Shown here: in pieces, positions 1-64,000 of the stretch
How the letters are laid out: every line of letters begins with the position of its first letter
How positions within the stretch are numbered: the stretch's first letter is position 1
Source: an uncultured Acidimicrobiales bacterium
Lineage (GTDB): Bacteria > Actinomycetota > Acidimicrobiia > Acidimicrobiales > Aldehydirespiratoraceae
Direction: 5' to 3'
Length of the DNA: 64,000 bases
Assembly (NCBI GenBank): GCA_964533595.1
Contig: CAZHMP010000004.1
Span: 2,723 to 66,722, forward strand
Notes under the pieces: model-generated
Told to the model about the DNA's origin: nothing
Database searches by the model: none
Seen by the model: the letters and a program-made list of their open reading frames with translations, nothing else
Translations under genes and position numbers: made by a program

Positions 1-113
1 AGCTGGGCATTTCGGTGAGCGCAGCGAAAGTCAGGCTTCACAGGGCACGACGTCAGCTTCGCGAACAAGTGTTTCCCTTGCCGGGAGAGAGTGAGCAAAC
101 CAATGTCTCATGA
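1..113 (+). CDS. ECF-type sigma factor, C-terminal fragment (cut by window edge)
   Basis: Frame 3 reads LGISVSAAKVRLHRARRQLREQV, a sigma-70 region 4.2 HTH-like signature. Stop TGA 111-113 overlaps the downstream anti-sigma ORF. Confidence 0.55.
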   Translation, partial: LGISVSAAKVRLHRARRQLREQVFPLPGESEQTNVS

Positions 114-456
114 GCTTCGAGCCTGCGGCTCGGTCTCCGATGTGCTCGCCGAATACGGTGACATCGAGTTGTTGCCGGTGGCGGCACGGCGCCACGTCAA
201 CGAATGTTTGCGATGCCAAGCCGAACTTTCCGGATACCGCCGCCTGAGTCGCGGGTTGCGTGAACTCGCCTGTGTCCCGGTGGGAATAGACCCGGCTGTC
301 CACGGTCAGATTCTGGCCGGGCTCGACCGAATCGATCACCACACGAATCGACGATTGGCCAAGGCGACAGCTGCAACGCTGGGCGGGCTGGCCGCCGTTG
401 CGGGCGCAATCGTCGTGGCGTCACGACAAGTTCGAGCCACTCGACTCGCCGGTTGA
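91..456 (+). CDS. Zinc-binding (ZAS-type) anti-sigma factor, single C-terminal TM
   Basis: H-x3-C-x2-C motif (HVNECLRC) and a C-terminal hydrophobic helix AATLGGLAAVAGAIVVA. It overlaps the sigma factor stop. Start is GTG 91 or ATG 103. Confidence 0.6.
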   Translation: MSKPMSHELRACGSVSDVLAEYGDIELLPVAARRHVNECLRCQAELSGYRRLSRGLRELACVPVGIDPAVHGQILAGLDRIDHHTNRRLAKATAATLGGLAAVAGAIVVASRQVRATRLAG

Positions 457-527
457 TCGAATCGAATTGCCGGTCAGCCTGCCGGTCGATATTGAAATGT
501 CTGCTGCTAGCCTTGGGTGCCGTTCTC

Positions 528-600
528 AGGGGCGTGGCTCAATTGGTAGAGCACCGGTCTCCAAAACCGGCGGTTGCAGGTTCGAGTCCTGCCGCCCCTG
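528..600 (+). tRNA. trnW: tRNA-Trp (anticodon CCA)
   Basis: A 73-nt cloverleaf was folded by hand. Acceptor AGGGGCG/CGCCCCT, D arm GCTC/GAGC, anticodon arm CCGGT-CTCCAAA-ACCGG, T arm GCAGG-TTCGAGT-CCTGC. No encoded CCA. Classic position upstream of secE-nusG. Confidence 0.92.
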
Positions 601-651
601 CGAGATGGTGCCGCCGAGTGGTGGCCTAGCCGATAGTTCAAGGGATCTCAA

Positions 652-951
652 ATGTCGATGAACCGACAGCAAAAGAGAATGCTGCAAAAGCAGGGCGAGG
701 TCGACGCCGATGGCGCGCCCGTTCGCAAGCGTCGCCAGCCGACATCGTCTGCCCCGCCGCAGCAACGAACCAGTCCCGTTCAGTTCATCGGGGAGGTGCG
801 TGGTGAGCTTCGCAAGGTGGCTTGGCCGTCTCGTGCCGAGACGCTCAATTATTCAATTGTGGTTCTGGTCACCATCGTTGTTCTCACCGCGATGATTTAC
901 GGCCTCGACTGGCTCTTTTCGTCGTTGGTCCTCGACTTGTTCGCCAACTGA
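652..951 (+). CDS. secE: Preprotein translocase subunit SecE
   Basis: 99 aa with a basic N-terminus and the conserved ELRKVAWPSR..T motif followed by one TM helix. Lies between tRNA-Trp and nusG. Confidence 0.85.
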   Translation: MSMNRQQKRMLQKQGEVDADGAPVRKRRQPTSSAPPQQRTSPVQFIGEVRGELRKVAWPSRAETLNYSIVVLVTIVVLTAMIYGLDWLFSSLVLDLFAN

Positions 952-955
952 TCTC

Positions 956-1789
956 ATGCCAGAAGAAGAAGACATGAACGCCGAAGCTCCAGAGCCCACA
1001 GACACACCAGAGCCCACGGATGCACAAGAGCCCATCGAAACAGCCGAGGCTGAGCCGGTGGCCGAGGCTGATTCGTCATCGGCCGGCGAACCTGTGGCAA
1101 CCGAGATGGCTGCCGCTGGTTTGTCCAACGAGTGGACGGGACCGATCGGTTCGGTTGCCGTTGCCACCGAAGTCGTCGACGAGGATGCCCTCCTGACCGC
1201 CGACGATGAAGCCGAGGAAGAGGAGCCCTACCTGAGCCCCTTCGACAGGCCGGGTAAGTGGTATGTGGTCCACACCCAGTCGGGCTACGAGAAGAAGGTG
1301 AAGCGAAACATAGAGGCTCGCACCGAGTCGATGAACATGGATCATCGGATCTACGAGGTTCAAATTCCCACGCGTGAGGTCACCGAACTCAAGAACTTGA
1401 AGAAGGTCGTCAGCGAGAAGAAGTTGTTCCCCGGCTATTTGCTGGTTCGTTGTCGTCTCGACGACGACGCGTGGTACGTCCTTCGAAACACTCCTGGAGT
1501 CACCGGTTTCGTCAACCAGGGTGGAAAGCCTTCACCTCTCCGCCGACGCGATGTCGAGACGTTCTTGGGCCTGGAGGCGGAACGTCAGCGCGCCGCGGCC
1601 AAGAAGTCGAAGCCCATGTTCGAATACGGACTGGGTGAAACCATCAGAGTGGTCGAGGGGCCTTTTGCCGATTTCCTCGGCGAGATCATCGAAATCAACG
1701 AGGACCAACTCAAGGTCAAGGTCCTACTCAATATCTTCGGTCGGGAAACCCCGGTCGAGCTCGAGTTCGCGCAGGTCGCGCGACTCTGA
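956..1789 (+). CDS. nusG: Transcription termination/antitermination factor NusG with ~100-aa acidic N-terminal extension
   Basis: NGN domain [15 protein letters not shown] and C-terminal KOW ([18 protein letters not shown]). Conserved secE-nusG-rplK order. Confidence 0.95.
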
Positions 1790-1853
1790 GGTTGTGGCCG
1801 GCCACGGCCGCCGCCACACTGTTTCGTCCCCCCTTCTCTCAGGAACGCTAGTC

Positions 1854-2282
1854 ATGGCAAAAAAGCAGGTCACTGCTGTAGTCAAAATCCAGATCCCAGC
1901 CGGTCAGGCTTCTCCCGCGCCGCCGGTCGGCACTGCGCTCGGCCCGCACGGCGTGGCGATCATGGATTTCTGCAAGGCATACAACTCACGCACAGAAGAC
2001 AAGCGTGGTCAGATCATCCCGGTTGAGATAAGCATCTTCGAGGATCGAACATTCAGTTTCATCCTCAAGACGCCGCCGACGCCGTTCTTGATCTCCCAGG
2101 CAGCCGGCATCGACAAGGCGGCCAGCAACCCCGGCCGTGAGGTCGCGGCGTCGATCACCGATGCCCAAGTCGCCGAAATTGCGGAGATCAAGATGCCCGA
2201 TCTCAACGCCATCGATCTCGAAGGCGCCAAAGCTCAGGTTGCGGGCACCGCTCGTTCCATGGGAATCACCGTCGAAGGCTGA
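1854..2282 (+). CDS. rplK: 50S ribosomal protein L11
   Basis: [34 protein letters not shown]. The internal ATG at 1854 of ORF 1521..2282 gives the canonical 142 aa. Confidence 0.95.
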
Positions 2283-2390
2283 TTCAACTTTTCATTCACG
2301 GCACGTCCACCGACGGGCCGATCAGACAGATCCATCAACGTGACCGACCGGACGACCTCGCCGGCGGCACACTCACCAGAGGGAGCCATC

Positions 2391-3092
2391 ATGGCGAAAG
2401 GCAAGAATTACACCGACGCGGCGAAACGCTACGACCGCGACCACCAGCATTCCGATGAGGAGTCGGTGGCGTTGGCCAAGTCGCTCGCGTCAGCCAAGTT
2501 CGACGAGACAATCGACTTGGTGGTGAGGCTCGGGGTCGATCCCCGAAAGGCTGACCAGATGGTCCGCGGCACCGTCGCTCTTCCGGCCGGCACCGGAAAA
2601 GACATTCGAATTGCTGTCTTCGCCCAAGGCGAAGCAGCGACGGCCGCGCGTGAAGCCGGAGCCGAATTCGTCGGCGCCGACGACCTTGCTGCCGAAATCG
2701 AGGGGGGCATGACGGCCTTCGATCTGGCCATCGCCACCCCGGACATGATGCCGGTGGTCGGCAAGCTCGGCCGAGTTCTCGGTCCGCGCGGTTTGATGCC
2801 AAACCCGAAGACCGGCACCGTCACCCCCGATGTTGCCAAGGCAATCGGCGAGTTCAAGGGTGGCCGGGTCGAGTACCGCACCGACCGTTTCGCCAACGTG
2901 CACGTGCCGATCGGCAAGGCTTCCTTCACCGAAGAGGCCCTGCTCAGCAATCTTCGGGCAGTGTTCGGCGAGCTCGAACGAGTGAGGCCGGCCTCGGCCA
3001 AGGGCAGATATGTCCGCAAGGTGGTGGTTTCATCAACCATGGGACCCGGCGTTCGAGTCGACCCTGCCCTGATCGTCGGGGCCTCAGACTGA
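2391..3092 (+). CDS. rplA: 50S ribosomal protein L1
   Basis: MAKGKNYTDAAKRYD...VRLGVDPRKADQMVRGTV. ATG at 2391 within ORF 2340..3092. Confidence 0.95.
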   Translation: MAKGKNYTDAAKRYDRDHQHSDEESVALAKSLASAKFDETIDLVVRLGVDPRKADQMVRGTVALPAGTGKDIRIAVFAQGEAATAAREAGAEFVGADDLAAEIEGGMTAFDLAIATPDMMPVVGKLGRVLGPRGLMPNPKTGTVTPDVAKAIGEFKGGRVEYRTDRFANVHVPIGKASFTEEALLSNLRAVFGELERVRPASAKGRYVRKVVVSSTMGPGVRVDPALIVGASD

Positions 3093-3370
3093 TCCAAGAA
3101 TTTGCAATACGAATACCCGAGTAACACAACGGTGAGGCCGTTAGCCTCATCGTTCTACAACTGAAGATCTCGCTCACCGAAGACCTCCGGTGCGCTCATT
3201 ACGAGCACCAATGGGACTTGTCCCGCCGGAGTAGGAGGAGTCCCGTATCACCGAGCCGGTAATTCACGGTCAGGTTTCTCGAGGGCGTCCGCCTGTTTGG
3301 TGGGCGCCCGAGTGCGTTCTGCGCACATCAACAGTGCGCTTGTCGCACCCAACAGAAACAAGGAGGTGAA
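3093..3370 (+). promoter_or_regulatory. Candidate rplJ (L10) leader / autoregulatory 5'UTR
   Basis: A 278-nt non-coding gap precedes rplJ, where the L10-L12 autoregulatory leader lies in other bacteria. Contains complementary CTCCGG...CCGGAG segments and an AGGAGG SD before ATG 3371. Structure not verified. Confidence 0.3.
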
Positions 3371-4102
3371 ATGGGAGACCCGAGACCCGACAAAGTTGCG
3401 ATCGTCGAAGAGGTTCGCGACAAGCTGTCAAGCAGCGGCGGACTCATGTTGACCGAGTATCGCGGCCTCGATGTGCCGGCCATGGCCGAGTTGCGTCGAG
3501 CACTTCGCGAAGCAGGCAGTGAGTACAAGATCTACAAGAACACCCTTGTGCGATTGGCCGCTCGTGAGATCGGACTTGAAATTGACGAGTTGCTCACCGG
3601 GCCGACAGCTATTGCCTTTGTAGGCGAGAAGGCTGACGGAACACCTGGTGATGTCGCTGCTGCGGCGAAGGCGCTCAGAGATTTCGCCAAAGGCAATGAT
3701 GCTCTCGTTTTGAAGGGAGGCGTCCTCGACGACAAGCTGCTGAGCAGCGAAGACTTGAAGGCTTTGGCCAAACTTCCGTCCAGAGACGTTCTTCTCGCCC
3801 AGCTCGCTGGTGCGTTCCAAGCCCCGATCGCGAAGATGGCCGGCCTGCTGCAGGCCCTGCCTCGAGATTTCGCATATGGGCTGAAGGCGCTCATCGATCA
3901 GGGCGGTGCAGCCGATGCACCCGCCGAGACACCCGCCGAGGTTTCAGACGAAGCCGAGGCCACCGAAACACCCGCCGAGGTTTCAGACGAAGCCGAGGCC
4001 ACCGAAACCCAGGCGTCAGACGATGCCGAGACAAATCAAAAAGATGCGTCGACCGACGCTGACGACCAGGAGTCGGCTGACGCCGACCCACAGGAGGCCT
4101 GA
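3371..4102 (+). CDS. rplJ: 50S ribosomal protein L10 with acidic repeat-containing C-terminal tail
   Basis: [12 protein letters not shown]...[23 protein letters not shown]...YKIYKNTL. 243 aa, whereas my recollection of a typical L10 is ~170 aa. Confidence 0.92.
3929..4006 (+). repeat. Perfect 39-bp tandem duplication inside the rplJ 3' end
   Basis: ACACCCGCCGAGGTTTCAGACGAAGCCGAGGCCACCGAA occurs twice head-to-tail (3929-3967 and 3968-4006). It encodes [13 protein letters not shown] x2. Confidence 0.9.
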
Positions 4103-4104
4103 TC

Positions 4105-4476
4105 ATGGCAACTAAAGAAGAAATCCTCGAATCAATTTCATCGATGACCGTTCTCGAGCTGAGCGAACTGCTCTCAGAGTTCGAAGAGAAGTTCGGCGTC
4201 ACCGCCGCCGCCCCTGCCGCCGTGGCTGCTGCCCCGGCTGCCGAGGCTGCTGCAGTCGAAGAGCAGACGGCATTTGACGTCGTTCTCATGGGTGCCGGCG
4301 AGAAGAAGATCCAAGTCATCAAAGAGGTCCGTGGCCTCACGTCCCTTGGCCTCAAAGAAGCCAAGGAGCTTGTTGACAACGCACCCAAGGCCGTTCTCGA
4401 AGGCGCTTCCAAGGAAGACGCCGAGAAGGCCAAGGAGGCCCTCGAGGCTGCTGGTGCCACAGTTGAGGTGAAGTAA
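4105..4476 (+). CDS. rplL: 50S ribosomal protein L7/L12
   Basis: [32 protein letters not shown], an Ala-rich hinge, and C-terminal [10 protein letters not shown]...[13 protein letters not shown]. Confidence 0.96.
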
Positions 4477-4546
4477 CACCTCTCCTTTGAACTATTCGGA
4501 TTGCCCGGAGTTGTTTCTTCGGATAATCCCGAGTTCGAAATTCTGC

Positions 4547-4578
4547 GGAGGCGACGACACCTTGGTGTCGTCGCCTCC
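4547..4578 (+). terminator. Strong GC hairpin after rplL (terminator/attenuator)
   Basis: GGAGGCGACGACA / TGTCGTCGCCTCC, a 13-bp perfect stem with a ~6-nt loop, 70 nt after the rplL stop. No clear U-tract. Confidence 0.55.
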
Positions 4579-4603
4579 TCGCGTCTCTGGTTAGTGTGCC
4601 GAC

Positions 4604-5593
4604 GTGCCGGAGCCGATTTCGAACCTCAATGTCGTGTCAGCGGGGGATGACTTGGTTGTCACTTGGCGGGGCGGCGATGAATCTGTGTCGGTTTTCGTGT
4701 CGTCTGATCCGGATGACGCCGGCGTCGACGTCTTTGCCCCGGAGTCGTCGGGGTTGGCAATCGTGCCCTCGGGCGGTGCGGCGAGACCGTACGTTCACCT
4801 GTTTGATCCGCGTAGGGGTTTTGTCGTGGGTGCAGAGCGCAGGATCGAAATGGACGGACCGCAGAACTTTCGCGATTTGGGCGGGTATCACTCGTCGGCG
4901 GGTGGCACTACTCGTTGGGGGCGAGCCTTTCGCAGCGACCGCCTCGACGCGATGACTGATGCCGACCGAGACCGGATTCTCGAACTCGGCGTCACGAAGG
5001 TCTTCGATCTGAGGGTCGACGCCGAAGCCGACGAGGCGCCGGACAATTTGCCTGCGGAAATCGAGTTGCTGCGTCTTCCCATGTCGAGTGACGGGGTTCG
5101 AGCTCGAACGATCATGGAACGGATCGAAGCCGGAGATCTCAAGAGCTTTGGCCAAGCGGAGATGTCCAATGGCTATCTGGTGATGCTCGACGAGTTCAGC
5201 AGCCATATCTCGCGTGTGATCACGGCAGTCGCCGATGGCGAGACGGTGTTGTTTCACTGCACAGCGGGGAAAGACCGCACCGGCGTGGTGGCAATGGTCC
5301 TCCTGGCGATGAGTGGCGTGGGAACGGGTGAACTTCTCGACGATTACGAGTTGACCAACAGGTTCGCTCCCCACCGCGGCGAGCAATTCTCGGCCGGACT
5401 CGTTGCATTCGGTCTCGATCCCACCGACTTCGAGACGCTCTGGACAGCCCCCAGGGGAGTGATGCGCACCGTGCTGAATGGCCTGCACGATCGGTGGGTG
5501 GACATAGACGGCTACCTGCGATTCGCCGGTGTGGAGAAGACGGTTTCGGATGCTGCCAGAGGTCGGATGTTGTATGACGAACATATTTCTTAA
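4604..5593 (+). CDS. Protein tyrosine/dual-specificity phosphatase-like protein (Y_phosphatase3-type)
   Basis: C-x5-R P-loop HCTAGKDRTG plus an upstream NFRDLGG motif. ~85-aa N-terminal extra segment. GTG start. Confidence 0.75.
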   Translation: MPEPISNLNVVSAGDDLVVTWRGGDESVSVFVSSDPDDAGVDVFAPESSGLAIVPSGGAARPYVHLFDPRRGFVVGAERRIEMDGPQNFRDLGGYHSSAGGTTRWGRAFRSDRLDAMTDADRDRILELGVTKVFDLRVDAEADEAPDNLPAEIELLRLPMSSDGVRARTIMERIEAGDLKSFGQAEMSNGYLVMLDEFSSHISRVITAVADGETVLFHCTAGKDRTGVVAMVLLAMSGVGTGELLDDYELTNRFAPHRGEQFSAGLVAFGLDPTDFETLWTAPRGVMRTVLNGLHDRWVDIDGYLRFAGVEKTVSDAARGRMLYDEHIS

Positions 5594-5605
5594 CCCATCA
5601 AGTCC

Positions 5606-5634
5606 TTGACCTCTCGCTCCTGAATCCGTACCCT
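5606..5634 (+). promoter_or_regulatory. Candidate sigma-A promoter upstream of rpoB
   Basis: TTGACC, a 17-nt spacer, then TACCCT (TANNNT-type -10), ~200 nt upstream of rpoB. Sequence match only. Confidence 0.25.
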
Positions 5635-5841
5635 TCGCGATTGTCAGCGCCGATTCAACGGCTCTGACGAGTGCACCGTCGGTTACCGACGGTGCAGGTT
5701 CAGGTTGCCCCGCCATGTCTGGCGCAGTAGCCTACGATCTACCGTGGTCGTGGTCGCGCCTGTTTCCAATCTCCCCAGATCGTTTACGCGCGCGTTCTTA
5801 GATTGCGGTCTTCATCTTTCGTGCGCCCAACGGGAGTCCAA

Positions 5842-8800
5842 GTGACCACACGCGCCGCTAATCGCGATCGCTATTCTTTCGGCAATCTTCCTGAGGTTCT
5901 ACCCCTCCCGGATTTGATTGAAATCCAACGAGAGTCGTTCAAACGACTTCTCGCAGAGGGTCTTGCCCAGACCTTCCGTGACATGTCCCCCATCAAGGAC
6001 TTCACGGAGACTCTGCAGCTCGAATTGGAGTTCGATCCCAACGATCCCGATCTCGAGCCGGTCCCGAAGTTCACCGTCGAGGAGTGCCGCGAGAAGGACA
6101 TCACCTACGCCGCGCCGATCTTCGTTCGCGCCCGCTTCATGAACGCCAACACCGGCGAGATCAAGGAGCAGACGGTTTTCATGGGCGACTTCCCCATGAT
6201 GACCGACAAGGGCACATTCATCATCAACGGAACCGAGCGTGTGGTCGTTTCACAGCTCGTCCGTTCTCCTGGTGTCATTTTTCAGCCTGGCGAACGATTC
6301 CGTTTGCGCAACTTGTCCAAGCACCAGTTGGTCACCGGCACCGTCCATCCCTACCGTGGCGAGTGGATCGAATTCGACGTCGAGCAGAAGCCCGGCAAAG
6401 ACGTCACAGCCGGTGCGCGTGTGGCCCGCAAGCGTCGCATCAGCTTGTTTGTGCTGCTTCGCGCCCTTGGCTACGACGAGGTCAGCCATCCCGGATTCCT
6501 CGAGCGCTACGTCCAGTATTTCGATTTCCTCGAGGGCCAGTGGGAAAAGGACAAAGAGCTTGCCCCCACCCAAGAAGAGGCACTGCTTGAGATCTACAAG
6601 CGGGCGCGCCCCGGTGAACCGCCAACGGTGGAATCGGCACGGTCGTATTTCCGAAACGCATTTTTCGAACCGCGTCGCTATGACCTGAGCCGAGTGGGCC
6701 GTCACAAGCTCAATCGCAAGCTCGGTCCCGAACTCGACTTCCTCGAGAATCAGTTTGGCTTGGATCTCGACCGCCCAGACCTCGACTCGCCCGTGTTGGC
6801 TCAGTGCGAGATGCTCGCCGCCACCACCTACCTGCTCAACTTGGCCAAGGCCGAACCCGGCTACCGCCTCGATGACCAGGATCATTTCGCCAATCGCCGC
6901 ATTCGGAGCGTTGGTGAGTTGATCCAGAATCAGGTTCGTATCGGTCTCAGTCGTATGGAGCGAGTCGTGCGCGAGCGCATGACCACCCAGGACGTCGAGG
7001 CAATAACGCCGCAGACCCTGATCAACATTCGTCCGGTGGTGGCAGCCATCAAGGAGTTCTTCGGAACCTCGCAGTTGTCGCAGTTCATGGACCAGGTCAA
7101 TCCGCTTTCGGGCCTCACCCATCGTCGTCGCCTCTCGGCACTCGGCCCGGGTGGTCTAAGCCGCGAGAGAGCCGGTTTCGAAGTTCGCGACGTCCACTTC
7201 TCCCACTACGGACGCATGTGCCCGATCGAGACTCCTGAAGGTCCCAACATCGGCCTCATCGGTGGTCTGGCCAGTTATGCCAGGGTCAATATTTTCGGCT
7301 TCATCGAGTCGCCCTACCGCAAGGTCGTCGATGGTGTCGCGACCGACGAGATCGTCTACCTCACAGCTGATGAGGAAGAAGAGTTCGTTGTCGCCCAGGC
7401 CAACGCCCGAATCGACGACAAGGGCCGCTTCCTCGACGACCGTGTGTTGGTGCGCCGCTCGCCTCAGGCAGCGTCTCTGCGTGACCTCCGACTGCAGTTG
7501 GAGCAAGAAGTGTTCTTCGGTGCCACCACCGAGATCTCTTCGGTGCCGCCCACCGAAGTCCAGATGATGGACATTTCGCCCAAGCAGATCATTTCTGTCG
7601 CCACCGCACTCATCCCGTTCCTCGAGCACGACGACGCAAACCGTGCGCTCATGGGCGCCAACATGCAGCGTCAAGCCGTTCCGCTGCTCAGGGCCGAAGC
7701 CGGCTACGTGGGCACCGGCATTGAGGAGCGTTGTGCTTTCGACGCGGCCGACATGCTGGCCGCCGAAGACGACGGCACCGTTGTGGAACTCGACGCCGAT
7801 CACATGGTGATCGACTACAAGAAACTCGGCACCAAGGCCATCAAGTTCCACAAGTTCGAACGATCCAACCAGGACACTTGCATCACCCAGAAGCCTCGTG
7901 TGCGTCAAGGTGACAAGGTCAAGAAGGGCGACGTCCTCGCCGATGGCCCGTCCACCGATGGCGGCGAGTTGGCTCTCGGGAAGAACCTCATGGTGGCGTT
8001 CATGCCTTGGCATGGCTACAACTTTGAGGACGCAATCATCCTTTCTGAGCGCTTGGTGAAGGACGACGTGCTCACGTCGATCCACATCAAGGAGCACGAA
8101 GTCGATGCCCGCGACACGAAGTTGGGGCCCGAAGAAATCACCCGCGACATTCCGAACCTGAGCGAGGAAATCCTCGCCGACCTCGATGAGCGAGGCATCA
8201 TTCGAGTCGGTGCCGAAGTCGGGCCGGGCGATGTGTTGGTCGGGAAGGTCACGCCAAAGGGCGAGACGGAGCTGACCCCCGAAGAACGGTTGCTCCGGGC
8301 CATCTTCGGCGAGAAGGCGCGTGAAGTTCGCGACACATCAATGAAGGTTCCTCACGGCGAGACCGGCAAGGTGATCGATGTCAAGGTGTTCGACCGCGAC
8401 GACGCTCACGAGCTGACCCCCGGAGTGAACCAACTCGTTCGGGTGTACGTCGCTCAGAAGCGCAAGATCAGCGTGGGCGACAAGCTCGCCGGCCGCCATG
8501 GCAACAAGGGCGTCATCTCTCGGATCGTTCCGATCGAGGACATGCCCTACACCGCCGACGGCCAGCAGGTCGACATCATTTTGAACCCGTTGGGCGTTCC
8601 GTCGCGGATGAACATCGGGCAGGTGCTCGAGGCTCATCTCGGCTACTGCGCGAGGTGGGGCTGGGAACTCGACGGCGACACCGTCGGCACCCCACCGGTC
8701 AGTGGCACCGAACGCAAGACGCGGCCCACAACTGCTCCCTCGACGTTCGTTGCCACGCCAGTGTTCGATGGTGCCAAGTGGGATGAACAGAACCTCGCCG

Positions 8801-9432
8801 GCGAGAAGCCGGTGATCGTCGACATTCTCAAGAACATCCATCCCGAGAGCGCCGACGGTGAGACCCGTCTCATCCAGGCCAACGGCAAGCAGGTCCTCTT
8901 CGACGGTGCTACCGGCGAGCCCTACGACAACCCGGTCATGACCGGGTATGTCTACATTCTCAAGCTCCACCATCTTGTCGACGACAAGATCCATGCTCGT
9001 TCCACCGGGCCCTACTCCATGATCACCCAGCAGCCGCTCGGTGGTAAGGCTCAGTTCGGTGGTCAGCGATTCGGCGAGATGGAGGTGTGGGCGCTCGAGG
9101 CTTACGGCGCTGCCTACTGCTTGCAGGAGTTGCTCACCATCAAGTCAGACGATGTGCTCGGCCGGGTCAAGGTGTACGAGTCGATTGTCAAGGGCGAGAA
9201 CATCCCGGAGCCGGGCATCCCGGAGAGCTTCAAGGTTCTCATCAAGGAGATGCAGGCTCTTTGCATCAACGTCGAGGTTCTCTCACGCGACGGTCAAGAG
9301 ATCGAGATGCGTGAGCTCGATGAGGAGACATTCCGCACGGTGGCTGAGCTGGGAATCGACCTGCAGCGCCCCGAGCGTGGAAGTGACGAAGAAGACGCAG
9401 CCCGCGCCGCCGCACGTGCGGCCCGCGCCTGA
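5842..9432 (+). CDS. rpoB: DNA-directed RNA polymerase subunit beta
   Basis: Full-length RpoB with many conserved blocks (e.g. [25 protein letters not shown]). GTG 5842 is preceded by GGGAG at 5-nt spacing. Alternative starts are TTG 5803 and GTG 5821. Confidence 0.97.
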
Positions 9433-9473
9433 TACCAGCGACGACGAAGAACTAGGAACGGACCGGGAACAAA

Positions 9474-13406
<3,933 letters not shown>

Positions 13407-13549
13407 CGGTGTGCTTGGCTGCACCTGCGATCCTCGTCAGGGAGGGTTGAGGTTCGGCCAAGCCGGTCGTATGCTTCTCCGCCGGCCATTTCGCGCGACT
13501 GTCTACGCGCCACCGTGCCCATATCGAGATCAAACCTAAGGAATTTTCA

Positions 13550-13921
13550 GTGCCCACAATCCAGCAGTTGGTCCGCAAGGGCCGTCAGTCGAAGCGACGC
13601 AAGGAGGCCACCCCCGCTCTGAAGGGCGCCCCTCAGCGCCGCGGCGTGTGCACCCGTGTCTACACAGCCACCCCCAAGAAGCCGAACTCGGCTTTGCGCA
13701 AGGTGGCCCGCGTTCGCCTCACCAGCGGCGTGGAAATCACTGCCTACATCCCGGGGGAGGGACACAACCTCCAAGAGCACTCCATCGTGTTGGTGCGCGG
13801 TGGCCGTGTGAAGGATCTTCCCGGTGTCCGTTACAAGATCGTTCGCGGCACGCTTGATACCTCCGCTGTGCGCGACCGCAAGCAGGCCCGTAGCCGTTAC
13901 GGCGCCAAGAAGGAAGGCTGA
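13550..13921 (+). CDS. rpsL: 30S ribosomal protein S12
   Basis: [11 protein letters not shown]...[10 protein letters not shown]...[17 protein letters not shown] start. Confidence 0.97.
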
Positions 13922-13922
13922 C

Positions 13923-14393
13923 GTGCCTCGTAAAGGTCCGGCTCAACGCCGCGAACTTCGTCCCGATCCGATTCACAATTCGGTTTTGGTCACCCAGTTC
14001 ATCAACAAGATTCTCCAGCGCGGCAAGCGGAGTCTTGCCGAGCGCATCGTCTACGACGCTCTTTCAATTGTCGAGACCAAGACCGGCACCGAGCCGGTGA
14101 GCGCTCTCAAGAGGGCCGTCGACAACGTCCGTCCCCAGCTCGAGGTTCGCAGCCGTCGAGTAGGTGGCGCCACCTATCAGGTCCCCGTCGAGGTGCGCCC
14201 GCGTCGCGCCACCACCCTCGCCGTGCGGTGGCTGGTGGGATATTCCCGTGACCGCCGCGAGCGCACGATGGCCGAACGCCTCGCCAATGAAATCCTCGAT
14301 GCCAGCAACGGCATTGGTGGTTCCGTGAAGCGGCGTGAAGATCTTCAGAAGATGGCGGATGCCAACAAGGCCTTCGCCCACTACCGCTGGTAA
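13923..14393 (+). CDS. rpsG: 30S ribosomal protein S7
   Basis: [19 protein letters not shown]...[18 protein letters not shown]...[13 protein letters not shown] 13923 lies just after the rpsL stop. Confidence 0.95.
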
Positions 14394-14528
14394 AGGCCCG
14401 CCAACCCGCGCTTTCGCCATATCACATTTACAGAAATCTGCGACCGGGCACTGTGCCCGGTCGTGGTGTGTCCGCCTCCCAAACATCTCAAGCAAGGCGC
14501 CGCAGCGGCGCAATCCAAGGAAAGCAAC

Positions 14529-16613
14529 ATGGCCGAAAAGCGCTACCCCCTCAAGCGAACCCGCAACATCGGGATCATGGCCCACATCGACGCGGGCAAG
14601 ACCACAACCACCGAGCGGATTCTGTATTACACCGGCCGGTCATACAAGATCGGCGAGGTCCACGATGGCGCGGCCACGATGGACTGGATGGAGCAGGAGC
14701 AAGAGCGTGGAATCACCATCACCTCAGCCGCAACCCACTGCATCTGGAACGATCATCGGATCAACATCATCGACACGCCCGGCCACGTCGACTTCACCGT
14801 CGAGGTAGAGCGTTCCCTTCGTGTACTTGACGGCGCGGTAGCCGTGTTCGACGGTGTCGCCGGTGTTGAACCGCAGACCGAGACGGTGTGGCGTCAGGCC
14901 GACCGCTATTCGGTCCCGCGAATGTGTTTCGTCAACAAGATGGATCGCACCGGAGCTGATTTCTACTTCGTGCTCGACACCATCAAGGAACGGCTCACCG
15001 AGCGAGTGGCTGTCCTGCAGCTTCCCATCGGTGCCGAGGCCGATTATCAGGGTGTCATCGACTTGGTCAAGATGAAGGCTCTGGTTTGGCACAGCGAAGA
15101 CTTGGGTGCCAGCTGGGACGAAGTTGAGATTCCGGCCGAGCTGGCGGATGACGCCGAGCTCTACCGTGCCGAGTTGCTCGAGGTCGCCGCCGACTACGAC
15201 GAGGATCTCATGATGAAGGTTCTCGAGGATGAGGAAATCTCCGAAGAGCAGCTCAAGGCCGCGATTCGTACGGGAACACTCTCCGGAGATTTGGTTCCGA
15301 TCCTCAATGGCACCGCCTTCAAGAACAAGGGCGTGCAGCCGCTGCTCGATGCGGTTGTTGACTTCCTGCCGTCGCCGCTTGATGTGCCTCCGGTGAAGGG
15401 TGAGGACCCCAAGTCCCACGCCGAACTGGAACGCAAGGCCGACGACGCCGAGCCTTTCGCTGCTTTGGCGTTCAAGATCGCCACCGACCCCCACGTCGGC
15501 CGTCTCACCTTCTTCCGTGTCTACTCGGGTCATCTCGACAAGGGCAGCCAGGTTCTCAATACCCGAACCTTCAACAAGGAGCGCATGGGCCGCATCCTCG
15601 AGATGCACGCCAACGACCGCGTCGACAAGGATTCCGTGTTCACCGGCGACATTGCCGCAGGCATCGGTATCAAGAACACCCGCACGGGCGACACGCTTTG
15701 TGATCCGTCGAAGCCGATCACCTTGGAGAACCTCGACTTCCCCGACCCCGTGATCCACGTGGCCGTTGAGCCCAAGACCAAGTCCGATCAGGAGAAGATG
15801 GGCGTTGCGTTGATGCGCCTTGCCGAGGAGGATCCAACCTTCCAGGTTCGCACCGACGAAGAAACCGCCCAGACGATCATCGCCGGTATGGGCGAACTTC
15901 ACCTCGACGTTCTCGTCGACCGTATGCGACGCGAGTTCAAAGTCGAAGCCACGGTGGGCAAGCCTCAGGTCGCTTACCGCGAAACCATCACCAAGACGAT
16001 TGACGAATTCACCTACACCCACAAGAAGCAGACGGGTGGCACCGGTCAGTTCGCTGTGATCACCGCCACGCTCGAACCCAATCCCGGTAAGGGCTACGAG
16101 TTCGAGAGCAAGATCACGGGCGGATCGATTCCAAAGGAATACATCAAGCCGGTCGGCGAAGGTGTAAGGGAAGCCATGAGTAACGGCGTGCTCGCCGGAT
16201 TCCCCACCGTCGACATGAAAGTCACTCTCGTCGATGGAAAGACTCACGATGTCGACTCATCCGAGATGGCGTTCAAAATCGCGGGTAATGCATGGTTCCG
16301 CGATGTCGCCCCGAAGGCCAAGCCAGTTCTTCTCGAGCCGGTTATGGCCGTGGAAGTTGTCACTCCCGACGATTATCTCGGAGATGTCGTCGGCGACATG
16401 AACTCTCGCCGCGGTCAGGTGCAAGGCACCGAGCAGCGAGGTAACAACCAAGTCGTGGATGCATTGGTGCCACTATCCGAGATGTTCGGATACAGTACCG
16501 ATCTGCGTTCACGCACGCAGGGACGGGCCACGTACACGATGCAATTCGATTCGTACCAGCCCACACCGGCAAATGTTCAAACGGAAATCGTCGCCCGCGT
16601 ACGCGGCGAATGA
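14529..16613 (+). CDS. fusA: Elongation factor G
   Basis: [44 protein letters not shown], 694 aa from ATG 14529. Confidence 0.97.
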
Positions 16614-16654
16614 TCGTCATTCGGTCTCACACAAGAAGCTAACGAGGAAGAGCA

Positions 16655-17842
16655 ATGGGCAAGGAGCATTTCGATAGGTCGAAGCCCCACGTAAATGTGG
16701 GCACCATGGGCCATATCGACCACGGCAAAACCACACTCACCGCCGCAATCACCAAGGTGCTGGCCGAAAAGGTGGAGGGATCAGCCTTCACCGAATTCGC
16801 CAACATCGACAACGCTCCTGAGGAGCGCGAACGCGGCATCACCATCAACGTGTCCCATGTGGAGTACGAGACACCCAATCGTCACTACGCGCACGTCGAC
16901 ATGCCTGGCCACGCCGACTACATCAAGAACATGATCACCGGGGCCGCTCAGGTCGACGGTGCCATTCTTGTGGTGTCCGCGGCTGATGGTCCCATGCCCC
17001 AGACCCGTGAGCACGTGCTGCTCGCCCGTCAGGTTGGCGTGCCGAAGATCGTTGTTGCGCTCAACAAGACCGACATGGTCGACGACGAGGAACTCCTCGA
17101 ATTGGTCGACATGGAAGTTCGTGAGCTGCTCGACGAGTACGACTTCCCGGGCGACGACACGCCAATCGTTCGCGTGTCCGCTCTGAAGGCTCTCGAGGGA
17201 GACGCCGATGCGGCGGCTGCCATCTTGGAGCTCATGGAGCAGGTGGATGCCTACATCCCGACTCCCGAGCGCGACGTCGACAAGCCTTTCCTCATGCCAA
17301 TCGAGGATGTGTTCTCGATCACCGGTCGTGGCACTGTCGTAACCGGCCGTGTTGAGCAGGGAATCGTCCACACTGGAGACGAGCTGGAGATCGTGGGCAT
17401 CAAGGACACAGGCAAGACCACTTGCACCGGTGTCGAGATGTTCCGCAAGCTGCTTGACGAGGGTCGTGCCGGTGACAACATCGGCGCACTTCTCCGTGGC
17501 ATCGACAAGGACGAGGTCCAGCGTGGCCAGGTGCTGGCCAAGCCCGGCAGCATCACGCCCCACACCGACTTCGAGGCTCAGGTTTACGTGCTGAGCAAGG
17601 ACGAAGGCGGCCGTCACAAGCCGTTCTTCTCCAACTACCGTCCTCAGTTCTACTTCCGCACCACGGATGTCACTGGCACCATCACGTTGCCTGAGGGCAC
17701 CGAGATGTGCATGCCTGGCGACAACACCACCATGAACGTGGAGCTCATCCACCCGATCGCCATGGATGAGGGTCTTCGTTTCGCCATCCGTGAGGGTGGA
17801 CGCACCGTGGGCGCTGGTTCTGTAACCAAGATCACGAAGTAA
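16655..17842 (+). CDS. tuf: Elongation factor Tu
   Basis: [45 protein letters not shown], 395 aa, GAGGAAG SD. Confidence 0.98.
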
Positions 17843-17850
17843 GGCTGACA

Positions 17851-18171
17851 ATGGCTACAGGGCAGAAGATCCGGATCCGGCTGAAGGCCTACGACCACGA
17901 GATCATCGATCAATCGACGAAGAAGATTGTCGAGACGGTCAAGCGGACGAACGCCACGATGTCGGGACCGATCCCGTTGCCGACCGAGAAGCATCGTTTC
18001 ACGGTCGTGAAGGGCCCGTTCAAGGACAAGGACTCGAGGGAACATTTCGAGATGCGCATTCACAAGCGCTTGCTCGACATTCTCGACCCCACTCCCAAGA
18101 CGGTCGACTCGCTGCAGCGTCTTGATCTGCCGGCCGGCGTCGATATCGAAATCAAGATCCAGCAGAGCTGA
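17851..18171 (+). CDS. rpsJ: 30S ribosomal protein S10
   Basis: [18 protein letters not shown]...[35 protein letters not shown]. Confidence 0.97.
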
Positions 18172-18247
18172 GATCGTTTCGATCAACGATCATTGATCGG
18201 CGCTGCGTCGCCGAATGTGCTCACACCGATTGCGTGTTCGTACATGA

Positions 18248-18276
18248 AAAGAGCCCCGGGCATCGCCCGGGGCTCT
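18248..18276. terminator. GC-rich hairpin, possible bidirectional terminator
   Basis: AAGAGCCCCGGGC-ATC-GCCCGGGGCTCTT, a 12-13 bp stem, 77 nt after the rpsJ stop. The A-tract is on the + side, so the U-tract (CUUUUC) follows the hairpin on the minus strand. Confidence 0.5.
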
Positions 18277-18551
18277 TGCGCGTCATGTGGCCCCAGGCCG
18301 ATTCAGCATGTGGCGGTGATGGTAAAGGGCAGGTCCATGTAGACAGCGGGTTTGCTGCCGTCGGTGCTGGTCAGGTCGTGGGTGGCTCAGATGGGGCTTT
18401 CGGCCCATCCCGATATTGACCATGGTGAGTTCGAACGGTGGGACAATCGGCCCTGTCTTGGTGACCCTGGTCCGTTGGCCTTCAAGTCGTTGGCTCAATG
18501 GAGTCGATGAATTGGTGATCTCGCAATGAGGTCGATTGATCGGAGGATCCG

Positions 18552-19241
18552 ATGACGATTCGAGTTTTTCTCCTGGACGACCACGAGTTGGTACGTGAAG
18601 GGCTCAAGGCCGTGCTCGGCCGCGAAGACGACATCGAGGTGGTCGGTGAGGCCGGTACAGCCGTCGACGGTCTTCGACAGATAATTGCGACGCGCCCAGA
18701 CGTGGCTTTGTTGGACCTGATGCTTCCCGATGGCGATGGTCTCGATGTGTGTCGAGCGGTGATGGACAACACAGACGGAGTTGCGTGCCTGATCCTCACG
18801 TCCTACTCCGACGACGACGTGTTGCTCGGGGCCATCCAAGCCGAAGCCTCGGGATTCTTGATGAAGCGCGCCGAAGGTGGAGAGTTGGTTAGGTCAATTC
18901 GTGTGATCGCCAAAGGCGGAACGCTCATCGACCCGGCTCTCACCAAGCGAATCTTGGATCGCGTCCGCGGTGGCGCGTCGCCCAAGCGAGACGGATCGGC
19001 CCTCGACAATCTCAGTCCACAAGAACGCCGTCTGCTTGACCATCTGTCCGAGGGTCTGACGAACCGACAAATCGCAGCTCGGATGAACTTGGCAGAAAAG
19101 ACCGTGAAGAACTATGTGTCGAATCTGCTTCGAAAGTTGAACATGAGTAGCCGTACCGAAGCGGCGGTCTATTTCACAAGTATTCGAGTCGACCGTAATC
19201 GCAGAAGTCGACTGGTCGACACGGCAACCATGTCGGCTTGA
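18552..19241 (+). CDS. NarL/LuxR-family response regulator (REC + HTH), no adjacent kinase
   Basis: REC residues LLDDHELV...DVALLDLMLPDGDG...LTSY and C-terminal LuxR HTH LSPQERRLLDHLSEGLTNRQIAARMNLAEKTVKNYVSNLLRKL. GGAGGA SD. Confidence 0.9.
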   Translation: MTIRVFLLDDHELVREGLKAVLGREDDIEVVGEAGTAVDGLRQIIATRPDVALLDLMLPDGDGLDVCRAVMDNTDGVACLILTSYSDDDVLLGAIQAEASGFLMKRAEGGELVRSIRVIAKGGTLIDPALTKRILDRVRGGASPKRDGSALDNLSPQERRLLDHLSEGLTNRQIAARMNLAEKTVKNYVSNLLRKLNMSSRTEAAVYFTSIRVDRNRRSRLVDTATMSA

Positions 19242-19277
19242 CCCGGCCAGACATTCGTCGGCAGGGCTTTCCTGTAT

Positions 19278-20420
19278 TCACGGAGTGCGGTGATCGTCGG
19301 GTAGATGTTTGTTGCGCTGTCGACCTCGACGTCTGGCGCTCTCGGCCAGAGTCTCCTCCTCGATCTCGTGGTGACTGCGATATCCGGACACGAATCCCTG
19401 CGCGGTAGCTGTGAATGGAAGAGCCAGCAGTGCTCCGACCACGCCGAGAAGAGCGCTGCCGATCAACACGGCGGCAAACGCGACGGCAACGTGAATTTCC
19501 ATTGTGCGGGCGGTGATCTTTGGCGCGAAGAAGTAGTTTTCGATCTGCTGGTAGATGATGATCATCACGAGTGCCCACAATCCCTCGCTGGGCTTGTCTA
19601 TTACTGCGATGAGTACTGGAAGGGCGCCGGCGAAGTAGGTGCCGATGACGGGAATGAACTGCGACACGACTCCGACCCATAGGGCCAACGGCAGTGGAAA
19701 TGGCACACCGATGATGGAAAACACAATCCAGTGGGACAGTGCTGAAAGGATCGCAAGTATCGAGCGGCTGTAGATGTAGCCGCCGGTCTTTTCGATGGCC
19801 AGGTCCCAGATCGCCAACACTGTTTCCTGTCGTTCTGGTTCGAGAAATGAGCAGATCGTTCTGCGAAATTTGGGTCCCTCCGCCACCATGTAGAAAACGA
19901 ACAACATCACGGTGAACGCCTGAAACAGAATTCCGAGGACGAACGTGCCCAGCCCGACGATGTTGTTGGCGAACGTGCCGGCGTATCCCTGAATCCCACC
20001 ACCGGTGACGAACTCGTTTCGGATCTGGTCGAAATCGACGTGGGTGTTGAAGTTTCTGAATATCCACGCGTCGATGTCGTCGAGATAGCCAGGCACCTGA
20101 TCGACAAAGTCGGTGATCTGCGTGGAGAGCGCGGCGCCAACCGCAACTGAAAATCCAGCTATGAAAGCAATGACCGACAGGAACACCAAGCCCGTGCCCA
20201 AGCCTCGGCGAATTCCCCATCTCTCCAGTCGGTTGACCGCTGGTTCGATGGCAAAGGAAATGAACAGTGAGATCAGAACCACCAAGATGAACGAGCGAAG
20301 GGCTCGTACCATCCCGGTGCCGATGTAGACGGCCACCCAACCGAGCCAAAACAACGCTATTGCCTTGACTACCCAGGGCGGAATCTTGGTGCCGGAGGGC
20401 GCCTGGTCCATCATTGCCAT
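19278..20420 (-). CDS. AI-2E family (PerM/UPF0118) transporter
   Basis: 380 aa polytopic membrane protein. Pattern: ~8 TM, LxxFxxxIEK, PFPLPLALWVGVVSQFIPVIGTYF, ALPFTATAQGF. Family assignment is from memory of this pattern. Confidence 0.7.
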   Translation of the reverse strand: MAMMDQAPSGTKIPPWVVKAIALFWLGWVAVYIGTGMVRALRSFILVVLISLFISFAIEPAVNRLERWGIRRGLGTGLVFLSVIAFIAGFSVAVGAALSTQITDFVDQVPGYLDDIDAWIFRNFNTHVDFDQIRNEFVTGGGIQGYAGTFANNIVGLGTFVLGILFQAFTVMLFVFYMVAEGPKFRRTICSFLEPERQETVLAIWDLAIEKTGGYIYSRSILAILSALSHWIVFSIIGVPFPLPLALWVGVVSQFIPVIGTYFAGALPVLIAVIDKPSEGLWALVMIIIYQQIENYFFAPKITARTMEIHVAVAFAAVLIGSALLGVVGALLALPFTATAQGFVSGYRSHHEIEEETLAESARRRGRQRNKHLPDDHRTP

Positions 20421-20652
20421 TGGGCCGCGACGCTAGTTGTGATGTGAAACAGAGAAGCGGACCCTGGTTGGTGCCAATGGATCGGCCCGCTACCATGACA
20501 CCTCGCCTGACCGGTCCGTCCGGTTGGCGAAACTGAAGTCCGCGAAGGCCTCCGGGAACCACACGGCAAAACCGAACGACGCTCCGCCAGCTTGCCTGTG
20601 CGGAGCGTTCGCGTGAGCAGATGCCCACGCATCACGACCACAGGAAGCAACC

Positions 20653-21291
20653 ATGGCCACCAAGGCGATAGTCGGCGAGAAAGTCGGCATGACGCAGGTA
20701 TGGGATGAAGAGAACCGCATCGTCCCGGTAACGGTCCTACGCGTGTCGCCGTGTCGAGTCGTGCAGGTGAAGACACCTGAACACGACGGCTACAGCGCCA
20801 TCCAAGTCACGATTGGCGTGCGGGACGAATCAAAGTTCTCCCGGCCGGAGGCCGGACATTTCTCCAAAGCGGGCGTCGAACCGGGCCACAAGCTCGTTGA
20901 GCTACGCCTCGACGATGTGAGCGAATTCTCGGTCGGTCAGGAGATATCTGCCGACCTTCTGACGCAGGGCGAGCTGGTGGACGTCACCGCCGTCTCGCGT
21001 GGCAAGGGATTCGCCGGTGCGATGAAGCGCCACGGTTTCGGAGGTGCACCTGCATCGCACGGCGCCCACCGCAACCATCGCAAGCCGGGATCGGTCGGGC
21101 AGTGCGCCACACCGTCTCGCGTGTTTCGGGGCAAGAAACTCCCGGGTCGAATGGGAGCTTCGAAGGTCACCACACTCAACCTGGTGGTCGTCAAGTCTGA
21201 TCCCGAGGCCCAAGTTCTGCTGGTCAGAGGCTCGGTGCCCGGTCCTCAAGGCGGCACCGTGGTGATTCGCAACGCCGTGAAGGGAAACTGA
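20653..21291 (+). CDS. rplC: 50S ribosomal protein L3
   Basis: KAIVGEKVGMTQVWDEENRIVPVTVL...SRGKGFAGAMKRHGFGG. Confidence 0.97.
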   Translation: MATKAIVGEKVGMTQVWDEENRIVPVTVLRVSPCRVVQVKTPEHDGYSAIQVTIGVRDESKFSRPEAGHFSKAGVEPGHKLVELRLDDVSEFSVGQEISADLLTQGELVDVTAVSRGKGFAGAMKRHGFGGAPASHGAHRNHRKPGSVGQCATPSRVFRGKKLPGRMGASKVTTLNLVVVKSDPEAQVLLVRGSVPGPQGGTVVIRNAVKGN

Positions 21292-21292
21292 C

Positions 21293-21907
21293 ATGGGCAA
21301 CGTTTCTGTCAAGAATCAGGCCGGCGCCGATGCCGGCAGTGTCGAACTGTCTGAAGAGTATTTCGGCGTCGAACCCAACATGCCGGTGCTGCATCAAGTT
21401 GTCACCGCCCAGTTGGCAGCGCGTCGTGCCGGCACCCACAGCACCAAGACTCGTGCTCAGGTGCGCGGTGGCGGTGCCAAGCCTTGGCGCCAGAAGGGAA
21501 CCGGTCGAGCTCGTCAGGGTTCAATCCGCTCGCCCCAGTGGCGTGGCGGTGGCGTGGCCCACGGCCCGCACCCTCGCGATTACAGCCAGAAGACCCCCAA
21601 GAAGATGATACGTCTGGCGCTTCGGTCAGCGCTTTCCGATCGTGCCGCCGACGACAAAGTAGTGGTCGTCGATTCATGGTCGTTCGAGGGCCCCAAGACC
21701 AGCGATGCCGTCAAGGCTCTGGAGGCCATCGGTGTGGAGGGCAAGGTCCTCATGGTTCTTGCCGACACCGACGCGAACGCCTGGCTGAGCTTCCGAAACC
21801 TTCCAATGGTTCATTGCCTGGCTCCGGATGAGCTCAACACGTACGACGTCATCAACAGCGATTTCGTCGTGTTCACCAAAGAGACCTTGCCTGGAGGTGT
21901 TTCCTGA
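21293..21907 (+). CDS. rplD: 50S ribosomal protein L4
   Basis: [57 protein letters not shown]. Confidence 0.97.
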
Positions 21908-22197
21908 TGAAGGACGCCCGCGATGTGATCATTCGGCCAGTCGTGTCGGAGAAGTCCTATGGACTGCTCGAGGCCAACACCTACACGTTTGTCGTCGCCT
22001 CCAAGGCATCCAAGCCGGAGATTCGTGACGCCGTCGAGTCGATCTTCGATGTCACCGTTCTCAACGTCAACACGCTCAACCGCAAGGGAAAGCGAATCCG
22101 CAACCGCCGCACCGGCAGTTACGGAAAGCGCCCTGACCAGAAGCGAGCCCTAGTCACTCTTGCCGAGGGTGACTCGATCGAACTCTTCGAGGCCTGA
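21907..22197 (+). CDS. rplW: 50S ribosomal protein L23
   Basis: [13 protein letters not shown]...YTFVV...[24 protein letters not shown] overlaps the rplD stop. Confidence 0.95.
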
Positions 22198-22200
22198 CCC

Positions 22201-23037
22201 ATGGCAATTCGTAAGCGCAAGCCAACCAGTCCGGGTCGCAGGTTCCAGACCTCGTCCGACTTTTCAGAGATCACCAAGTCGAACCCGGAGCGCAGTCTGC
22301 TGGCCCCGAAGTCGGGCACCGGCGGTCGCAACAATCTGGGCCGCATGACCTCGAGGCATCGTGGTGGCGGACACAAGCAGCGTTACCGCGTCATCGACTT
22401 CGATCGCTCCAAGGACGGAGTGCCGGCATCGGTCGCAGCTATTGAGTACGACCCCAATCGCACATGTCGAATTGCTCTGCTCCACTACCACGACGGAGAG
22501 AAGCGCTACATCCTTGCGCCTCGCGATCTCAAGGTCGGCGACGTTCTCAATTCAGGCCGCAATGCGGAGATCCGCCCGGGCAATGCGCTGCCGCTTCGTT
22601 ACATCCCGGTCGGTACCACCATCCACAACGTGGAATTGAAGGCGGGCGCGGGAGCCAAGATGGCTCGTAGTGCCGGTGTCAGCATCCAACTGGTCGCGAA
22701 GGAAGGCGATTTCGCCACCCTTCGTTTGCCCAGTTCGGAAATGCGACGTGTTCCGATCGATTGCCGAGCCACTGTCGGCGAAGTCGGCAACTCCGAGCAC
22801 GAACTCGTGAAGATCGGCAAGGCAGGCCGCAACCGCTGGAAGGGCGTTCGCCCCCAGTCGCGTGGCGTTGTGATGAACCCGGTCGACCATCCACATGGTG
22901 GTGGCGAAGGCAAGACTTCGGGTGGACGTCATCCAGTCTCCCCATGGGGTAAGCCCGAGGGCCGCACCCGCAAACAGAAACAAGATTCCGACAAGCTGAT
23001 CGTGCGCCGTCGCCGGACGCGCGGGTCGCGGAGGTAA
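22201..23037 (+). CDS. rplB: 50S ribosomal protein L2
   Basis: [15 protein letters not shown]...[13 protein letters not shown]...[25 protein letters not shown]. Confidence 0.98.
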
Positions 23038-23042
23038 CGAGA

Positions 23043-23321
23043 ATGCCACGCAGTCTCAAGAAGGGCCCGTTCGTCGACGACCATCTTCTCAAGAAGGTCG
23101 ATGCACTCAACGAGGCTGGTGAGAAGAAGGTCATCAAGACCTGGTCTCGCCGATCCACCATCATCCCCGACATGGTGGGGCACACCCTTGCCGTTCACGA
23201 TGGGCGCAAGCATGTCCCGGTTTACGTAACCGAGTCGATGGTTGGGCACAAGCTCGGTGAGTTTGCCCCCACACGCACCTTCCGGTTCCATGCCGGACAG
23301 GAGCGGGGAGCTCGTCGCTGA
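23043..23321 (+). CDS. rpsS: 30S ribosomal protein S19
   Basis: [19 protein letters not shown]...[32 protein letters not shown]. Confidence 0.97.
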
Positions 23322-24151
23322 TGACCGCCGCCAAGACCAACGAACGCCCGGGCACTCGCGCCAAGGCCAGCCACATCCACACGTCGGCCTACAAGGCACG
23401 TGAAATTCTCGATCTCATTCGTGGCAAGAGCTACGCCGAGGCTTCCGAGATCCTCGACTTCTCTGAGCGTGGTATCGCCCACGAGATCAAGAAGGTTCTC
23501 GACTCGGCCGTCGCCAACGCAGAACACAACGACAGTCAGATTGCCGAAGAGCTTTTCGTTTCGGCGTGTTACGCCGATGAAGGCCCGACGCTCAAGCGTT
23601 TCCGGCCACGTGCTCGTGGACGCGCCAGTCGCATCCGCAAGCGCACCTGTCACATCACGGTGATCGTGGGTCGCCTGGACGAAGCCAAGCTCGAAGTGTT
23701 GCGCGAACGCGAGACCGCAGCTGGTCGCTCCAGCACCGCTCAGGCAGCCGGCGCACGTCGCAATCGGGTGGAGCGTTCGAAGGCTCGTGCCGAGGCCAAG
23801 GCAGCCGAGGCCGAACACGACCACGACCACGAGGATCAAGACGACGAGGCTGCGAGCCAATCCGATGCGGTTGGTGGAGACGACGATCTCGAGCTCAACC
23901 CGGACGGCCCGTACGGTGCGATGAGTGCGGTCCCGCTCGACGACGGTTCTGCCCCTGACGGTTTCGAAATCAAGGGCAACGCCGACTCGATGAAGTACCA
24001 CATGCCAGACGGGCGTTGGTACGAAAAGACAGTCGCCGAGGTCTACTTCGCCACCGCAGAGGCGGCAGAAGTGGCCGGCTTCACCGAGGCCGGTACCAAG
24101 GCCGTTTCCGACACCGCTGACAGCAGCGACGACACTGACGAGGAAAGCTGA
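23321..24151 (+). CDS. rplV: 50S ribosomal protein L22 with ~155-aa C-terminal extension
   Basis: The L22 core ([14 protein letters not shown]...[24 protein letters not shown]) ends near aa 120. It is followed by an acidic/His-rich linker and an IKGN...YH.P...Y module. Confidence 0.93.
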
Positions 24152-25056
24152 TGGGACAGAAGGTAAACCCCTACGGCTTCCGCCTGGGTATAACGACCGA
24201 GTGGAAGAGCCGCTGGTTCGCTGACCGCCAGGAATACGCCGACAACGTGATCGAGGATCATCGGATCCGCGAGTATCTCTTCAATGAGCTTCCCCATGCG
24301 GCCATCAGCCGTGTTGAGGTGGAGCGCACCCGAGACCGTCTCCGGGTCGACGTTCACACTGCCCGTCCGGGCATCGTGATCGGCCGTCGCGGCGCCGAAG
24401 CAGATCGTCTTCGCGGCTATCTCGGCGACATGACCGGCAACGCCAAGGTGCAGCTCAATATCCAGGAGATAAAGCAGCCAGAGCTCGATGCCGCTCTGAT
24501 CGCACAGGGCATCGCCGATCAGTTGGCCGGCCGTGTTGCATTCCGGCGCGCGATGAAGCGCGCCGTGCAGAACGCTCAGAAGGCCGGCGCACTCGGTATT
24601 CGGGTTCAGTGCTCGGGTCGTCTCGGCGGGTCGGAGATGGCACGCACCGAGTGGTACCGCGAGGGCCGCGTTCCGCTGCACACCCTTCGCGCTGAGATCG
24701 ATTACGGATTCCGTGAGGCCAAGACCACCTACGGACGAATCGGGGTGAAGGTGTGGCTCTACAAGGGCGACATTCTCCCCTACAAGAGCACCGCCGACGA
24801 CAAGGCTGCCCTCGAGGCGGCGATGGCTGTTGGCGAGACATCGGGTCAGGCCAAGCCACGCAAGGTCGTTTCGTCGGCCGCAGCTCGTAGCCGAGCCGCT
24901 GCGGCGGATGCCGCCGAAACCGACGCCGATGCTCCGGCTCCGTTGATCAAGGAAGCCGATCCTGCATTCGAAAAGCTCCTCGACGAGGAAGATGCCATCG
25001 AGGCGTCCACCCGCGAGCAGAGCGAAACGCCCCATTTCCGCCCGGGACAGGACTGA
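24151..25056 (+). CDS. rpsC: 30S ribosomal protein S3 with ~85-aa C-terminal extension
   Basis: [24 protein letters not shown]...KH domain...[12 protein letters not shown]. 301 aa. Confidence 0.96.
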
Positions 25057-25065
25057 GGTTCCACC

Positions 25066-25482
25066 ATGTTGATGCCTCGTAAGGTCAAGTATCGCAAGCA
25101 GCACCGCGGGCGCACCCGTGGTGTGTCCAAGGGTCGCACCGAAGTCACCTATGGCGACTATGGCATTCAGGCCCTCGAGCCGGGCTGGATAACTGCCCGT
25201 CAGATCGAGGCAGCTCGTATTGCCATGACCCGCCACATCAAGCGTGGTGGCAAGGTCTGGATAAACGTGTTCCCCGACAAGCCCGTCACCAACAAGCCGG
25301 CCGAAACTCGTATGGGTTCCGGCAAGGGCAATCCGGAGCACTGGGTGGCTGTTGTGCGCCCGGGCCGGATCATGTTCGAGCTCTCCTATGGCGATGAGGA
25401 AATTGCTCGTGGAGCAATCGACCGCGCCATTCAGAAGCTGCCGATCAAGGCACGTTTCGTGAGCCGTGAGGAGTCGTTCTGA
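25066..25482 (+). CDS. rplP: 50S ribosomal protein L16
   Basis: [19 protein letters not shown]...[32 protein letters not shown]. Confidence 0.97.
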
Positions 25483-25715
25483 TGGCGAAGATCACCTCGA
25501 TAACCGAAATTGACGACGCCGATTTGGTCGACAAGCTTTCCGAAGCCAAGCAGGAACTCTTCAATCTGCGGTTTCAGATCGCCACCGGTCAGCTCGACAA
25601 CTCGTCGCGTTTGAAGCTGGTGAAGAAGGATATTGCCAGGTTCATGACCGAGCTCAGGGCCAGAGAAATTGCCGAAGCCGAGGCGCAGATCCTCGACGGC
25701 GGAGAGGAAAACTGA
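25482..25715 (+). CDS. rpmC: 50S ribosomal protein L29
   Basis: 77 aa, LSEAKQELFNLRFQIATGQLDNSSRLKLVKKDIAR. Confidence 0.93.
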   Translation: MAKITSITEIDDADLVDKLSEAKQELFNLRFQIATGQLDNSSRLKLVKKDIARFMTELRAREIAEAEAQILDGGEEN

Positions 25716-25984
25716 TGGCTGACGAAGCAGTTCGCGCCAACGCACGCAAGGTCCGTGAGGGGCTTGTCGTCTCCAACAAGATGGACAAGACCGCCACGGT
25801 CGAGTCGATCGACCGTGTCCGTCACCGCCGCTATGCCAAGACGGTTCAGCGGAGTGCCCGTTTGTTGGTTCACGACGAAAACAACGAGCTCAACATCGGC
25901 GACCGCGTCCGAGTGCAAGAGACACGGCCGCTGTCGAAGAACAAGCGCTGGCGTCTCGTGGAGATTCTGGAGCGTGCCAAGTGA
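25715..25984 (+). CDS. rpsQ: 30S ribosomal protein S17
   Basis: [19 protein letters not shown]...[46 protein letters not shown]. Confidence 0.96.
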
Positions 25985-26349
25985 TTCAGCAGGAGTCAAG
26001 GCTTCGGGTTGCCGACAACTCCGGCGCCAAAGAGGTCTTGTGCATCAAGGTCCTTGGTGGATCGAAGCGTCGCTACGCGTCGATCGGCGATGTGTTCGTC
26101 GCCACGGTGAAGGACGCCATCCCGGGCGCTCAGGTCAAGAAGGGCGAGGTCGTGAAGTGCGTCGTCGTCCGTGTCAAGAAAGAAAAGCGTCGCCCCGACG
26201 GTAGTTACATCCGTTTCGACGAGAACGCTGCCGTGTTGATCAACGATCAGCGCCAACCGCGTGGCACGCGAATTTTCGGCCCGGTTGGGCGTGAATTGCG
26301 GGACAAGCAGTTCATGCGCATCGTGTCGCTGGCACCGGAGGTGCTGTGA
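25981..26349 (+). CDS. rplN: 50S ribosomal protein L14
   Basis: [38 protein letters not shown]...[10 protein letters not shown]. Confidence 0.97.
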
Positions 26350-26657
26350 TGAAGATCCACAAAGGCGATCGCGTGGTCGTGATCAGCGGCAAGGACAAAG
26401 GCCTCGAAGGTGTCGTCGAGAAGGCGATTCCGGAGAAGGGCAAGGTAATTGTCGAGGGCATCAACGTCGCTCACAAACATCAGGCCCCGACGCGTCAAGA
26501 TCAGCAGGGCGGCATCATCGACAAGGCGATGCCTCTCGACGTATCCAACGTGGCCATCATCAGCCCCCAGGACGGTCGGCCCACTCGAGTCGGCTATCGC
26601 CTCGACGATGCCGGCCAGAAGGTTCGTATATGCAAGCGCACGGGAGCTGATCTCTGA
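26349..26657 (+). CDS. rplX: 50S ribosomal protein L24
   Basis: [18 protein letters not shown] (KOW). ATG 26349 overlaps the rplN stop; GTG 26346 is an alternative start. Confidence 0.94.
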
Positions 26658-27223
26658 TGAGCACCACCACCTACGCACCACGTTTCCGCACTCGTTACAA
26701 CGACGAGATCAAGTCGGCGCTCCAAGAAGAGCTCGGGTTGTCGAACGTGATGATGACTCCACGGCTCGAGAAGATTGTGCTCAACATGGGCGTCGGCGAA
26801 GCCGTCGGTCAGGCCAAGCTTCTCGACGGTGCCGTGGCCGACATGCAGACCATCGCCGGCCAAAAGCCCGTTATCACCAGGGCCAAGAAGTCGCTCGCCA
26901 GCTTCAAGCTGCGAGAAGGCCAGGCGATTGGTTGCAAGGTCACTCTTCGGGGTGATCGCATGTATGAATTCTTCGACCGGCTTGTGTCGCTCGCCATTCC
27001 GCGAATTCGAGACTTCCGGGGTTTGTCACCGAAGTCATTCGACGGCAACGGCAACTACACCTTCGGTGTCAACGAGCAACTGATTTTCCCGGAAGTCGAC
27101 TACGACAAGGTCGACACGATTCGGGGTATGGACATAACGATCGTCACCACAGCGAAAACCGACGACCAGGGCAGAGCACTGCTGCTGGCGTTCGGTTTCC
27201 CATTCCGACGCGGGGGGCAATAA
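26657..27223 (+). CDS. rplE: 50S ribosomal protein L5
   Basis: [15 protein letters not shown]...[37 protein letters not shown]. Confidence 0.97.
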
Positions 27224-27226
27224 CCC

Positions 27227-27412
27227 ATGGCCAAGAAGGCTTTGATCGAAAAGCAACAGCGCAAGCCGAAGTTCAAGGTTCGCGCATATACCCGCTGCCG
27301 CCGATGTGGTCGACCCCACTCGGTGTATCGCAAGTTCGGCCTGTGCCGAGTTTGCTTGCGGAAAATGGCTCACGCCGGCGAATTGCCCGGCGTGAAGAAG
27401 GCCAGTTGGTGA
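27227..27412 (+). CDS. rpsN: 30S ribosomal protein S14, zinc-binding type Z (61 aa)
   Basis: [45 protein letters not shown] with two CxxC pairs. Confidence 0.96.
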
Positions 27413-27424
27413 GGTGCAACGAAA

Positions 27425-27829
27425 ATGACAATGACTGATCCAATTTCCGACATGCTCACCCGCATTCGCAACGCCAACGTGGCGATGCACGATGAGGTCG
27501 CCATGCCATCTTCCAAGCAGAAGTTGGCCCTGGCCGGTCTGCTCGAACGTGAGGGCTACATTGCTTCGTTCGCCGAGGCCGACAACGGCTCTCGACCGGG
27601 CAAGACGCTCACGATCGAGATGAAGTACTCGCCTGAGAGGGCGCGTGTGATCTCAGGGTTGAAGCGAATCTCCAAGCCCGGCTTGCGCATCTACCGCAAG
27701 CGGGACGAGATCCCGCGTGTCCAGGGAGGCCTCGGGGTGGCGATCGTGTCCACCAGCAAGGGCCTTATGTCCGACCGTGAAGCGAGGAAGAACCGCATGG
27801 GCGGCGAAATCCTCTGCTTCGTCTGGTGA
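27425..27829 (+). CDS. rpsH: 30S ribosomal protein S8
   Basis: [25 protein letters not shown]...[31 protein letters not shown]. Confidence 0.97.
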
Positions 27830-27839
27830 GGAGGGTCTG

Positions 27840-28379
27840 ATGAGCAGAGTAGGCAGTCAGCCCATCACCATTCCGAGCGGCGTCGACATCTCGATCGACG
27901 GCGCTCGCGTCACGGTCAAGGGATCGAAGGGCACCCTCGAACGCACCTTGCCCGGCGGAATCCTCGCCAGCCAAGTTGAGTCCGAGATCCTCGTTGAACG
28001 TCCCGACGACTCGCGAGAGAGCCGTTCTCTTCACGGGCTGTGTCGCACCTTGATCGACAACATGATCATCGGAGTGTCGACGGGGTTCCGCAAGGAGCTT
28101 CAGATCCAGGGTGTTGGCTATCGCGCCACCGCCAAGGGAAAGGACGCTCTCGAACTGGCCCTTGGCTACAGCCACCCGGTGGCGATCAAGGCGCCCGATG
28201 GCATTGAGTTCGAAGTCCCCGTACAGACCCAGATAATCGTTACCGGAATCGACAAGCAACTTGTCGGGCAGGTAGCGGCTGATATTCGCAAGTGGCGCAA
28301 GCCGGAGCCTTACAAGGGCAAGGGAATCCGCTACGCAGGCGAACACGTGGCTCGCAAGGCTGGAAAGGCTGCGAAGTAA
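27840..28379 (+). CDS. rplF: 50S ribosomal protein L6
   Basis: [34 protein letters not shown]...[18 protein letters not shown] 27840 inside ORF 27717..28379. Confidence 0.96.
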
Positions 28380-28744
28380 TGGCTGATACAGCTAAGAAGC
28401 GACGCAATGACCGGATTCGCCGGCACCACCGCATCCGCAAGACCCTGTTCGGAACACCTGAACGTCCGCGTTTGGCGGTGTTCCGGTCGAATCGTCACAT
28501 CTCCGCTCAGGTGATTGATGATTTGGGAGGCGTCACCATCGTGTCGGCGTCGACCAAAGAAGCCGAGTTGGTCTCGGCGGGTGGTGGCAACATCGATGCC
28601 GCAGGCAATGTTGGCAAGCTCATCGCCGAGAGGGCGAAAGCAGCCGGAATCGACTCGGTCGTGTTCGACCGCGGTGGGTTTCGGTATCACGGGCGTGTGG
28701 CCGCTTTGGCCGACGCAGCCCGCGAGGAAGGACTCGAGTTCTGA
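28379..28744 (+). CDS. rplR: 50S ribosomal protein L18
   Basis: [35 protein letters not shown]...[31 protein letters not shown] overlaps the rplF stop by 1 nt. Confidence 0.95.
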
Positions 28745-29319
28745 TGGCATACGAACAGCAAGTTTCAGCTGACGGGCTCCGTGAGTCTCGCGTCATCAAC
28801 ATCAACCGTGTGGCCAAAGTGGTCAAGGGTGGACGCAGGTTCTCCTTCACTGCCCTGGTTGTCATCGGTGACGGCGCTGGTCGTGTCGGCCTGGGATATG
28901 GCAAGGCCAAAGAGGTGCCGCTCGCAATTCAAAAGGGCACCGAAGAGGCACGTAGAAATCTGTTCTCGGTTCCGATGTCAGGGTCCACAGTCGTGCACGA
29001 GACGATCGGTATTGCCGGGGCGGGTCGAGTGATGCTCAAGCCCGCGGCTCCCGGAACCGGCGTGATCGCTGGTGGCGCCGCTCGCGCCATCCTCGAGGAG
29101 GCCGGTATCCGCGACGTGTTGTGCAAGTCGCTGGGGTCCCCCAATTACATCAACGTGGCTCGCGCCACCATCGCTGGGCTCTCCGGTCTTCGTCGTCCTG
29201 ACGAGATTGCGCGCCTTCGTGGCCTCGATCCCGACGAGTTCCTTCCCGCCTCGATGTGGAAGGCCTACCAGGAGAGCGAGCGCGGGTCCGACTCGGCGAG
29301 CTCCGAAGAGGATTCATGA
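28744..29319 (+). CDS. rpsE: 30S ribosomal protein S5
   Basis: [50 protein letters not shown]. Confidence 0.97.
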
Positions 29320-29516
29320 TGGCTTCCAAGGTCGGTCAGATTCGCGTAACCCAAATCCGTTCCAGCATCGGCACCAAGCCGAAGCAACGTGGAACCCTTC
29401 GTGCTCTCGGCCTTCGCCGAATCGGGCACTCCAATGTCCTTCCTGATCGGGGAGAAATCCGCGGCATGATTGCCCGCGTTCCTCACCTGGTTGAAGTCGA
29501 GGAGATCGACAAATGA
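29316..29516 (+). CDS. rpmD: 50S ribosomal protein L30
   Basis: [36 protein letters not shown]. The ATGATG start (29316 or 29319) overlaps the rpsE stop. Confidence 0.93.
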
Positions 29517-30007
29517 TCAAACTTCACGACCTGACCCCATCTGAGGGGTCCAACAAACGGGGCAAGCGCAAGGCCCGGGGTATCGGCGGCAAGGGCGGCA
29601 AGACCGCGGGCCGTGGTACCAAAGGCCAGCGCGCCCGCAACACCGTTCCTGTCGGGTTTGAGGGTGGCCAGATGCCACTCACCCAGCGTGTGCCGAAGTG
29701 GCGTGGCTTCACCAACCCGTTCCGGGTTGAATACCAGGCCATCAATCTCGATGTGCTCGAGTCACTCGGGTCCGACGAGGTCAGCCCTGAATCCCTTCTC
29801 GAAGGTGGCCTTGTCAGCAAGGGTGCGCTTGTGAAGATTCTGGGTCGCGGCGAGATCAGTCGCGCCGTCACCGTCAAGGCTCATGCATTCTCGAAGTCGG
29901 CCGAATCCGCCATCGTCGCGGCCGGCGGTAGTGTCGAGGTCGTTGCCAAACCGTGGGGCGACCGTCGTCCTGCTCATGGCAGCTTCAATCAACACACCAA
30001 TCGTTGA
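29513..30007 (+). CDS. rplO: 50S ribosomal protein L15
   Basis: [42 protein letters not shown]. Confidence 0.96.
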   Translation: MIKLHDLTPSEGSNKRGKRKARGIGGKGGKTAGRGTKGQRARNTVPVGFEGGQMPLTQRVPKWRGFTNPFRVEYQAINLDVLESLGSDEVSPESLLEGGLVSKGALVKILGRGEISRAVTVKAHAFSKSAESAIVAAGGSVEVVAKPWGDRRPAHGSFNQHTNR

Positions 30008-30074
30008 TATTTCACGGGCGCCCTGACGCCCATCGTTGACAAACCCGAGGCCAACCCAAACCGGAGAGTACGGC

Positions 30075-31406
30075 GTGCTGTCGAGAGTCCTCAATATGTT
30101 CCGGGTCCCAGACCTGCGAAACAAGATCCTGTTCACGATCTTCATGATCGGGCTCTACCGGCTCGGATCGTTCATCCCGGCTCCCGGGGTCGACACCGAG
30201 GCCGTGCAGGGCTTGCGAGATCAGGCCAACCAGGGTGGCGGCATCCTGGGATTCGTCCAGTTGTTCAGCGGCGGCGCCCTCACACAGTTCGCGGTGTTTG
30301 CGCTGGGGATCATGCCCTACATCACCTCGTCGATCATCATGCAGATTCTCGGTGTGGTGATCCCCAAGATCGAGCAGTGGCAAGAGCAGGGTGCGGTCGG
30401 TCAACGCAAGATCACCCAGTGGACCAGGTACATGACCGTGTCCATCGCCGTCGTGCAGTCCACGAGCTTCGCCTTCTTGTTCCACCAGGGCCAGCTGGTG
30501 GGCAACGTCGATCTTCTTCCGAAGTTCAACGCCTGGACCGTGTTCGTGGTGGTGCTCACTCTCACTACCGGAACCGCGCTTCTCATGTGGATGGGAGAGC
30601 TCATAACACAACGCGGCATAGGCAACGGCATGTCATTGTTGATCTTTGCAAGTGTGGTTTCGAGCCTGCCCGCCCAGGGTTCGTTGGTGCAGGCGAACAA
30701 CGGCACGCCGGCGCTGATCATCCTGATCGCGGTGATGGTGATGTTGCTGGCGGCAATTGTGTTCGTCGAGCAGGGTCAGCGCCGTATCCCCGTGCAATTC
30801 GCCAAGCGGGTGGTGGGGCGCCGCATGTACGGCGGCCAGAGCACCTACATCCCCCTCAAGGTCAACCAGTCGGGCGTGATTCCGATCATCTTCGCCAGTT
30901 CGGTCCTTTATCTGCCGAATCTGGCCGCGGCTGCTTTGCCCGACAGCGGATTCTGGGGAAGCGTTCAGAGGTTCGTCAACAACAACGTCGCCGATCCGAC
31001 CGCCGTTCTGTATCTGGTGTTCTTCGGTCTGTTGATCGTTGGATTCGCGTATTTCTATACGGCGATCAGCTTCGATCCCGCCAAGCAGGCCGACACGATA
31101 CGAAAGCAAGGCGGTTTCATCCCCGGTATTCGACCCGGGCCGCAGACCGAGCGGTACTTGGCCCGCATCCTCACGCGGATCACTCTTCCCGGCGCACTCT
31201 TTGTGGCCGGCGTGGCGTTGTTGCCTTCTATTTTCATCAACATCACCCTCGACGGGTCCGGCAGCACGGGTGGCCACGGTGGTGGCGCAGGCGGGTTTGC
31301 CTTCGGAGGCATATCTCTGCTGATCGCAGCCGGTGTGGCCCTCGAAACGATGAAGCAGATCGACAGCCAATTGATGATGCGCAATTACGACGGCTTCCTG
31401 AGTTAG
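30075..31406 (+). CDS. secY: Preprotein translocase subunit SecY
   Basis: LSRVLNMFRVPDLRNKILFTIFMIGLYRLGSFIPAPGV, 10-TM profile. GTG 30075 gives a canonical N-terminus; the ORF is open from TTG 30036. Confidence 0.95.
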   Translation: MLSRVLNMFRVPDLRNKILFTIFMIGLYRLGSFIPAPGVDTEAVQGLRDQANQGGGILGFVQLFSGGALTQFAVFALGIMPYITSSIIMQILGVVIPKIEQWQEQGAVGQRKITQWTRYMTVSIAVVQSTSFAFLFHQGQLVGNVDLLPKFNAWTVFVVVLTLTTGTALLMWMGELITQRGIGNGMSLLIFASVVSSLPAQGSLVQANNGTPALIILIAVMVMLLAAIVFVEQGQRRIPVQFAKRVVGRRMYGGQSTYIPLKVNQSGVIPIIFASSVLYLPNLAAAALPDSGFWGSVQRFVNNNVADPTAVLYLVFFGLLIVGFAYFYTAISFDPAKQADTIRKQGGFIPGIRPGPQTERYLARILTRITLPGALFVAGVALLPSIFINITLDGSGSTGGHGGGAGGFAFGGISLLIAAGVALETMKQIDSQLMMRNYDGFLS

Positions 31407-31485
31407 GAGTCGCCCAATTGGGCAGTGAGGGTAACCTCGCTGGGAAATTGTCACGAGCGATGTGCACGCGAGAGGAAACGTACAT

Positions 31486-32058
31486 ATGCCGGCTATCCGA
31501 CTTGTGATCTTGGGCCGACAGGGCTCGGGCAAGGGAACTCAGTCTGTGCGTATCGCAGAGACCTTCGGTTGTGTGCACGTGTCCACCGGCGACATGCTTC
31601 GCGCCGCGGTTGCCGAGGGCAGCGATTTGGGCCAGCAGGCTTCGGCTGTGATGGAGGCGGGCGGGCTGGTGTCAGACGACATCATGAACGGGATCGTCGC
31701 CGAAAGACTTGCGAAACCCGACATCGTTGCCAACGGAGTTCTTCTCGATGGATTCCCACGCACTGCTGACCAAGCCGATGCTCTCGAATCGATGCTTTCC
31801 GAGCTCAACAGCAAGATTTCGATGGCCATCAACTTGGATGTGCCGGTCGAAGAGGTGACCAAGCGAATGATGGAGCGTGGGCGTTCCGACGACACCGAAG
31901 CAGCCATTCGCCGCCGTCTGCAGCTCTACGAAGAGCAAACGGCTCCTCTATTGCGGTGGTTCGACCAAAGGGGTCTGTTGAAGACCATCGACGGCCTTGG
32001 AACTGAGAGCGAAATATTCGATCGGATAAAATTCGCCATCAACGAATTGGCCAACTGA
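31486..32058 (+). CDS. adk: Adenylate kinase (short, no Zn-lid cysteines)
   Basis: MPAIRLVILGRQGSGKGTQ (P-loop), STGDMLR, LLDGFPRT. ATG 31486 within ORF 31462..32058. Confidence 0.92.
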   Translation: MPAIRLVILGRQGSGKGTQSVRIAETFGCVHVSTGDMLRAAVAEGSDLGQQASAVMEAGGLVSDDIMNGIVAERLAKPDIVANGVLLDGFPRTADQADALESMLSELNSKISMAINLDVPVEEVTKRMMERGRSDDTEAAIRRRLQLYEEQTAPLLRWFDQRGLLKTIDGLGTESEIFDRIKFAINELAN

Positions 32059-32172
32059 TGAGTGGTCGGCGGGTTGGACGCCCAGTGCGGGCCCGATAGC
32101 GTAGTCGATCGGTCTGGATCCACAGGCCATCCCGCGCACGGACTTGTCCGAGCGCCTGTAGGAGGTTCCACC

Positions 32173-32397
32173 CTGTCGAAGCCGAAGGAAGATGCAATCG
32201 TCCTGGAAGGGACCGTCACCGAATCTCTACCCAACGCAATGTTCCGGGTCGAGCTCGAAAACGGTCACCAGGTCCTGGCCCACATAAGCGGGAAGATGCG
32301 GATGCACTACATCCGGATCCTGCCGGGAGATCGCGTCCAGGTGGAGTTGACCCCATACGACCTCGAACGAGGCCGTATTACATATCGCTACAAGTAG
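32173..32397 (+). CDS. infA: Translation initiation factor IF-1 (probable non-AUG start)
   Basis: [78 protein letters not shown] at 32161-32165 sits 7 nt before CTG 32173. The only upstream in-frame canonical start (GTG 32062) adds 37 unconserved aa. Confidence 0.85.
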
Positions 32398-32447
32398 CCC
32401 GGCCGAATGGCTGGCGATCAGACGGCCGATAATCGGCCGGGAGAAAA

Positions 32448-32561
32448 ATGAAGGTTCGTCCAAGCGTTAAGAAGATCTGTGACAAGTGCAAGGTGATACG
32501 TCGCCGCGGCCGGGTGATGGTCATCTGTGACAATCCGCGTCACAAGCAGAGGCAGGGCTGA
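32448..32561 (+). CDS. rpmJ: 50S ribosomal protein L36
   Basis: Not in the ORF track (<60 aa). Hand translation gives [37 protein letters not shown] with the CxxC...C...H zinc motif. Confidence 0.95.
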
Positions 32562-32562
32562 A

Positions 32563-32940
32563 ATGGCACGCATAAGTGGGGTAGACATTCCCCGTGACAA
32601 GCAGGTGGGCACTTCGCTCACCTACATTTTCGGAATCGGCAACACGACGGCAAGCCGTATGTGCCGCGAGACCGAGATCGACCCGACGACTCGGGTTCGC
32701 GACCTCACCGACGACGAAGTCGCACGACTTCGCTCATTCATCGATGCGAATCTTCACGTTGAGGGTGATCTTCGCCGTGAGGTCTCCCAGGACATCAAGC
32801 GCAAGATGGAAATTGGTTGCTACCAAGGTCTGCGGCATCGTCGCGGCCTGCCGGTGAGGGGCCAGCGCACCCACACCAATGCTCGCACTCGCAAGGGACC
32901 GAAGAAGACGGTTGCCGGTAAGAAGAAGGTTGGAAGGTAA
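32563..32940 (+). CDS. rpsM: 30S ribosomal protein S13
   Basis: [26 protein letters not shown]...[24 protein letters not shown]. Confidence 0.97.
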
Positions 32941-33338
32941 TGGCCACACCGTCTACGGGAGCGCGTCGCACCCGCAAGCGTGAGCGCAAGAACGTCACCC
33001 ACGGCATTGCGCACATCAAGAGTTCTTTCAACAACACGATCATCACGATCTCTGATCAGCAGGGAAACGTGATTGCTTGGGCCTCCGCCGGCAATGTCGG
33101 CTTCAAAGGGTCCCGCAAGTCCACGCCGTTCGCCGCTCAAATGGCAGCTGAGAATGCTGCACGACAGGCAATGGAACATGGCGTTCGCAAGGTCGACGTC
33201 CAGGTGAAGGGCCCCGGTTCCGGCCGAGAGACCGCCATCCGGTCGATCCAGAACGCAGGTATAGAAATCACAGGGATCAAGGACTGCACTCCAGTTCCCC
33301 ACAACGGCTGCCGTCTCAACAAGCGGCGGAGGGTCTGA
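32940..33338 (+). CDS. rpsK: 30S ribosomal protein S11
   Basis: [46 protein letters not shown]... Confidence 0.97.
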
Positions 33339-33339
33339 C

Positions 33340-33954
33340 ATGTCTCGCTACACCGGACCGAGGGCACGAGTTTCGCGCCGCCTCGGCACAAACATCTGGG
33401 GAACCAAGGGCGAGACGATCGCCCTCGACAAGCGCCCGTATCCTCCGGGCGAACATGGTCGTTCACGTCGTCGTGGATCCGTTTCCGAATACCTCATGCA
33501 GCTTCAGGAGAAACAGAAGGCGCGTTTCTCCTATGGTCTCACGGAGCGTCAGTTCCGTAACTTGTTCGCCGAGGCCAACCGGCGCCAGGGCGTCACCGGC
33601 GACAACATGCTGCGTTACCTCGAGCTACGGCTCGACAACGTCGTGTACCGCTGTGGTTGGGGCGCAACTCGCCCCCAGGCTCGTCAGTTCGTCAATCACG
33701 GTCACATCAACGTGAACGGCAAACGTGTCGACATTCCGAGCTACCGCCTCCGCAAGGGAGACGTCGTCGAGCTTCGTTCCAAGGTCCGCGAATCGGCACC
33801 TGTTCAGTGGAACCTCGACGTGCTCGACCGTACCCCTCCGGCATGGCTGGAAAAGGGTGAAGAGTTTCAGATCATCGTTCGTGAGCTCCCGATTCGTGAG
33901 CAGATCGACATTCCTGTCCGAGAGCAGCTCATAGTCGAGCTCTACTCCAAGTAG
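33340..33954 (+). CDS. rpsD: 30S ribosomal protein S4
   Basis: MSRYTGPRARVSRRLG...SEYLMQLQEKQKARFSYG...LELRLDNVVYR (S4 domain). Confidence 0.97.
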   Translation: MSRYTGPRARVSRRLGTNIWGTKGETIALDKRPYPPGEHGRSRRRGSVSEYLMQLQEKQKARFSYGLTERQFRNLFAEANRRQGVTGDNMLRYLELRLDNVVYRCGWGATRPQARQFVNHGHINVNGKRVDIPSYRLRKGDVVELRSKVRESAPVQWNLDVLDRTPPAWLEKGEEFQIIVRELPIREQIDIPVREQLIVELYSK

Positions 33955-33967
33955 CGGAGGCATCACG

Positions 33968-34906
33968 TTGCTAACCATTCAACGGCCGGCAGTGGAGTCA
34001 CTCGGCGAGGCCGAGGGCAATACTCAGCGGTTCCAGATTTCACCACTCGAGCGCGGGTTCGGATATTCGCTCGGCAATTCCATCAGGCGCACGTTGTTGT
34101 CGTCGATCCCGGGCGCCGCTGTGACCCAGGTTCGCTTTGACGATGCCCTGCACGAATTCGCCACCATCACCGGCGTCGCCGAGGATGTCACCGACATCAT
34201 CTTGAACATCAAGGACATCGTCCTCACCGTTCATTCCGATGAGCCGGTCACGTTGCGTCTCGATGCCCGTGGTCCCGGCGATGTCACTGCGGGAGACATC
34301 CAGACCCACCCCGACGTGGAGATCCAGAACACCGATTTGCTTCTGGCCACCCTCAACGAGAAGGGCCGCCTGGCCATCGACCTCACTGTGCAGAAGGGTC
34401 GTGGCTACACACCAGCAGGCAAGAACGCCAGCTCCACCACCATTGGGGTAATTCCCATCGACTCGATCTACTCGCCAATTCGTCGAGTATCGGTCGACGT
34501 CGAGTCAGCAGGGGTGGAACGCTCCGGCGACTTCGACTTGCTGGTCATCGAGATCGAGACCGATGGCACCATCAGCCCTCGCGAGGCCCTCGCGTCGGCC
34601 GGCTCCACCCTTCGCACTCTCGTGCAGTTGGTGGAAGAGATGAGCGATGAACCCCAGGGGTTGGAGCTCGGTGAAGCCATCCAGGTGGCGGCGGGCGGTC
34701 CTGATATGGATCTTCCCATCGAAGACCTGGAATTGTCCGAACGCCCACGCAATTGTCTCAAGCGGGCCCAGGTGAACAGCGTGGGCGAGTTGCTTCAGAA
34801 GTCGGAAGACGATCTGTTGGCCATCACCAACTTCGGCCAGAAGAGCCTCGATGAGGTAATTGCAAAGCTCGATGAGCGAGGCCTCTCGCTCCGAAACAGA
34901 GACTGA
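33968..34906 (+). CDS. rpoA: DNA-directed RNA polymerase subunit alpha
   Basis: [30 protein letters not shown] and C-terminal domain [26 protein letters not shown] start. Confidence 0.96.
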
Positions 34907-34907
34907 C

Positions 34908-35261
34908 ATGCCTGCAACACCACGCAAACCACGCAACTTTGGCGGAAGCTCTCAGCATCAGAAGCTGATGATGGCCAATCTCGTTGCGTCGCTGATAGCT
35001 GCGGAAGGAATCACCACCACCGAAGCCAAGGCGAAGGCTCTTCGTCCGGTCGCGGAAAAGATGATCACCAAGGCTCGCAAGGGCGGACTCCACAACCACC
35101 GTCAGGTGGTGAAGTTCCTGGGCGATCGCGAGATGGCCTCGAAGCTCTTCGATGAGATCGGCCCTCGTTACGAAGACCGCCAGGGTGGCTACACCCGCAT
35201 CATCAAGCTCGGGCCACGTCAGGGCGACAACGCCCCGATGGCCCGCATCGAACTAGTCTGA
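34908..35261 (+). CDS. rplQ: 50S ribosomal protein L17
   Basis: [46 protein letters not shown]...[25 protein letters not shown]. Confidence 0.96.
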
Positions 35262-35296
35262 TCCAGACGCGCGTCCCCCCGCCGCCCCCGCCTGGT

Positions 35297-36043
35297 TTGG
35301 TGAGGGTGCGGATGGCCGTCGCCTACGACGGCGCGGCCTTCCACGGGTTTGCCAAGAATCCCGATGTAGTCACCGTCGCCGGCGAGTTGGAAAAGACTCT
35401 CACCGAGGTCCTCCGACACGACGTATCCATCACCTGCGCCGGCCGCACCGACAAGGGCGTTCACGCCCGCGGCCAAGTGGTCAGCTTCGATGCCAATGCG
35501 GATTTTTTTGATCCGGTTGCAGTGCAACGAGCCGTGAACCGAATATTGCGACCATCGATAGTGGCGCGAGACGTGAGGGCGACCGAGCCCACCTTTTCGG
35601 CTCGTCTGTCTTGCACCGGGCGTTCCTATCGTTACACCGTTTTGAGCAGCGAAGTGTCCGACCCGTTGTTGGCACCGATGGTCTGGCACGTTCGCGAGCC
35701 TTTGGATCTTCGGGCGATGAACGCAGCTTGTGATCAGGTCTTGGGTCTGCACGACTTTTCTGCGTTCAGCAAACGCAACAAGTCAAGGCCCGACGAGTCG
35801 ATGCTGCGAAGAGTCGAGCGAGCGGAGTGGTCGTCGAGGGGGAACTTGATCCGTTTCGACATCCGAGCGAAGTCTTTTGCCCATCAGATGGTGCGAAGCC
35901 TGGTCGCCATGATGGTCGATGTCGGTAAGGGCCATCGTCGAGCCATCGACATGGGGGAGGCGTTGCGGTCACTTGACCGAGCTCAAGTGACGTCGCCGGC
36001 CCCGCCGCAAGGTTTGGTGTTCACCAAAGCTCATTACTCGTAG
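35297..36043 (+). CDS. truA: tRNA pseudouridine(38-40) synthase TruA
   Basis: AVAYDGAAFHGFA...CAGRTDKGVHARGQVVSF...FAHQMVRSLV. Conserved position after rplQ. Confidence 0.9.
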   Translation: MVRVRMAVAYDGAAFHGFAKNPDVVTVAGELEKTLTEVLRHDVSITCAGRTDKGVHARGQVVSFDANADFFDPVAVQRAVNRILRPSIVARDVRATEPTFSARLSCTGRSYRYTVLSSEVSDPLLAPMVWHVREPLDLRAMNAACDQVLGLHDFSAFSKRNKSRPDESMLRRVERAEWSSRGNLIRFDIRAKSFAHQMVRSLVAMMVDVGKGHRRAIDMGEALRSLDRAQVTSPAPPQGLVFTKAHYS

Positions 36044-36251
36044 TCCCGTTTTCGTGAGCGTATTTTCACGAGCATGCGACGAAGGTCACGGACCGAGTCT
36101 CGCGATGAGAATACGCCCACACGTCACGTCGGAGGAATCGCGAACAATGCCCCGCGCGCGCTTGTTGTTCGTGGTATGCGCCTCTAGCCTTGTCAACCGG
36201 TCTTGGCGCCCGTCTGCGTCCAATCAGTTCTGCATTACGCGGGAGCGAAGC

Positions 36252-36707
36252 GTGTCTACCTACAGTCCAAAAATCAGTGAGATCGAGCGTGCTTGGCACG
36301 TCGTCGATGCCGAGGGTCTCGTGCTTGGCCGTATGGCCACCGAGGTCGCCAACATTTTGCGCGGCAAGCACAAGCCGACCTACGCCGCTCACATCGACAC
36401 CGGCGATCATGTGATCATCATCAACGCCGACAAGGTTGTTCTCACCGCCGGCAAGGCCGATCGCAAGATGGTCTATCACCACACTGGTTATCCCGGCGGT
36501 ATTCGCAGCGAGACCTACGCCAACAAGTTGAGCCGTAAGCCAGAGCAGGCCGTCTACGACACGATCCGTGGCATGCTCCCGAAGACTCGGCTGGGCAGCG
36601 CACAGATCAACAAGCTGAAGGTCTACGCGGGCCCGACGCATCCCCACTCCGCACAGGAGCCACAGCCGCTTGAGATCGAGCACGCCCGTTCGCGTGCCCG
36701 CTCCTGA
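36252..36707 (+). CDS. rplM: 50S ribosomal protein L13
   Basis: [46 protein letters not shown] 36252 is preceded by GGGAG. The longer ORF from 36054 has a non-conserved N-terminus. Confidence 0.94.
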
Positions 36708-36721
36708 CGAGGACGATACAG

Positions 36722-37114
36722 ATGACCAACACCGCCATTCAGACCACCGGGCGCCGCAAGCGTTCCGTCGCTCGAGTGAGGGTTCGCCCCGGCACTGGAG
36801 TGGTCAACGTCAACAACCGTCCGATCGCCGATTACTTTCCGGCGCTCACCCAGCAAATGCACGCTCTCGATCCCCTCACCGTCACCGAGACCACAGAGTC
36901 TTACGACATCGAGGCAACAATTCATGGTGGCGGCACCACCGGCCAGGCCGGAGCACTCCGACTGGGAATTGCCCGCGCTTTGATCGAGATCGATCCCGAG
37001 CGCCGCGATGTTCTCAAGAAGGCCGGATTCCTCACACGCGATCCCCGCAAGAAGGAATCCAAGAAGTACGGCCTCAAGAAGTCCCGCAAGGCCCCGCAGT
37101 ACAGCAAGCGCTGA
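36722..37114 (+). CDS. rpsI: 30S ribosomal protein S9
   Basis: [19 protein letters not shown]...[19 protein letters not shown]...[24 protein letters not shown]. Confidence 0.97.
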
Positions 37115-37156
37115 TTGCCGAGTGTTGGTGGGGCGAGTCCTGTCGATGGGCCACCC

Positions 37157-38491
37157 ATGAGTCTCAGATTTGGAACTGACGGGATGCGCGGCGACGCGCG
37201 TACCGAATTGCGTCCGCCGTTGGTAGAGCTTCTGGCGCGTGCCGGCGCAGAGGTTCTCGGTGCAGGTGGCTTCGTCGTGGGCCGCGACACGCGCGAGTCT
37301 GGTCCGGCCCTTTCGGCCGCGATCCACTCGGGGGTGAATGCTGCCGGGGGACACAGCGTCGATCTGGGTGTGGTGCCTACGCCGGCCGTGGCTTTGTGGT
37401 GCCAACAGGAGAACGTGGCGGGCGCAGTCGTGTCGGCGTCCCACAACCCTTGGTACGACAACGGTGTCAAGTTCTTCGTTTCAGGCGGACTGAAGTTGAG
37501 CGACGATACCCAGACGGAAGTTCAGCGTCGCTTCGACCTGCTCGTTGATCGGGGATCCTCGGGAGGCCAAGACATCGGCGTGGTTGAGTTCGAGGATCTT
37601 CACGATCAGGGCGTGGCTCGGCACGTTGAACACGTCACTGCCAGTCTCGGCGGTCGGCGACTTGATGGCATGAGTGTGGTGATCGACACCGCAAACGGTG
37701 CGGCCACAACCGTGGCTCGGAAAGCCTTGACGGCTCTGGGTGTCGAGGTGATCGCGATCCACGACGCGCCCGATGGGCGCAACATCAACGACGATTGCGG
37801 TTCCACCAACCCATCCGAGTTGCAGCGTGAAGTGGTCGCTACCGGATCTGCTTGCGGAATTGCATTCGATGGCGACGCCGACCGTCTCATCGCCGTGTCG
37901 CCAGATGGCGAGTTGATTGATGGTGATCAGATCATCGCCATACTCGCACTCGATCGGCATCGTCGCGGAGTCCTTGGTGATGATTCGGTGGTCGTCACCG
38001 TCATGTCGAATCTCGGATTCCGTCGCGCGATGACCAGCGCAGGAATCAAGGTTGTCGAGACGGGGGTCGGCGACCGCCAAGTGCTGGAGTCGCTCGATCG
38101 ACTCGGGCTGTCGTTGGGCGGAGAGCAGTCGGGTCATGTGATCTTCCGAGATGTCTCAACCACGGGAGATGGGCTCCTAACCGCAGTCCAACTCCTGGAC
38201 ACGGCGAAGCGAAGCGGCACGGACTTGGCCACGATGGCCTCACAGGCCATGACGAAGCTTCCCCAGGTGCTGGTCAACGTCGATACCGGCACGCGACGGA
38301 CCGACATCGATCATCTGCTGGAACCGATTGCCTCTCTGGCAGCAGAGCGGTTGGGCAACAGGGGACGCGTGCTGTTGCGGGCATCAGGCACCGAGCCGTT
38401 GGTGAGGGTGATGATCGAGGCAGAAACCCATTCCGAAGCAGAGGGTTTGGCTGCCGAGTTGGCCGATCAGGTTCGTTCACTTCTGGCCTGA
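37157..38491 (+). CDS. glmM: Phosphoglucosamine mutase
   Basis: MSLRFGTDGMRG, phosphoserine loop VVSASHNPWYDNGVKFF, GIAFDGDADR, GGEQSGH, RASGTEPLVRVM. Confidence 0.94.
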   Translation: MSLRFGTDGMRGDARTELRPPLVELLARAGAEVLGAGGFVVGRDTRESGPALSAAIHSGVNAAGGHSVDLGVVPTPAVALWCQQENVAGAVVSASHNPWYDNGVKFFVSGGLKLSDDTQTEVQRRFDLLVDRGSSGGQDIGVVEFEDLHDQGVARHVEHVTASLGGRRLDGMSVVIDTANGAATTVARKALTALGVEVIAIHDAPDGRNINDDCGSTNPSELQREVVATGSACGIAFDGDADRLIAVSPDGELIDGDQIIAILALDRHRRGVLGDDSVVVTVMSNLGFRRAMTSAGIKVVETGVGDRQVLESLDRLGLSLGGEQSGHVIFRDVSTTGDGLLTAVQLLDTAKRSGTDLATMASQAMTKLPQVLVNVDTGTRRTDIDHLLEPIASLAAERLGNRGRVLLRASGTEPLVRVMIEAETHSEAEGLAAELADQVRSLLA

Positions 38492-38605
38492 CCATCCAAC
38501 TGGTGGCGATTGGCGACTGGTCCATCGATGGCTGCGGCGGTTGTAAACTCCTTTTCGCTCCGCTCAGCCGGGGTTTGTCTCATCAACTGATGTCCGGAGA
38601 AACCC

Positions 38606-41600
38606 ATGTGTGGGATCATCGCAGTCGTCCGGCGTCCGTCCACTCGACCGACCCCGACACGATCAGATGTCCTCGAACTCCTCACCGGGATCGGTGATCT
38701 GGTCGATGCCGGAGATGAACCCTCGAAATTGAAGGACACCGCCGATCGACTGGTGGTGGCGGATTCGCTCCTGCGTGGAGTGCCCGGGCTCAAGTTGCTG
38801 CTGTCCGACCGATCCACGGCGACAGAGATCGGACAACACGTCGATCGTTTGTGGACGGCGGTTGGGGCTATCGAGGCTCACCTCGATGGAGGATCACGGC
38901 TGTCCACTGCCGAACTCGAGGAGCGGAACCGTGAGTTGATCAGGCTCAAGGATGGGCTGTGGGCGATTCAAAGAGACCGCCTGCGATGTGCCGAGTCCGT
39001 ATCGACGCTCATCGATGGTGGCAGGGAGAACGCCCAACTCGAAGGATTCCTTTCGATACATCAGACGCTTTCGGCGATCGATCGCCTGGAAGTCCGCGGC
39101 CGGGATTCGGCCGGGATTCATTTGATGATCCACGGCCACGCTCTGGATTTGTCCAATCCAGGAGTGGCCGCTGAGATCCAGAGGCGATCCGGAGACGCAA
39201 ACTTCCAATCGGGATCCGTACGGGTCGTCGGCGAGGCGTTGAGCCTCGTCTACAAGACTGCGGCAGAGATCGGCGATCTGGGAGATAACACAAACGTGTT
39301 ACGCCGGGCGATAGAGGGTGACGATCTCCTCCACGCGGCTCTTGCCAATGATGCCGCCAGCACACTCGTGCTGGGCCACACTCGTTGGGCGTCGGTTGGC
39401 ATCGTGTCGGAACCCAACGCTCATCCGCTCAACAGTGAATTGACCGACCGAAGCGGTCCTTATGCCGTGGCGTGTCTCAACGGTGACGTCGACAACTTCG
39501 CTGACCTCGTGGCCGATGAGCGACTCTCGATTGCTCCGGCAATCACCACCGACGCGAAGGTCATTCCCAGCCTCATGAGCCTCCGCCTGGGCGAGGGCCA
39601 CGAGTCCGCGGAGGCATTTCGTCGAACGGTCGCCACGTTCGAGGGATCGGTCGCCATTGGTGCCTGCACCGCGGATGCGCCCGGCAAGTTGCAGTTGGCT
39701 TTGCGCGGCAGCGGCCAGGCGATCTACGTGGGTCTGGCCGAGGACTCCTACATCGTTGCCAGCGAGCCCTACGGCCTGGTCGAGGAGACTCTCAGGTTTG
39801 TTCGCATGGACGGTGAAACTCCCGGGAACCCGGACAACACCAACGCCAGTCGTGGTCAGATTCTCGAACTTGACGCTGATATGGCCGGTGCCCTCGACGG
39901 GATTCTTCGGAGGTCCTATGACGGGACCGATTTGCCAGTCGGCGATCACGATGTCGTCACCGCCGAGATAACGACTCGAGACATCGATAGGGGCGATCAT
40001 GCCCACTACCTGATGAAGGAAATCGGCGAGGCACCCAACTCGTTCCGCAAGACTTTGCGAGGCAAGTTGATCGACGGCCCCGACGGTCCGGTTGTGTCGC
40101 TCGGTGTGGAGATCCTGCCGGAATCGGTTCGCCGTCGCCTGCGATCAGGTGAAATTGATGAAGTTGCCGTGATCGGGCAGGGAACCGCAGCAGTTGCCGG
40201 GCAGAGCTTGACCGAGGCGCTGAGCACGATGCTTCCCGACAACGACGTGAAACTGACCGCTCTGCCGGCAACGGAGTTGTCCGGGTTCGCACTTCGCCCC
40301 GACATGTCCGATGTGATCGTTGTCGCCATCAGCCAGTCGGGCACCACCACCGACACCAACCGCACCGTGGATCTGGTGAGGGCTCGGGGAGCGGCGGTGA
40401 TCGCCATTGTGAACCGTCGAAACAGCGACCTCACCGACCGCTCCGATGGGGTGCTCTACACATCCGACGGACGCGATGTCGAGATGAGCGTGGCATCGAC
40501 AAAGGCGTTCTACTCACAAATTGCCGCCGGGCTTCTTCTATCGGTTGCGATAGCAGATGAGATCTCTCCCATGGTGGGTGCGGAGGATCGTCGCTCATTG
40601 CTTGAAGGACTCCGCGAGATTCCGTCCGCTCTGGAACAGGTGATCGCCCGACGCGATCTCATTGGCGAGGCTGCCCGCCAATTCGCGCCCTCCCGGCGTT
40701 ATTGGGCGCTCGTGGGAAATGGCGTCAACAAGATTGCGGCGAACGAAGTGCGCATCAAGCTCTCGGAGCTCTGCTACAAGTCGATCGCTTGCGACGTCAC
40801 CGAAGACAAGAAACACATTGACCTCTCCTCGGAGCCGCTCATATTGGTGTGCGCTGCCGGCCTCACTGGATCGACCGCCGATGATGTTGCCAAGGAAGTG
40901 GCGATTTTTCGAGCGCACAAGGCCGCTCCAATCGTGATCGCCGATGAAGGTCAGAGCCGCTTCGACGGTGCGCTGGCCGTAATCCCGGTGCCGGTGGTCG
41001 ATCCCCGCCTCGGGTTTGTCATGTCGGCAATGGCTGGTCATCTGTTCGGTTATGAAGTGGCGATGGCGATCGACTCCCAAGCGCGAGTGTTGCGAGAGGC
41101 TCGCAGTGCCATCGACCTCGCAGCTTCACTTTCCTACACGAACGGCAAACAGGTCCTTGCCGGAGTGACTCCCGCGCTCGAGGGTGTGGCATCTGCATTT
41201 TTCGACGGGTTGCGCGCCGGAAACTTCAACGGTCACCTCGAGGCATCCACCGCGGTTCGTCTCTCGTCGCTGTTCCGCTTCGCCCTCGGTTCGGTTCCGC
41301 TCGAGGCCTACCAGATCGAGTACGGCAAGGTTGGAACTCCAGCGGTCGTGCTTGATGACCTTGCTGCAGCGCTCACCCGTGCCATCGAGGAGTTGACCAG
41401 GCCGATCGATGCCATCAAACATCAAGCCAAGACGGTCACCGTCGGCATCTCACGTTCGGACGAAACCCTCTTGGAGGTGCCGTTGTCGAGAGCGGTGCTC
41501 GAAGCCGGGGCACCCCGCGATCGGCTCAGCTATGCCTCGCTTCGCACGCTTGCCGACCTTGATCCTGCGGTCGAGGAGGTACTCGGGCACACGCGGTACC

Positions 41601-42037
41601 GAGTCGAGGGAATGGATCAGTCGGCACCGGGTGCGCCGACCGCCGTTGTCGTCGATCGCGGGGGAATCTCACTCGGGATTCCATCGCGCACTGATTCGTC
41701 GCCGGAGTTACGCGGCACCAAACATCAGGTGGCACTGGAAAGGCGTGTCTTCGTGGCCAAAGGTCGGGCCGATGGCCGTTCTGTCGTGATCGTCCCCGAA
41801 CTCAAAGACAACGTCACCACCGGGCTCACCTTGTTGCAGGTCCGGTTCGCGCAGGCCCTGAGTCCGGCCGGCGCACGAGGAGTTCTGCAGGGTTACCGCA
41901 ACCGTTACTCGGCTCTACGCGACGCTGTGAACGAGACCGAAGAGACATTCCGCGAGGATCTTCTAGAAGATCAGGATGTCGCTGATCTGCTCACGCTCCC
42001 GATCAACGCACTTGCCGATCGCTGGCGAACGGCCTGA
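38606..42037 (+). CDS. glmS: Expanded GlmS-like glutamine-fructose-6-phosphate aminotransferase (class-II GATase + 2 SIS + extra segments), 1143 aa
   Basis: N-terminal MCGII (Ntn Cys), RLEVRGRDSAG, GHTRWAS...NAHP, LNGDVDNF, SIS motifs ISQSGTTTDT and VASTKAF, second SIS ANEVRIKLSELCYKS...EDKKH, tail-like AKTVTVG at aa ~941. Sits in the glmS position of the actinobacterial glmM...alr block. Confidence 0.7.
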   Translation: MCGIIAVVRRPSTRPTPTRSDVLELLTGIGDLVDAGDEPSKLKDTADRLVVADSLLRGVPGLKLLLSDRSTATEIGQHVDRLWTAVGAIEAHLDGGSRLSTAELEERNRELIRLKDGLWAIQRDRLRCAESVSTLIDGGRENAQLEGFLSIHQTLSAIDRLEVRGRDSAGIHLMIHGHALDLSNPGVAAEIQRRSGDANFQSGSVRVVGEALSLVYKTAAEIGDLGDNTNVLRRAIEGDDLLHAALANDAASTLVLGHTRWASVGIVSEPNAHPLNSELTDRSGPYAVACLNGDVDNFADLVADERLSIAPAITTDAKVIPSLMSLRLGEGHESAEAFRRTVATFEGSVAIGACTADAPGKLQLALRGSGQAIYVGLAEDSYIVASEPYGLVEETLRFVRMDGETPGNPDNTNASRGQILELDADMAGALDGILRRSYDGTDLPVGDHDVVTAEITTRDIDRGDHAHYLMKEIGEAPNSFRKTLRGKLIDGPDGPVVSLGVEILPESVRRRLRSGEIDEVAVIGQGTAAVAGQSLTEALSTMLPDNDVKLTALPATELSGFALRPDMSDVIVVAISQSGTTTDTNRTVDLVRARGAAVIAIVNRRNSDLTDRSDGVLYTSDGRDVEMSVASTKAFYSQIAAGLLLSVAIADEISPMVGAEDRRSLLEGLREIPSALEQVIARRDLIGEAARQFAPSRRYWALVGNGVNKIAANEVRIKLSELCYKSIACDVTEDKKHIDLSSEPLILVCAAGLTGSTADDVAKEVAIFRAHKAAPIVIADEGQSRFDGALAVIPVPVVDPRLGFVMSAMAGHLFGYEVAMAIDSQARVLREARSAIDLAASLSYTNGKQVLAGVTPALEGVASAFFDGLRAGNFNGHLEASTAVRLSSLFRFALGSVPLEAYQIEYGKVGTPAVVLDDLAAALTRAIEELTRPIDAIKHQAKTVTVGISRSDETLLEVPLSRAVLEAGAPRDRLSYASLRTLADLDPAVEEVLGHTRYRVEGMDQSAPGAPTAVVVDRGGISLGIPSRTDSSPELRGTKHQVALERRVFVAKGRADGRSVVIVPELKDNVTTGLTLLQVRFAQALSPAGARGVLQGYRNRYSALRDAVNETEETFREDLLEDQDVADLLTLPINALADRWRTA

Positions 42038-42064
42038 TCCGACGTGGGACGGTAGGGTCCGGAC

Positions 42065-42436
42065 GTGCTGGGAATCGGAACCGATCTCGTCGACGTCGAC
42101 CGATTTCGTGGTGTGTTGAAGCGAACGCCGGGCATCGCCAGACGTCTCTTCCTCCCGGCTGAGCTGGCCTATGCCCACGCCGCCCCCGATCCGGCGGCGC
42201 GCTTGGCCGTGCGGTTCGCGGCCAAGGAAGCCACGCTCAAATCGTTTGGAGTCGGTTTGGGAGCGATGCGCATGGCCGACATCGAGGTGGTGAAGCATCC
42301 TGACGGCCGCCCGGAGATCGTGTTGCACCGTGCCGCGCTCGATTTTGCGTCGCAACGGGGTGCGGTGCGGCTTCTGTGCTCGCTGTCGCATACCGACTCG
42401 CTGGCTCAGGCCGTCGTGGTTGCCTTGGGATCATGA
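42065..42436 (+). CDS. acpS: Holo-[acyl-carrier-protein] synthase
   Basis: LGIGTDLVDVDRF...RFAAKEATLKSFG...SLSHTDSLAQAVVVA. Confidence 0.9.
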   Translation: MLGIGTDLVDVDRFRGVLKRTPGIARRLFLPAELAYAHAAPDPAARLAVRFAAKEATLKSFGVGLGAMRMADIEVVKHPDGRPEIVLHRAALDFASQRGAVRLLCSLSHTDSLAQAVVVALGS

Positions 42437-43785
42437 AGCCGCTCGTCACTCCCGCTGAGATGGCTGCGGTCGATGCCGCGGCGCCGGAATCCGAAGAATT
42501 GTTGGTGGACCGTGCCGGCCGTGCCGTCTGCCGGGCCGCCATCAAGATCATGGGTGGCACCTATGGCCGGCGGGTGGCAGTTGTCGCCGGTCCCGGCAAC
42601 AACGGTGCGGATGGCCGCGTTGCTGCCGGCCACCTTCGAAGGCGCGGCGTGCGATGCGCAGTGATTGATGCGCTGGCTCCGAGCGAGTCACCGGCACAGG
42701 TCGATCTGGTGGTTGATGCCGCATTCGGCACAGGATTGAAGCGGCCCTATGAGTTCCCCGACATTGCACCTGGCGTACCGGTGCTTGCCGTCGATATCCC
42801 GTCGGGCGTTGATGGGCTGACGGGCGAGATTCGCGGCGTTCCGGCGGCGGCTTCCTGGACCGTCACATTTGCCGCCCTCAAACCGGGCCTTCTGATTGAG
42901 CCCGGTCGATCTTTGGCCGGACGCGTGGAAGTTGCCGACATTGGTCTGGGGGTTGGGCCACGACATTCTCATCTGGTGGAGGCGAGCGATGTGGCTGCCT
43001 GGATACCACCCCGTTCGGCTGTGGATCACAAGTGGACCACCGCAGTACGGGTGATCGCCGGGAGTCCCGGGATGACCGGGGCGGCTCATCTCAGCGCCCG
43101 TGGAGCCCAACGGGCTGGCGCCGGCTATGTACAACTGGGAACACCCGGCCTCGGCGACGATCCCGGAGGCCCCATCGAGGCTGTAGGGCTGGGTTTGCCT
43201 GCCGCCAGTTGGGCACGGGAGGCAGGGTTGGGGCTGGAGAGATTTCACGCCTTGCTGGTGGGTCCCGGGTTGGGCTCGGGTCAACTTCGCGAGTTGGTGT
43301 CCCTGATCGAATCGATGGCGGACCTCCCGATTCCGATCGTCGTCGACGGTGATGCACTCGCCCTCGATTTGTTGGAGGTCCTGCGAGACAGGTCTGCTCC
43401 AACTGTGATCACTCCCCACGATGGCGAGTGGCGCCGCCTGGGTGGGTCAGACTCTCCAGATCGGATTTCCGCCGTCCGCGAGTTCGCCTCGGCCTACTCC
43501 TTGACTGTTCTGCGCAAGGGTCCCTCAACGGTTGTTGCCGATCCAGACGGTGAGGTATGGATAACGGCCAACGGCGGGCCTGAACTGGCCACCGCAGGCA
43601 CAGGGGATGTGCTCGCCGGTGTGACAGCGGCATTGTTGGCACGCGGATTACGCGCCCCGCACGCGGCCGCAGCCGCAGCGTTCGTTCACGCTGATGCCGC
43701 ACGACTTGCCGGTCCTGGCCTGGTGGCCGGAGATATTCCGAATCATCTGCGCACGGCCATGAGCTGGCAGGCTCTACGACCATGA
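42433..43785 (+). CDS. nnr: Bifunctional NAD(P)H-hydrate epimerase/dehydratase (YjeF N+C)
   Basis: N-domain AVVAGPGNNGADGRVAA...DAAFGTGL and C-domain HKWTTAVRVIAGSPGMTGAAHLS...TAGTGDVLAG. ATGA overlap with acpS. Confidence 0.88.
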   Translation: MKPLVTPAEMAAVDAAAPESEELLVDRAGRAVCRAAIKIMGGTYGRRVAVVAGPGNNGADGRVAAGHLRRRGVRCAVIDALAPSESPAQVDLVVDAAFGTGLKRPYEFPDIAPGVPVLAVDIPSGVDGLTGEIRGVPAAASWTVTFAALKPGLLIEPGRSLAGRVEVADIGLGVGPRHSHLVEASDVAAWIPPRSAVDHKWTTAVRVIAGSPGMTGAAHLSARGAQRAGAGYVQLGTPGLGDDPGGPIEAVGLGLPAASWAREAGLGLERFHALLVGPGLGSGQLRELVSLIESMADLPIPIVVDGDALALDLLEVLRDRSAPTVITPHDGEWRRLGGSDSPDRISAVREFASAYSLTVLRKGPSTVVADPDGEVWITANGGPELATAGTGDVLAGVTAALLARGLRAPHAAAAAAFVHADAARLAGPGLVAGDIPNHLRTAMSWQALRP

Positions 43786-44894
43786 GCGCCGCCACTGCCT
43801 CAATTTCAACGTCGGCAATCGCCCACAACGTGGGGGTGTTCCGTGACTTGATCGGCGACTCTCGGCTTTGTGCAGTGGTCAAGGCCGACGGTTACGGCCA
43901 CGGAGCGGTCGCCGTGGCGAACGCTGCGCTGGACGCCGGAGCCGCGTGGTTGGCCGTCGCAACTGCCAATGAGGCCGTCGAGTTGGCAGAAGTCGCGGAG
44001 AGTCGGATGGCGCCGGTGTTGGTGCTGTCGGAACGGCCGAAATCGGAGTTACGGCAATGCTGGGCCGAGCTTCCCTCCACGATTCGCTTTGTCGTGGCGT
44101 CACTCGGTGGGGCACGCACCATTGATTCCTTGGCCGACGCACCTGTGCCTGTCCACATGAAAGTCGATACCGGAATGCATCGCATGGGCATCGATCCGGG
44201 TGGCGTTGTCTCCCTCGCCGAACTGATTGAGAGTCTGCCCAGCCTCGTGTTGGAGGGGGTGTGCACTCATTTGGCCGTGGCCGACGAGCCGGGCAACGAG
44301 TTCACGTCTGAGCAGGCGGCAAGGTTTGACGAGACGCTGGCCGATCTCGATGCTCACGGTCGCGTCGTGCCCATCGTTCATATGGCGAACTCGGCCGCCA
44401 CGATCACACGTCCTGACACTCACCGCGACATGGTTCGGCTCGGCATTGCCATGTATGGAACGCCTCCATCCCCGGCACTGAATGGCGTTGTGGATCTGCA
44501 TCCGGCCCTGCGACTGAGCGCGGAGGTCACAGCGGTTCGCATGGTCGGTGGCTCGGAAAGTGTCTCCTACGGCCGACATTGGTTCGCTGAAGACGAAACA
44601 AGAGTGGCAACTTTGCCCATCGGTTACGCCGATGGCATCAGGCGCAATAGTGCCGACGCCAGAGTTGAGGTTCTCATCCGTGGTTGCCGATTCCCGATCG
44701 TCGGTGCCGTCACAATGGATCAGACGATGGTGGCGGTGGACGATTCCGTCGAAGTTGGCGATGAGGTCGTGTTGATCGGCACTCAGGGCTCGTCGAGCAT
44801 CAGTGCCGAGGAGATCGCGGAACGCCTTGGCACGATCTCCTACGAGGTCCTCGTGTCGTTGGGCAATCGAATCGCCCGCCGGGTTGTGGAGTGA
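43782..44894 (+). CDS. alr: Alanine racemase
   Basis: PLP-lysine motif AVVKADGYGHGAV and PIGYADG. ATGA overlap with nnr. Confidence 0.92.
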   Translation: MSAATASISTSAIAHNVGVFRDLIGDSRLCAVVKADGYGHGAVAVANAALDAGAAWLAVATANEAVELAEVAESRMAPVLVLSERPKSELRQCWAELPSTIRFVVASLGGARTIDSLADAPVPVHMKVDTGMHRMGIDPGGVVSLAELIESLPSLVLEGVCTHLAVADEPGNEFTSEQAARFDETLADLDAHGRVVPIVHMANSAATITRPDTHRDMVRLGIAMYGTPPSPALNGVVDLHPALRLSAEVTAVRMVGGSESVSYGRHWFAEDETRVATLPIGYADGIRRNSADARVEVLIRGCRFPIVGAVTMDQTMVAVDDSVEVGDEVVLIGTQGSSSISAEEIAERLGTISYEVLVSLGNRIARRVVE

Positions 44895-46039
44895 CATCGA
44901 CTCTCGATGTGCTGGTGGTGAATTCGTGGGCGAGCGGGTCACATCTGGCCTGGGCGAGCGGATGGCAGGCATCGAGTGCTCACCGAATCGGCTTTGTCAC
45001 CCACGAGGGTCGGGCGTGGCGATGGAGAATGCGGGGAGGCGCGATCACGCTGGCCGAAGACACCCTTCTCCGTATCAGCGAGCACGGCGCGCCGGATTTG
45101 ATCGTTGTCACCGACATGATCGACTTGGCCGCGTATCTGGCGATGATTCGGCGAACAGCTCCCGATATCGCCGTGGCCATGTACATGCACGAGAACCAAC
45201 TCGGATATCCCCGTCAACCTGGTGAATCGCTGGACCAGGGGCTGGCCTGGACGACCTGGCGCAATCTCGTTCTGGCCGACACCATCTGGTTCAATTCCGA
45301 GTTTCATCGTCGCCAGTTGTTCGAAGCTCTCCCAGTCTTTCTCGGTGGAGTGGCCGACCATTCCCATCTGCATCTCATCGAGTCGGTGAAGGCCAAGAGT
45401 GAGGTGATCCCCGTTGGTGTTGATCTCAGCCATTTCGCAGCGCGCCCGGATTCGGCTTCGTTGGATTCGTCGGCCCCTTTGATCTTGTCGAATCATCGTT
45501 GGCACCACGACAAGAACGTCGGTGCGATTCTCCGAGCGCTGCTTCGGCTGGCAGATCGCGACGTCGCATTTCGTGTTGCCGTGGTCGGAGACGATCAAGG
45601 CGGCGAGCGCGACGCACTTATGCCGCTCATCGAAAGGCTCGGCAACCGGGTGGAAAGGACTGGATATCAGTCGCGGGGCGACTACCTCGAGCTGTTGTCG
45701 CGCTCGGACTTGGTGGTATCGGCCGCGCGCAACGAATACTTCGGGATCGCGGTTGTGGAAGCCATCGCGGCCGGTGCGGTACCGGTGCTTCCGGATGCAT
45801 TGGCCTACCCGGAGGTGATACCTCCGAAGTTTCATTCCGCAGCCCTGTTCCAACCCGGGGATCTCACAAATGCGCTGGAGTTTGCCGTCAATTCGCTCCC
45901 GGCCCTCCGAATCGAGATGACCGGGCTGACGGAGAGCATGTCTCGATTCAGCTGGGATCGAGTGGCGCCCATGCTCGACGCCGCTGCCGTTCGGCTGGTG
46001 ACATCGATCGCCCGATCACACCCCATTCCCGGAGACTGA
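44891..46039 (+). CDS. DUF3524/GTDC1-like GT-B (GT4-type) glycosyltransferase
   Basis: N-terminal SWASGSH, WRWRMRGG, YMHENQLGYP and FNSEFH resemble the GTDC1 N-domain as I remember it. C-terminal GT1 fold with NEYFGIAVVEAIAAG. GTGA overlap with the alr stop. Confidence 0.65.
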   Translation: MTSTLDVLVVNSWASGSHLAWASGWQASSAHRIGFVTHEGRAWRWRMRGGAITLAEDTLLRISEHGAPDLIVVTDMIDLAAYLAMIRRTAPDIAVAMYMHENQLGYPRQPGESLDQGLAWTTWRNLVLADTIWFNSEFHRRQLFEALPVFLGGVADHSHLHLIESVKAKSEVIPVGVDLSHFAARPDSASLDSSAPLILSNHRWHHDKNVGAILRALLRLADRDVAFRVAVVGDDQGGERDALMPLIERLGNRVERTGYQSRGDYLELLSRSDLVVSAARNEYFGIAVVEAIAAGAVPVLPDALAYPEVIPPKFHSAALFQPGDLTNALEFAVNSLPALRIEMTGLTESMSRFSWDRVAPMLDAAAVRLVTSIARSHPIPGD

Positions 46040-46066
46040 CCGCCCCGACCCGCTACGGTCGGCATC

Positions 46067-46942
46067 GTGCACACAGAAATTCCCGGTCTCACTGTTGGGC
46101 ACTGGACCGACGCCGAGGCTCGAACGGGCGCCACAGTGATTCTGTTCCCGGAAGGCACGGTCGCTTCCGGCGAGGTGCGCGGCGGCGCGCCGGCCACTCG
46201 AGAGTTTGCATTGCTTGACCCGCAGTGCATCGTGGACAGAGTTGACGCAGTCGTCTTGAGCGGCGGATCGGCGTTCGGGCTGAGCGCAGCCGACGGCGTG
46301 GTTGCCGGCCTCGAAGCTGCCGGACGGGGATTTCCAACCGCCGCTGGTGTGGTGCCGATCGTGGTGGGCATGTCTCTCTACGATCTCAATGTTGGTTCGG
46401 CGTCGGTGCGGCCCGGGCCAGAAGCGGGTCGGTTGGCACTGACCGCGGCGACGGCAGATCCGGAAACAGGGCCAGTCGGTGCGGGCTCCGGAGCAACGGT
46501 TGGCAAATGGCGTGGCCCCGATGGGGTGCGTCCGGGCGGTTTCTCCCTGGCCACGATGCGGCATGGCGAACTCATTGTCACGGCGCTGGTCGCTGTCAAC
46601 GCCGCCGGTGATGTGGGGGCCCGAGGGCAGGAGGTCGCCGATGGAGTGGCCGACGGGAGCTTTGGCGACTGGCCCGACCGTGGTGAGGTTTTCGGAAACA
46701 CGACGATCGGGGTGGTGGTCACCAACGGGGCCATCGACAAGTCGGGATGTCTGGTCGTTGCCCAGGGTGCCCATGACGGCTTGGCGAGGGCCGTCACGCC
46801 ACCGCATTTACGCACGGACGGTGATGCTTTTGTTGCCGCGGCCACCGGAGCAGTGGAAGGCCACGTCGACGACATTCGGTTCTTGGCGGTGGTGGCGATG
46901 GAGCAGGCCGTGAGGTCGGCTGTCGATACGCTCGACACGTGA
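46067..46942 (+). CDS. Peptidase family S58 (DmpA/P1-type aminopeptidase-like)
   Basis: IPGLTVGHWTDAEARTGATVILFPEG, GGAPATRE, self-processing-like FGNTTIGVVVTN, DGDAFVAAATG. Confidence 0.75.
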   Translation: MHTEIPGLTVGHWTDAEARTGATVILFPEGTVASGEVRGGAPATREFALLDPQCIVDRVDAVVLSGGSAFGLSAADGVVAGLEAAGRGFPTAAGVVPIVVGMSLYDLNVGSASVRPGPEAGRLALTAATADPETGPVGAGSGATVGKWRGPDGVRPGGFSLATMRHGELIVTALVAVNAAGDVGARGQEVADGVADGSFGDWPDRGEVFGNTTIGVVVTNGAIDKSGCLVVAQGAHDGLARAVTPPHLRTDGDAFVAAATGAVEGHVDDIRFLAVVAMEQAVRSAVDTLDT

Positions 46943-46964
46943 TTTCTCACCCCGAGCGTGCCCA

Positions 46965-47462
46965 ATGATCAGGTGCGCCACCTCAGACGTTGACGAAACT
47001 CGCGCGGTCGCGTCCAAGATCGCTGCCAGCAGTGGAAATGGCGACCTGTTGGCCCTGTTCGGAGGATTGGGCGCAGGTAAGACGGCATTCACTCAGGGCT
47101 TTGCCGCGGCAATCGGAATCGATGAAGGGGTTACGAGTCCCACGTTCGCTCTCGCCAACCGATATCAAGGTCGGCTCGTGCTCAACCACATCGACGCCTA
47201 CCGGATTGGCGGCGCCGGGGAATCCCGAGATCTCGGAATCGACGAGTTGCTTGATGATGGAGTCACACTCATCGAATGGGCCGACGTGATACTGGATGCG
47301 CTACCACCCGACCGCCTTGATGTTCGGATGGGTTTCGGTGATGGCGACGACGATCGGGTGATCGATTTGCTCGCACATGGGGAATCCTGGGCTAGTCGCA
47401 CCGATGCGTTGGCTGAAGCGCTCGAAGCCTGGACCACACAGCTCAAGGGGTCGTCTTGTTGA
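46965..47462 (+). CDS. tsaE: tRNA t6A37 biosynthesis ATPase TsaE
   Basis: P-loop LFGGLGAGKTAFTQG, SPTFAL...HIDAYR, LIEW. Confidence 0.9.
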   Translation: MIRCATSDVDETRAVASKIAASSGNGDLLALFGGLGAGKTAFTQGFAAAIGIDEGVTSPTFALANRYQGRLVLNHIDAYRIGGAGESRDLGIDELLDDGVTLIEWADVILDALPPDRLDVRMGFGDGDDDRVIDLLAHGESWASRTDALAEALEAWTTQLKGSSC

Positions 47463-48160
47463 TCCTGGGCATCGAATCCGCAACAGCTCAGGTCGGATGC
47501 GCAATCGGCGGGCCTGAGGGGTTGCTGGCATCGGCTCACACCGTCAGGCCACGCAGACACGCGGAATCGCTCGCTCCCCAGATCCAATTCGTTGTCGACC
47601 AGGCCGGCGTGGCCATGACCGATCTCGCAGCGGTGGCCGTGGATGTCGGGCCGGGACTTTTCACCGGGCTTCGAGTCGGAATCACCACGGCGATGTCGCT
47701 GGCCCATGCCCTCAACATTGGTGTGGTCACCCGCACGTCGCTGCGTCTGCTGGCGCACCCGGTTGCCGGCGACGACAGGGATGTTGTTGCGGTGGTGGAC
47801 GCGCGTCGGGGCGAGGTATTTCATGCCAGATACAAGCCTGGCCCCGCCGGGCTCACTGAGGTGACACCGCCGGCCGTGTCGACTCCGTCGGATCTGGCAG
47901 CGGAACTCGCCGCCGATGGTGGCCGGATGCTGTTGGTGGGCGACGGTGCTCGAGCCAACCGCGATCAATTTGCAGAGATCGCCGGACTTGAGCTTGCCTC
48001 GCCGGCATACGACAGACCGTCAGCATCTGTGCTGACCGAACTGGCCCGACCGATCGTGCAGCGTGGAGAACTCATCGATCCGCGTCAGATGAGGCCGCTG
48101 TATCTGCGCGAACCTGACGCCAAAGCCAATTGGGAACCGGCCGCGAGTGACACGCCATGA
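47456..48160 (+). CDS. tsaB: tRNA t6A37 biosynthesis protein TsaB
   Basis: LILGIESATAQVGCAI...VAVDVGPGLFTGLRVGITTA. TTG start overlapping the tsaE stop. Confidence 0.88.
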   Translation: MLILGIESATAQVGCAIGGPEGLLASAHTVRPRRHAESLAPQIQFVVDQAGVAMTDLAAVAVDVGPGLFTGLRVGITTAMSLAHALNIGVVTRTSLRLLAHPVAGDDRDVVAVVDARRGEVFHARYKPGPAGLTEVTPPAVSTPSDLAAELAADGGRMLLVGDGARANRDQFAEIAGLELASPAYDRPSASVLTELARPIVQRGELIDPRQMRPLYLREPDAKANWEPAASDTP

Positions 48161-49692
48161 CATCCAAGGTTCACCACGGCCCCAACATCAAGTTGGTACC
48201 TCTCGCGATGGTCCACATCGACGACGTCATGCGTCTCGATGCCACGGTTTTCTCGAAGCCTTGGTCACGTGATTTGTGGGACAACGAGCTCGGTGATTCC
48301 TCAAGAGTTCACATCGTGGCGATGGATGGCAGTTCCGTGGTGGGTCACGCGGGCATCATGACCGTGGTCGACGATGTCCACGTCACGACAATCGCCGTCG
48401 AACCGGCTTCGCAAGGCAATGGAATCGCGTCGATGCTGCTCGCCGAACTGCTCGAGTCGGCGGTCGCGGCCGGATCGAGAGCCGCCACGCTCGAGGTTCG
48501 AGCCGGCGATCGGCGGGCCCAGCGGCTCTACTCCCGCTTCGGATTTGTCCCGGCCGGGGTGCGCCGCGGCTACTACTCCAACCCGACCGACGACGCCATC
48601 ATCATGTGGGTCTCGGATTTCGATGATCCCGATTGGCGACAACGAATGGAACAGCTGCGCAGCCCGGCTGCAGCCGACCACACCGCGGGACGGCGCGAAA
48701 CCATTCTCGGGATCGAAACATCCTGTGATGAGACGGCGGCTGCTGTCGTACGAGGAGGCTCCACCGTGTTGTCGTCGGTGGTATCGAGCCAGATCGACAT
48801 TCATGCGAGGTTCGGCGGCGTGGTCCCCGAAGTCGCCAGTCGGGCCCACGTCGAGGCGATTCTTCCCGTGGTGGATTCGGCGCTTTCCGAGGCGGGAATC
48901 GCCGGAACCGAACTCGATGCGGTGGCTGTCACCCACGGGCCGGGTCTGGTTGGTGCCTTACTGGTCGGCGTGTCGGCGGCCAAGGCGATGTCGCTGGCGT
49001 GGAATGTTCCCCTCATCGGGGTCAACCATCTCGAGGCCCACCTCTACGCAGCCTTCCTCGACGAACCCGATCTCGAAATGCCTCTGGTGGTGCTGCTCGT
49101 GTCCGGTGGTCACACGATGCTTGTGGTGATGGAGGATCATCTCCACTACCGCGTGCTCGGATCGACTCTCGACGATGCGGCCGGCGAGGCGTTCGACAAG
49201 GTGGCCCGTCACGTCGGGCTCGGATATCCCGGCGGGCCGATAATCGACAGAATCAGCTTGGACGGAGACGCTTCTGCGATCCGATTCCCGAGAGCGATGC
49301 AGTCGAAGGGATGGGACTTCTCGTTCAGTGGACTGAAGACATCCGTGGTCAACCATTTGAGAAAGCATCCCGATACCCGGATAGAGGATCTGGCGGCGTC
49401 GTTCCAAGAGGCGGTCGTCGACGTGCTCGTCACCAAGGCACGTCGTGCTGCTCAAGACGTGGGGGCGAAGGGGATCTGCCTGGCCGGAGGGGTCGCGGCC
49501 AACTCGAGGCTGAGGCAGCGAGTTCGGGAGGTCTGCGAGTCCGACGGCCTGACGGCAAACCTGCCGAGCCGTGAAATGTGCACTGACAACGCCGCGATGG
49601 TCGGCGCGGTTGCGTGGCATCGTCTCAATGTCGACGGCCCATCTCCGCTCGGCATCGGAGCCGACCCATCGCTACGACTTCCGTCGGTCTGA
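48157..49692 (+). CDS. tsaD: Fusion protein: RimI-type GNAT acetyltransferase (aa ~1-165) + TsaD/Kae1 (aa ~180-511)
   Basis: GNAT part: IAVEPASQGNGIASMLL...RAQRLYSRFGF. TsaD part: ILGIETSCDETAAAVV, GVNHLEAHL, LLVSGGHT, GYPGGP, LAGGVAANSRLR. One uninterrupted 511-codon ORF. Confidence 0.88.
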   Translation: MTSKVHHGPNIKLVPLAMVHIDDVMRLDATVFSKPWSRDLWDNELGDSSRVHIVAMDGSSVVGHAGIMTVVDDVHVTTIAVEPASQGNGIASMLLAELLESAVAAGSRAATLEVRAGDRRAQRLYSRFGFVPAGVRRGYYSNPTDDAIIMWVSDFDDPDWRQRMEQLRSPAAADHTAGRRETILGIETSCDETAAAVVRGGSTVLSSVVSSQIDIHARFGGVVPEVASRAHVEAILPVVDSALSEAGIAGTELDAVAVTHGPGLVGALLVGVSAAKAMSLAWNVPLIGVNHLEAHLYAAFLDEPDLEMPLVVLLVSGGHTMLVVMEDHLHYRVLGSTLDDAAGEAFDKVARHVGLGYPGGPIIDRISLDGDASAIRFPRAMQSKGWDFSFSGLKTSVVNHLRKHPDTRIEDLAASFQEAVVDVLVTKARRAAQDVGAKGICLAGGVAANSRLRQRVREVCESDGLTANLPSREMCTDNAAMVGAVAWHRLNVDGPSPLGIGADPSLRLPSV

Positions 49693-49772
49693 CTGATCCG
49701 CTGATTACAGCCAATCGGGCCGGATTTCCTGAGTCGTTTGGCCCATTTCAATAGGGCAGAAGTCCCGGCTGA

Positions 49773-51539
49773 ATGAACTGGCGGCGATCTCGGCCGACGA
49801 AGATTCGGATGGCACGTATAGGGACTCACTTTGCGCACAGTGACGCGTCGACCGTGACCCGGCTTCGTCGCGCCGGTCGGCTCGGATTCGTCGCTGTGGT
49901 GTTGAGCGTCATGGTGGCGCTCGTCTTCATCGAGTCGAGAAGCGGGTCGATGGATTCGTCGCATCGCGAGTTCGAACTCGCCTCCATGCAGCGACTCGAG
50001 TTGAGTCAGCTGTCAAACAATGTCCAGCGTCTCGCGGCAACCGAGAACCCGATTCTCGAATCGAACTACCGGACATTGGTGGCCGACGGCATCGACATGA
50101 TCCGCAATATCCAAGTGGATCTGGAGATCAACGATCCGGCGATATCTCTCCTGGTCGTCGATCTCGGCAATGGTGCCACGCTGCACAATGCCGTCGATTT
50201 GATGTTCGAGTCGGTCGAATCGACGGTCGAGCGACTCGAGATCGGCGACGGCGAGCTACCGGGCACTCCGCCGGAAGTAGCGGTGACTCTGGATCGAATC
50301 ATTCAACTGGGTGGCTCTTACGAGATGTTGGCCACGGCGGCCGGTCAACGCACTGTCGACTCGATTCATCTGATCCGATCTGGCGGCCGCTGGCTGGCGG
50401 TGCTCGTTCTGTTTTCGGCGTTCGTCAGAGTGTCCGTCGTTGGTGGTCCACTAATGAAGCGACTTGATGAAGACCGGATGAAGTTCGATTCGGAACAGCT
50501 CAGAAGTGCAGCCGAAGCTGATCTCCAGGAGCTGTCCGCGCTGATGGGCGATGGCATGGAGACATCGTCCGACGAGCCGTCGGCTCTGAGAGTGGTCGAA
50601 CGAGCCCTTCAGCACGTCATCCCCGGGGTCTCTGCGGAGTTGCTCTTGGCCGATTCGTCGATGGCACATCTGAAACTCGCGGCGGCCAATCCCGGTGTCG
50701 TCAATCCTGGTTGCGGCGTGGGATCTCCGTGGTCCTGCCCGGCGGTTCGACGCGCGGAAACAAGCGTCTTTCCGAATTCGGAATCTGTGCGGTCCTGCAG
50801 CTACCTCAGCGGACGCGCCGCCGGTGCGTGCTCAGCCGTATGCGTCCCGGTCTCTTTCATGGGTGGTGCAATGGGAGTTCTCCATGTCACCGGTGAGGTG
50901 GGCTGGAACCCGGGACCCGAGGTGGTTGAGCCGCTTCAGATCATTACCCACCAGACCGCAATGAGGATCGGGACGTTGCGTTCGTTCGCCAAAGCCGAAG
51001 TGCAGGCTTCAACCGATGTGCTGACTGGCCTACCCAACCGTCGCTCCACGGAAAGCCACCTGCGATCGTTCCTTTCCGAGCAGTCACCCGGGTCGGTTGC
51101 ACTCGCCGACCTCGATCACTTCAAGGTGCTGAACGACACATTTGGCCATGAGATGGGTGACCGGGCCCTGCGGGTCTTCGCCGGAGCACTTCGATCGACA
51201 TTGCGAGAAAACGATTGGGCTGGTCGCTGGGGCGGCGAAGAATTTGTGATGGTTCTTCCCGGCCTCAACTCCACTGAGGCAGGTCGCATTCTCGACAGGC
51301 TGCGTGGGCGGCTTCTGGAAACGTGCAGCGAGTCGGAAATCCCGGAGTTCACGGTGTCGGTGGGAATTGTCGACACCACATCCGGCTCGACTGTCGATGA
51401 GCTATTGAGGCTGGCGGACGGTGCCCTCTATTCGGCCAAGGCCGAGGGGCGCAACCGAATCGTGGCTGGCCCGACGCCCGCCGTCTCCGACGATCAAGGA
51501 CCTGCAATGAAGAGCCTGCCCAGAGAGGTGCGATCATGA
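49773..51539 (+). CDS. Membrane sensor diguanylate cyclase, paralogue 1 (2 TM, extracytoplasmic helical domain, Cys-rich GAF-like module, GGDEF)
   Basis: TM helices near aa 37-53 and 207-225. Cys module GCGVGSPWSCPA...SC...CSAVC. GGDEF domain: GLPNRR, DLDHFKVLND, I-site REND, GGEEF. Confidence 0.85.
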   Translation: MNWRRSRPTKIRMARIGTHFAHSDASTVTRLRRAGRLGFVAVVLSVMVALVFIESRSGSMDSSHREFELASMQRLELSQLSNNVQRLAATENPILESNYRTLVADGIDMIRNIQVDLEINDPAISLLVVDLGNGATLHNAVDLMFESVESTVERLEIGDGELPGTPPEVAVTLDRIIQLGGSYEMLATAAGQRTVDSIHLIRSGGRWLAVLVLFSAFVRVSVVGGPLMKRLDEDRMKFDSEQLRSAAEADLQELSALMGDGMETSSDEPSALRVVERALQHVIPGVSAELLLADSSMAHLKLAAANPGVVNPGCGVGSPWSCPAVRRAETSVFPNSESVRSCSYLSGRAAGACSAVCVPVSFMGGAMGVLHVTGEVGWNPGPEVVEPLQIITHQTAMRIGTLRSFAKAEVQASTDVLTGLPNRRSTESHLRSFLSEQSPGSVALADLDHFKVLNDTFGHEMGDRALRVFAGALRSTLRENDWAGRWGGEEFVMVLPGLNSTEAGRILDRLRGRLLETCSESEIPEFTVSVGIVDTTSGSTVDELLRLADGALYSAKAEGRNRIVAGPTPAVSDDQGPAMKSLPREVRS

Positions 51540-53233
51540 GGGTCAACGGTCGATCTGGGCAAGGGCAGCCATTGCACGTCCGATTCCGGCGCATCTACCA
51601 GTTGGGAATGGTGTTGGCAGTGGTGGCCTGGGGACTCGTCTGGTTCGCCAACCAACGAGGGCTCGACGGCTCTCTGGCAGCCAGTGCCAGGGCGCGAGTT
51701 GCAACGAGCATCAGGCAGGATGTCGCCGAGGTGGGAGACGCGCTCGACGGGGTGGAGGAGTCTCCGGAATCGCCCGTGGCCAAGTCCGATCTGAGCCGGG
51801 TGGCGGCGCGACTGGATCGAAGTTGGGCCGGCCTCGTGTCCGACCCGACGAGCATGCCGGCGGATGTCGAGTTGTTGATCAACGGCCCGAACGGCCTCGC
51901 GGAACAGATGACATTGTTGCTGAGCGGTGCAGAGTCCGTGGCCGATGTTTCGGCGACCCGTGCCCTGAGGATGGTCGCCTCCGAGGCTGGGAGATTCGAG
52001 AAGCTGTCGGCGGAAATTTCGAGTCGCCTCGGACAGGTGGTTGCATCGTATGAGGCACAGGAGGAGGCGTCGGTTGGTGATGCTCGCCGTGCGAGCAATG
52101 TTGCATACGCCTCCGCGATAGCCATCTCGATCGTTGTGGCGGTCGCCTTCCTTCGACCGATGGAACGTCGACTTCGCGACGAGCACTATGAGCTCGTCGA
52201 TGCCGGCACCTCCCAGGATGCCGAGAGGTTGAGACAGGAACTCTCCGCTCATCTCGCCGAGGGGCTCGACGCGGTGGAGAGCGAGTCGGAGACCATGACG
52301 CTTGTGTCACGCGCTCTGGCCCAAGTCGTCGACGTGCCCGCCGAGGTGCTGATGTCCGACACTTCGAGAACCAATCTCACCGTTGCCGCTGCCCATCCCG
52401 TGTTCGGTGGCCCGGGGTGCGGTGTCTCGTCTCCAGCTGATTGTCCAGCCATCTCTCGTGGCCGAACCCTCTACTACGAGAACTCTGGCGCAATCAATGC
52501 CTGCCCCCAACTTCAGCAACACTGTGATGGGCCGACGTCGGCAACCTGCATTCCACTTTCATTCATGGGCAAGTCGATGGGGGTCGTCCATTCGACCGGA
52601 CCAATCGACGATGAGGCGGCAGAATCAAACCGGGACTTCCTGTCGATGATCGCCTCACAGTCTGCGGTTCGGATCGGAACCCTGCGGTCGTTTGCTCAGG
52701 TCGAGCTGCAAACATCCACCGACATCCTGACCGGATTGCCAAACAGACGAGCCACCGAAGACCGGGTCATGCGTCTGAATTCTGCGGAGAAAGTCGGATC
52801 AGTTGCAATGGCGGACCTCGACTATTTCAAATCGCTCAACGACACATACGGTCACGAGGCCGGCGATCGGGCTTTGCGATTGTTTGCAGACGTCGCGAGA
52901 GACGCCATGCGCGACGATGACTGGTTGGGACGTTGGGGCGGCGAAGAGTTTGTGTTCGTCATGCCCGGGATGGTCGCGTCGCAAGCCAAGGCCGCGCTCG
53001 ATCGGATGCGAGCCCGACTGGCCGAGGAATGCGCAAAGGCGGAGGTCCCAACCGTGAGAGTTTCGATTGGGGTCGTCGATACCGAGTCAGCGGAGACCAC
53101 GAACAACCTGATGCGGCTCGCAGATGAGGCGTTGCTCGCCGCCAAGGCACAGGGGCGCGATCGTGTTCTCGTCGGTCCGGTGATGGCCGTGGTCGGATCC
53201 GGCGCGTCGGATGATGCTGAGCCGACGACATGA
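51536..53233 (+). CDS. Membrane sensor diguanylate cyclase, paralogue 2
   Basis: Same architecture: GCGVSSPADCPA...AC...C...TC, GLPNRR, DLDYFKSLND, RDDD-x5-GGEEF. ATGA overlap with paralogue 1. Confidence 0.85.
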   Translation: MRVNGRSGQGQPLHVRFRRIYQLGMVLAVVAWGLVWFANQRGLDGSLAASARARVATSIRQDVAEVGDALDGVEESPESPVAKSDLSRVAARLDRSWAGLVSDPTSMPADVELLINGPNGLAEQMTLLLSGAESVADVSATRALRMVASEAGRFEKLSAEISSRLGQVVASYEAQEEASVGDARRASNVAYASAIAISIVVAVAFLRPMERRLRDEHYELVDAGTSQDAERLRQELSAHLAEGLDAVESESETMTLVSRALAQVVDVPAEVLMSDTSRTNLTVAAAHPVFGGPGCGVSSPADCPAISRGRTLYYENSGAINACPQLQQHCDGPTSATCIPLSFMGKSMGVVHSTGPIDDEAAESNRDFLSMIASQSAVRIGTLRSFAQVELQTSTDILTGLPNRRATEDRVMRLNSAEKVGSVAMADLDYFKSLNDTYGHEAGDRALRLFADVARDAMRDDDWLGRWGGEEFVFVMPGMVASQAKAALDRMRARLAEECAKAEVPTVRVSIGVVDTESAETTNNLMRLADEALLAAKAQGRDRVLVGPVMAVVGSGASDDAEPTT

Positions 53234-54858
53234 CGGTTGTGCCCAGCAGGGCCAGAGAATGGTGGGCCGGCGTCGGCCGCCACCAACGATTGCAAGGATC
53301 GGTGCTCGGCGCGTTCGCCGTCGCAGTAATCCTTACAAGCGCCCTGCTGTTAAGCGCCGGTCAACTCGGTCAACGACTCGATTCGAGAGCGTCACAATCC
53401 CATGGCGGGCTGGTTCTTGCTCAATCGATGACCCGAGCCAATCTTGTGCTCGAGGCTTACGACGGATCGGTTCAGAGCCGGACAGATCTGGCCGATGCTG
53501 CGGCTGATCTTTCCGCTGCCATCGATGGTGGCAACGAATCCGAAGGCGCGGTTTGGCTTCCTGAGCTGAGACACCTTGCTCGGTCGATCAGCGGCATGGC
53601 GGAATCTTCCATGGCCGGTGAGACCGCACGCACATACGCAGAGAGTTTGGCTCAGCAACAGGAGGTTCTTCTCGGCGAATTGGTGGCCGACACTCAACAC
53701 TTGGTGGCCGACTCCTCTTCGGACTACAGCGCTTGGTATCGGTGGGTCGTCGTCGTGGCGGTAATCGGCATGCTCGTATTGGCACTCACCGTGGTCCACG
53801 TGATCTTGCCTCTCAACCGGTCGATTCGACGGTCGCTGGTGAAGCTCGAGGCCTGGACCGCCACGGCCAGGCAAAAAGCCATTCAGCGCAAGCTGTTTTC
53901 TGAGGTGACCGACGGGCTTGAATCGGCTACTTCTGAGCGGCAAGCGTTCGCCGTGATCGAACGAACACTGCGCGAAATCACCACAGATTTCGAAGTGGAG
54001 GTGCTGCTTGCCGAGTCGGCCAAGGGACATCTCCACCCGGAAGTCGTACACCCTGTCAACGGTGGCCCTGGCTGTGGGGTGACATCTCCGTGGTCCTGCC
54101 CGGCCGTGCGAGCCGCGACGAGTGTCGTATTCGATGACTCGCGCGAAATCAGGGCTTGCCCGCATTTGGCTCGGCACGTTGATCCTTGCTCGGCGGCGTG
54201 CGCTCCGCTCATGTTCATGGGCGAACCGATGGGAGTGGTCCATGCGACCGGACCGGTGGGGGTTCAACCGCCAGAGAACATGGTGGAGGCGCTGTCGGTG
54301 CTGGCGACGGAGGCTTCCACGCGCTTGGGCACGCTGCGGGCATTCGCTCATGCAGAGATGAAGGCGGCTACCGATGCGTTGACCGGTAGCTACAGTCGCC
54401 GCGCCTCAGAGGAGAAGATCGGCCAGCTGGTAAGGCGTCCCGGTTCCGCCGCGATTGCACTGTTCGAAGTCGGAGGACTCATCGATCTCAATTCGCATCG
54501 GGGGAGTCAGGCCGGGGATCATGCGCTGCGCTTGTTCGTGGAGACGGTGAGAGAAAATGTGCGGGCAACCGATTGGTGCGGGCGCTGGCACGGTGCGCAG
54601 TTCCTGGTGGTGATGGAAGCGACGACATCGGCTGATGCGCGTCGACGCCTCGAGGCGACCCGCATTGCAGTCCTGAATGCGTTCTCGTCGGCGGATCTGG
54701 ATGGACTCACGATTCGTTTCGGCGTGACCGATTCGGCTGGAGTCACCAATGTGGCGCTCCTGATGGAGGCCGCAGATGCCGCGCTCGTCGGGTCGGGCGA
54801 TGACAACGCATCGACCTTGGAGGAACTGGCTGCCATCGTGGAACAAATCGAGGTCTGA
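53230..54858 (+). CDS. Membrane sensor protein with degenerate GGDEF domain, paralogue 3
   Basis: Same TM and Cys module (GCGVTSPWSCPA...AC...CSAAC). GGDEF is replaced by HGAQF and GLPNRR by GSYSRR, and the metal-binding DxD context is lost. The RxxD (RATD) I-site is retained. ATGA overlap with paralogue 2. Confidence 0.8.
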   Translation: MTVVPSRAREWWAGVGRHQRLQGSVLGAFAVAVILTSALLLSAGQLGQRLDSRASQSHGGLVLAQSMTRANLVLEAYDGSVQSRTDLADAAADLSAAIDGGNESEGAVWLPELRHLARSISGMAESSMAGETARTYAESLAQQQEVLLGELVADTQHLVADSSSDYSAWYRWVVVVAVIGMLVLALTVVHVILPLNRSIRRSLVKLEAWTATARQKAIQRKLFSEVTDGLESATSERQAFAVIERTLREITTDFEVEVLLAESAKGHLHPEVVHPVNGGPGCGVTSPWSCPAVRAATSVVFDDSREIRACPHLARHVDPCSAACAPLMFMGEPMGVVHATGPVGVQPPENMVEALSVLATEASTRLGTLRAFAHAEMKAATDALTGSYSRRASEEKIGQLVRRPGSAAIALFEVGGLIDLNSHRGSQAGDHALRLFVETVRENVRATDWCGRWHGAQFLVVMEATTSADARRRLEATRIAVLNAFSSADLDGLTIRFGVTDSAGVTNVALLMEAADAALVGSGDDNASTLEELAAIVEQIEV

Positions 54859-54902
54859 GTCCCTCGATTTGTGGTTGTCGGAGGCGTTCCTTCGTCCTAT
54901 CG

Positions 54903-54929
54903 TTGGCACTCGGCATTAGAGAGTGCTAA
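54903..54929 (+). promoter_or_regulatory. CIRCE (HrcA operator) inverted repeat upstream of groES
   Basis: TTGGCACTC-N9-GAGTGCTAA against consensus TTAGCACTC-N9-GAGTGCTAA (1 mismatch), 22 nt upstream of the groES ATG. Confidence 0.88.
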
Positions 54930-54950
54930 CGCAAATATTCGGAGGACAAA

Positions 54951-55241
54951 ATGAACCTTCAGCCACTCGAGGACCGGATTGTAGTCCGGGCAAACGAAGC
55001 TGAATCCACCACAGCCAGCGGCTTGGTGATTCCTGATACCGCCAAGGAAAAGCCCCAGCAGGGTGAAGTCCTGGCCGTTGGCCCAGGCCGACGCTCGGAC
55101 CAGACCGGCGAGATCATTCCCGTCGATGTGGCCGTGGGTGACACCGTCGTCTACTCCAAGTACGGCGGCACGGAAATCACCGTCGAGGGTGAAGACCTGC
55201 TGATCCTCAACGCCCGCGACGTGCTCGCCAAGATCGGCTGA
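54951..55241 (+). CDS. groES: Co-chaperonin GroES
   Basis: [44 protein letters not shown]. Confidence 0.97.
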
Positions 55242-55246
55242 GGTAG

Positions 55247-56905
<1,659 letters not shown>

Positions 56906-56928
56906 CCCCAAATACCCGAATGAATCAG

Positions 56929-56959
56929 CGGCCCGGATCCTCCCAGGAGGTCCGGGCCG
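56929..56959 (+). terminator. Intrinsic terminator after groEL
   Basis: CGGCCCGGA...TCCGGGCCG stem (9 bp plus an inner CCTCC/GGAGG extension), followed by TTGTTCGTTTTG. Confidence 0.7.
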
Positions 56960-56992
56960 TTGTTCGTTTTGTCCGCCGTTAGCGTCAGTGAG

Positions 56993-57424
56993 ATGCCCGT
57001 ATTCTCCAACGCAGTGCTGGTGCGCGTGTCCCTCGGGATGTCGACGTTGTCTGGCATGTTGCTTTTGGCCCCTTGGGCTCGCAGCGGGCGCACCGGCAGG
57101 TCGATGTTTGCTCTGATTTCCTCGGCGAGTGCCCTTGATCTGATTTCGGGCGTCGAAAAGGCGATCGTGGTGATGGCGGTCGTTGCCGTCCTCGTAGCGG
57201 TTGGGACTGCTCTTGTGGCCGCGGCATGGTCTCGGCCCAGGCTGGCTGCCGTTGCTTTGGTCGCGCCCGGACCCATCTTGGTTGTTGCTGCCATGATCAT
57301 CTCGAAAGCCTCTCTGTCGCTCGACTGGGGAGCATTTGCCGGCTCAACCGCGGGGGTAATTGGGTCGATATGTGCAACCATGAGCCTGCTGATCGATTCG
57401 CGACAACGAGATCTCCGGAAATGA
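56993..57424 (+). CDS. Hypothetical small polytopic membrane protein (~4 TM)
   Basis: Hydrophobic segments LLLAPWA, IVVMAVVAVLVAVGTALVAAAW, LAAVALVAPGPILVVAAMII, GVIGSICATMSLL. The start is uncertain (ATG 56993; the ORF is open from 56960, inside the terminator U-tract). ATGA overlap with the next gene. Confidence 0.45.
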   Translation: MPVFSNAVLVRVSLGMSTLSGMLLLAPWARSGRTGRSMFALISSASALDLISGVEKAIVVMAVVAVLVAVGTALVAAAWSRPRLAAVALVAPGPILVVAAMIISKASLSLDWGAFAGSTAGVIGSICATMSLLIDSRQRDLRK

Positions 57425-59340
57425 CCGAATTCGAACAACCGCTGGGTTCTCCCAAAGCTGCCGGCTCGCCATTGACCCCGGACGGCGGGGCGGTGGTCGT
57501 CGAGGCGGTCCAAGCATCGGGGCGGCGCCAACCGTCGAGGTTGGTTGTGAGAGCGGCGGCAGTGGCCGCGGCTCTTGTGTTGGTCGGCGGGGGAGCTGTG
57601 TTGGCCATCAGCGCGGGCAGCGCTACGGGTGGATCGGATAGCCCTGAGGCAGCGGTCACTCAGCTTCTTGAGTCGCTCTCGAACGAGGACCTGCTGGGCG
57701 CGGCCGAAGTGATGGTCCCGAGCGAGCGTCACACGCTGGTCGAATCAGGCGTAGCCATTACAGAGGAACTTGTTCGTCTCGGAGTTCTGTCTGACGACGT
57801 TGATCTGACGGCGCTGACCGGTATCGATTTGAGGTTCGACAATCTCAGCCTTCGGGAGGTCCCGGTACGATCCGACATCAGCCAAATCTTCATCGATCGG
57901 GGCAGCTCCCGAGCCACGGTGGATGTGTCCCAGCTGCCATTGGGAAGTCTGATCACCGAGCGAATCCCCGAGGATTTCCTCGCGTTCACGGATTCGGTTG
58001 CTTCGCCGATCGATTCCCGCACTCCGATTGCGGTGGTGGAGCGCGACGGACGTTGGTATGTCAGCCTCTGGTATTCAGTTGCCGAGAACGCTCGTGTGGC
58101 GGCCGGCCGGGCCGTGCCGGCGGCATCGGAAGCTCTCGTCCCGATAGGAGCCGAATCCCCTGAGGCCGCAGTTGAACGACTGATTCGCGAGGCGTCGCGC
58201 CTCGATCCTCGCACGGTGATCGGGATGCTTGATCCCGAGGAGATGTCTGCCCTCTACGACTACGCACCATTGTTCATCGCCGACGCAGAAGCAGCGGCAA
58301 ATGATGCGTTGCAGTCCGCCATCGACTCGGGCACCAACTGGACGATCGACTCAATCGATTTGTCGGCTACGGGTGATGACCTGCTGGCGGTCGTTGCCGT
58401 TGAGGGTTTCGAGGGTTCGCTCACCACCCATGACGGCGACGTTCGCGTGTCGTACCGGAATGGAGATATCGACGTCGTGTGGACCAGCACCGATTTCATG
58501 GGCGGCTCACACGACACCACCTACTCGTTCCACGACGGCTGTCTCAAGGTCACCTCGGCCGTCACGTCCCAGGAATTCTCGTTCGACTCCTGCGACACGT
58601 CCGGTGATTCCCTCGGTGTGCCGGGCCCATTCGGACCAGTCGAGATTTTCGGGCTCGGAGGAGCCGGGATTCTGCCGTCCCTGCCGTTCGTCGGTTCCGA
58701 CTTCGAAGTGGTCACTCACAACGTTGATGGCAAGTGGTTCGTCTCCCCGACCCGAACCATCACCGCTGCGGTGGTCGCGGCATTGAAGTCGATCGACCCC
58801 GACGATCTCGCCGCATCCGCAGACAACTTCGGCGATTTGTTCAGCGGGTCGATACTCGGCAGTGATGGCTTCGGATACAGCAGCGGCACCGATCTGGCAT
58901 TTCCATTTCCGGAGCAACCGCCGCCGTTCCAGCGCGACATGCCCACGCTCACGGCTGAAGATTTCGGTGCCACGAACACCGACCTCGTCCGCGGCAATCC
59001 GAAGGTCAGCTGGGCGCTCGACCTGTCGCCCGAAGACGTGAGCGCATCGTTGGATTTTTGGGTGCCCGACCTCGAACCCATCGAGGCGACTCGTGGCATC
59101 GAGATCAACATCCCCACGGAGGCCGGCGAAATGCAGCTCACCGTGGCCGAGTTGGCGACGCTGCCTGAGACGATCCTTGGCGACCTGATGATCGAAGACG
59201 GAGCGGTGCTGCAGCTGTTCGACAGCGTTGGTGACACGGTTTTGGTGGCTCTGGACGGTAATCGGCTTTTGATATTGGGCTCTTTCGGCGATGTGTCGAT
59301 CGACGAGCTGACCGCACTGTTGGACGGCCAAACGAGCTGA
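57421..59340 (+). CDS. Hypothetical membrane-anchored extracytoplasmic protein with duplicated module
   Basis: Single N-terminal TM (VVRAAAVAAALVLVGGGAVLAI). SPEAAV...DG(R/K)W(Y/F)VS occurs twice. No recognisable catalytic motif. ATG 57421 lies within ORF 57226..59340. Confidence 0.55.
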   Translation: MTEFEQPLGSPKAAGSPLTPDGGAVVVEAVQASGRRQPSRLVVRAAAVAAALVLVGGGAVLAISAGSATGGSDSPEAAVTQLLESLSNEDLLGAAEVMVPSERHTLVESGVAITEELVRLGVLSDDVDLTALTGIDLRFDNLSLREVPVRSDISQIFIDRGSSRATVDVSQLPLGSLITERIPEDFLAFTDSVASPIDSRTPIAVVERDGRWYVSLWYSVAENARVAAGRAVPAASEALVPIGAESPEAAVERLIREASRLDPRTVIGMLDPEEMSALYDYAPLFIADAEAAANDALQSAIDSGTNWTIDSIDLSATGDDLLAVVAVEGFEGSLTTHDGDVRVSYRNGDIDVVWTSTDFMGGSHDTTYSFHDGCLKVTSAVTSQEFSFDSCDTSGDSLGVPGPFGPVEIFGLGGAGILPSLPFVGSDFEVVTHNVDGKWFVSPTRTITAAVVAALKSIDPDDLAASADNFGDLFSGSILGSDGFGYSSGTDLAFPFPEQPPPFQRDMPTLTAEDFGATNTDLVRGNPKVSWALDLSPEDVSASLDFWVPDLEPIEATRGIEINIPTEAGEMQLTVAELATLPETILGDLMIEDGAVLQLFDSVGDTVLVALDGNRLLILGSFGDVSIDELTALLDGQTS

Positions 59341-59472
59341 TCCGGTGGGCACCTGCCAGGCAGGTCGGCCATCTCTGTACCCTCGCGGCATGGAGACACC
59401 GACACCGGACCCCAACAAGCCGCTCGCCGGGGAGTCCTCCTGAGGCCTCCAGAGGGCCGCGGAGGCCCGCAG

Positions 59473-60153
59473 GTGATCCCTCGGCCCCATGGGGCACAGC
59501 TCGGCGGTCCGCCCCCTTGGGCGGATCTCACGGCTGGAGAGAGGGCGCTGAGTATTGATGATGTGACTTTGGCCTTGGCTGAACGTGGCAGGGGATCGTT
59601 GATCGGCGAGGCCCGCGGCGCGGTGCCGGAGTCGGCTGTTCTCGTTGTTCTTTACGAACACGCCGATGAGGTCCAAGTGGTGCTCACGCGACGCTCACCT
59701 CACATGCGACATCACTCCCATGAGGTGTCTTTCCCGGGTGGCCGTCGAGATCCGGTCGACACCGACCTCTGGCAGACGGCTCTACGCGAAGCCGAGGAGG
59801 AAGTAGATATCGATCGTCGCGCACTCCGACGAATCGGTGAGCTCGACAGTTTCATGACCGTGGGCTCCAACACACTCGTACATCCGTTTGTGGCGGTTGC
59901 CCAAAGTCGCCCGAATCTCACGGCATCACCTGATGAAGTCGAGTCGATTCGCCACGTGCCCCTTTCCGAGCTGCTTCTCGACGAAGTCTGGAGAGAGGAG
60001 TTGTGGCCGATTCCATCAGTCGCCGGCCTGAGGGCCATCACCTTCTTCGAGCTGCTCGGCGACACGGTTTGGGGTGCCACCGGCGCCATGCTGCGCCAGT
60101 TGCTCGCCATCGCCACACACACCGACGACAAAATCCGCGGCGGCCCAGCCTGA
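59473..60153 (+). CDS. NUDIX hydrolase (CoA pyrophosphatase-like)
   Basis: Nudix box FPGGRRDPVDTDLWQTALREAEEEVDI preceded by VVLTRRSPHMRHHSHEVS. Start uncertain. Confidence 0.7.
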   Translation: MIPRPHGAQLGGPPPWADLTAGERALSIDDVTLALAERGRGSLIGEARGAVPESAVLVVLYEHADEVQVVLTRRSPHMRHHSHEVSFPGGRRDPVDTDLWQTALREAEEEVDIDRRALRRIGELDSFMTVGSNTLVHPFVAVAQSRPNLTASPDEVESIRHVPLSELLLDEVWREELWPIPSVAGLRAITFFELLGDTVWGATGAMLRQLLAIATHTDDKIRGGPA

Positions 60154-60185
60154 GGGTCGGGGCCGGACCCTCCTAAACTCCAATC

Positions 60186-60566
60186 GTGCCCGAAATCAAG
60201 TTCACCGCAAGCACCCATCCAGAGTTGGTCCGACAGGTCACCGTCTGGCTCGAGTCGACCGCCGACGAACGTTCAGCGGCCGACGTCGTCGAGGAGAGCG
60301 CCGACCTCACCAAGGACGCGCTTCGAATCATCGCAGCGTCGGCTCCGGCCGCGATTGCCGACAATGAATTGGTTAGAGGACTCACCGATCTGGGCTACCG
60401 CGCCACCGACCTCACACGCGATCGAGTGCTTGCTGGTCTCGACGGGCTGGCGGCGGTCACCGACGGCCGCCTGGTCAAACGAGTTGGCGAGACCGGAGCA
60501 AAGGCTGCCTACGAAATGAACTCCAACGTGGCCAAGCAGTTGCTCAAATCGATTCTGGGTGGCTGA
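60186..60566 (+). CDS. Hypothetical protein (126 aa)
   Basis: ORF with genome-typical codon bias. Its stop overlaps the guaA start region. No recognisable motif. Confidence 0.4.
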
Positions 60567-62178
60567 CATGGAATCGGATTCAGGCGAAGAGCCAGATCGA
60601 TCAAACGCGTCCGCCCCGGGGGGCGACGGTTCATTCGACACGGTCCTGGTGGTTGATTTCGGGGCCCAGTACGCGCAGTTGATCGCCCGGCGGATACGTG
60701 AAACCGGGGTCTACAGCGAGATCGTGCCACCGAGCATCACCGCATCAGAGATTTCCGAGCGTGCCCCCGCCGGCCTCGTCTTCAGCGGTGGTCCGGCTTC
60801 GGTTCATGTCGAAGGGGCTCCCGCCATCGATGCCGCGGTCTACAAACTTGGCATTCCGATCCTGGGGATCTGCTATGGCGCTCAGTTGATCGCCCAGCAA
60901 AACGGGGGCAGCGTCGGGCGCACCGACAAGGGCGAGTACGGCCGAACCGACATGACGGTCATCCCCGACAGTGAGGATCCAGCCGACAGATCACTTCTGG
61001 GCGGGCTTCCGATTGAGCAAACAGTGTGGATGAGCCACTTTGACGCCATTGTCGAGCCTCCCGCCGACGCTGTGGTGACGGCCACGACCCCAGATGCACC
61101 GGTTGCCGCATTCGAAGACCACGCGCATGGGCTATTTGGCGTCCAGTTCCACCCCGAGGTTGTTCACACCCCCCACGGTCAGCATGTGATCGAACGATTC
61201 ATTCACGGTGCTTGTGGGCTGGCCGGCAACTGGAACATGGCATCGATCATCGAGTCGGCGATCGAGTTGATTCGTGCCCAGGTGGGCGAAGGTAAGGTGA
61301 TCTGCGGTTTGTCCGGCGGTGTCGATTCCGCGGTTGCCGCGGCGCTCGTGCATCGCGCCATTGGCGATCAACTCACTTGCGTATTCGTCGACACCGGCCT
61401 GATGCGACTCGACGAGGGCATCCAGGTGATCGAGACGTTCGGCAGACACATGGGCATCAAGTTGATCAGCGTCGACGCCGGGGATCGGTTCTTCAAGGCC
61501 CTCGAGGGAATCACCGAGCCGGAGGCGAAGCGCAAGGCCATCGGTGAACTGTTCATACGGGTGTTCGAGGATGCGAAGGCGGAAGTCGACAATGCCGAAT
61601 TTCTCGTCCAGGGAACGCTCTATCCGGATGTGATCGAGTCCGGGAACGAGCATGCCGCCACCATCAAGAGTCACCACAATGTCGGTGGGCTCCCCGATGA
61701 CATCGACTTCGCTCTGGTCGAACCATTGCGGAGCCTGTTCAAGGACGAAGTCCGAAAGCTCGGTTCTGAACTCGGCTTGCCAGACGAAATCGTGCTGCGC
61801 CAACCTTTCCCCGGTCCCGGTCTCGGAGTGCGGATCATCGGTGAAGTAACCCCGGACAAGGTCGTCACCCTCCAACACGCCGATCACATCGTGCGTGAGG
61901 AGCTGAGACTGGCCGGACTCGAGCGCGAGATATGGCAGTCGTTCGCGGTGCTGCCCGACATTCGTTCTGTTGGTGTGATGGGTGACGAGAGGACCTACGG
62001 AAATCCGATAATTATCCGCGCCGTCACCAGCGAAGACGCCATGACCGCCGACTGGGCTCGCATCCCATACGACGTTCTCGAAGCCATGAGCAGCCGGCTG
62101 ATCAACGAAGTGCCAGGCATCAACCGGGTGGCATACGACATCACCTCCAAACCGCCAGGAACCATCGAATGGGAATGA
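60559..62178 (+). CDS. guaA: GMP synthase (glutamine-hydrolysing)
   Basis: GATase part [20 protein letters not shown]...GICYGAQL...FHPEV and ATP-PPase P-loop [11 protein letters not shown]-terminal KPPGTIEWE. Start GTG 60559 or ATG 60568. Confidence 0.96.
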
Positions 62179-62744
62179 CGATCAAGCCGGCCGATGCCTA
62201 CCAACGCGCCGCGGCGCTCATGGGTGAGGCGATCACCTCGCTCACGGATCAACAATGGGACCTGAAGTGCGGGCCCGACGATCTTTCGATCGCGGCCGCT
62301 GTGGCGTGGGTCGTGGTGGGGGATTCGCAGATCAGTTCGGCGATCGACCGCGGTCGGCTCGATGAGATTCATGACATCGAGGCGAACGTGCTGGGCCCCA
62401 ACCTCGTCGCAACGTGGCGCGGCACGGCGCTGGCCGCCATATCGAGCCTCGATTCCATCGACGATCTCGATGGCACGGTCGAACATCCTGACGGCCATTT
62501 GGTCATTGGCGACTTGGTTGGTCAGAGGGTCAGCGAGAACATCGTGCGCTCGTGGGACATCCGCCGGGCTGTGAACAGTGAACTTGCCATCCCCGAGGAC
62601 CTGGCCGTTTGGTGCCTCGACTTCTGGAATTCACATGCCGACGCGGTGATGGCAGGAGGAGTTCTGCCCAACAACCCGATTCAGCCGGCACCCGATGCGG
62701 ATGCTTCCACTCGGCTGCTCGCGTTCACTGGGCGGAGGGCCTAG
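62169..62744 (+). CDS. DinB/MDMPI-like protein (TIGR03086-type, actinobacterial)
   Basis: Pattern DQQWDL.C...SWDIRRAV...[18 protein letters not shown] resembles that family as I recall it. Overlaps the guaA stop. Confidence 0.5.
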
Positions 62745-62809
62745 TTGAGACGACCGGTGGGGTGAGCTTTCCGAATCGCAGCTCGCGCCCGCATGTCTCG
62801 CCGAACAAA

Positions 62810-62827
62810 ACGTCCCCGCGGGGACGT
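62810..62827 (-). terminator. Perfect 18-nt palindrome, terminator-like (U-tract on minus strand)
   Basis: ACGTCCCCGCGGGGACGT is flanked by AACAAAA on the + side, so the minus strand reads hairpin + TTTTGTT. It lies between the DinB-like gene and the IS remnant. Confidence 0.45.
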
Positions 62828-63070
62828 GCCGCGGTGATCCGGTTACGCCGCGATCCCACGCAGCACCCGGCTGAGCGACACCCGCCCCATTAAGCCAGTA
62901 ACAACCCCCCAGAGCACACCTAGGAGGCTGCTGAGCAATCGGGTTGTTGACTTGGTGGAGTTTGGTGTTGGGGTCGCGGCGGGGTCCGGTGTCGGGTTTT
63001 GGCCGGGTGGTAATGGTGTTGCTGCGGCTGTTGTGGCTGGTGGCGGGGCCGGTACCGTTGTCCGGCGACT

Positions 63071-64000
63071 CTAGGCGAGGGTCCAGGTGTTGCCGTTGGG
63101 GCAGGTCACGAGGCGCTGCTGGTAGTCGACGGTGAAATCGTCACGGCAGAACTGGTCTTCGCCCAGGGTCGGGTTGTTGCGCAACGGCCAAGGCTTGATC
63201 ACGGGACTGTGCTCAGCGTCGTTGAGCGCTGCCAGGGTGTCGCCGGATCCATAGGCGGAATCGGCAAACACTCGAGTGCCGGGCGGTTCGTCGGTGAGCA
63301 GCTCGACACCGGCAGGTCCGTCGCCTTCGTTGGTTGGGGTCAGATCACAACCAGTGATGATCCCGGTCTCGGGTTCGACCGCGACGTGGGCCTTGCAGCC
63401 GTCGCGATACACCGACCGGGATTTGTGCATGTGGCGAGATTCCGGATCGACGGTGGAGATCACCCGACGCTTGGTCCACCGCGGCCGATCTGCCAGGTTC
63501 CTTCCTCATCGCCGGGTTCGATGTCTTGGCCCGCGACCAACGCCAACAGCCCGATCAGTTGGGCTTGGACGTCATCGCCCTCGACGCCGTCGACCGCGTC
63601 AAGGACAGCGAGGGCGGCGTTGACCAGGAGGGTCACCAGCTCATCGCGAGCGTCGGGGTCGTTCCACGCGCACGCCGGTTTGGCCGCGGAGTCGTAGTCC
63701 TCGCCGACGAGCGTCGCTTCCGCCCCGGCAGGGATCGCTTTGCGAGCCCGCCAGATCATCGATGACAGCTACGTCACGGTGTCTTGGGTCGCGACCGCGT
63801 CATCGAGCAGCGTCGATTCGAGTGCCCGCCTGGTCTTGCCGGCCAGAACCCCGGTCTCGTCCACGACCTCACGGATCACCTCGAAGACCCGCTCAGGGTG
63901 CTCCGACGCCCGCAGCTTGTTGCGCCACAACGTCAACACCGTGGGATGAAACCCCTCATCATCGAGCGGAACGCCCGCCGCGACTTTCCAACGTAGATCG
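63071..64000 (-). pseudogene. Decayed IS5/IS1182-type DDE transposase (runs off window)
   Basis: Minus-strand translation gives DLRWKVAAGVPLDDEGFHPTVLTLWRNKL...LLDDAVATQDTVT*LSS (in-frame TAG near 63769-63771). A frameshift lies near 63465-63480 (..TWQIGR / RWTKRRVISTVDPESRHMHKS..). It continues ..FADSAYGSGD.. and ends prematurely at 63071 without the usual C-terminal region. Confidence 0.7.

Follow-up and report, generated by a model that had tools for sequence, protein, structure and literature searches.

Three Tandem Genes for Paralogous Membrane GAF-GGDEF Sensor Proteins between tsaD and groES in Acidimicrobiales

The window analyzed here, a 64,000-nt stretch from an uncultured Acidimicrobiales bacterium, carries three consecutive plus-strand open reading frames (ORFs) at positions 49773-54858, in the interval between tsaD and groES. 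These genes, which we designate A (49773..51539, 588 aa), B (51536..53233, 565 aa), and C (53230..54858, 542 aa), are joined by ATGA start/stop overlaps (A/B at 51536-51539 and B/C at 53230-53233), and their coordinates agree with the original prediction from the sequence. Translation of gene A possibly begins at Met13 (49809), where its orthologues start, and a Shine-Dalgarno-like GAGAGG lies 8 nt 5' of the gene B start. Upstream are tsaE, tsaB, and a single rimI-tsaD ORF (48157..49692, plus strand, 511 aa), a fusion by which the earlier account has to be adjusted. The downstream boundary is formed by groES (54951-55241) and groEL (55253-56905), both on the plus strand (54951..56905 together).

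All three proteins have the same order of parts: a first transmembrane helix (TM1), a periplasmic four-helix bundle, a second transmembrane helix (TM2), a signaling helix, a GAF domain, and a GGDEF domain. Each has two hydrophobic segments, encoded at 49881-49937 and 50391-50447 in A, 51593-51649 and 52097-52153 in B, and 53302-53358 and 53749-53805 in C. In A the bundle occupies 49938-50390, the signaling helix 50448-50564, and the GAF domain 50565-50972. An AlphaFold2 model of A (pLDDT 88.7) shows TM1, a helical bundle, TM2, and a long helix (helices at residues 27-89, 93-120, 137-157, and 167-264), followed by an alpha/beta GAF fold and then the GGDEF domain, with a short beta-hairpin between bundle helices 2 and 3. 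The shared architecture originally proposed for the paralogues is thus borne out by ORF, transmembrane, and domain matches and by this model.

The GGDEF domains occur in two motif states. Pfam GGDEF (PF00990, cut-off 23.8 bits) scores 136 bits in A, 124 in B, and 58 in C (E values of 1e-39, 7e-36, and 1e-15), and TIGR00254 (cut-off 37.4 bits) scores 135.5, 128.2, and 46.9. The domain of A (51006-51458, with RENDWAGRWGGEEF at 51204-51245) has GGEEF and LADLDHFK, that of B (52715-53164, with RDDDWLGRWGGEEF at 52910-52951) has GGEEF and MADLDYFK, and both keep the inhibitory RxxD site and the Mg/GTP residues. The guanine-specific N of xLND and D of GHxxGD are found within VLNDTFGHEMGD in A and SLNDTYGHEAGD in B; by the residue roles in PleD and GacA, these residues indicate the c-di-GMP type and not the Hypr/cGAMP type. 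GGEEF, ADLDxFKxLND, GHxxGD, and RxxD are present in the A and B orthologues of every genome compared, and these motifs lead us to predict diguanylate cyclase activity, subject to product inhibition, for A and B. In the GGDEF-like domain of C (54364-54789), HGAQF stands in place of GGEEF and ADLDxFK has become FEVGGLI (within LFEVGGLI), whereas RxxD is kept in RATDWCGRWHGAQF (54562-54603), which reads RATD-WCGRW-HGAQF, with RxxD five residues before the former GG[DE]EF. At the third gene, the motif is [AHSTG]G[AGS][EQ]F in every case, together with RxxD, and RxxD and a degenerate motif co-occur in 8 of 8 C orthologues. The earlier description of two apparently active cyclases and one degenerate member therefore holds for the window and, with the same split, for all orthologues. 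C is most likely a non-catalytic c-di-GMP-binding sensor (a receptor or brake), not a cyclase. In its non-catalytic GGDEF domain with retained RxxD it would resemble PelD, PopA, and SgmT, degenerate-GGDEF receptors that bind c-di-GMP through the I-site, as C is predicted to do. It differs from them in being a transmembrane sensor with its own four-helix bundle and GAF inputs, in tandem with two active-type paralogues.

The periplasmic domain has no Pfam match in the N-terminal regions of 17 orthologues, where PilJ, NarX-type, and 4HB_MCP models do not match even at E<=10, in agreement with the original prediction, which had recognized no named family in the sensor half. A sensor-only model (pLDDT 85) is a four-helix bundle flanked by two transmembrane helices, and its top Foldseek matches are the NarQ sensor with transmembrane helices, QseE, Tar/Tsr, and the Vc1313 ligand-binding domain, all weak (E 5e-3 to 0.14, TM score about 0.3-0.5). 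By hhalign, the sensor matches a PilJ-bearing GAF-GGDEF relative (P0363) at 90.8% probability, a signal that comes partly from TM2 and the signaling helix. The model thus weakly suggests a NarQ/Tar-like fold for a domain that belongs to no Pfam family. The arrangement of TM1, antiparallel four-helix bundle, TM2, and a last helix running into the cytoplasm is that of NarQ/NarX, Tar/Tsr, QseE, PilJ, and 4HB_MCP proteins; unlike NarQ/Tar-type sensors, the trio has a GAF-GGDEF output in place of a kinase or chemoreceptor, a beta-hairpin insert, and no Pfam match. No NarX-type P-box was seen in the trio sensor domains.

The GAF domain of these proteins carries a Cys4-His motif, C-x7-C-x19-C-x14-C...H, encoded at 50712-50885 in A, 52418-52591 in B, and 54073-54243 in C. 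Its residues (C314, C322, C342, C357, and H371 in A) are invariant in 40 sequences; 119 of 120 homologues carry the motif, as do 142 of 144 top representatives, and 104 of the latter have GGEEF. This GAF module is widespread, with 563 clusters at E<=1e-30, and nearly always has an active GGDEF domain joined to it; the Cys4-His GAF-GGDEF cassette is common in Actinomycetota and in some Proteobacteria, with N-terminal partners as diverse as HAMP, PAS, CHASE4, and PilJ. The three GAF domains score 16.9 (A), 19.8 (B), and 28.4 (C) bits against GAF_2 (PF13185), below the cut-off of 28.6, and family members with the same motif score above it (P0243, 38.1; P0269, 35.6; P0246, 32.0). Residues 268-413 of A are modeled with pLDDT >90 as a GAF fold (helix, antiparallel sheet, C-terminal helix). 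The Cys-rich module, earlier called GAF-like, is by its modeled fold a true GAF domain and part of a large conserved cassette family.

With the full A model, the best Foldseek matches were the phytochrome-activated cyclase IsPadC (5llw) and the GAF-GGDEF protein Dcsbis/PA2771 (4zmu), to which the GAF and GGDEF parts align at E 1e-13 to 9e-15 (9e-15 for 5llw). Both share with the trio a GAF domain, a long helix or coiled coil that connects it to the GGDEF domain, and in the latter GGEEF and an RxxD I-site; the trio differs from them in its membrane anchor, its additional periplasmic sensor, and its invariant Cys4-His GAF. IsPadC signals through the register of its linker helix, a mechanism that the trio probably shares. 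A PDB profile search with the GAF domain matched 3oov (4e-5) and, weakly, Nlh1 and DevS, and returned no solved GAF structure with the Cys4-His motif. Bilin and cyclic-nucleotide signatures are absent from the trio GAF domains. Free methionine-R-sulfoxide reductase (fRMsr) is also a Cys-bearing GAF protein. An fRMsr-like identity was rejected, as hhalign of the GAF profile against Escherichia coli YebR gave a probability of 0.4% and no fRMsr chain was among the PDB profile matches. The disulfides of mycobacterial Rv1354c were likewise rejected as the same motif, as the cysteines of this protein are dispersed, with a single one inside the GAF domain (PMC2994820). Our literature search, incomplete in coverage, found no paper on Cys-containing or Fe-S GAF-GGDEF proteins, an absence that is only weakly established. 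On the strength of conservation and of the position of these residues in the secondary structure, the GAF domain most likely works in the cytoplasm as a sensor based on a metal, an Fe-S center, or thiol redox state.

The trio is not restricted to this genome. The order A-B-C occurs at the same site in at least six other Acidimicrobiales metagenome-assembled genomes (L002, L005, L007, L009, L012, and L013), where the genes are annotated merely as "GGDEF domain-containing protein." Orthologues are 40-56% (A), 45-61% (B), and 37-53% (C) identical, compared with 26-40% for paralogues; the corresponding values are 23-33% versus 12-14% for the four-helix bundle and 60-64% versus 47-49% for the GAF domain. 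The trio is reduced in L001, in which C is deleted and A and B are left, and in L049, which has a chimeric remnant. It is absent from L045, L046, L048, and L050, in which tsaD adjoins groES. Decay or deletion extends to the closest relative of the window, and on a neighbor-joining tree of TsaD, GroEL, TsaB, and TsaE, built without support values, genomes with a present, reduced, or absent trio are interleaved. The original prediction described an accessory insertion into a conserved block. The trio does break the tsaD-groES adjacency seen in the four trio-less relatives and in Mycobacterium, but it is not private to this genome, nor is it unusual as a neighbor of groES, as the same arrangement is common in related genomes. 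The locus is therefore old, vertically inherited, and repeatedly lost. The Mycobacterium order, alr-tsaE-tsaB-rimI-tsaD-groES-groEL1 (Rv3423c-Rv3417c), with tsaD and groES contiguous and groES preceded by CIRCE, shares the housekeeping gene order and the CIRCE element 5' of groES. The window differs from it in the 5.2-kb trio between tsaD and groES, in the rimI-tsaD fusion, and in a QTMAN_N-type glycosyltransferase and an S58 peptidase between alr and tsaE.

We favor, as the probable explanation, an operon of three genes, ancient and specific to the lineage, whose products are paralogous sensors of the inner membrane. A and B would be cyclases and C would bind c-di-GMP without catalysis, and the operon would have been acquired once, inherited vertically, and lost repeatedly, with no tie to groESL. 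Each protein has a cytoplasmic N terminus, TM1, the periplasmic bundle, TM2, a continuous signaling helix, the cytoplasmic Cys4-His GAF domain, a coiled coil, and the GGDEF domain. By analogy with other GAF- and phytochrome-GGDEF enzymes, the helical linker may set the dimer geometry of A and B under two inputs. One would be an extracytoplasmic ligand, sensed by a four-helix bundle that differs among the three proteins, and the other a cytoplasmic signal at the Cys4-His pocket, most likely a bound metal, an Fe-S center, or the thiol redox state. In C, where both sensor modules are strongly constrained, catalytic residues are lost, and RxxD is kept, the product would be a c-di-GMP-binding receptor or brake. 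The trio was presumably gained at the tsaD-groES junction in an ancestor of this Acidimicrobiales clade and then eroded or deleted several times during vertical inheritance. It would be dispensable; groESL would be functionally separate, under its own HrcA/CIRCE-controlled promoter.

Acidimicrobiia are an abundant, mostly uncultured class of marine and freshwater actinobacteria, in which, to our knowledge, c-di-GMP signaling is essentially unstudied. The trio is built from known domain types and is unusual only to a moderate degree. The locus is a well-delimited module of three components that has been stable in evolution, two predicted cyclases and a dead paralogue whose allosteric site is intact, and comparison with the natural knock-outs in close relatives (A and B only, remnants, and clean deletion) would allow the role of each member to be tested.

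An alternative that we regard as possible, if doubtful, is that A, B, and C form mixed dimers or oligomers through their transmembrane helices, four-helix bundles, and signaling helices, in a stoichiometry fixed by translational coupling. Cyclase activity requires a pair of competent GGDEF half-sites, so that dimers of A or B with C would be inactive and C would titrate activity. Such an assembly would fit the 4-nt start/stop overlaps kept in most orthologous loci, the fixed gene order and retention of all three genes over deep divergence, and the constraint on the sensor and linker of C (across orthologues, 51% identity in TM2 plus signaling helix and 64% in GAF, with 45% in GGDEF). However, the paralogues share only 12-27% identity in their periplasmic and transmembrane-proximal regions, as would be more usual for separate homodimers, and L001 functions with A and B only.

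More speculative is the proposal that the Cys4-His pocket binds an Fe-S cluster or redox-active metal and so represents a large uncharacterized class of GAF sensors (for redox, O2, NO, or metal) wired to diguanylate cyclases, and that the dead, I-site-bearing C uses the same sensor to restrain A and B in a c-di-GMP-gated manner, through heterodimerization or as a local receptor. The cassette is the broader lead from this locus, as a metal or Fe-S center would be a new type of input for the GAF repertoire and for c-di-GMP control.

In this sub-clade, C or even the entire trio might represent decaying redundant paralogues with no specific role, but this is unlikely. The nearest relatives do lack the trio (L045 and L048), lack C (L001), or hold the chimeric remnant (L049), and the window C is the most diverged of all (37-46% to orthologues, with HGAQF and with TGSYSRR for TGLPNRR). 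Nevertheless, none of the three ORFs in the window is truncated or disrupted, and C keeps RxxD and every invariant GAF residue, its GAF domain being conserved at 64% across the clade. A caveat to the favored explanation is that C is the most diverged member here and is deleted in the near relative L001, so that the role proposed for it may be weak or fading in this sub-clade.

Functional coupling of the trio to the chaperonin operon, for example through read-through transcription into groESL or through an effect of c-di-GMP on proteostasis, would explain the conserved adjacency and appears very unlikely. The trio does lie directly upstream of groES in all trio-bearing genomes, and no terminator-like site follows C, so that read-through could occur; terminator-like sites around the trio are in no excess over shuffled sequence, and no sigma-70 promoter sites were found there, both tests being uninformative for a high-GC actinobacterium. 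Against this, the 92-nt C-groES spacer holds a predicted groES promoter (plus strand, 54875..54903; -35 TTGTCG at 54875-54880, a 17-nt spacer, and -10 TATCGT at 54898-54903), which conservation suggests is functional, and the CIRCE element (HrcA site; plus strand, 54903..54929; TTGGCACTC-N9-GAGTGCTAA), which has one mismatch to TTAGCACTC-N9-GAGTGCTAA and, as originally noted, begins 45 nt after the trio. Promoter and CIRCE are kept in all compared loci, with or without the trio, and mark its downstream boundary. The tsaD-groES spacer of L045 is homologous to the C-groES spacer from the stop codon on, and the same spacer directly follows tsaD in trio-less relatives. Since these relatives, too, have the promoter and CIRCE ahead of groES, no functional link between the trio and groESL is seen. 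Repeated deletion of the trio has left groESL unchanged, the adjacency is accounted for by one insertion event at a single intergenic position, and the location appears to be a historical accident. No CIRCE lies upstream of the trio; the only such repeat, downstream, belongs to groES. The 80-nt tsaD-A spacer (plus strand, 49693..49772) holds the motif GAGTCGTTTGGCCC (49731-49744), which, in a comparison by eye of the spacers of five loci, recurs as a GGTCGTT..GGCCC-like sequence in orthologous spacers and may serve the trio as a promoter of its own or as an operator. The spacers contain no riboswitch or other RNA element, the sole Rfam gathering-level match in the window being a tRNA at 528-600.

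No PADLOC match pointed to anti-phage defense (GGDEF/Cas10-palm-like), and a plasmid or mobile origin was rejected, as plasmid tblastn matches were generic GGDEF hits at <=30% identity, none covering 80% of A. A recently acquired horizontal island, which the patchy distribution among close relatives and an otherwise contiguous tsaD-groES block (as in Mycobacterium) might suggest, is highly improbable, since the trio's GC content (0.57-0.64) is that of its flanks, its borders hold no mobile-element genes or repeats, the same site and gene order recur in distant branches, and divergence of A, B, and C tracks that of TsaD (TsaD and A identities to the window of 85% and 56% in L001, 83% and 50% in L009, and 75% and 41% in L002).

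The tandem membrane GGDEF genes A, B and C are described accurately by the original prediction, whose coordinates, lengths and overlaps are all confirmed. On the plus strand, A occupies 49773-51539 (588 aa), B 51536-53233 (565 aa) and C 53230-54858 (542 aa), with ATGA start/stop overlaps at 51536 (A/B) and 53230 (B/C). The whole window is a housekeeping region on this strand. The trio is preceded by alr, genes for a QTMAN_N-type glycosyltransferase and an S58 peptidase, tsaE, tsaB and a rimI-tsaD fusion, and is followed by groES and then groEL. The trio and its flanks do not differ in GC content (0.57-0.64 for the trio). Full-length homologues (>90% coverage, 41-59% identity) were found only in Acidimicrobiales/Actinomycetota MAGs. 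Based on contig look-ups and one genome scan, at least six further genomes (related loci L002/L014, L005, L007/L011, L009, L012 and L013) have the order tsaE-tsaB-rimI-tsaD-A-B-C-groES-groEL, in most cases with 4-nt overlaps, and partial contigs from four more (L010 plus L017, L015, L016 and L018) are consistent with it. The trio is thus common beside groES in relatives, an outcome that the original prediction had itself named as refuting it, and the proposal that it is a private accessory insertion is not supported. In an identity matrix, orthologues group by position (A-A 40-56%, B-B 45-61%, C-C 37-53%), with 26-40% identity in cross-comparisons among A, B and C. The triplication and the gene order are therefore older than the divergence of the compared lineages.

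The trio is not retained everywhere. Locus L001 (GCA_054033455.1) has A and B followed by a 272-bp spacer (10253-10524) with a relic of the C GAF domain, and locus L049 (GCA_003231645.1) has a frameshift-split chimeric remnant at 8154-9337, in which the N-terminus of A is deletion-fused to the C-terminus of C. Both are natural decay intermediates of the trio. In L048, L046, L050 and L045, the last being the closest relative (TsaD 89% identical, rimI and tsaD likewise fused), groES directly follows tsaD and the trio is absent; in L047, the gene at this position is unrelated and is encoded on the opposite strand. States of presence, decay and absence are interleaved in every major branch of a neighbor-joining tree of TsaD, GroEL, TsaB and TsaE, calculated without support values, and the most economical reading is that the trio was gained once, long ago, and later lost independently several times.

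The N-terminus of A is 12 residues longer than in all orthologues, the starts of which align with Met13 (ATG at 49809); a clear Shine-Dalgarno sequence is absent at either candidate start (49773 or 49809). The spacer between tsaD and A is unconserved outside a short motif, GAGTCGTTTGGCCC at 49731-49744, versions of which (TGGGTCGTTCGGACC, TTGGTCGTTACGGGC and similar) occur in L001, L002, L005 and L007. The motif may be a promoter or regulator site of the trio.

All three proteins have two hydrophobic segments and pass the Pfam GGDEF threshold (E values of 1e-39, 7e-36 and 1e-15 for A, B and C), with GAF_2 matches below the cut-off of 28.6 bits (16.9, 19.8 and 28.4 bits). An AlphaFold2 model of A, built from 40 homologues (mean pLDDT 88.7), has helices at 27-89, 93-120, 137-157 and 167-264. 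In the model, these helices account for TM1, TM2, the four-helix bundle between them, which includes a small hairpin, and a signalling helix that runs on without a break. A predicted alpha/beta GAF domain (268-413) comes next, and its final helix continues into GGDEF. In Foldseek searches, the top matches of the full model were the phytochrome-activated cyclase 5llw and the GAF-GGDEF enzyme Dcsbis (4zmu), and a model of residues 1-262 (pLDDT 85) gave weak matches (E values of 5e-3 to 0.1) to a NarQ sensor and TM fragment, QseE, Tar/Tsr and the Vc1313 LBD. Across 17 orthologues, the N-terminal region had no match to a Pfam family; hhalign gave 91% probability for a match between this region and a family member with an N-terminal Pfam PilJ domain. 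We accordingly interpret the periplasmic part as a four-helix bundle that is NarX/PilJ-like but divergent. Identity in this bundle is 23-33% between orthologues and only 12-14% between paralogues, which points to three distinct inputs for A, B and C. A conserved basic cytoplasmic motif, PLxxRFxRGxxxGF, lies just before TM1 (residues 28-39 of A, approximately 49854-49889 in the window) and is found in all three paralogue groups, with R30, R33, G38 and F39 invariant or nearly so.

The GAF domain is more conserved (60-64% identity between orthologues, 47-49% between paralogues), and in C it exceeds the GGDEF domain in conservation (64% compared to 45%). C314, C322, C342, C357 and H371 (A numbering) are invariant among 40 aligned sequences, and the pattern C-x7-C-x17-21-C-x10-16-C-x-P-x10-14-H occurs in 119 of the 120 best homologues. 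A profile of this domain, searched against 1.84 billion representatives, retrieved 563 representative clusters at E values of ≤1e-30 and 2205 at ≤1e-10. The motif is present in 142 of the 144 top representatives, 104 of which (104/142) have RxxD and GGEEF downstream. Hosts include Solirubrobacteraceae, Ilumatobacteraceae, Steroidobacteraceae and Leptothrix, and the N-termini of ten sampled family members differ (HAMP, PAS, CHASE4 or PilJ). A profile search of the PDB returned only weak generic GAF matches, none with the motif, and a literature search found no paper on Cys or Fe-S GAF-GGDEF proteins. In the model of A, the cysteines belong to strand beta4 and to the beta2-alpha2 and beta3-beta4 loops, and beta5 carries the histidine; in other GAF domains, these positions form the ligand pocket. 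The domain must be cytoplasmic, as it is N-terminal to a GTP-using enzyme. Given this location and the placement of the residues in the pocket, we infer that the domain either binds a metal or Fe-S centre or acts as a reversible thiol switch.

A and B have all of the GGEEF, ADLDxFKxLND and GHxxGD residues, as well as an RxxD site five residues N-terminal to GGEEF. C has HGAQF and FEVGGLI at the catalytic positions and retains RATD. In every genome, the third gene encodes a degenerate motif (AGAEF, AGGEF, SGAEF, TGSEF, GGAQF or HGAQF) but always keeps RxxD. A and B are predicted to be dimeric, product-inhibited cyclases; a periplasmic ligand and the state of the Cys4-His GAF domain would both control their activity, with the helical spine as the relay. 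C would sense with the same modules and be unable to catalyse. Judging from its intact RxxD site, C is most likely a c-di-GMP-binding receptor or brake; a realistic alternative is that C forms hetero-dimers with A or B. Every domain type in these proteins is already known, and tandem cyclase paralogues are common. Distinctive are the A-B-C order, which stays fixed through deep divergence and in which the third member is degenerate and carries the I-site in every case; the large uncharacterised Cys4-His GAF subfamily coupled to GGDEF; and the clean natural loss series among relatives.

A possible tie between the trio and groESL, also part of the original prediction, is not supported. The CIRCE inverted repeat (TTGGCACTC-N9-GAGTGCTAA, 54903-54929), the HrcA operator of groES, begins 45 nt past the C stop codon, and the 92-nt spacer between C and groES has a -35 element (TTGTCG), a 17-nt gap and a -10 element (TATCGT) abutting CIRCE. 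These -35/-10 motifs are common to trio-bearing L001, L002 and L007 and trio-less L045. In L045, the homologous 92-nt spacer begins directly after the tsaD stop codon, and DNA homology with the window starts at the C stop codon. Such conservation indicates that groESL is probably subject to HrcA-type control of its own, in loci with and without the trio alike. Read-through from the trio into groES is possible, because no terminator is evident between C and groES; we take the adjacency to be historical.

Immediately downstream of groEL, two ORFs (56960-57424, 154 aa; approximately 57421-59340, approximately 640-704 aa) match nothing in Pfam or PADLOC, and counterparts of both are kept after groEL in most related loci, with the trio present or absent. 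The only Rfam gathering-level match within the window is one tRNA gene (528-600). Upstream, rimI (GNAT) and tsaD form a single ORF of 511 aa (48157-49692); most relatives encode them separately, as a rule with a 4-nt overlap. Several related proteins (P0122, which is 89% identical, P0124, P0125, P0127 and P0130) have the fusion as well, so it is a genuine trait of the lineage rather than an error in sequencing. Between alr and tsaE are the PF12038 (QTMAN_N; E value of 6e-44) glycosyltransferase (44891-46039) and the S58 peptidase (46067-46942), both at the same position in most related loci. QTMAN_N is the N-terminal domain of tRNA-queuosine alpha-mannosyltransferase, and the presence of a queuosine-glycosylating-type enzyme beside bacterial t6A genes may merit separate attention.

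Follow-up and report, generated by a model that had tools for sequence, protein, structure and literature searches.

Here we present Cys4-GAF, a separate and widely distributed subfamily of GAF domains, not yet characterised, which is defined by four cysteines that are a signature of the whole family and no quirk of one locus. It occurs in three adjacent genes within a window of 64,000 nucleotides (the whole stretch of DNA that was analysed) from an uncultured Acidimicrobiales bacterium, each time upstream of a GGDEF domain, and it is likely to sense redox state through a metal or iron-sulfur centre. GAF-GGDEF cyclases are common, and the signals perceived by their GAF domains are mostly unknown. 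The same is stated for the GAF-containing c-di-GMP enzymes of Streptomyces (PMC6205966, PMC7911125), and CdgE from that genus is a soluble GAF-GGDEF protein of 382 aa (PMC7911125). In the searchable literature and databases, the Cys4-GAF subfamily is covered by no paper, no curated model and no solved structure, and the module is likewise undescribed in what was searchable on iron-sulfur, four-cysteine or GAF-type diguanylate cyclases.

The three genes lie on the + strand at 49773-51539, 51536-53233 and 53230-54858, encoding paralogue 1 (588 aa), paralogue 2 (565 aa) and paralogue 3 (542 aa). They are translationally coupled, the start codon of paralogue 2 overlapping the stop codon of paralogue 1, and that of paralogue 3 the stop codon of paralogue 2, in the sequence ATGA, and are best explained as one operon of membrane-anchored diguanylate cyclases (c-di-GMP synthases). 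All three products share one domain order: a transmembrane segment, a helical ectodomain, a second transmembrane segment, a signalling helix, the GAF domain and the GGDEF domain. In paralogue 1, whose full-length AF2 model has a pLDDT of 90.2, the predicted TM1 spans aa 37-55 (49881..49937, + strand; hydropathy peak 2.46) within a modelled helix of residues 27-89, and the extracytoplasmic domain, aa 56-206 (49938..50390, + strand), is all-helical, with modelled helices at 27-89, 93-120, 137-157 and 167-264. This ectodomain is likely a four-helix-bundle sensor according to the model, and relatives match 4HB_MCP_1, PilJ or CHASE3. The predicted TM2, aa 207-225 (50391..50447, + strand), was placed by hydropathy and is modelled within the single helix 167-264, so that it runs unbroken into the signalling helix as far as aa 264; the GAF domain follows at aa 265-413 (50565..51011, + strand). 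The two hydrophobic segments, the AF2 model and the need of the GGDEF domain for GTP together point to a cytoplasmic GAF module. Among relatives, HAMP precedes the Cys4-GAF in 37 of 60, which puts the GAF domain between HAMP or TM2 and GGDEF. Elsewhere in the window no further copy was found, and a neighbour analysis of 80 loci returned no partner gene conserved across phyla and no conserved neighbour with a part in iron-sulfur assembly or redox chemistry; with no neighbour shared across phyla, there is therefore no operon-based clue to function.

The four-cysteine constellation that had been proposed for all three cytoplasmic sensor modules is confirmed by translation of the + strand, and in each gene the reported interval begins with the first conserved cysteine codon and ends with the last. 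Paralogue 1 reads C314-x7-C322-x19-C342-x14-C357 with a non-conserved C353 (50712..50843; CGVGSPWSCPAVRRAETSVFPNSESVRSCSYLSGRAAGACSAVC), paralogue 2 reads C295-x7-C303-x19-C323-x14-C338 with an extra C330 (52418..52549; CGVSSPADCPAISRGRTLYYENSGAINACPQLQQHCDGPTSATC), and paralogue 3 reads C282-x7-C290-x19-C310-x13-C324 with an extra C320 (54073..54201; CGVTSPWSCPAVRAATSVVFDDSREIRACPHLARHVDPCSAAC). The peptide first quoted for paralogue 1 overruns 50712-50843 by 1 residue upstream and by 17 residues, VPVSFMGGAMGVLHVTG, downstream. A floating fifth cysteine had also been described, and there is indeed one extra cysteine per paralogue, at a different position in each; across the 151 aligned sequences described below, the position of C353 is V, L or I in 52. 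The claim of a fixed spacing stood in part: x7 and x19 hold across the family (with one x8), while the last spacing ranges from 11 to 14 among the genome copies. The FMG..MGV.H.TG strand thought to end the motif is real, and its histidine, H371 of paralogue 1 (MGVLH, strand beta5; codon 50883..50885, + strand), is conserved in 151/151 sequences. Each paralogue has 6 cysteines in total, 5 of them inside a 44-residue stretch, and cysteine frequency outside the domain is 0.5% in the family, against 4-5 cysteines per 44 residues inside. Because of this enrichment, and of the invariance in homologues, the pattern lies far above chance.

An exhaustive profile HMM search gathered 1273 clusters at 50% identity into the family. 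Conservation of the cysteines in homologues had been set as a test beforehand, and the outcome was very strong. On 151 aligned sequences, comprising the three paralogues and cluster representatives from the best 150 of the 1273, the four cysteine columns are conserved in 151, 151, 151 and 150 sequences, against a mean column identity of only 57% in the domain. A genome scan run with the three-paralogue alignment found the four-cysteine pattern kept in 91 of 91 copies at 80 genome loci in several phyla, the hosts belonging to the Acidimicrobiales, Solirubrobacterales, Gaiellales, Mycobacteriales, Steroidobacteraceae, Polyangiaceae and Vicinamibacterales. Beside the cysteines, the 151-sequence alignment conserves R326, R327, R348 and S336 (paralogue 1 numbering); Cys-Pro dipeptides occur at C342-P343 in 132/151 and at C322-P323 in 61/151, and P359 of the C-V-P context is invariant (151/151). 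The resulting family signature is PGC-x-V-x-SP-x2-C-x-AVRRG ... ACP-x-L-x-R ... SAVCVP-x-x-FMG-x3-GV-x-H. When the paralogue 1 GAF domain or a 40-sequence profile served as query, word-index searches for homologues returned only fragments shorter than 300 aa with generic names, and no characterised orthologue was found among cluster members, on plasmids (tblastn) or on the encoding contigs. The original prediction had left out this very large multi-phylum family, as well as the invariant histidine beside the site and the catalytic degeneracy of paralogue 3.

That the cysteines lie in a GAF-like fold was borne out by Pfam GAF_2, by the AF2 model and by Foldseek. The paralogue 1 domain is modelled as a GAF fold with confidence (pLDDT 95.2, pTM 0.91), the fold in which helices from both termini cover one face of an antiparallel sheet and a pocket with a lid lies on the other. 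At E<=0.001 Foldseek found 227 matches in the PDB; those listed, 50 in number, are almost without exception GAF domains and reach TM 0.76. Against Pfam GAF_2 the three copies in the window stay below the gathering score of 28.6, at 16.9, 19.8 and 28.4 bits, but all 40 of 40 family members match this profile with E<0.01, the best with 2e-12. Searched by sequence, with the family profile as query, the PDB yielded only a weak generic GAF match (3oov, E 2e-4). By AF2 secondary structure, C314 sits in the beta2-beta3 loop, C322 at the N-terminus of a short helix, C342 in the long beta3-beta4 loop and C357 in strand beta4; C357 and H371 (on beta5) both lie on the central hairpin. The four cysteines thus map to the lid loops, short helix and floor strand of the canonical GAF pocket, and this placement on pocket-forming elements fits one common site. 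The 20-residue coil bearing C342 is modelled at pLDDT 93-98, as expected of an ordered cofactor loop. On the best explanation, C314, C322, C342, C357, H371, R326, R327 and R348 line the canonical ligand pocket, where the four cysteines would converge on one site.

What the four cysteines do in this pocket can be read in several ways. The reading we favour, tentatively and at somewhat under an even chance, is that the four thiolates hold an iron-sulfur cluster that gates cyclase activity. Four thiolates would jointly ligate a [4Fe-4S] or [2Fe-2S] cluster in the GAF pocket; O2, NO, ROS or iron/sulfur status would cause oxidation, nitrosylation or loss of the cluster, the lid loops would rearrange, and this change would shift the C-terminal GAF helix, which enters the GGDEF domain directly in the model, so as to switch c-di-GMP synthesis on or off. 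In this scheme, which cofactor is bound, which signal is sensed and in which direction the cyclase is regulated are all inferred. Iron-sulfur proteins are recognised by three or four conserved ligands, usually cysteines, and the family has four invariant cysteines and one invariant histidine. The wide spacing of the four ligands without a CxxC knuckle, in the contexts G-C, C-P and C-V-P, hints at a cluster, whose negative charge the conserved arginines could offset. A module that is apparently cytoplasmic is unlikely to carry permanent structural disulfides. Weak colinear alignments to fRMsr and NorR, given below, offer a topological precedent. For a metal in a GAF pocket there are precedents in the iron of NorR (PMC2941729), the zinc or iron of PexR (PMC12754779) and the [3Fe-4S] cluster of CSK/Hik2 (PMC6949291). 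Against a cluster, no GAF structure with a Cys4 iron-sulfur site was found among the PDB profile-search and Foldseek matches listed, where the best structural matches are nucleotide-binding GAF domains (Lcd1-cAMP) and free methionine-(R)-sulfoxide reductase (fRMsr), and the lack of iron-sulfur assembly genes among conserved neighbours counts against it too. The original interpretation of a metal, cluster or disulfide site is partly supported: the computed evidence suits an iron-sulfur cluster, zinc, mononuclear iron and disulfides alike, and the picture of redox-, O2-, NO- or metal-responsive cyclases is a well-motivated inference.

The same invariance and pocket placement would serve a single metal ion equally well, with the four thiolates binding mononuclear iron, or zinc in a Zn(Cys)4 or Cys3His site, a reading that we consider unlikely, though the likeliest of the rivals. 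The metal could be purely structural and hold the lid loops, with the GAF domain only passing on a signal from the ectodomain or HAMP, and indeed a GAF domain inserted between HAMP or TM2 and GGDEF might be a mere transmission module with a structural metal, a role that is plausible at that position and that counts against the cluster. Alternatively, zinc and thiolates could make up a redox switch, with oxidants driving out the metal and disulfides forming, as in Hsp33, RsrA and the CZB domain of DgcZ. The invariant histidine adjoins the site, and the pockets of PexR, which binds zinc or iron (PMC12754779), and of NorR, with its mononuclear iron (PMC2941729), are in line with such an ion. The host lineages are mostly aerobes, in which an O2-labile cluster would rarely be assembled, so an O2-inert metal is favoured on this count. 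Against this reading, there is no CxxC or CxxxxC knuckle among the four invariant cysteines, whereas most Zn(Cys)4 sites carry one. The sole C-x3-C pair uses the dispensable fifth cysteine, and four ligands drawn from four separate elements better suit a larger cofactor.

Of these GAF metal centres, that of the E. coli NO sensor NorR resembles the family in that a mononuclear non-haem iron is held in the GAF pocket by the pre-beta4 loop, beta4 (C113) and beta5, and in that ligand binding is relayed to a downstream output domain (PMC2941729). Mutation of D99, Y98, H111 or C113 disrupts the iron centre (PMC2941729), and in a weak alignment these residues fall in the same loop/beta4 region as the family cysteines. 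A NorR-type iron GAF was nevertheless rejected, since of R75, D96, D99, C113 and D131 only the cysteine can be matched, with two gaps, and the aspartate positions are R/S and T (in the same weak alignment, hhalign 0.13%). The NorR ligands are arginine, aspartate and one cysteine rather than four cysteines, and NorR is soluble, with an AAA+ sigma54 activator as its output. PexR, the H2O2 sensor of Myxococcus, likewise senses an oxidant with a metal (Zn/Fe) that His, Cys and Asp residues bind in its GAF pocket (PMC12754779), but it has only one pocket cysteine, is a bEBP and not a cyclase, and belongs to another GAF subfamily. CSK/Hik2 is a GAF-containing sensor in which a [3Fe-4S] cluster gives redox sensing to a signalling enzyme (PMC6949291); it differs in having one identified Cys ligand without a Cys4 motif, a histidine kinase output and no detectable sequence relation.

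The likeness to the enzyme fRMsr (MsrC) bears on another reading, in which no metal is bound and the thiols are reversibly converted to one or two disulfides, per- or polysulfide bridges or mycothiol adducts, reporting oxidative, sulfane-sulfur or electrophile stress directly with chemistry inherited from an fRMsr-like GAF ancestor. Its GAF domain is among the closest folds (3mmh and 3ksf, E about 5e-6, among the Foldseek matches listed), and its three clustered cysteines, C-x9-C-x23-C, run topologically parallel to C-x7-C-x19-C and fall, in a weak alignment, colinearly beside C314, C322 and C342. The three fRMsr cysteines form catalytic disulfides (bioRxiv 10.1101/2021.02.26.433065), and in a cytoplasmic module disulfide formation would be a signal and not a structural feature. 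The sequence similarity is not significant, however: hhalign probabilities for the fRMsr and NorR alignments are very low (0.1-2%), and enlarging the fRMsr profile by word-index search brought in only enterobacterial sequences of at least 85% identity and hardly improved the alignment. Membership of the fRMsr family was rejected, as the catalytic cysteine motif H[I/V]xCD (bioRxiv 10.1101/2021.02.26.433065) is absent, the consensus at the candidate cysteine being A-C-P-x-L-R, and the substrate-binding glutamate and two aspartates, E107, D123 and D125 of the E. coli protein (165-aa numbering), are replaced in the weak alignment by A355, H371 and T373, so that H371 aligns with a substrate-binding Asp. 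These absences also tell against a switch of fRMsr type, and exactly four cysteines and a histidine, absolutely conserved, are more typical of ligation than of a peroxidatic and resolving pair; fRMsr moreover is an enzyme and not a sensor module, and is without the fourth invariant beta4 cysteine. We therefore hold the metal-free switch to be improbable.

The top structural match points elsewhere again. It is the cAMP-bound GAF domain of Lcd1 (5w10), a cAMP-activated GAF-GGDEF cyclase of Leptospira, with TM 0.76, E 2e-7 and the same GAF-to-GGDEF wiring, and it raises the possibility, a slim one in our estimate, that the pocket holds an organic ligand, either heme (its axial ligands being Cys(-Pro) and His, with a thiol/disulfide switch close by), a nucleotide or a small anion, with the other cysteines as accessories. 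Such a switch beside heme is known from the heme-regulatory motifs of Rev-erb beta or HO-2, heme-binding GAF domains exist in DosS and DosT, and the two Cys-Pro dipeptides stand beside the invariant H371. The conserved R326, R327, R348 and S336 could hold an anion, and these arginines, serine and histidine could equally bind a small anionic ligand in place of a cluster. Yet heme or nucleotide binding needs no four invariant cysteines, there is no CxxCH motif, and the PDB profile search places the relation to heme or cNMP GAF domains at the level of fold only, with none in sequence. Lcd1 itself binds cAMP, lacks the cysteine constellation, is soluble and shares 17% identity.

Returning to the iron-sulfur reading, its principle, four cysteines ligating an O2- or NO-sensitive cluster, is that of FNR, NreB and WhiB/Wbl, which differ in fold (CRP-like, PAS and Wbl), in cysteine spacings that include CxxC pairs, and in output. 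The original prediction had found no match to the spacings of FNR, NreB, WhiB or ZAS, and we agree: characteristic examples of these are C-x2-C-x5-C...C, C-x2-C-x11-C-x2-C, C...C-x2-C-x5-C and H-x3-C-x2-C, against 7/19/11-14 in a GAF fold whose invariant cysteines contain no CxxC. Among cyclases, DosC/DgcO (globin), Bhr-DGC (hemerythrin) and DgcZ (CZB-zinc) show how a cofactor-bearing sensor gates a GGDEF domain by O2, redox or metal, with sensor folds and cofactors unlike Cys4-GAF; to our knowledge none of them has a four-cysteine GAF domain.

The output domains divide the three paralogues. Diguanylate cyclases of the GGDEF class are marked by GG[DE]EF, DxLTG..NRR and metal-binding Asp residues. 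Paralogues 1 and 2 carry GGEEF and D.LTGLPNRR, match Pfam GGDEF at E 1e-39 and 7e-36, and are predicted to be active enzymes. Paralogue 3, by contrast, matches Pfam GGDEF with only 58 bits and departs from the active-site motif, with HGAQF for GG[DE]EF, DALTGSYSRR, and EVGG where DLDH is expected. The optional inhibitory site RxxD, which precedes the GGDEF motif by five residues, is kept in all three as REND, RDDD and RATD; translation of the + strand gives inhibitory and active site together as RENDWAGRWGGEEF in paralogue 1 (51204..51245), RDDD...GGEEF in paralogue 2 (52910-52951) and, with its degenerate active site, RATDWCGRWHGAQF in paralogue 3 (54562..54603). Orthologous third copies at the genome loci read GGAQF, AGGEF, SGAEF or AGAEF. 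All four cysteines are kept even in the catalytically degenerate paralogue 3, whose sensor is thus intact, and judging by its sequence this protein probably serves the two active enzymes as a partner in regulation or as a subunit that binds c-di-GMP.

Taken at its fullest, the proposal is that Cys4-GAF is a class of iron-sulfur sensor not recognised before, the first with a four-cysteine cluster in a GAF pocket, carried almost exclusively on GGDEF cyclases and represented by more than 1000 clusters in Actinomycetota, Pseudomonadota, Myxococcota and Acidobacteriota, which would tie c-di-GMP synthesis directly to O2, NO, redox or iron status and which in Acidimicrobiales would work as a conserved set of three genes, two for active enzymes and one for a dead but sensor-competent partner; we put this forward as a hypothesis with rather less than an even chance of being right. 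A large and sharply delimited GAF subfamily is now defined by a simple sequence signature that points to a cofactor site. The conserved trio with its one degenerate member offers a compact natural system for heteromeric regulation among cyclases. If the iron-sulfur cluster or another redox-active metal is real, it would be a mode of coordination new to GAF domains and would provide a direct redox or NO/O2 link to c-di-GMP signalling in abundant bacteria of soil and water, which include Solirubrobacterales, Gaiellales, Acidimicrobiales/Microthrix and Steroidobacteraceae.

The three stretches named in the original prediction translate exactly as it described and lie in three consecutive + strand open reading frames, those of paralogue 1 (49773-51539, 588 aa), paralogue 2 (51536-53233, 565 aa) and paralogue 3 (53230-54858, 542 aa), each stretch beginning at the first conserved cysteine codon and ending at the last. 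Each protein has six cysteines, five of which fall in one 44-residue stretch; when the paralogues are aligned, four of these are invariant (C314, C322, C342 and C357, in the numbering of paralogue 1), and the fifth takes a different position in each. From each paralogue to the next, the stop and start codons share an ATGA (51536-51539 and 53230-53233), an arrangement that almost certainly makes the genes co-transcribed and translationally coupled members of one operon. The trio (49773-54858, with flanks) sits between tsaD and groES-groEL (54951-55241 and 55253-56905). Upstream, tsaB (47456-48160) precedes a 511-aa rimI-tsaD fusion ORF (48157-49692), with a RimI-like GNAT domain at aa 23-130 and a full TsaD at aa 203-483; rimI and tsaD are separate genes as a rule. 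Clustering showed that the same gene families border the trio in several related MAG loci, upstream in six and downstream in five, and no neighbour gene conserved across phyla was found among the loci of Cys4-GAF copies. Among public runs, no RNA run matching window positions 50300-52300 was found, and one run only, a microbial mat metagenome from 2011, contained near-identical DNA (86% of the words sampled).

By Pfam, every paralogue has a complete GGDEF domain (E 1e-39, 7e-36 and 1e-15 for paralogues 1, 2 and 3), preceded in each by a weak GAF_2 match under the gathering score, and the NCBIfam matches are to generic diguanylate cyclase models only. In paralogue 1, hydrophobic segments at aa 37-55 and 207-225 border an all-helical extracytoplasmic region of about 150 residues (49938-50390). 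The full-length AlphaFold model (pLDDT 90.2) likewise gives a helical ectodomain, whose last helix runs unbroken through TM2 to residue 264 and is followed by the GAF (268-413) and GGDEF (414-565) domains. A HAMP domain stands ahead of the GAF in 37 of 60 relatives, the ectodomain is of 4HB_MCP, PilJ or CHASE3 type in some relatives, and the window's three copies have no HAMP and no Pfam match in their ectodomains.

The cysteines hold far beyond the window. We built a profile from the three GAF domains and searched it against 1.84 billion 50%-identity cluster representatives; it returned 1273 matches at E<=1e-3, of which 353 reached E<=1e-30. In an alignment of the best 150 of the 1273 with the paralogues, the four cysteine columns are conserved in 151/151, 151/151, 151/151 and 150/151 sequences, which bears out the conservation that the original prediction had asked of homologues, and the fifth position is cysteine in only 74/151, being elsewhere mostly V, L or I. 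The sole exception at C357, a family member outside the window (P0149), has a Trp one base from Cys and keeps the fifth cysteine. That residue lies four positions upstream (CSAVW) and might substitute for C357 as a ligand; the N-terminal sensor region of this protein is different and non-helical. Also invariant or near-invariant are H371, P359, G364, G368, L345, A324, E289, R326, R327, R348, S336, R398 and R403. A scan of one genome per species yielded 91 copies at 80 loci, all 91 with C-x7(8)-C-x19-C-x11-14-C-x-P. Their hosts are Actinomycetota (Acidimicrobiales/Microthrix, Solirubrobacterales, Gaiellales, Mycobacteriales and others) and, beyond that phylum, Steroidobacteraceae and other Gammaproteobacteria, Polyangiaceae and Vicinamibacterales. 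In these proteins, residues outside the Cys4-GAF domain are 0.5% cysteine, which makes the constellation the signature that defines a large family. Fusion to GGDEF is essentially universal among the inspected sequences (131 of 154); the others are mostly cut short or frameshifted, and a few of them, paralogue 3 among these, have a degenerate GGDEF.

For the GAF region of paralogue 1, a model from 55 aligned sequences reached pLDDT 95.2 and pTM 0.91. Among the 50 Foldseek matches listed from the PDB there are essentially only GAF domains, including Lcd1-cAMP (5w10; TM 0.76, E 2e-7), 3oov, PtsP GAFs, fRMsr (3mmh, 3ksf) and phytochromes; a PDB search by sequence found no solved relative. In the predicted model, C314 is on the loop that follows beta2, C322 directly before a short helix (74-78, domain numbering), C342 in the 20 residues of coil joining beta3 to beta4, which are modelled at pLDDT 93-98 despite their coil state, C357 on beta4 and H371 on beta5. 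In GAF domains these elements make up the lid and floor of the canonical ligand pocket, and the modelled topology fits a single site for the four cysteines.

The free methionine-(R)-sulfoxide reductase of E. coli (fRMsr, MsrC) has its cysteines as C66-x9-C76-x23-C100. Its profile alignment to the family is weak (probability 1-2%), yet from the short helix up to and including the beta4-beta5 hairpin it is colinear; at that weak level it puts C322 one residue from C76, C342 three aligned positions from the catalytic C100, and A355, H371 and T373 opposite the pocket residues E107, D123 and D125. By this alignment, C357 and H371 seem to face the pocket, and the first three cysteines seem to stand where fRMsr has its catalytic triad. 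We rejected fRMsr identity because the H[I/V]xCD motif and the Glu/Asp/Asp residues are absent from the family. [quoted passage not shown] A Zn/Fe centre in PexR (PMC12754779) and a [3Fe-4S] cluster with one Cys ligand in CSK/Hik2 (PMC6949291) are evidence that GAF sensors can hold metal centres and even Fe-S clusters. The Cys4 arrangement occurs in none of them.

Four invariant thiols and an invariant histidine in a predicted cytoplasmic sensor pocket argue for joint ligation of a cofactor, and a metal centre of some kind is probable. We tentatively favour an Fe-S cluster, at somewhat less than an even chance, because four distinct structural elements supply the ligands, with no CxxC knuckle, because they stand in G-C, C-P and C-V-P contexts, and because the conserved arginines could offset cluster charge; however, Fe-S or redox genes are absent from the neighbourhood, the hosts are mostly aerobic and structural precedent is lacking. 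A Zn(Cys)4 or Cys3His site, either structural or a zinc-thiolate redox switch, is credible if rather unlikely, a switch of thiols and disulfides or persulfides that has no metal and descends from an fRMsr-like ancestor appears improbable, and we give little credence to heme or another organic ligand held through the Cys-Pro or His residues. If the Fe-S reading holds, oxidation, nitrosylation or loss of the cluster could alter cyclase activity by an obvious route, the C-terminal helix of the GAF domain (RIGTLRSF; R398, G400 and R403 invariant), which in the model leads directly into GGDEF.

This subfamily is described in no model of Pfam or NCBIfam, no solved structure and no paper that could be searched, and the same is true of any Fe-S or four-Cys GAF cyclase; database names are generic ('GAF domain-containing protein', 'sensor domain-containing diguanylate cyclase').

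The GGEEF, DxLTGLPNRR and RxxD motifs are all intact in paralogues 1 and 2. In paralogue 3 the first of these reads HGAQF and the second DALTGSYSRR, and the DLDH metal site is missing, but RATD still occupies the I-site position (I-site and active site together at 54562-54603) and the Cys4-GAF is complete. Five MAGs, from Acidimicrobiales, Microthrix or unclassified Actinomycetota, have the three-gene array again, in the same order and with its third member degenerate; locus L008 is a partial array that includes a GGAQF copy. Third copies in these MAGs read GGAQF, AGGEF, SGAEF or AGAEF and always have the x13 spacing. This recurrence indicates that the triplication is old and maintained, and retention of the Cys4 sensor and RxxD suggests that paralogue 3 is a regulatory, non-catalytic partner. 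The ectodomains, all-helical in each of the three, have diverged strongly among the paralogues (overall, the other two are 40% and 29% identical to paralogue 1). The three proteins may share a cytoplasmic input yet sense different external signals.
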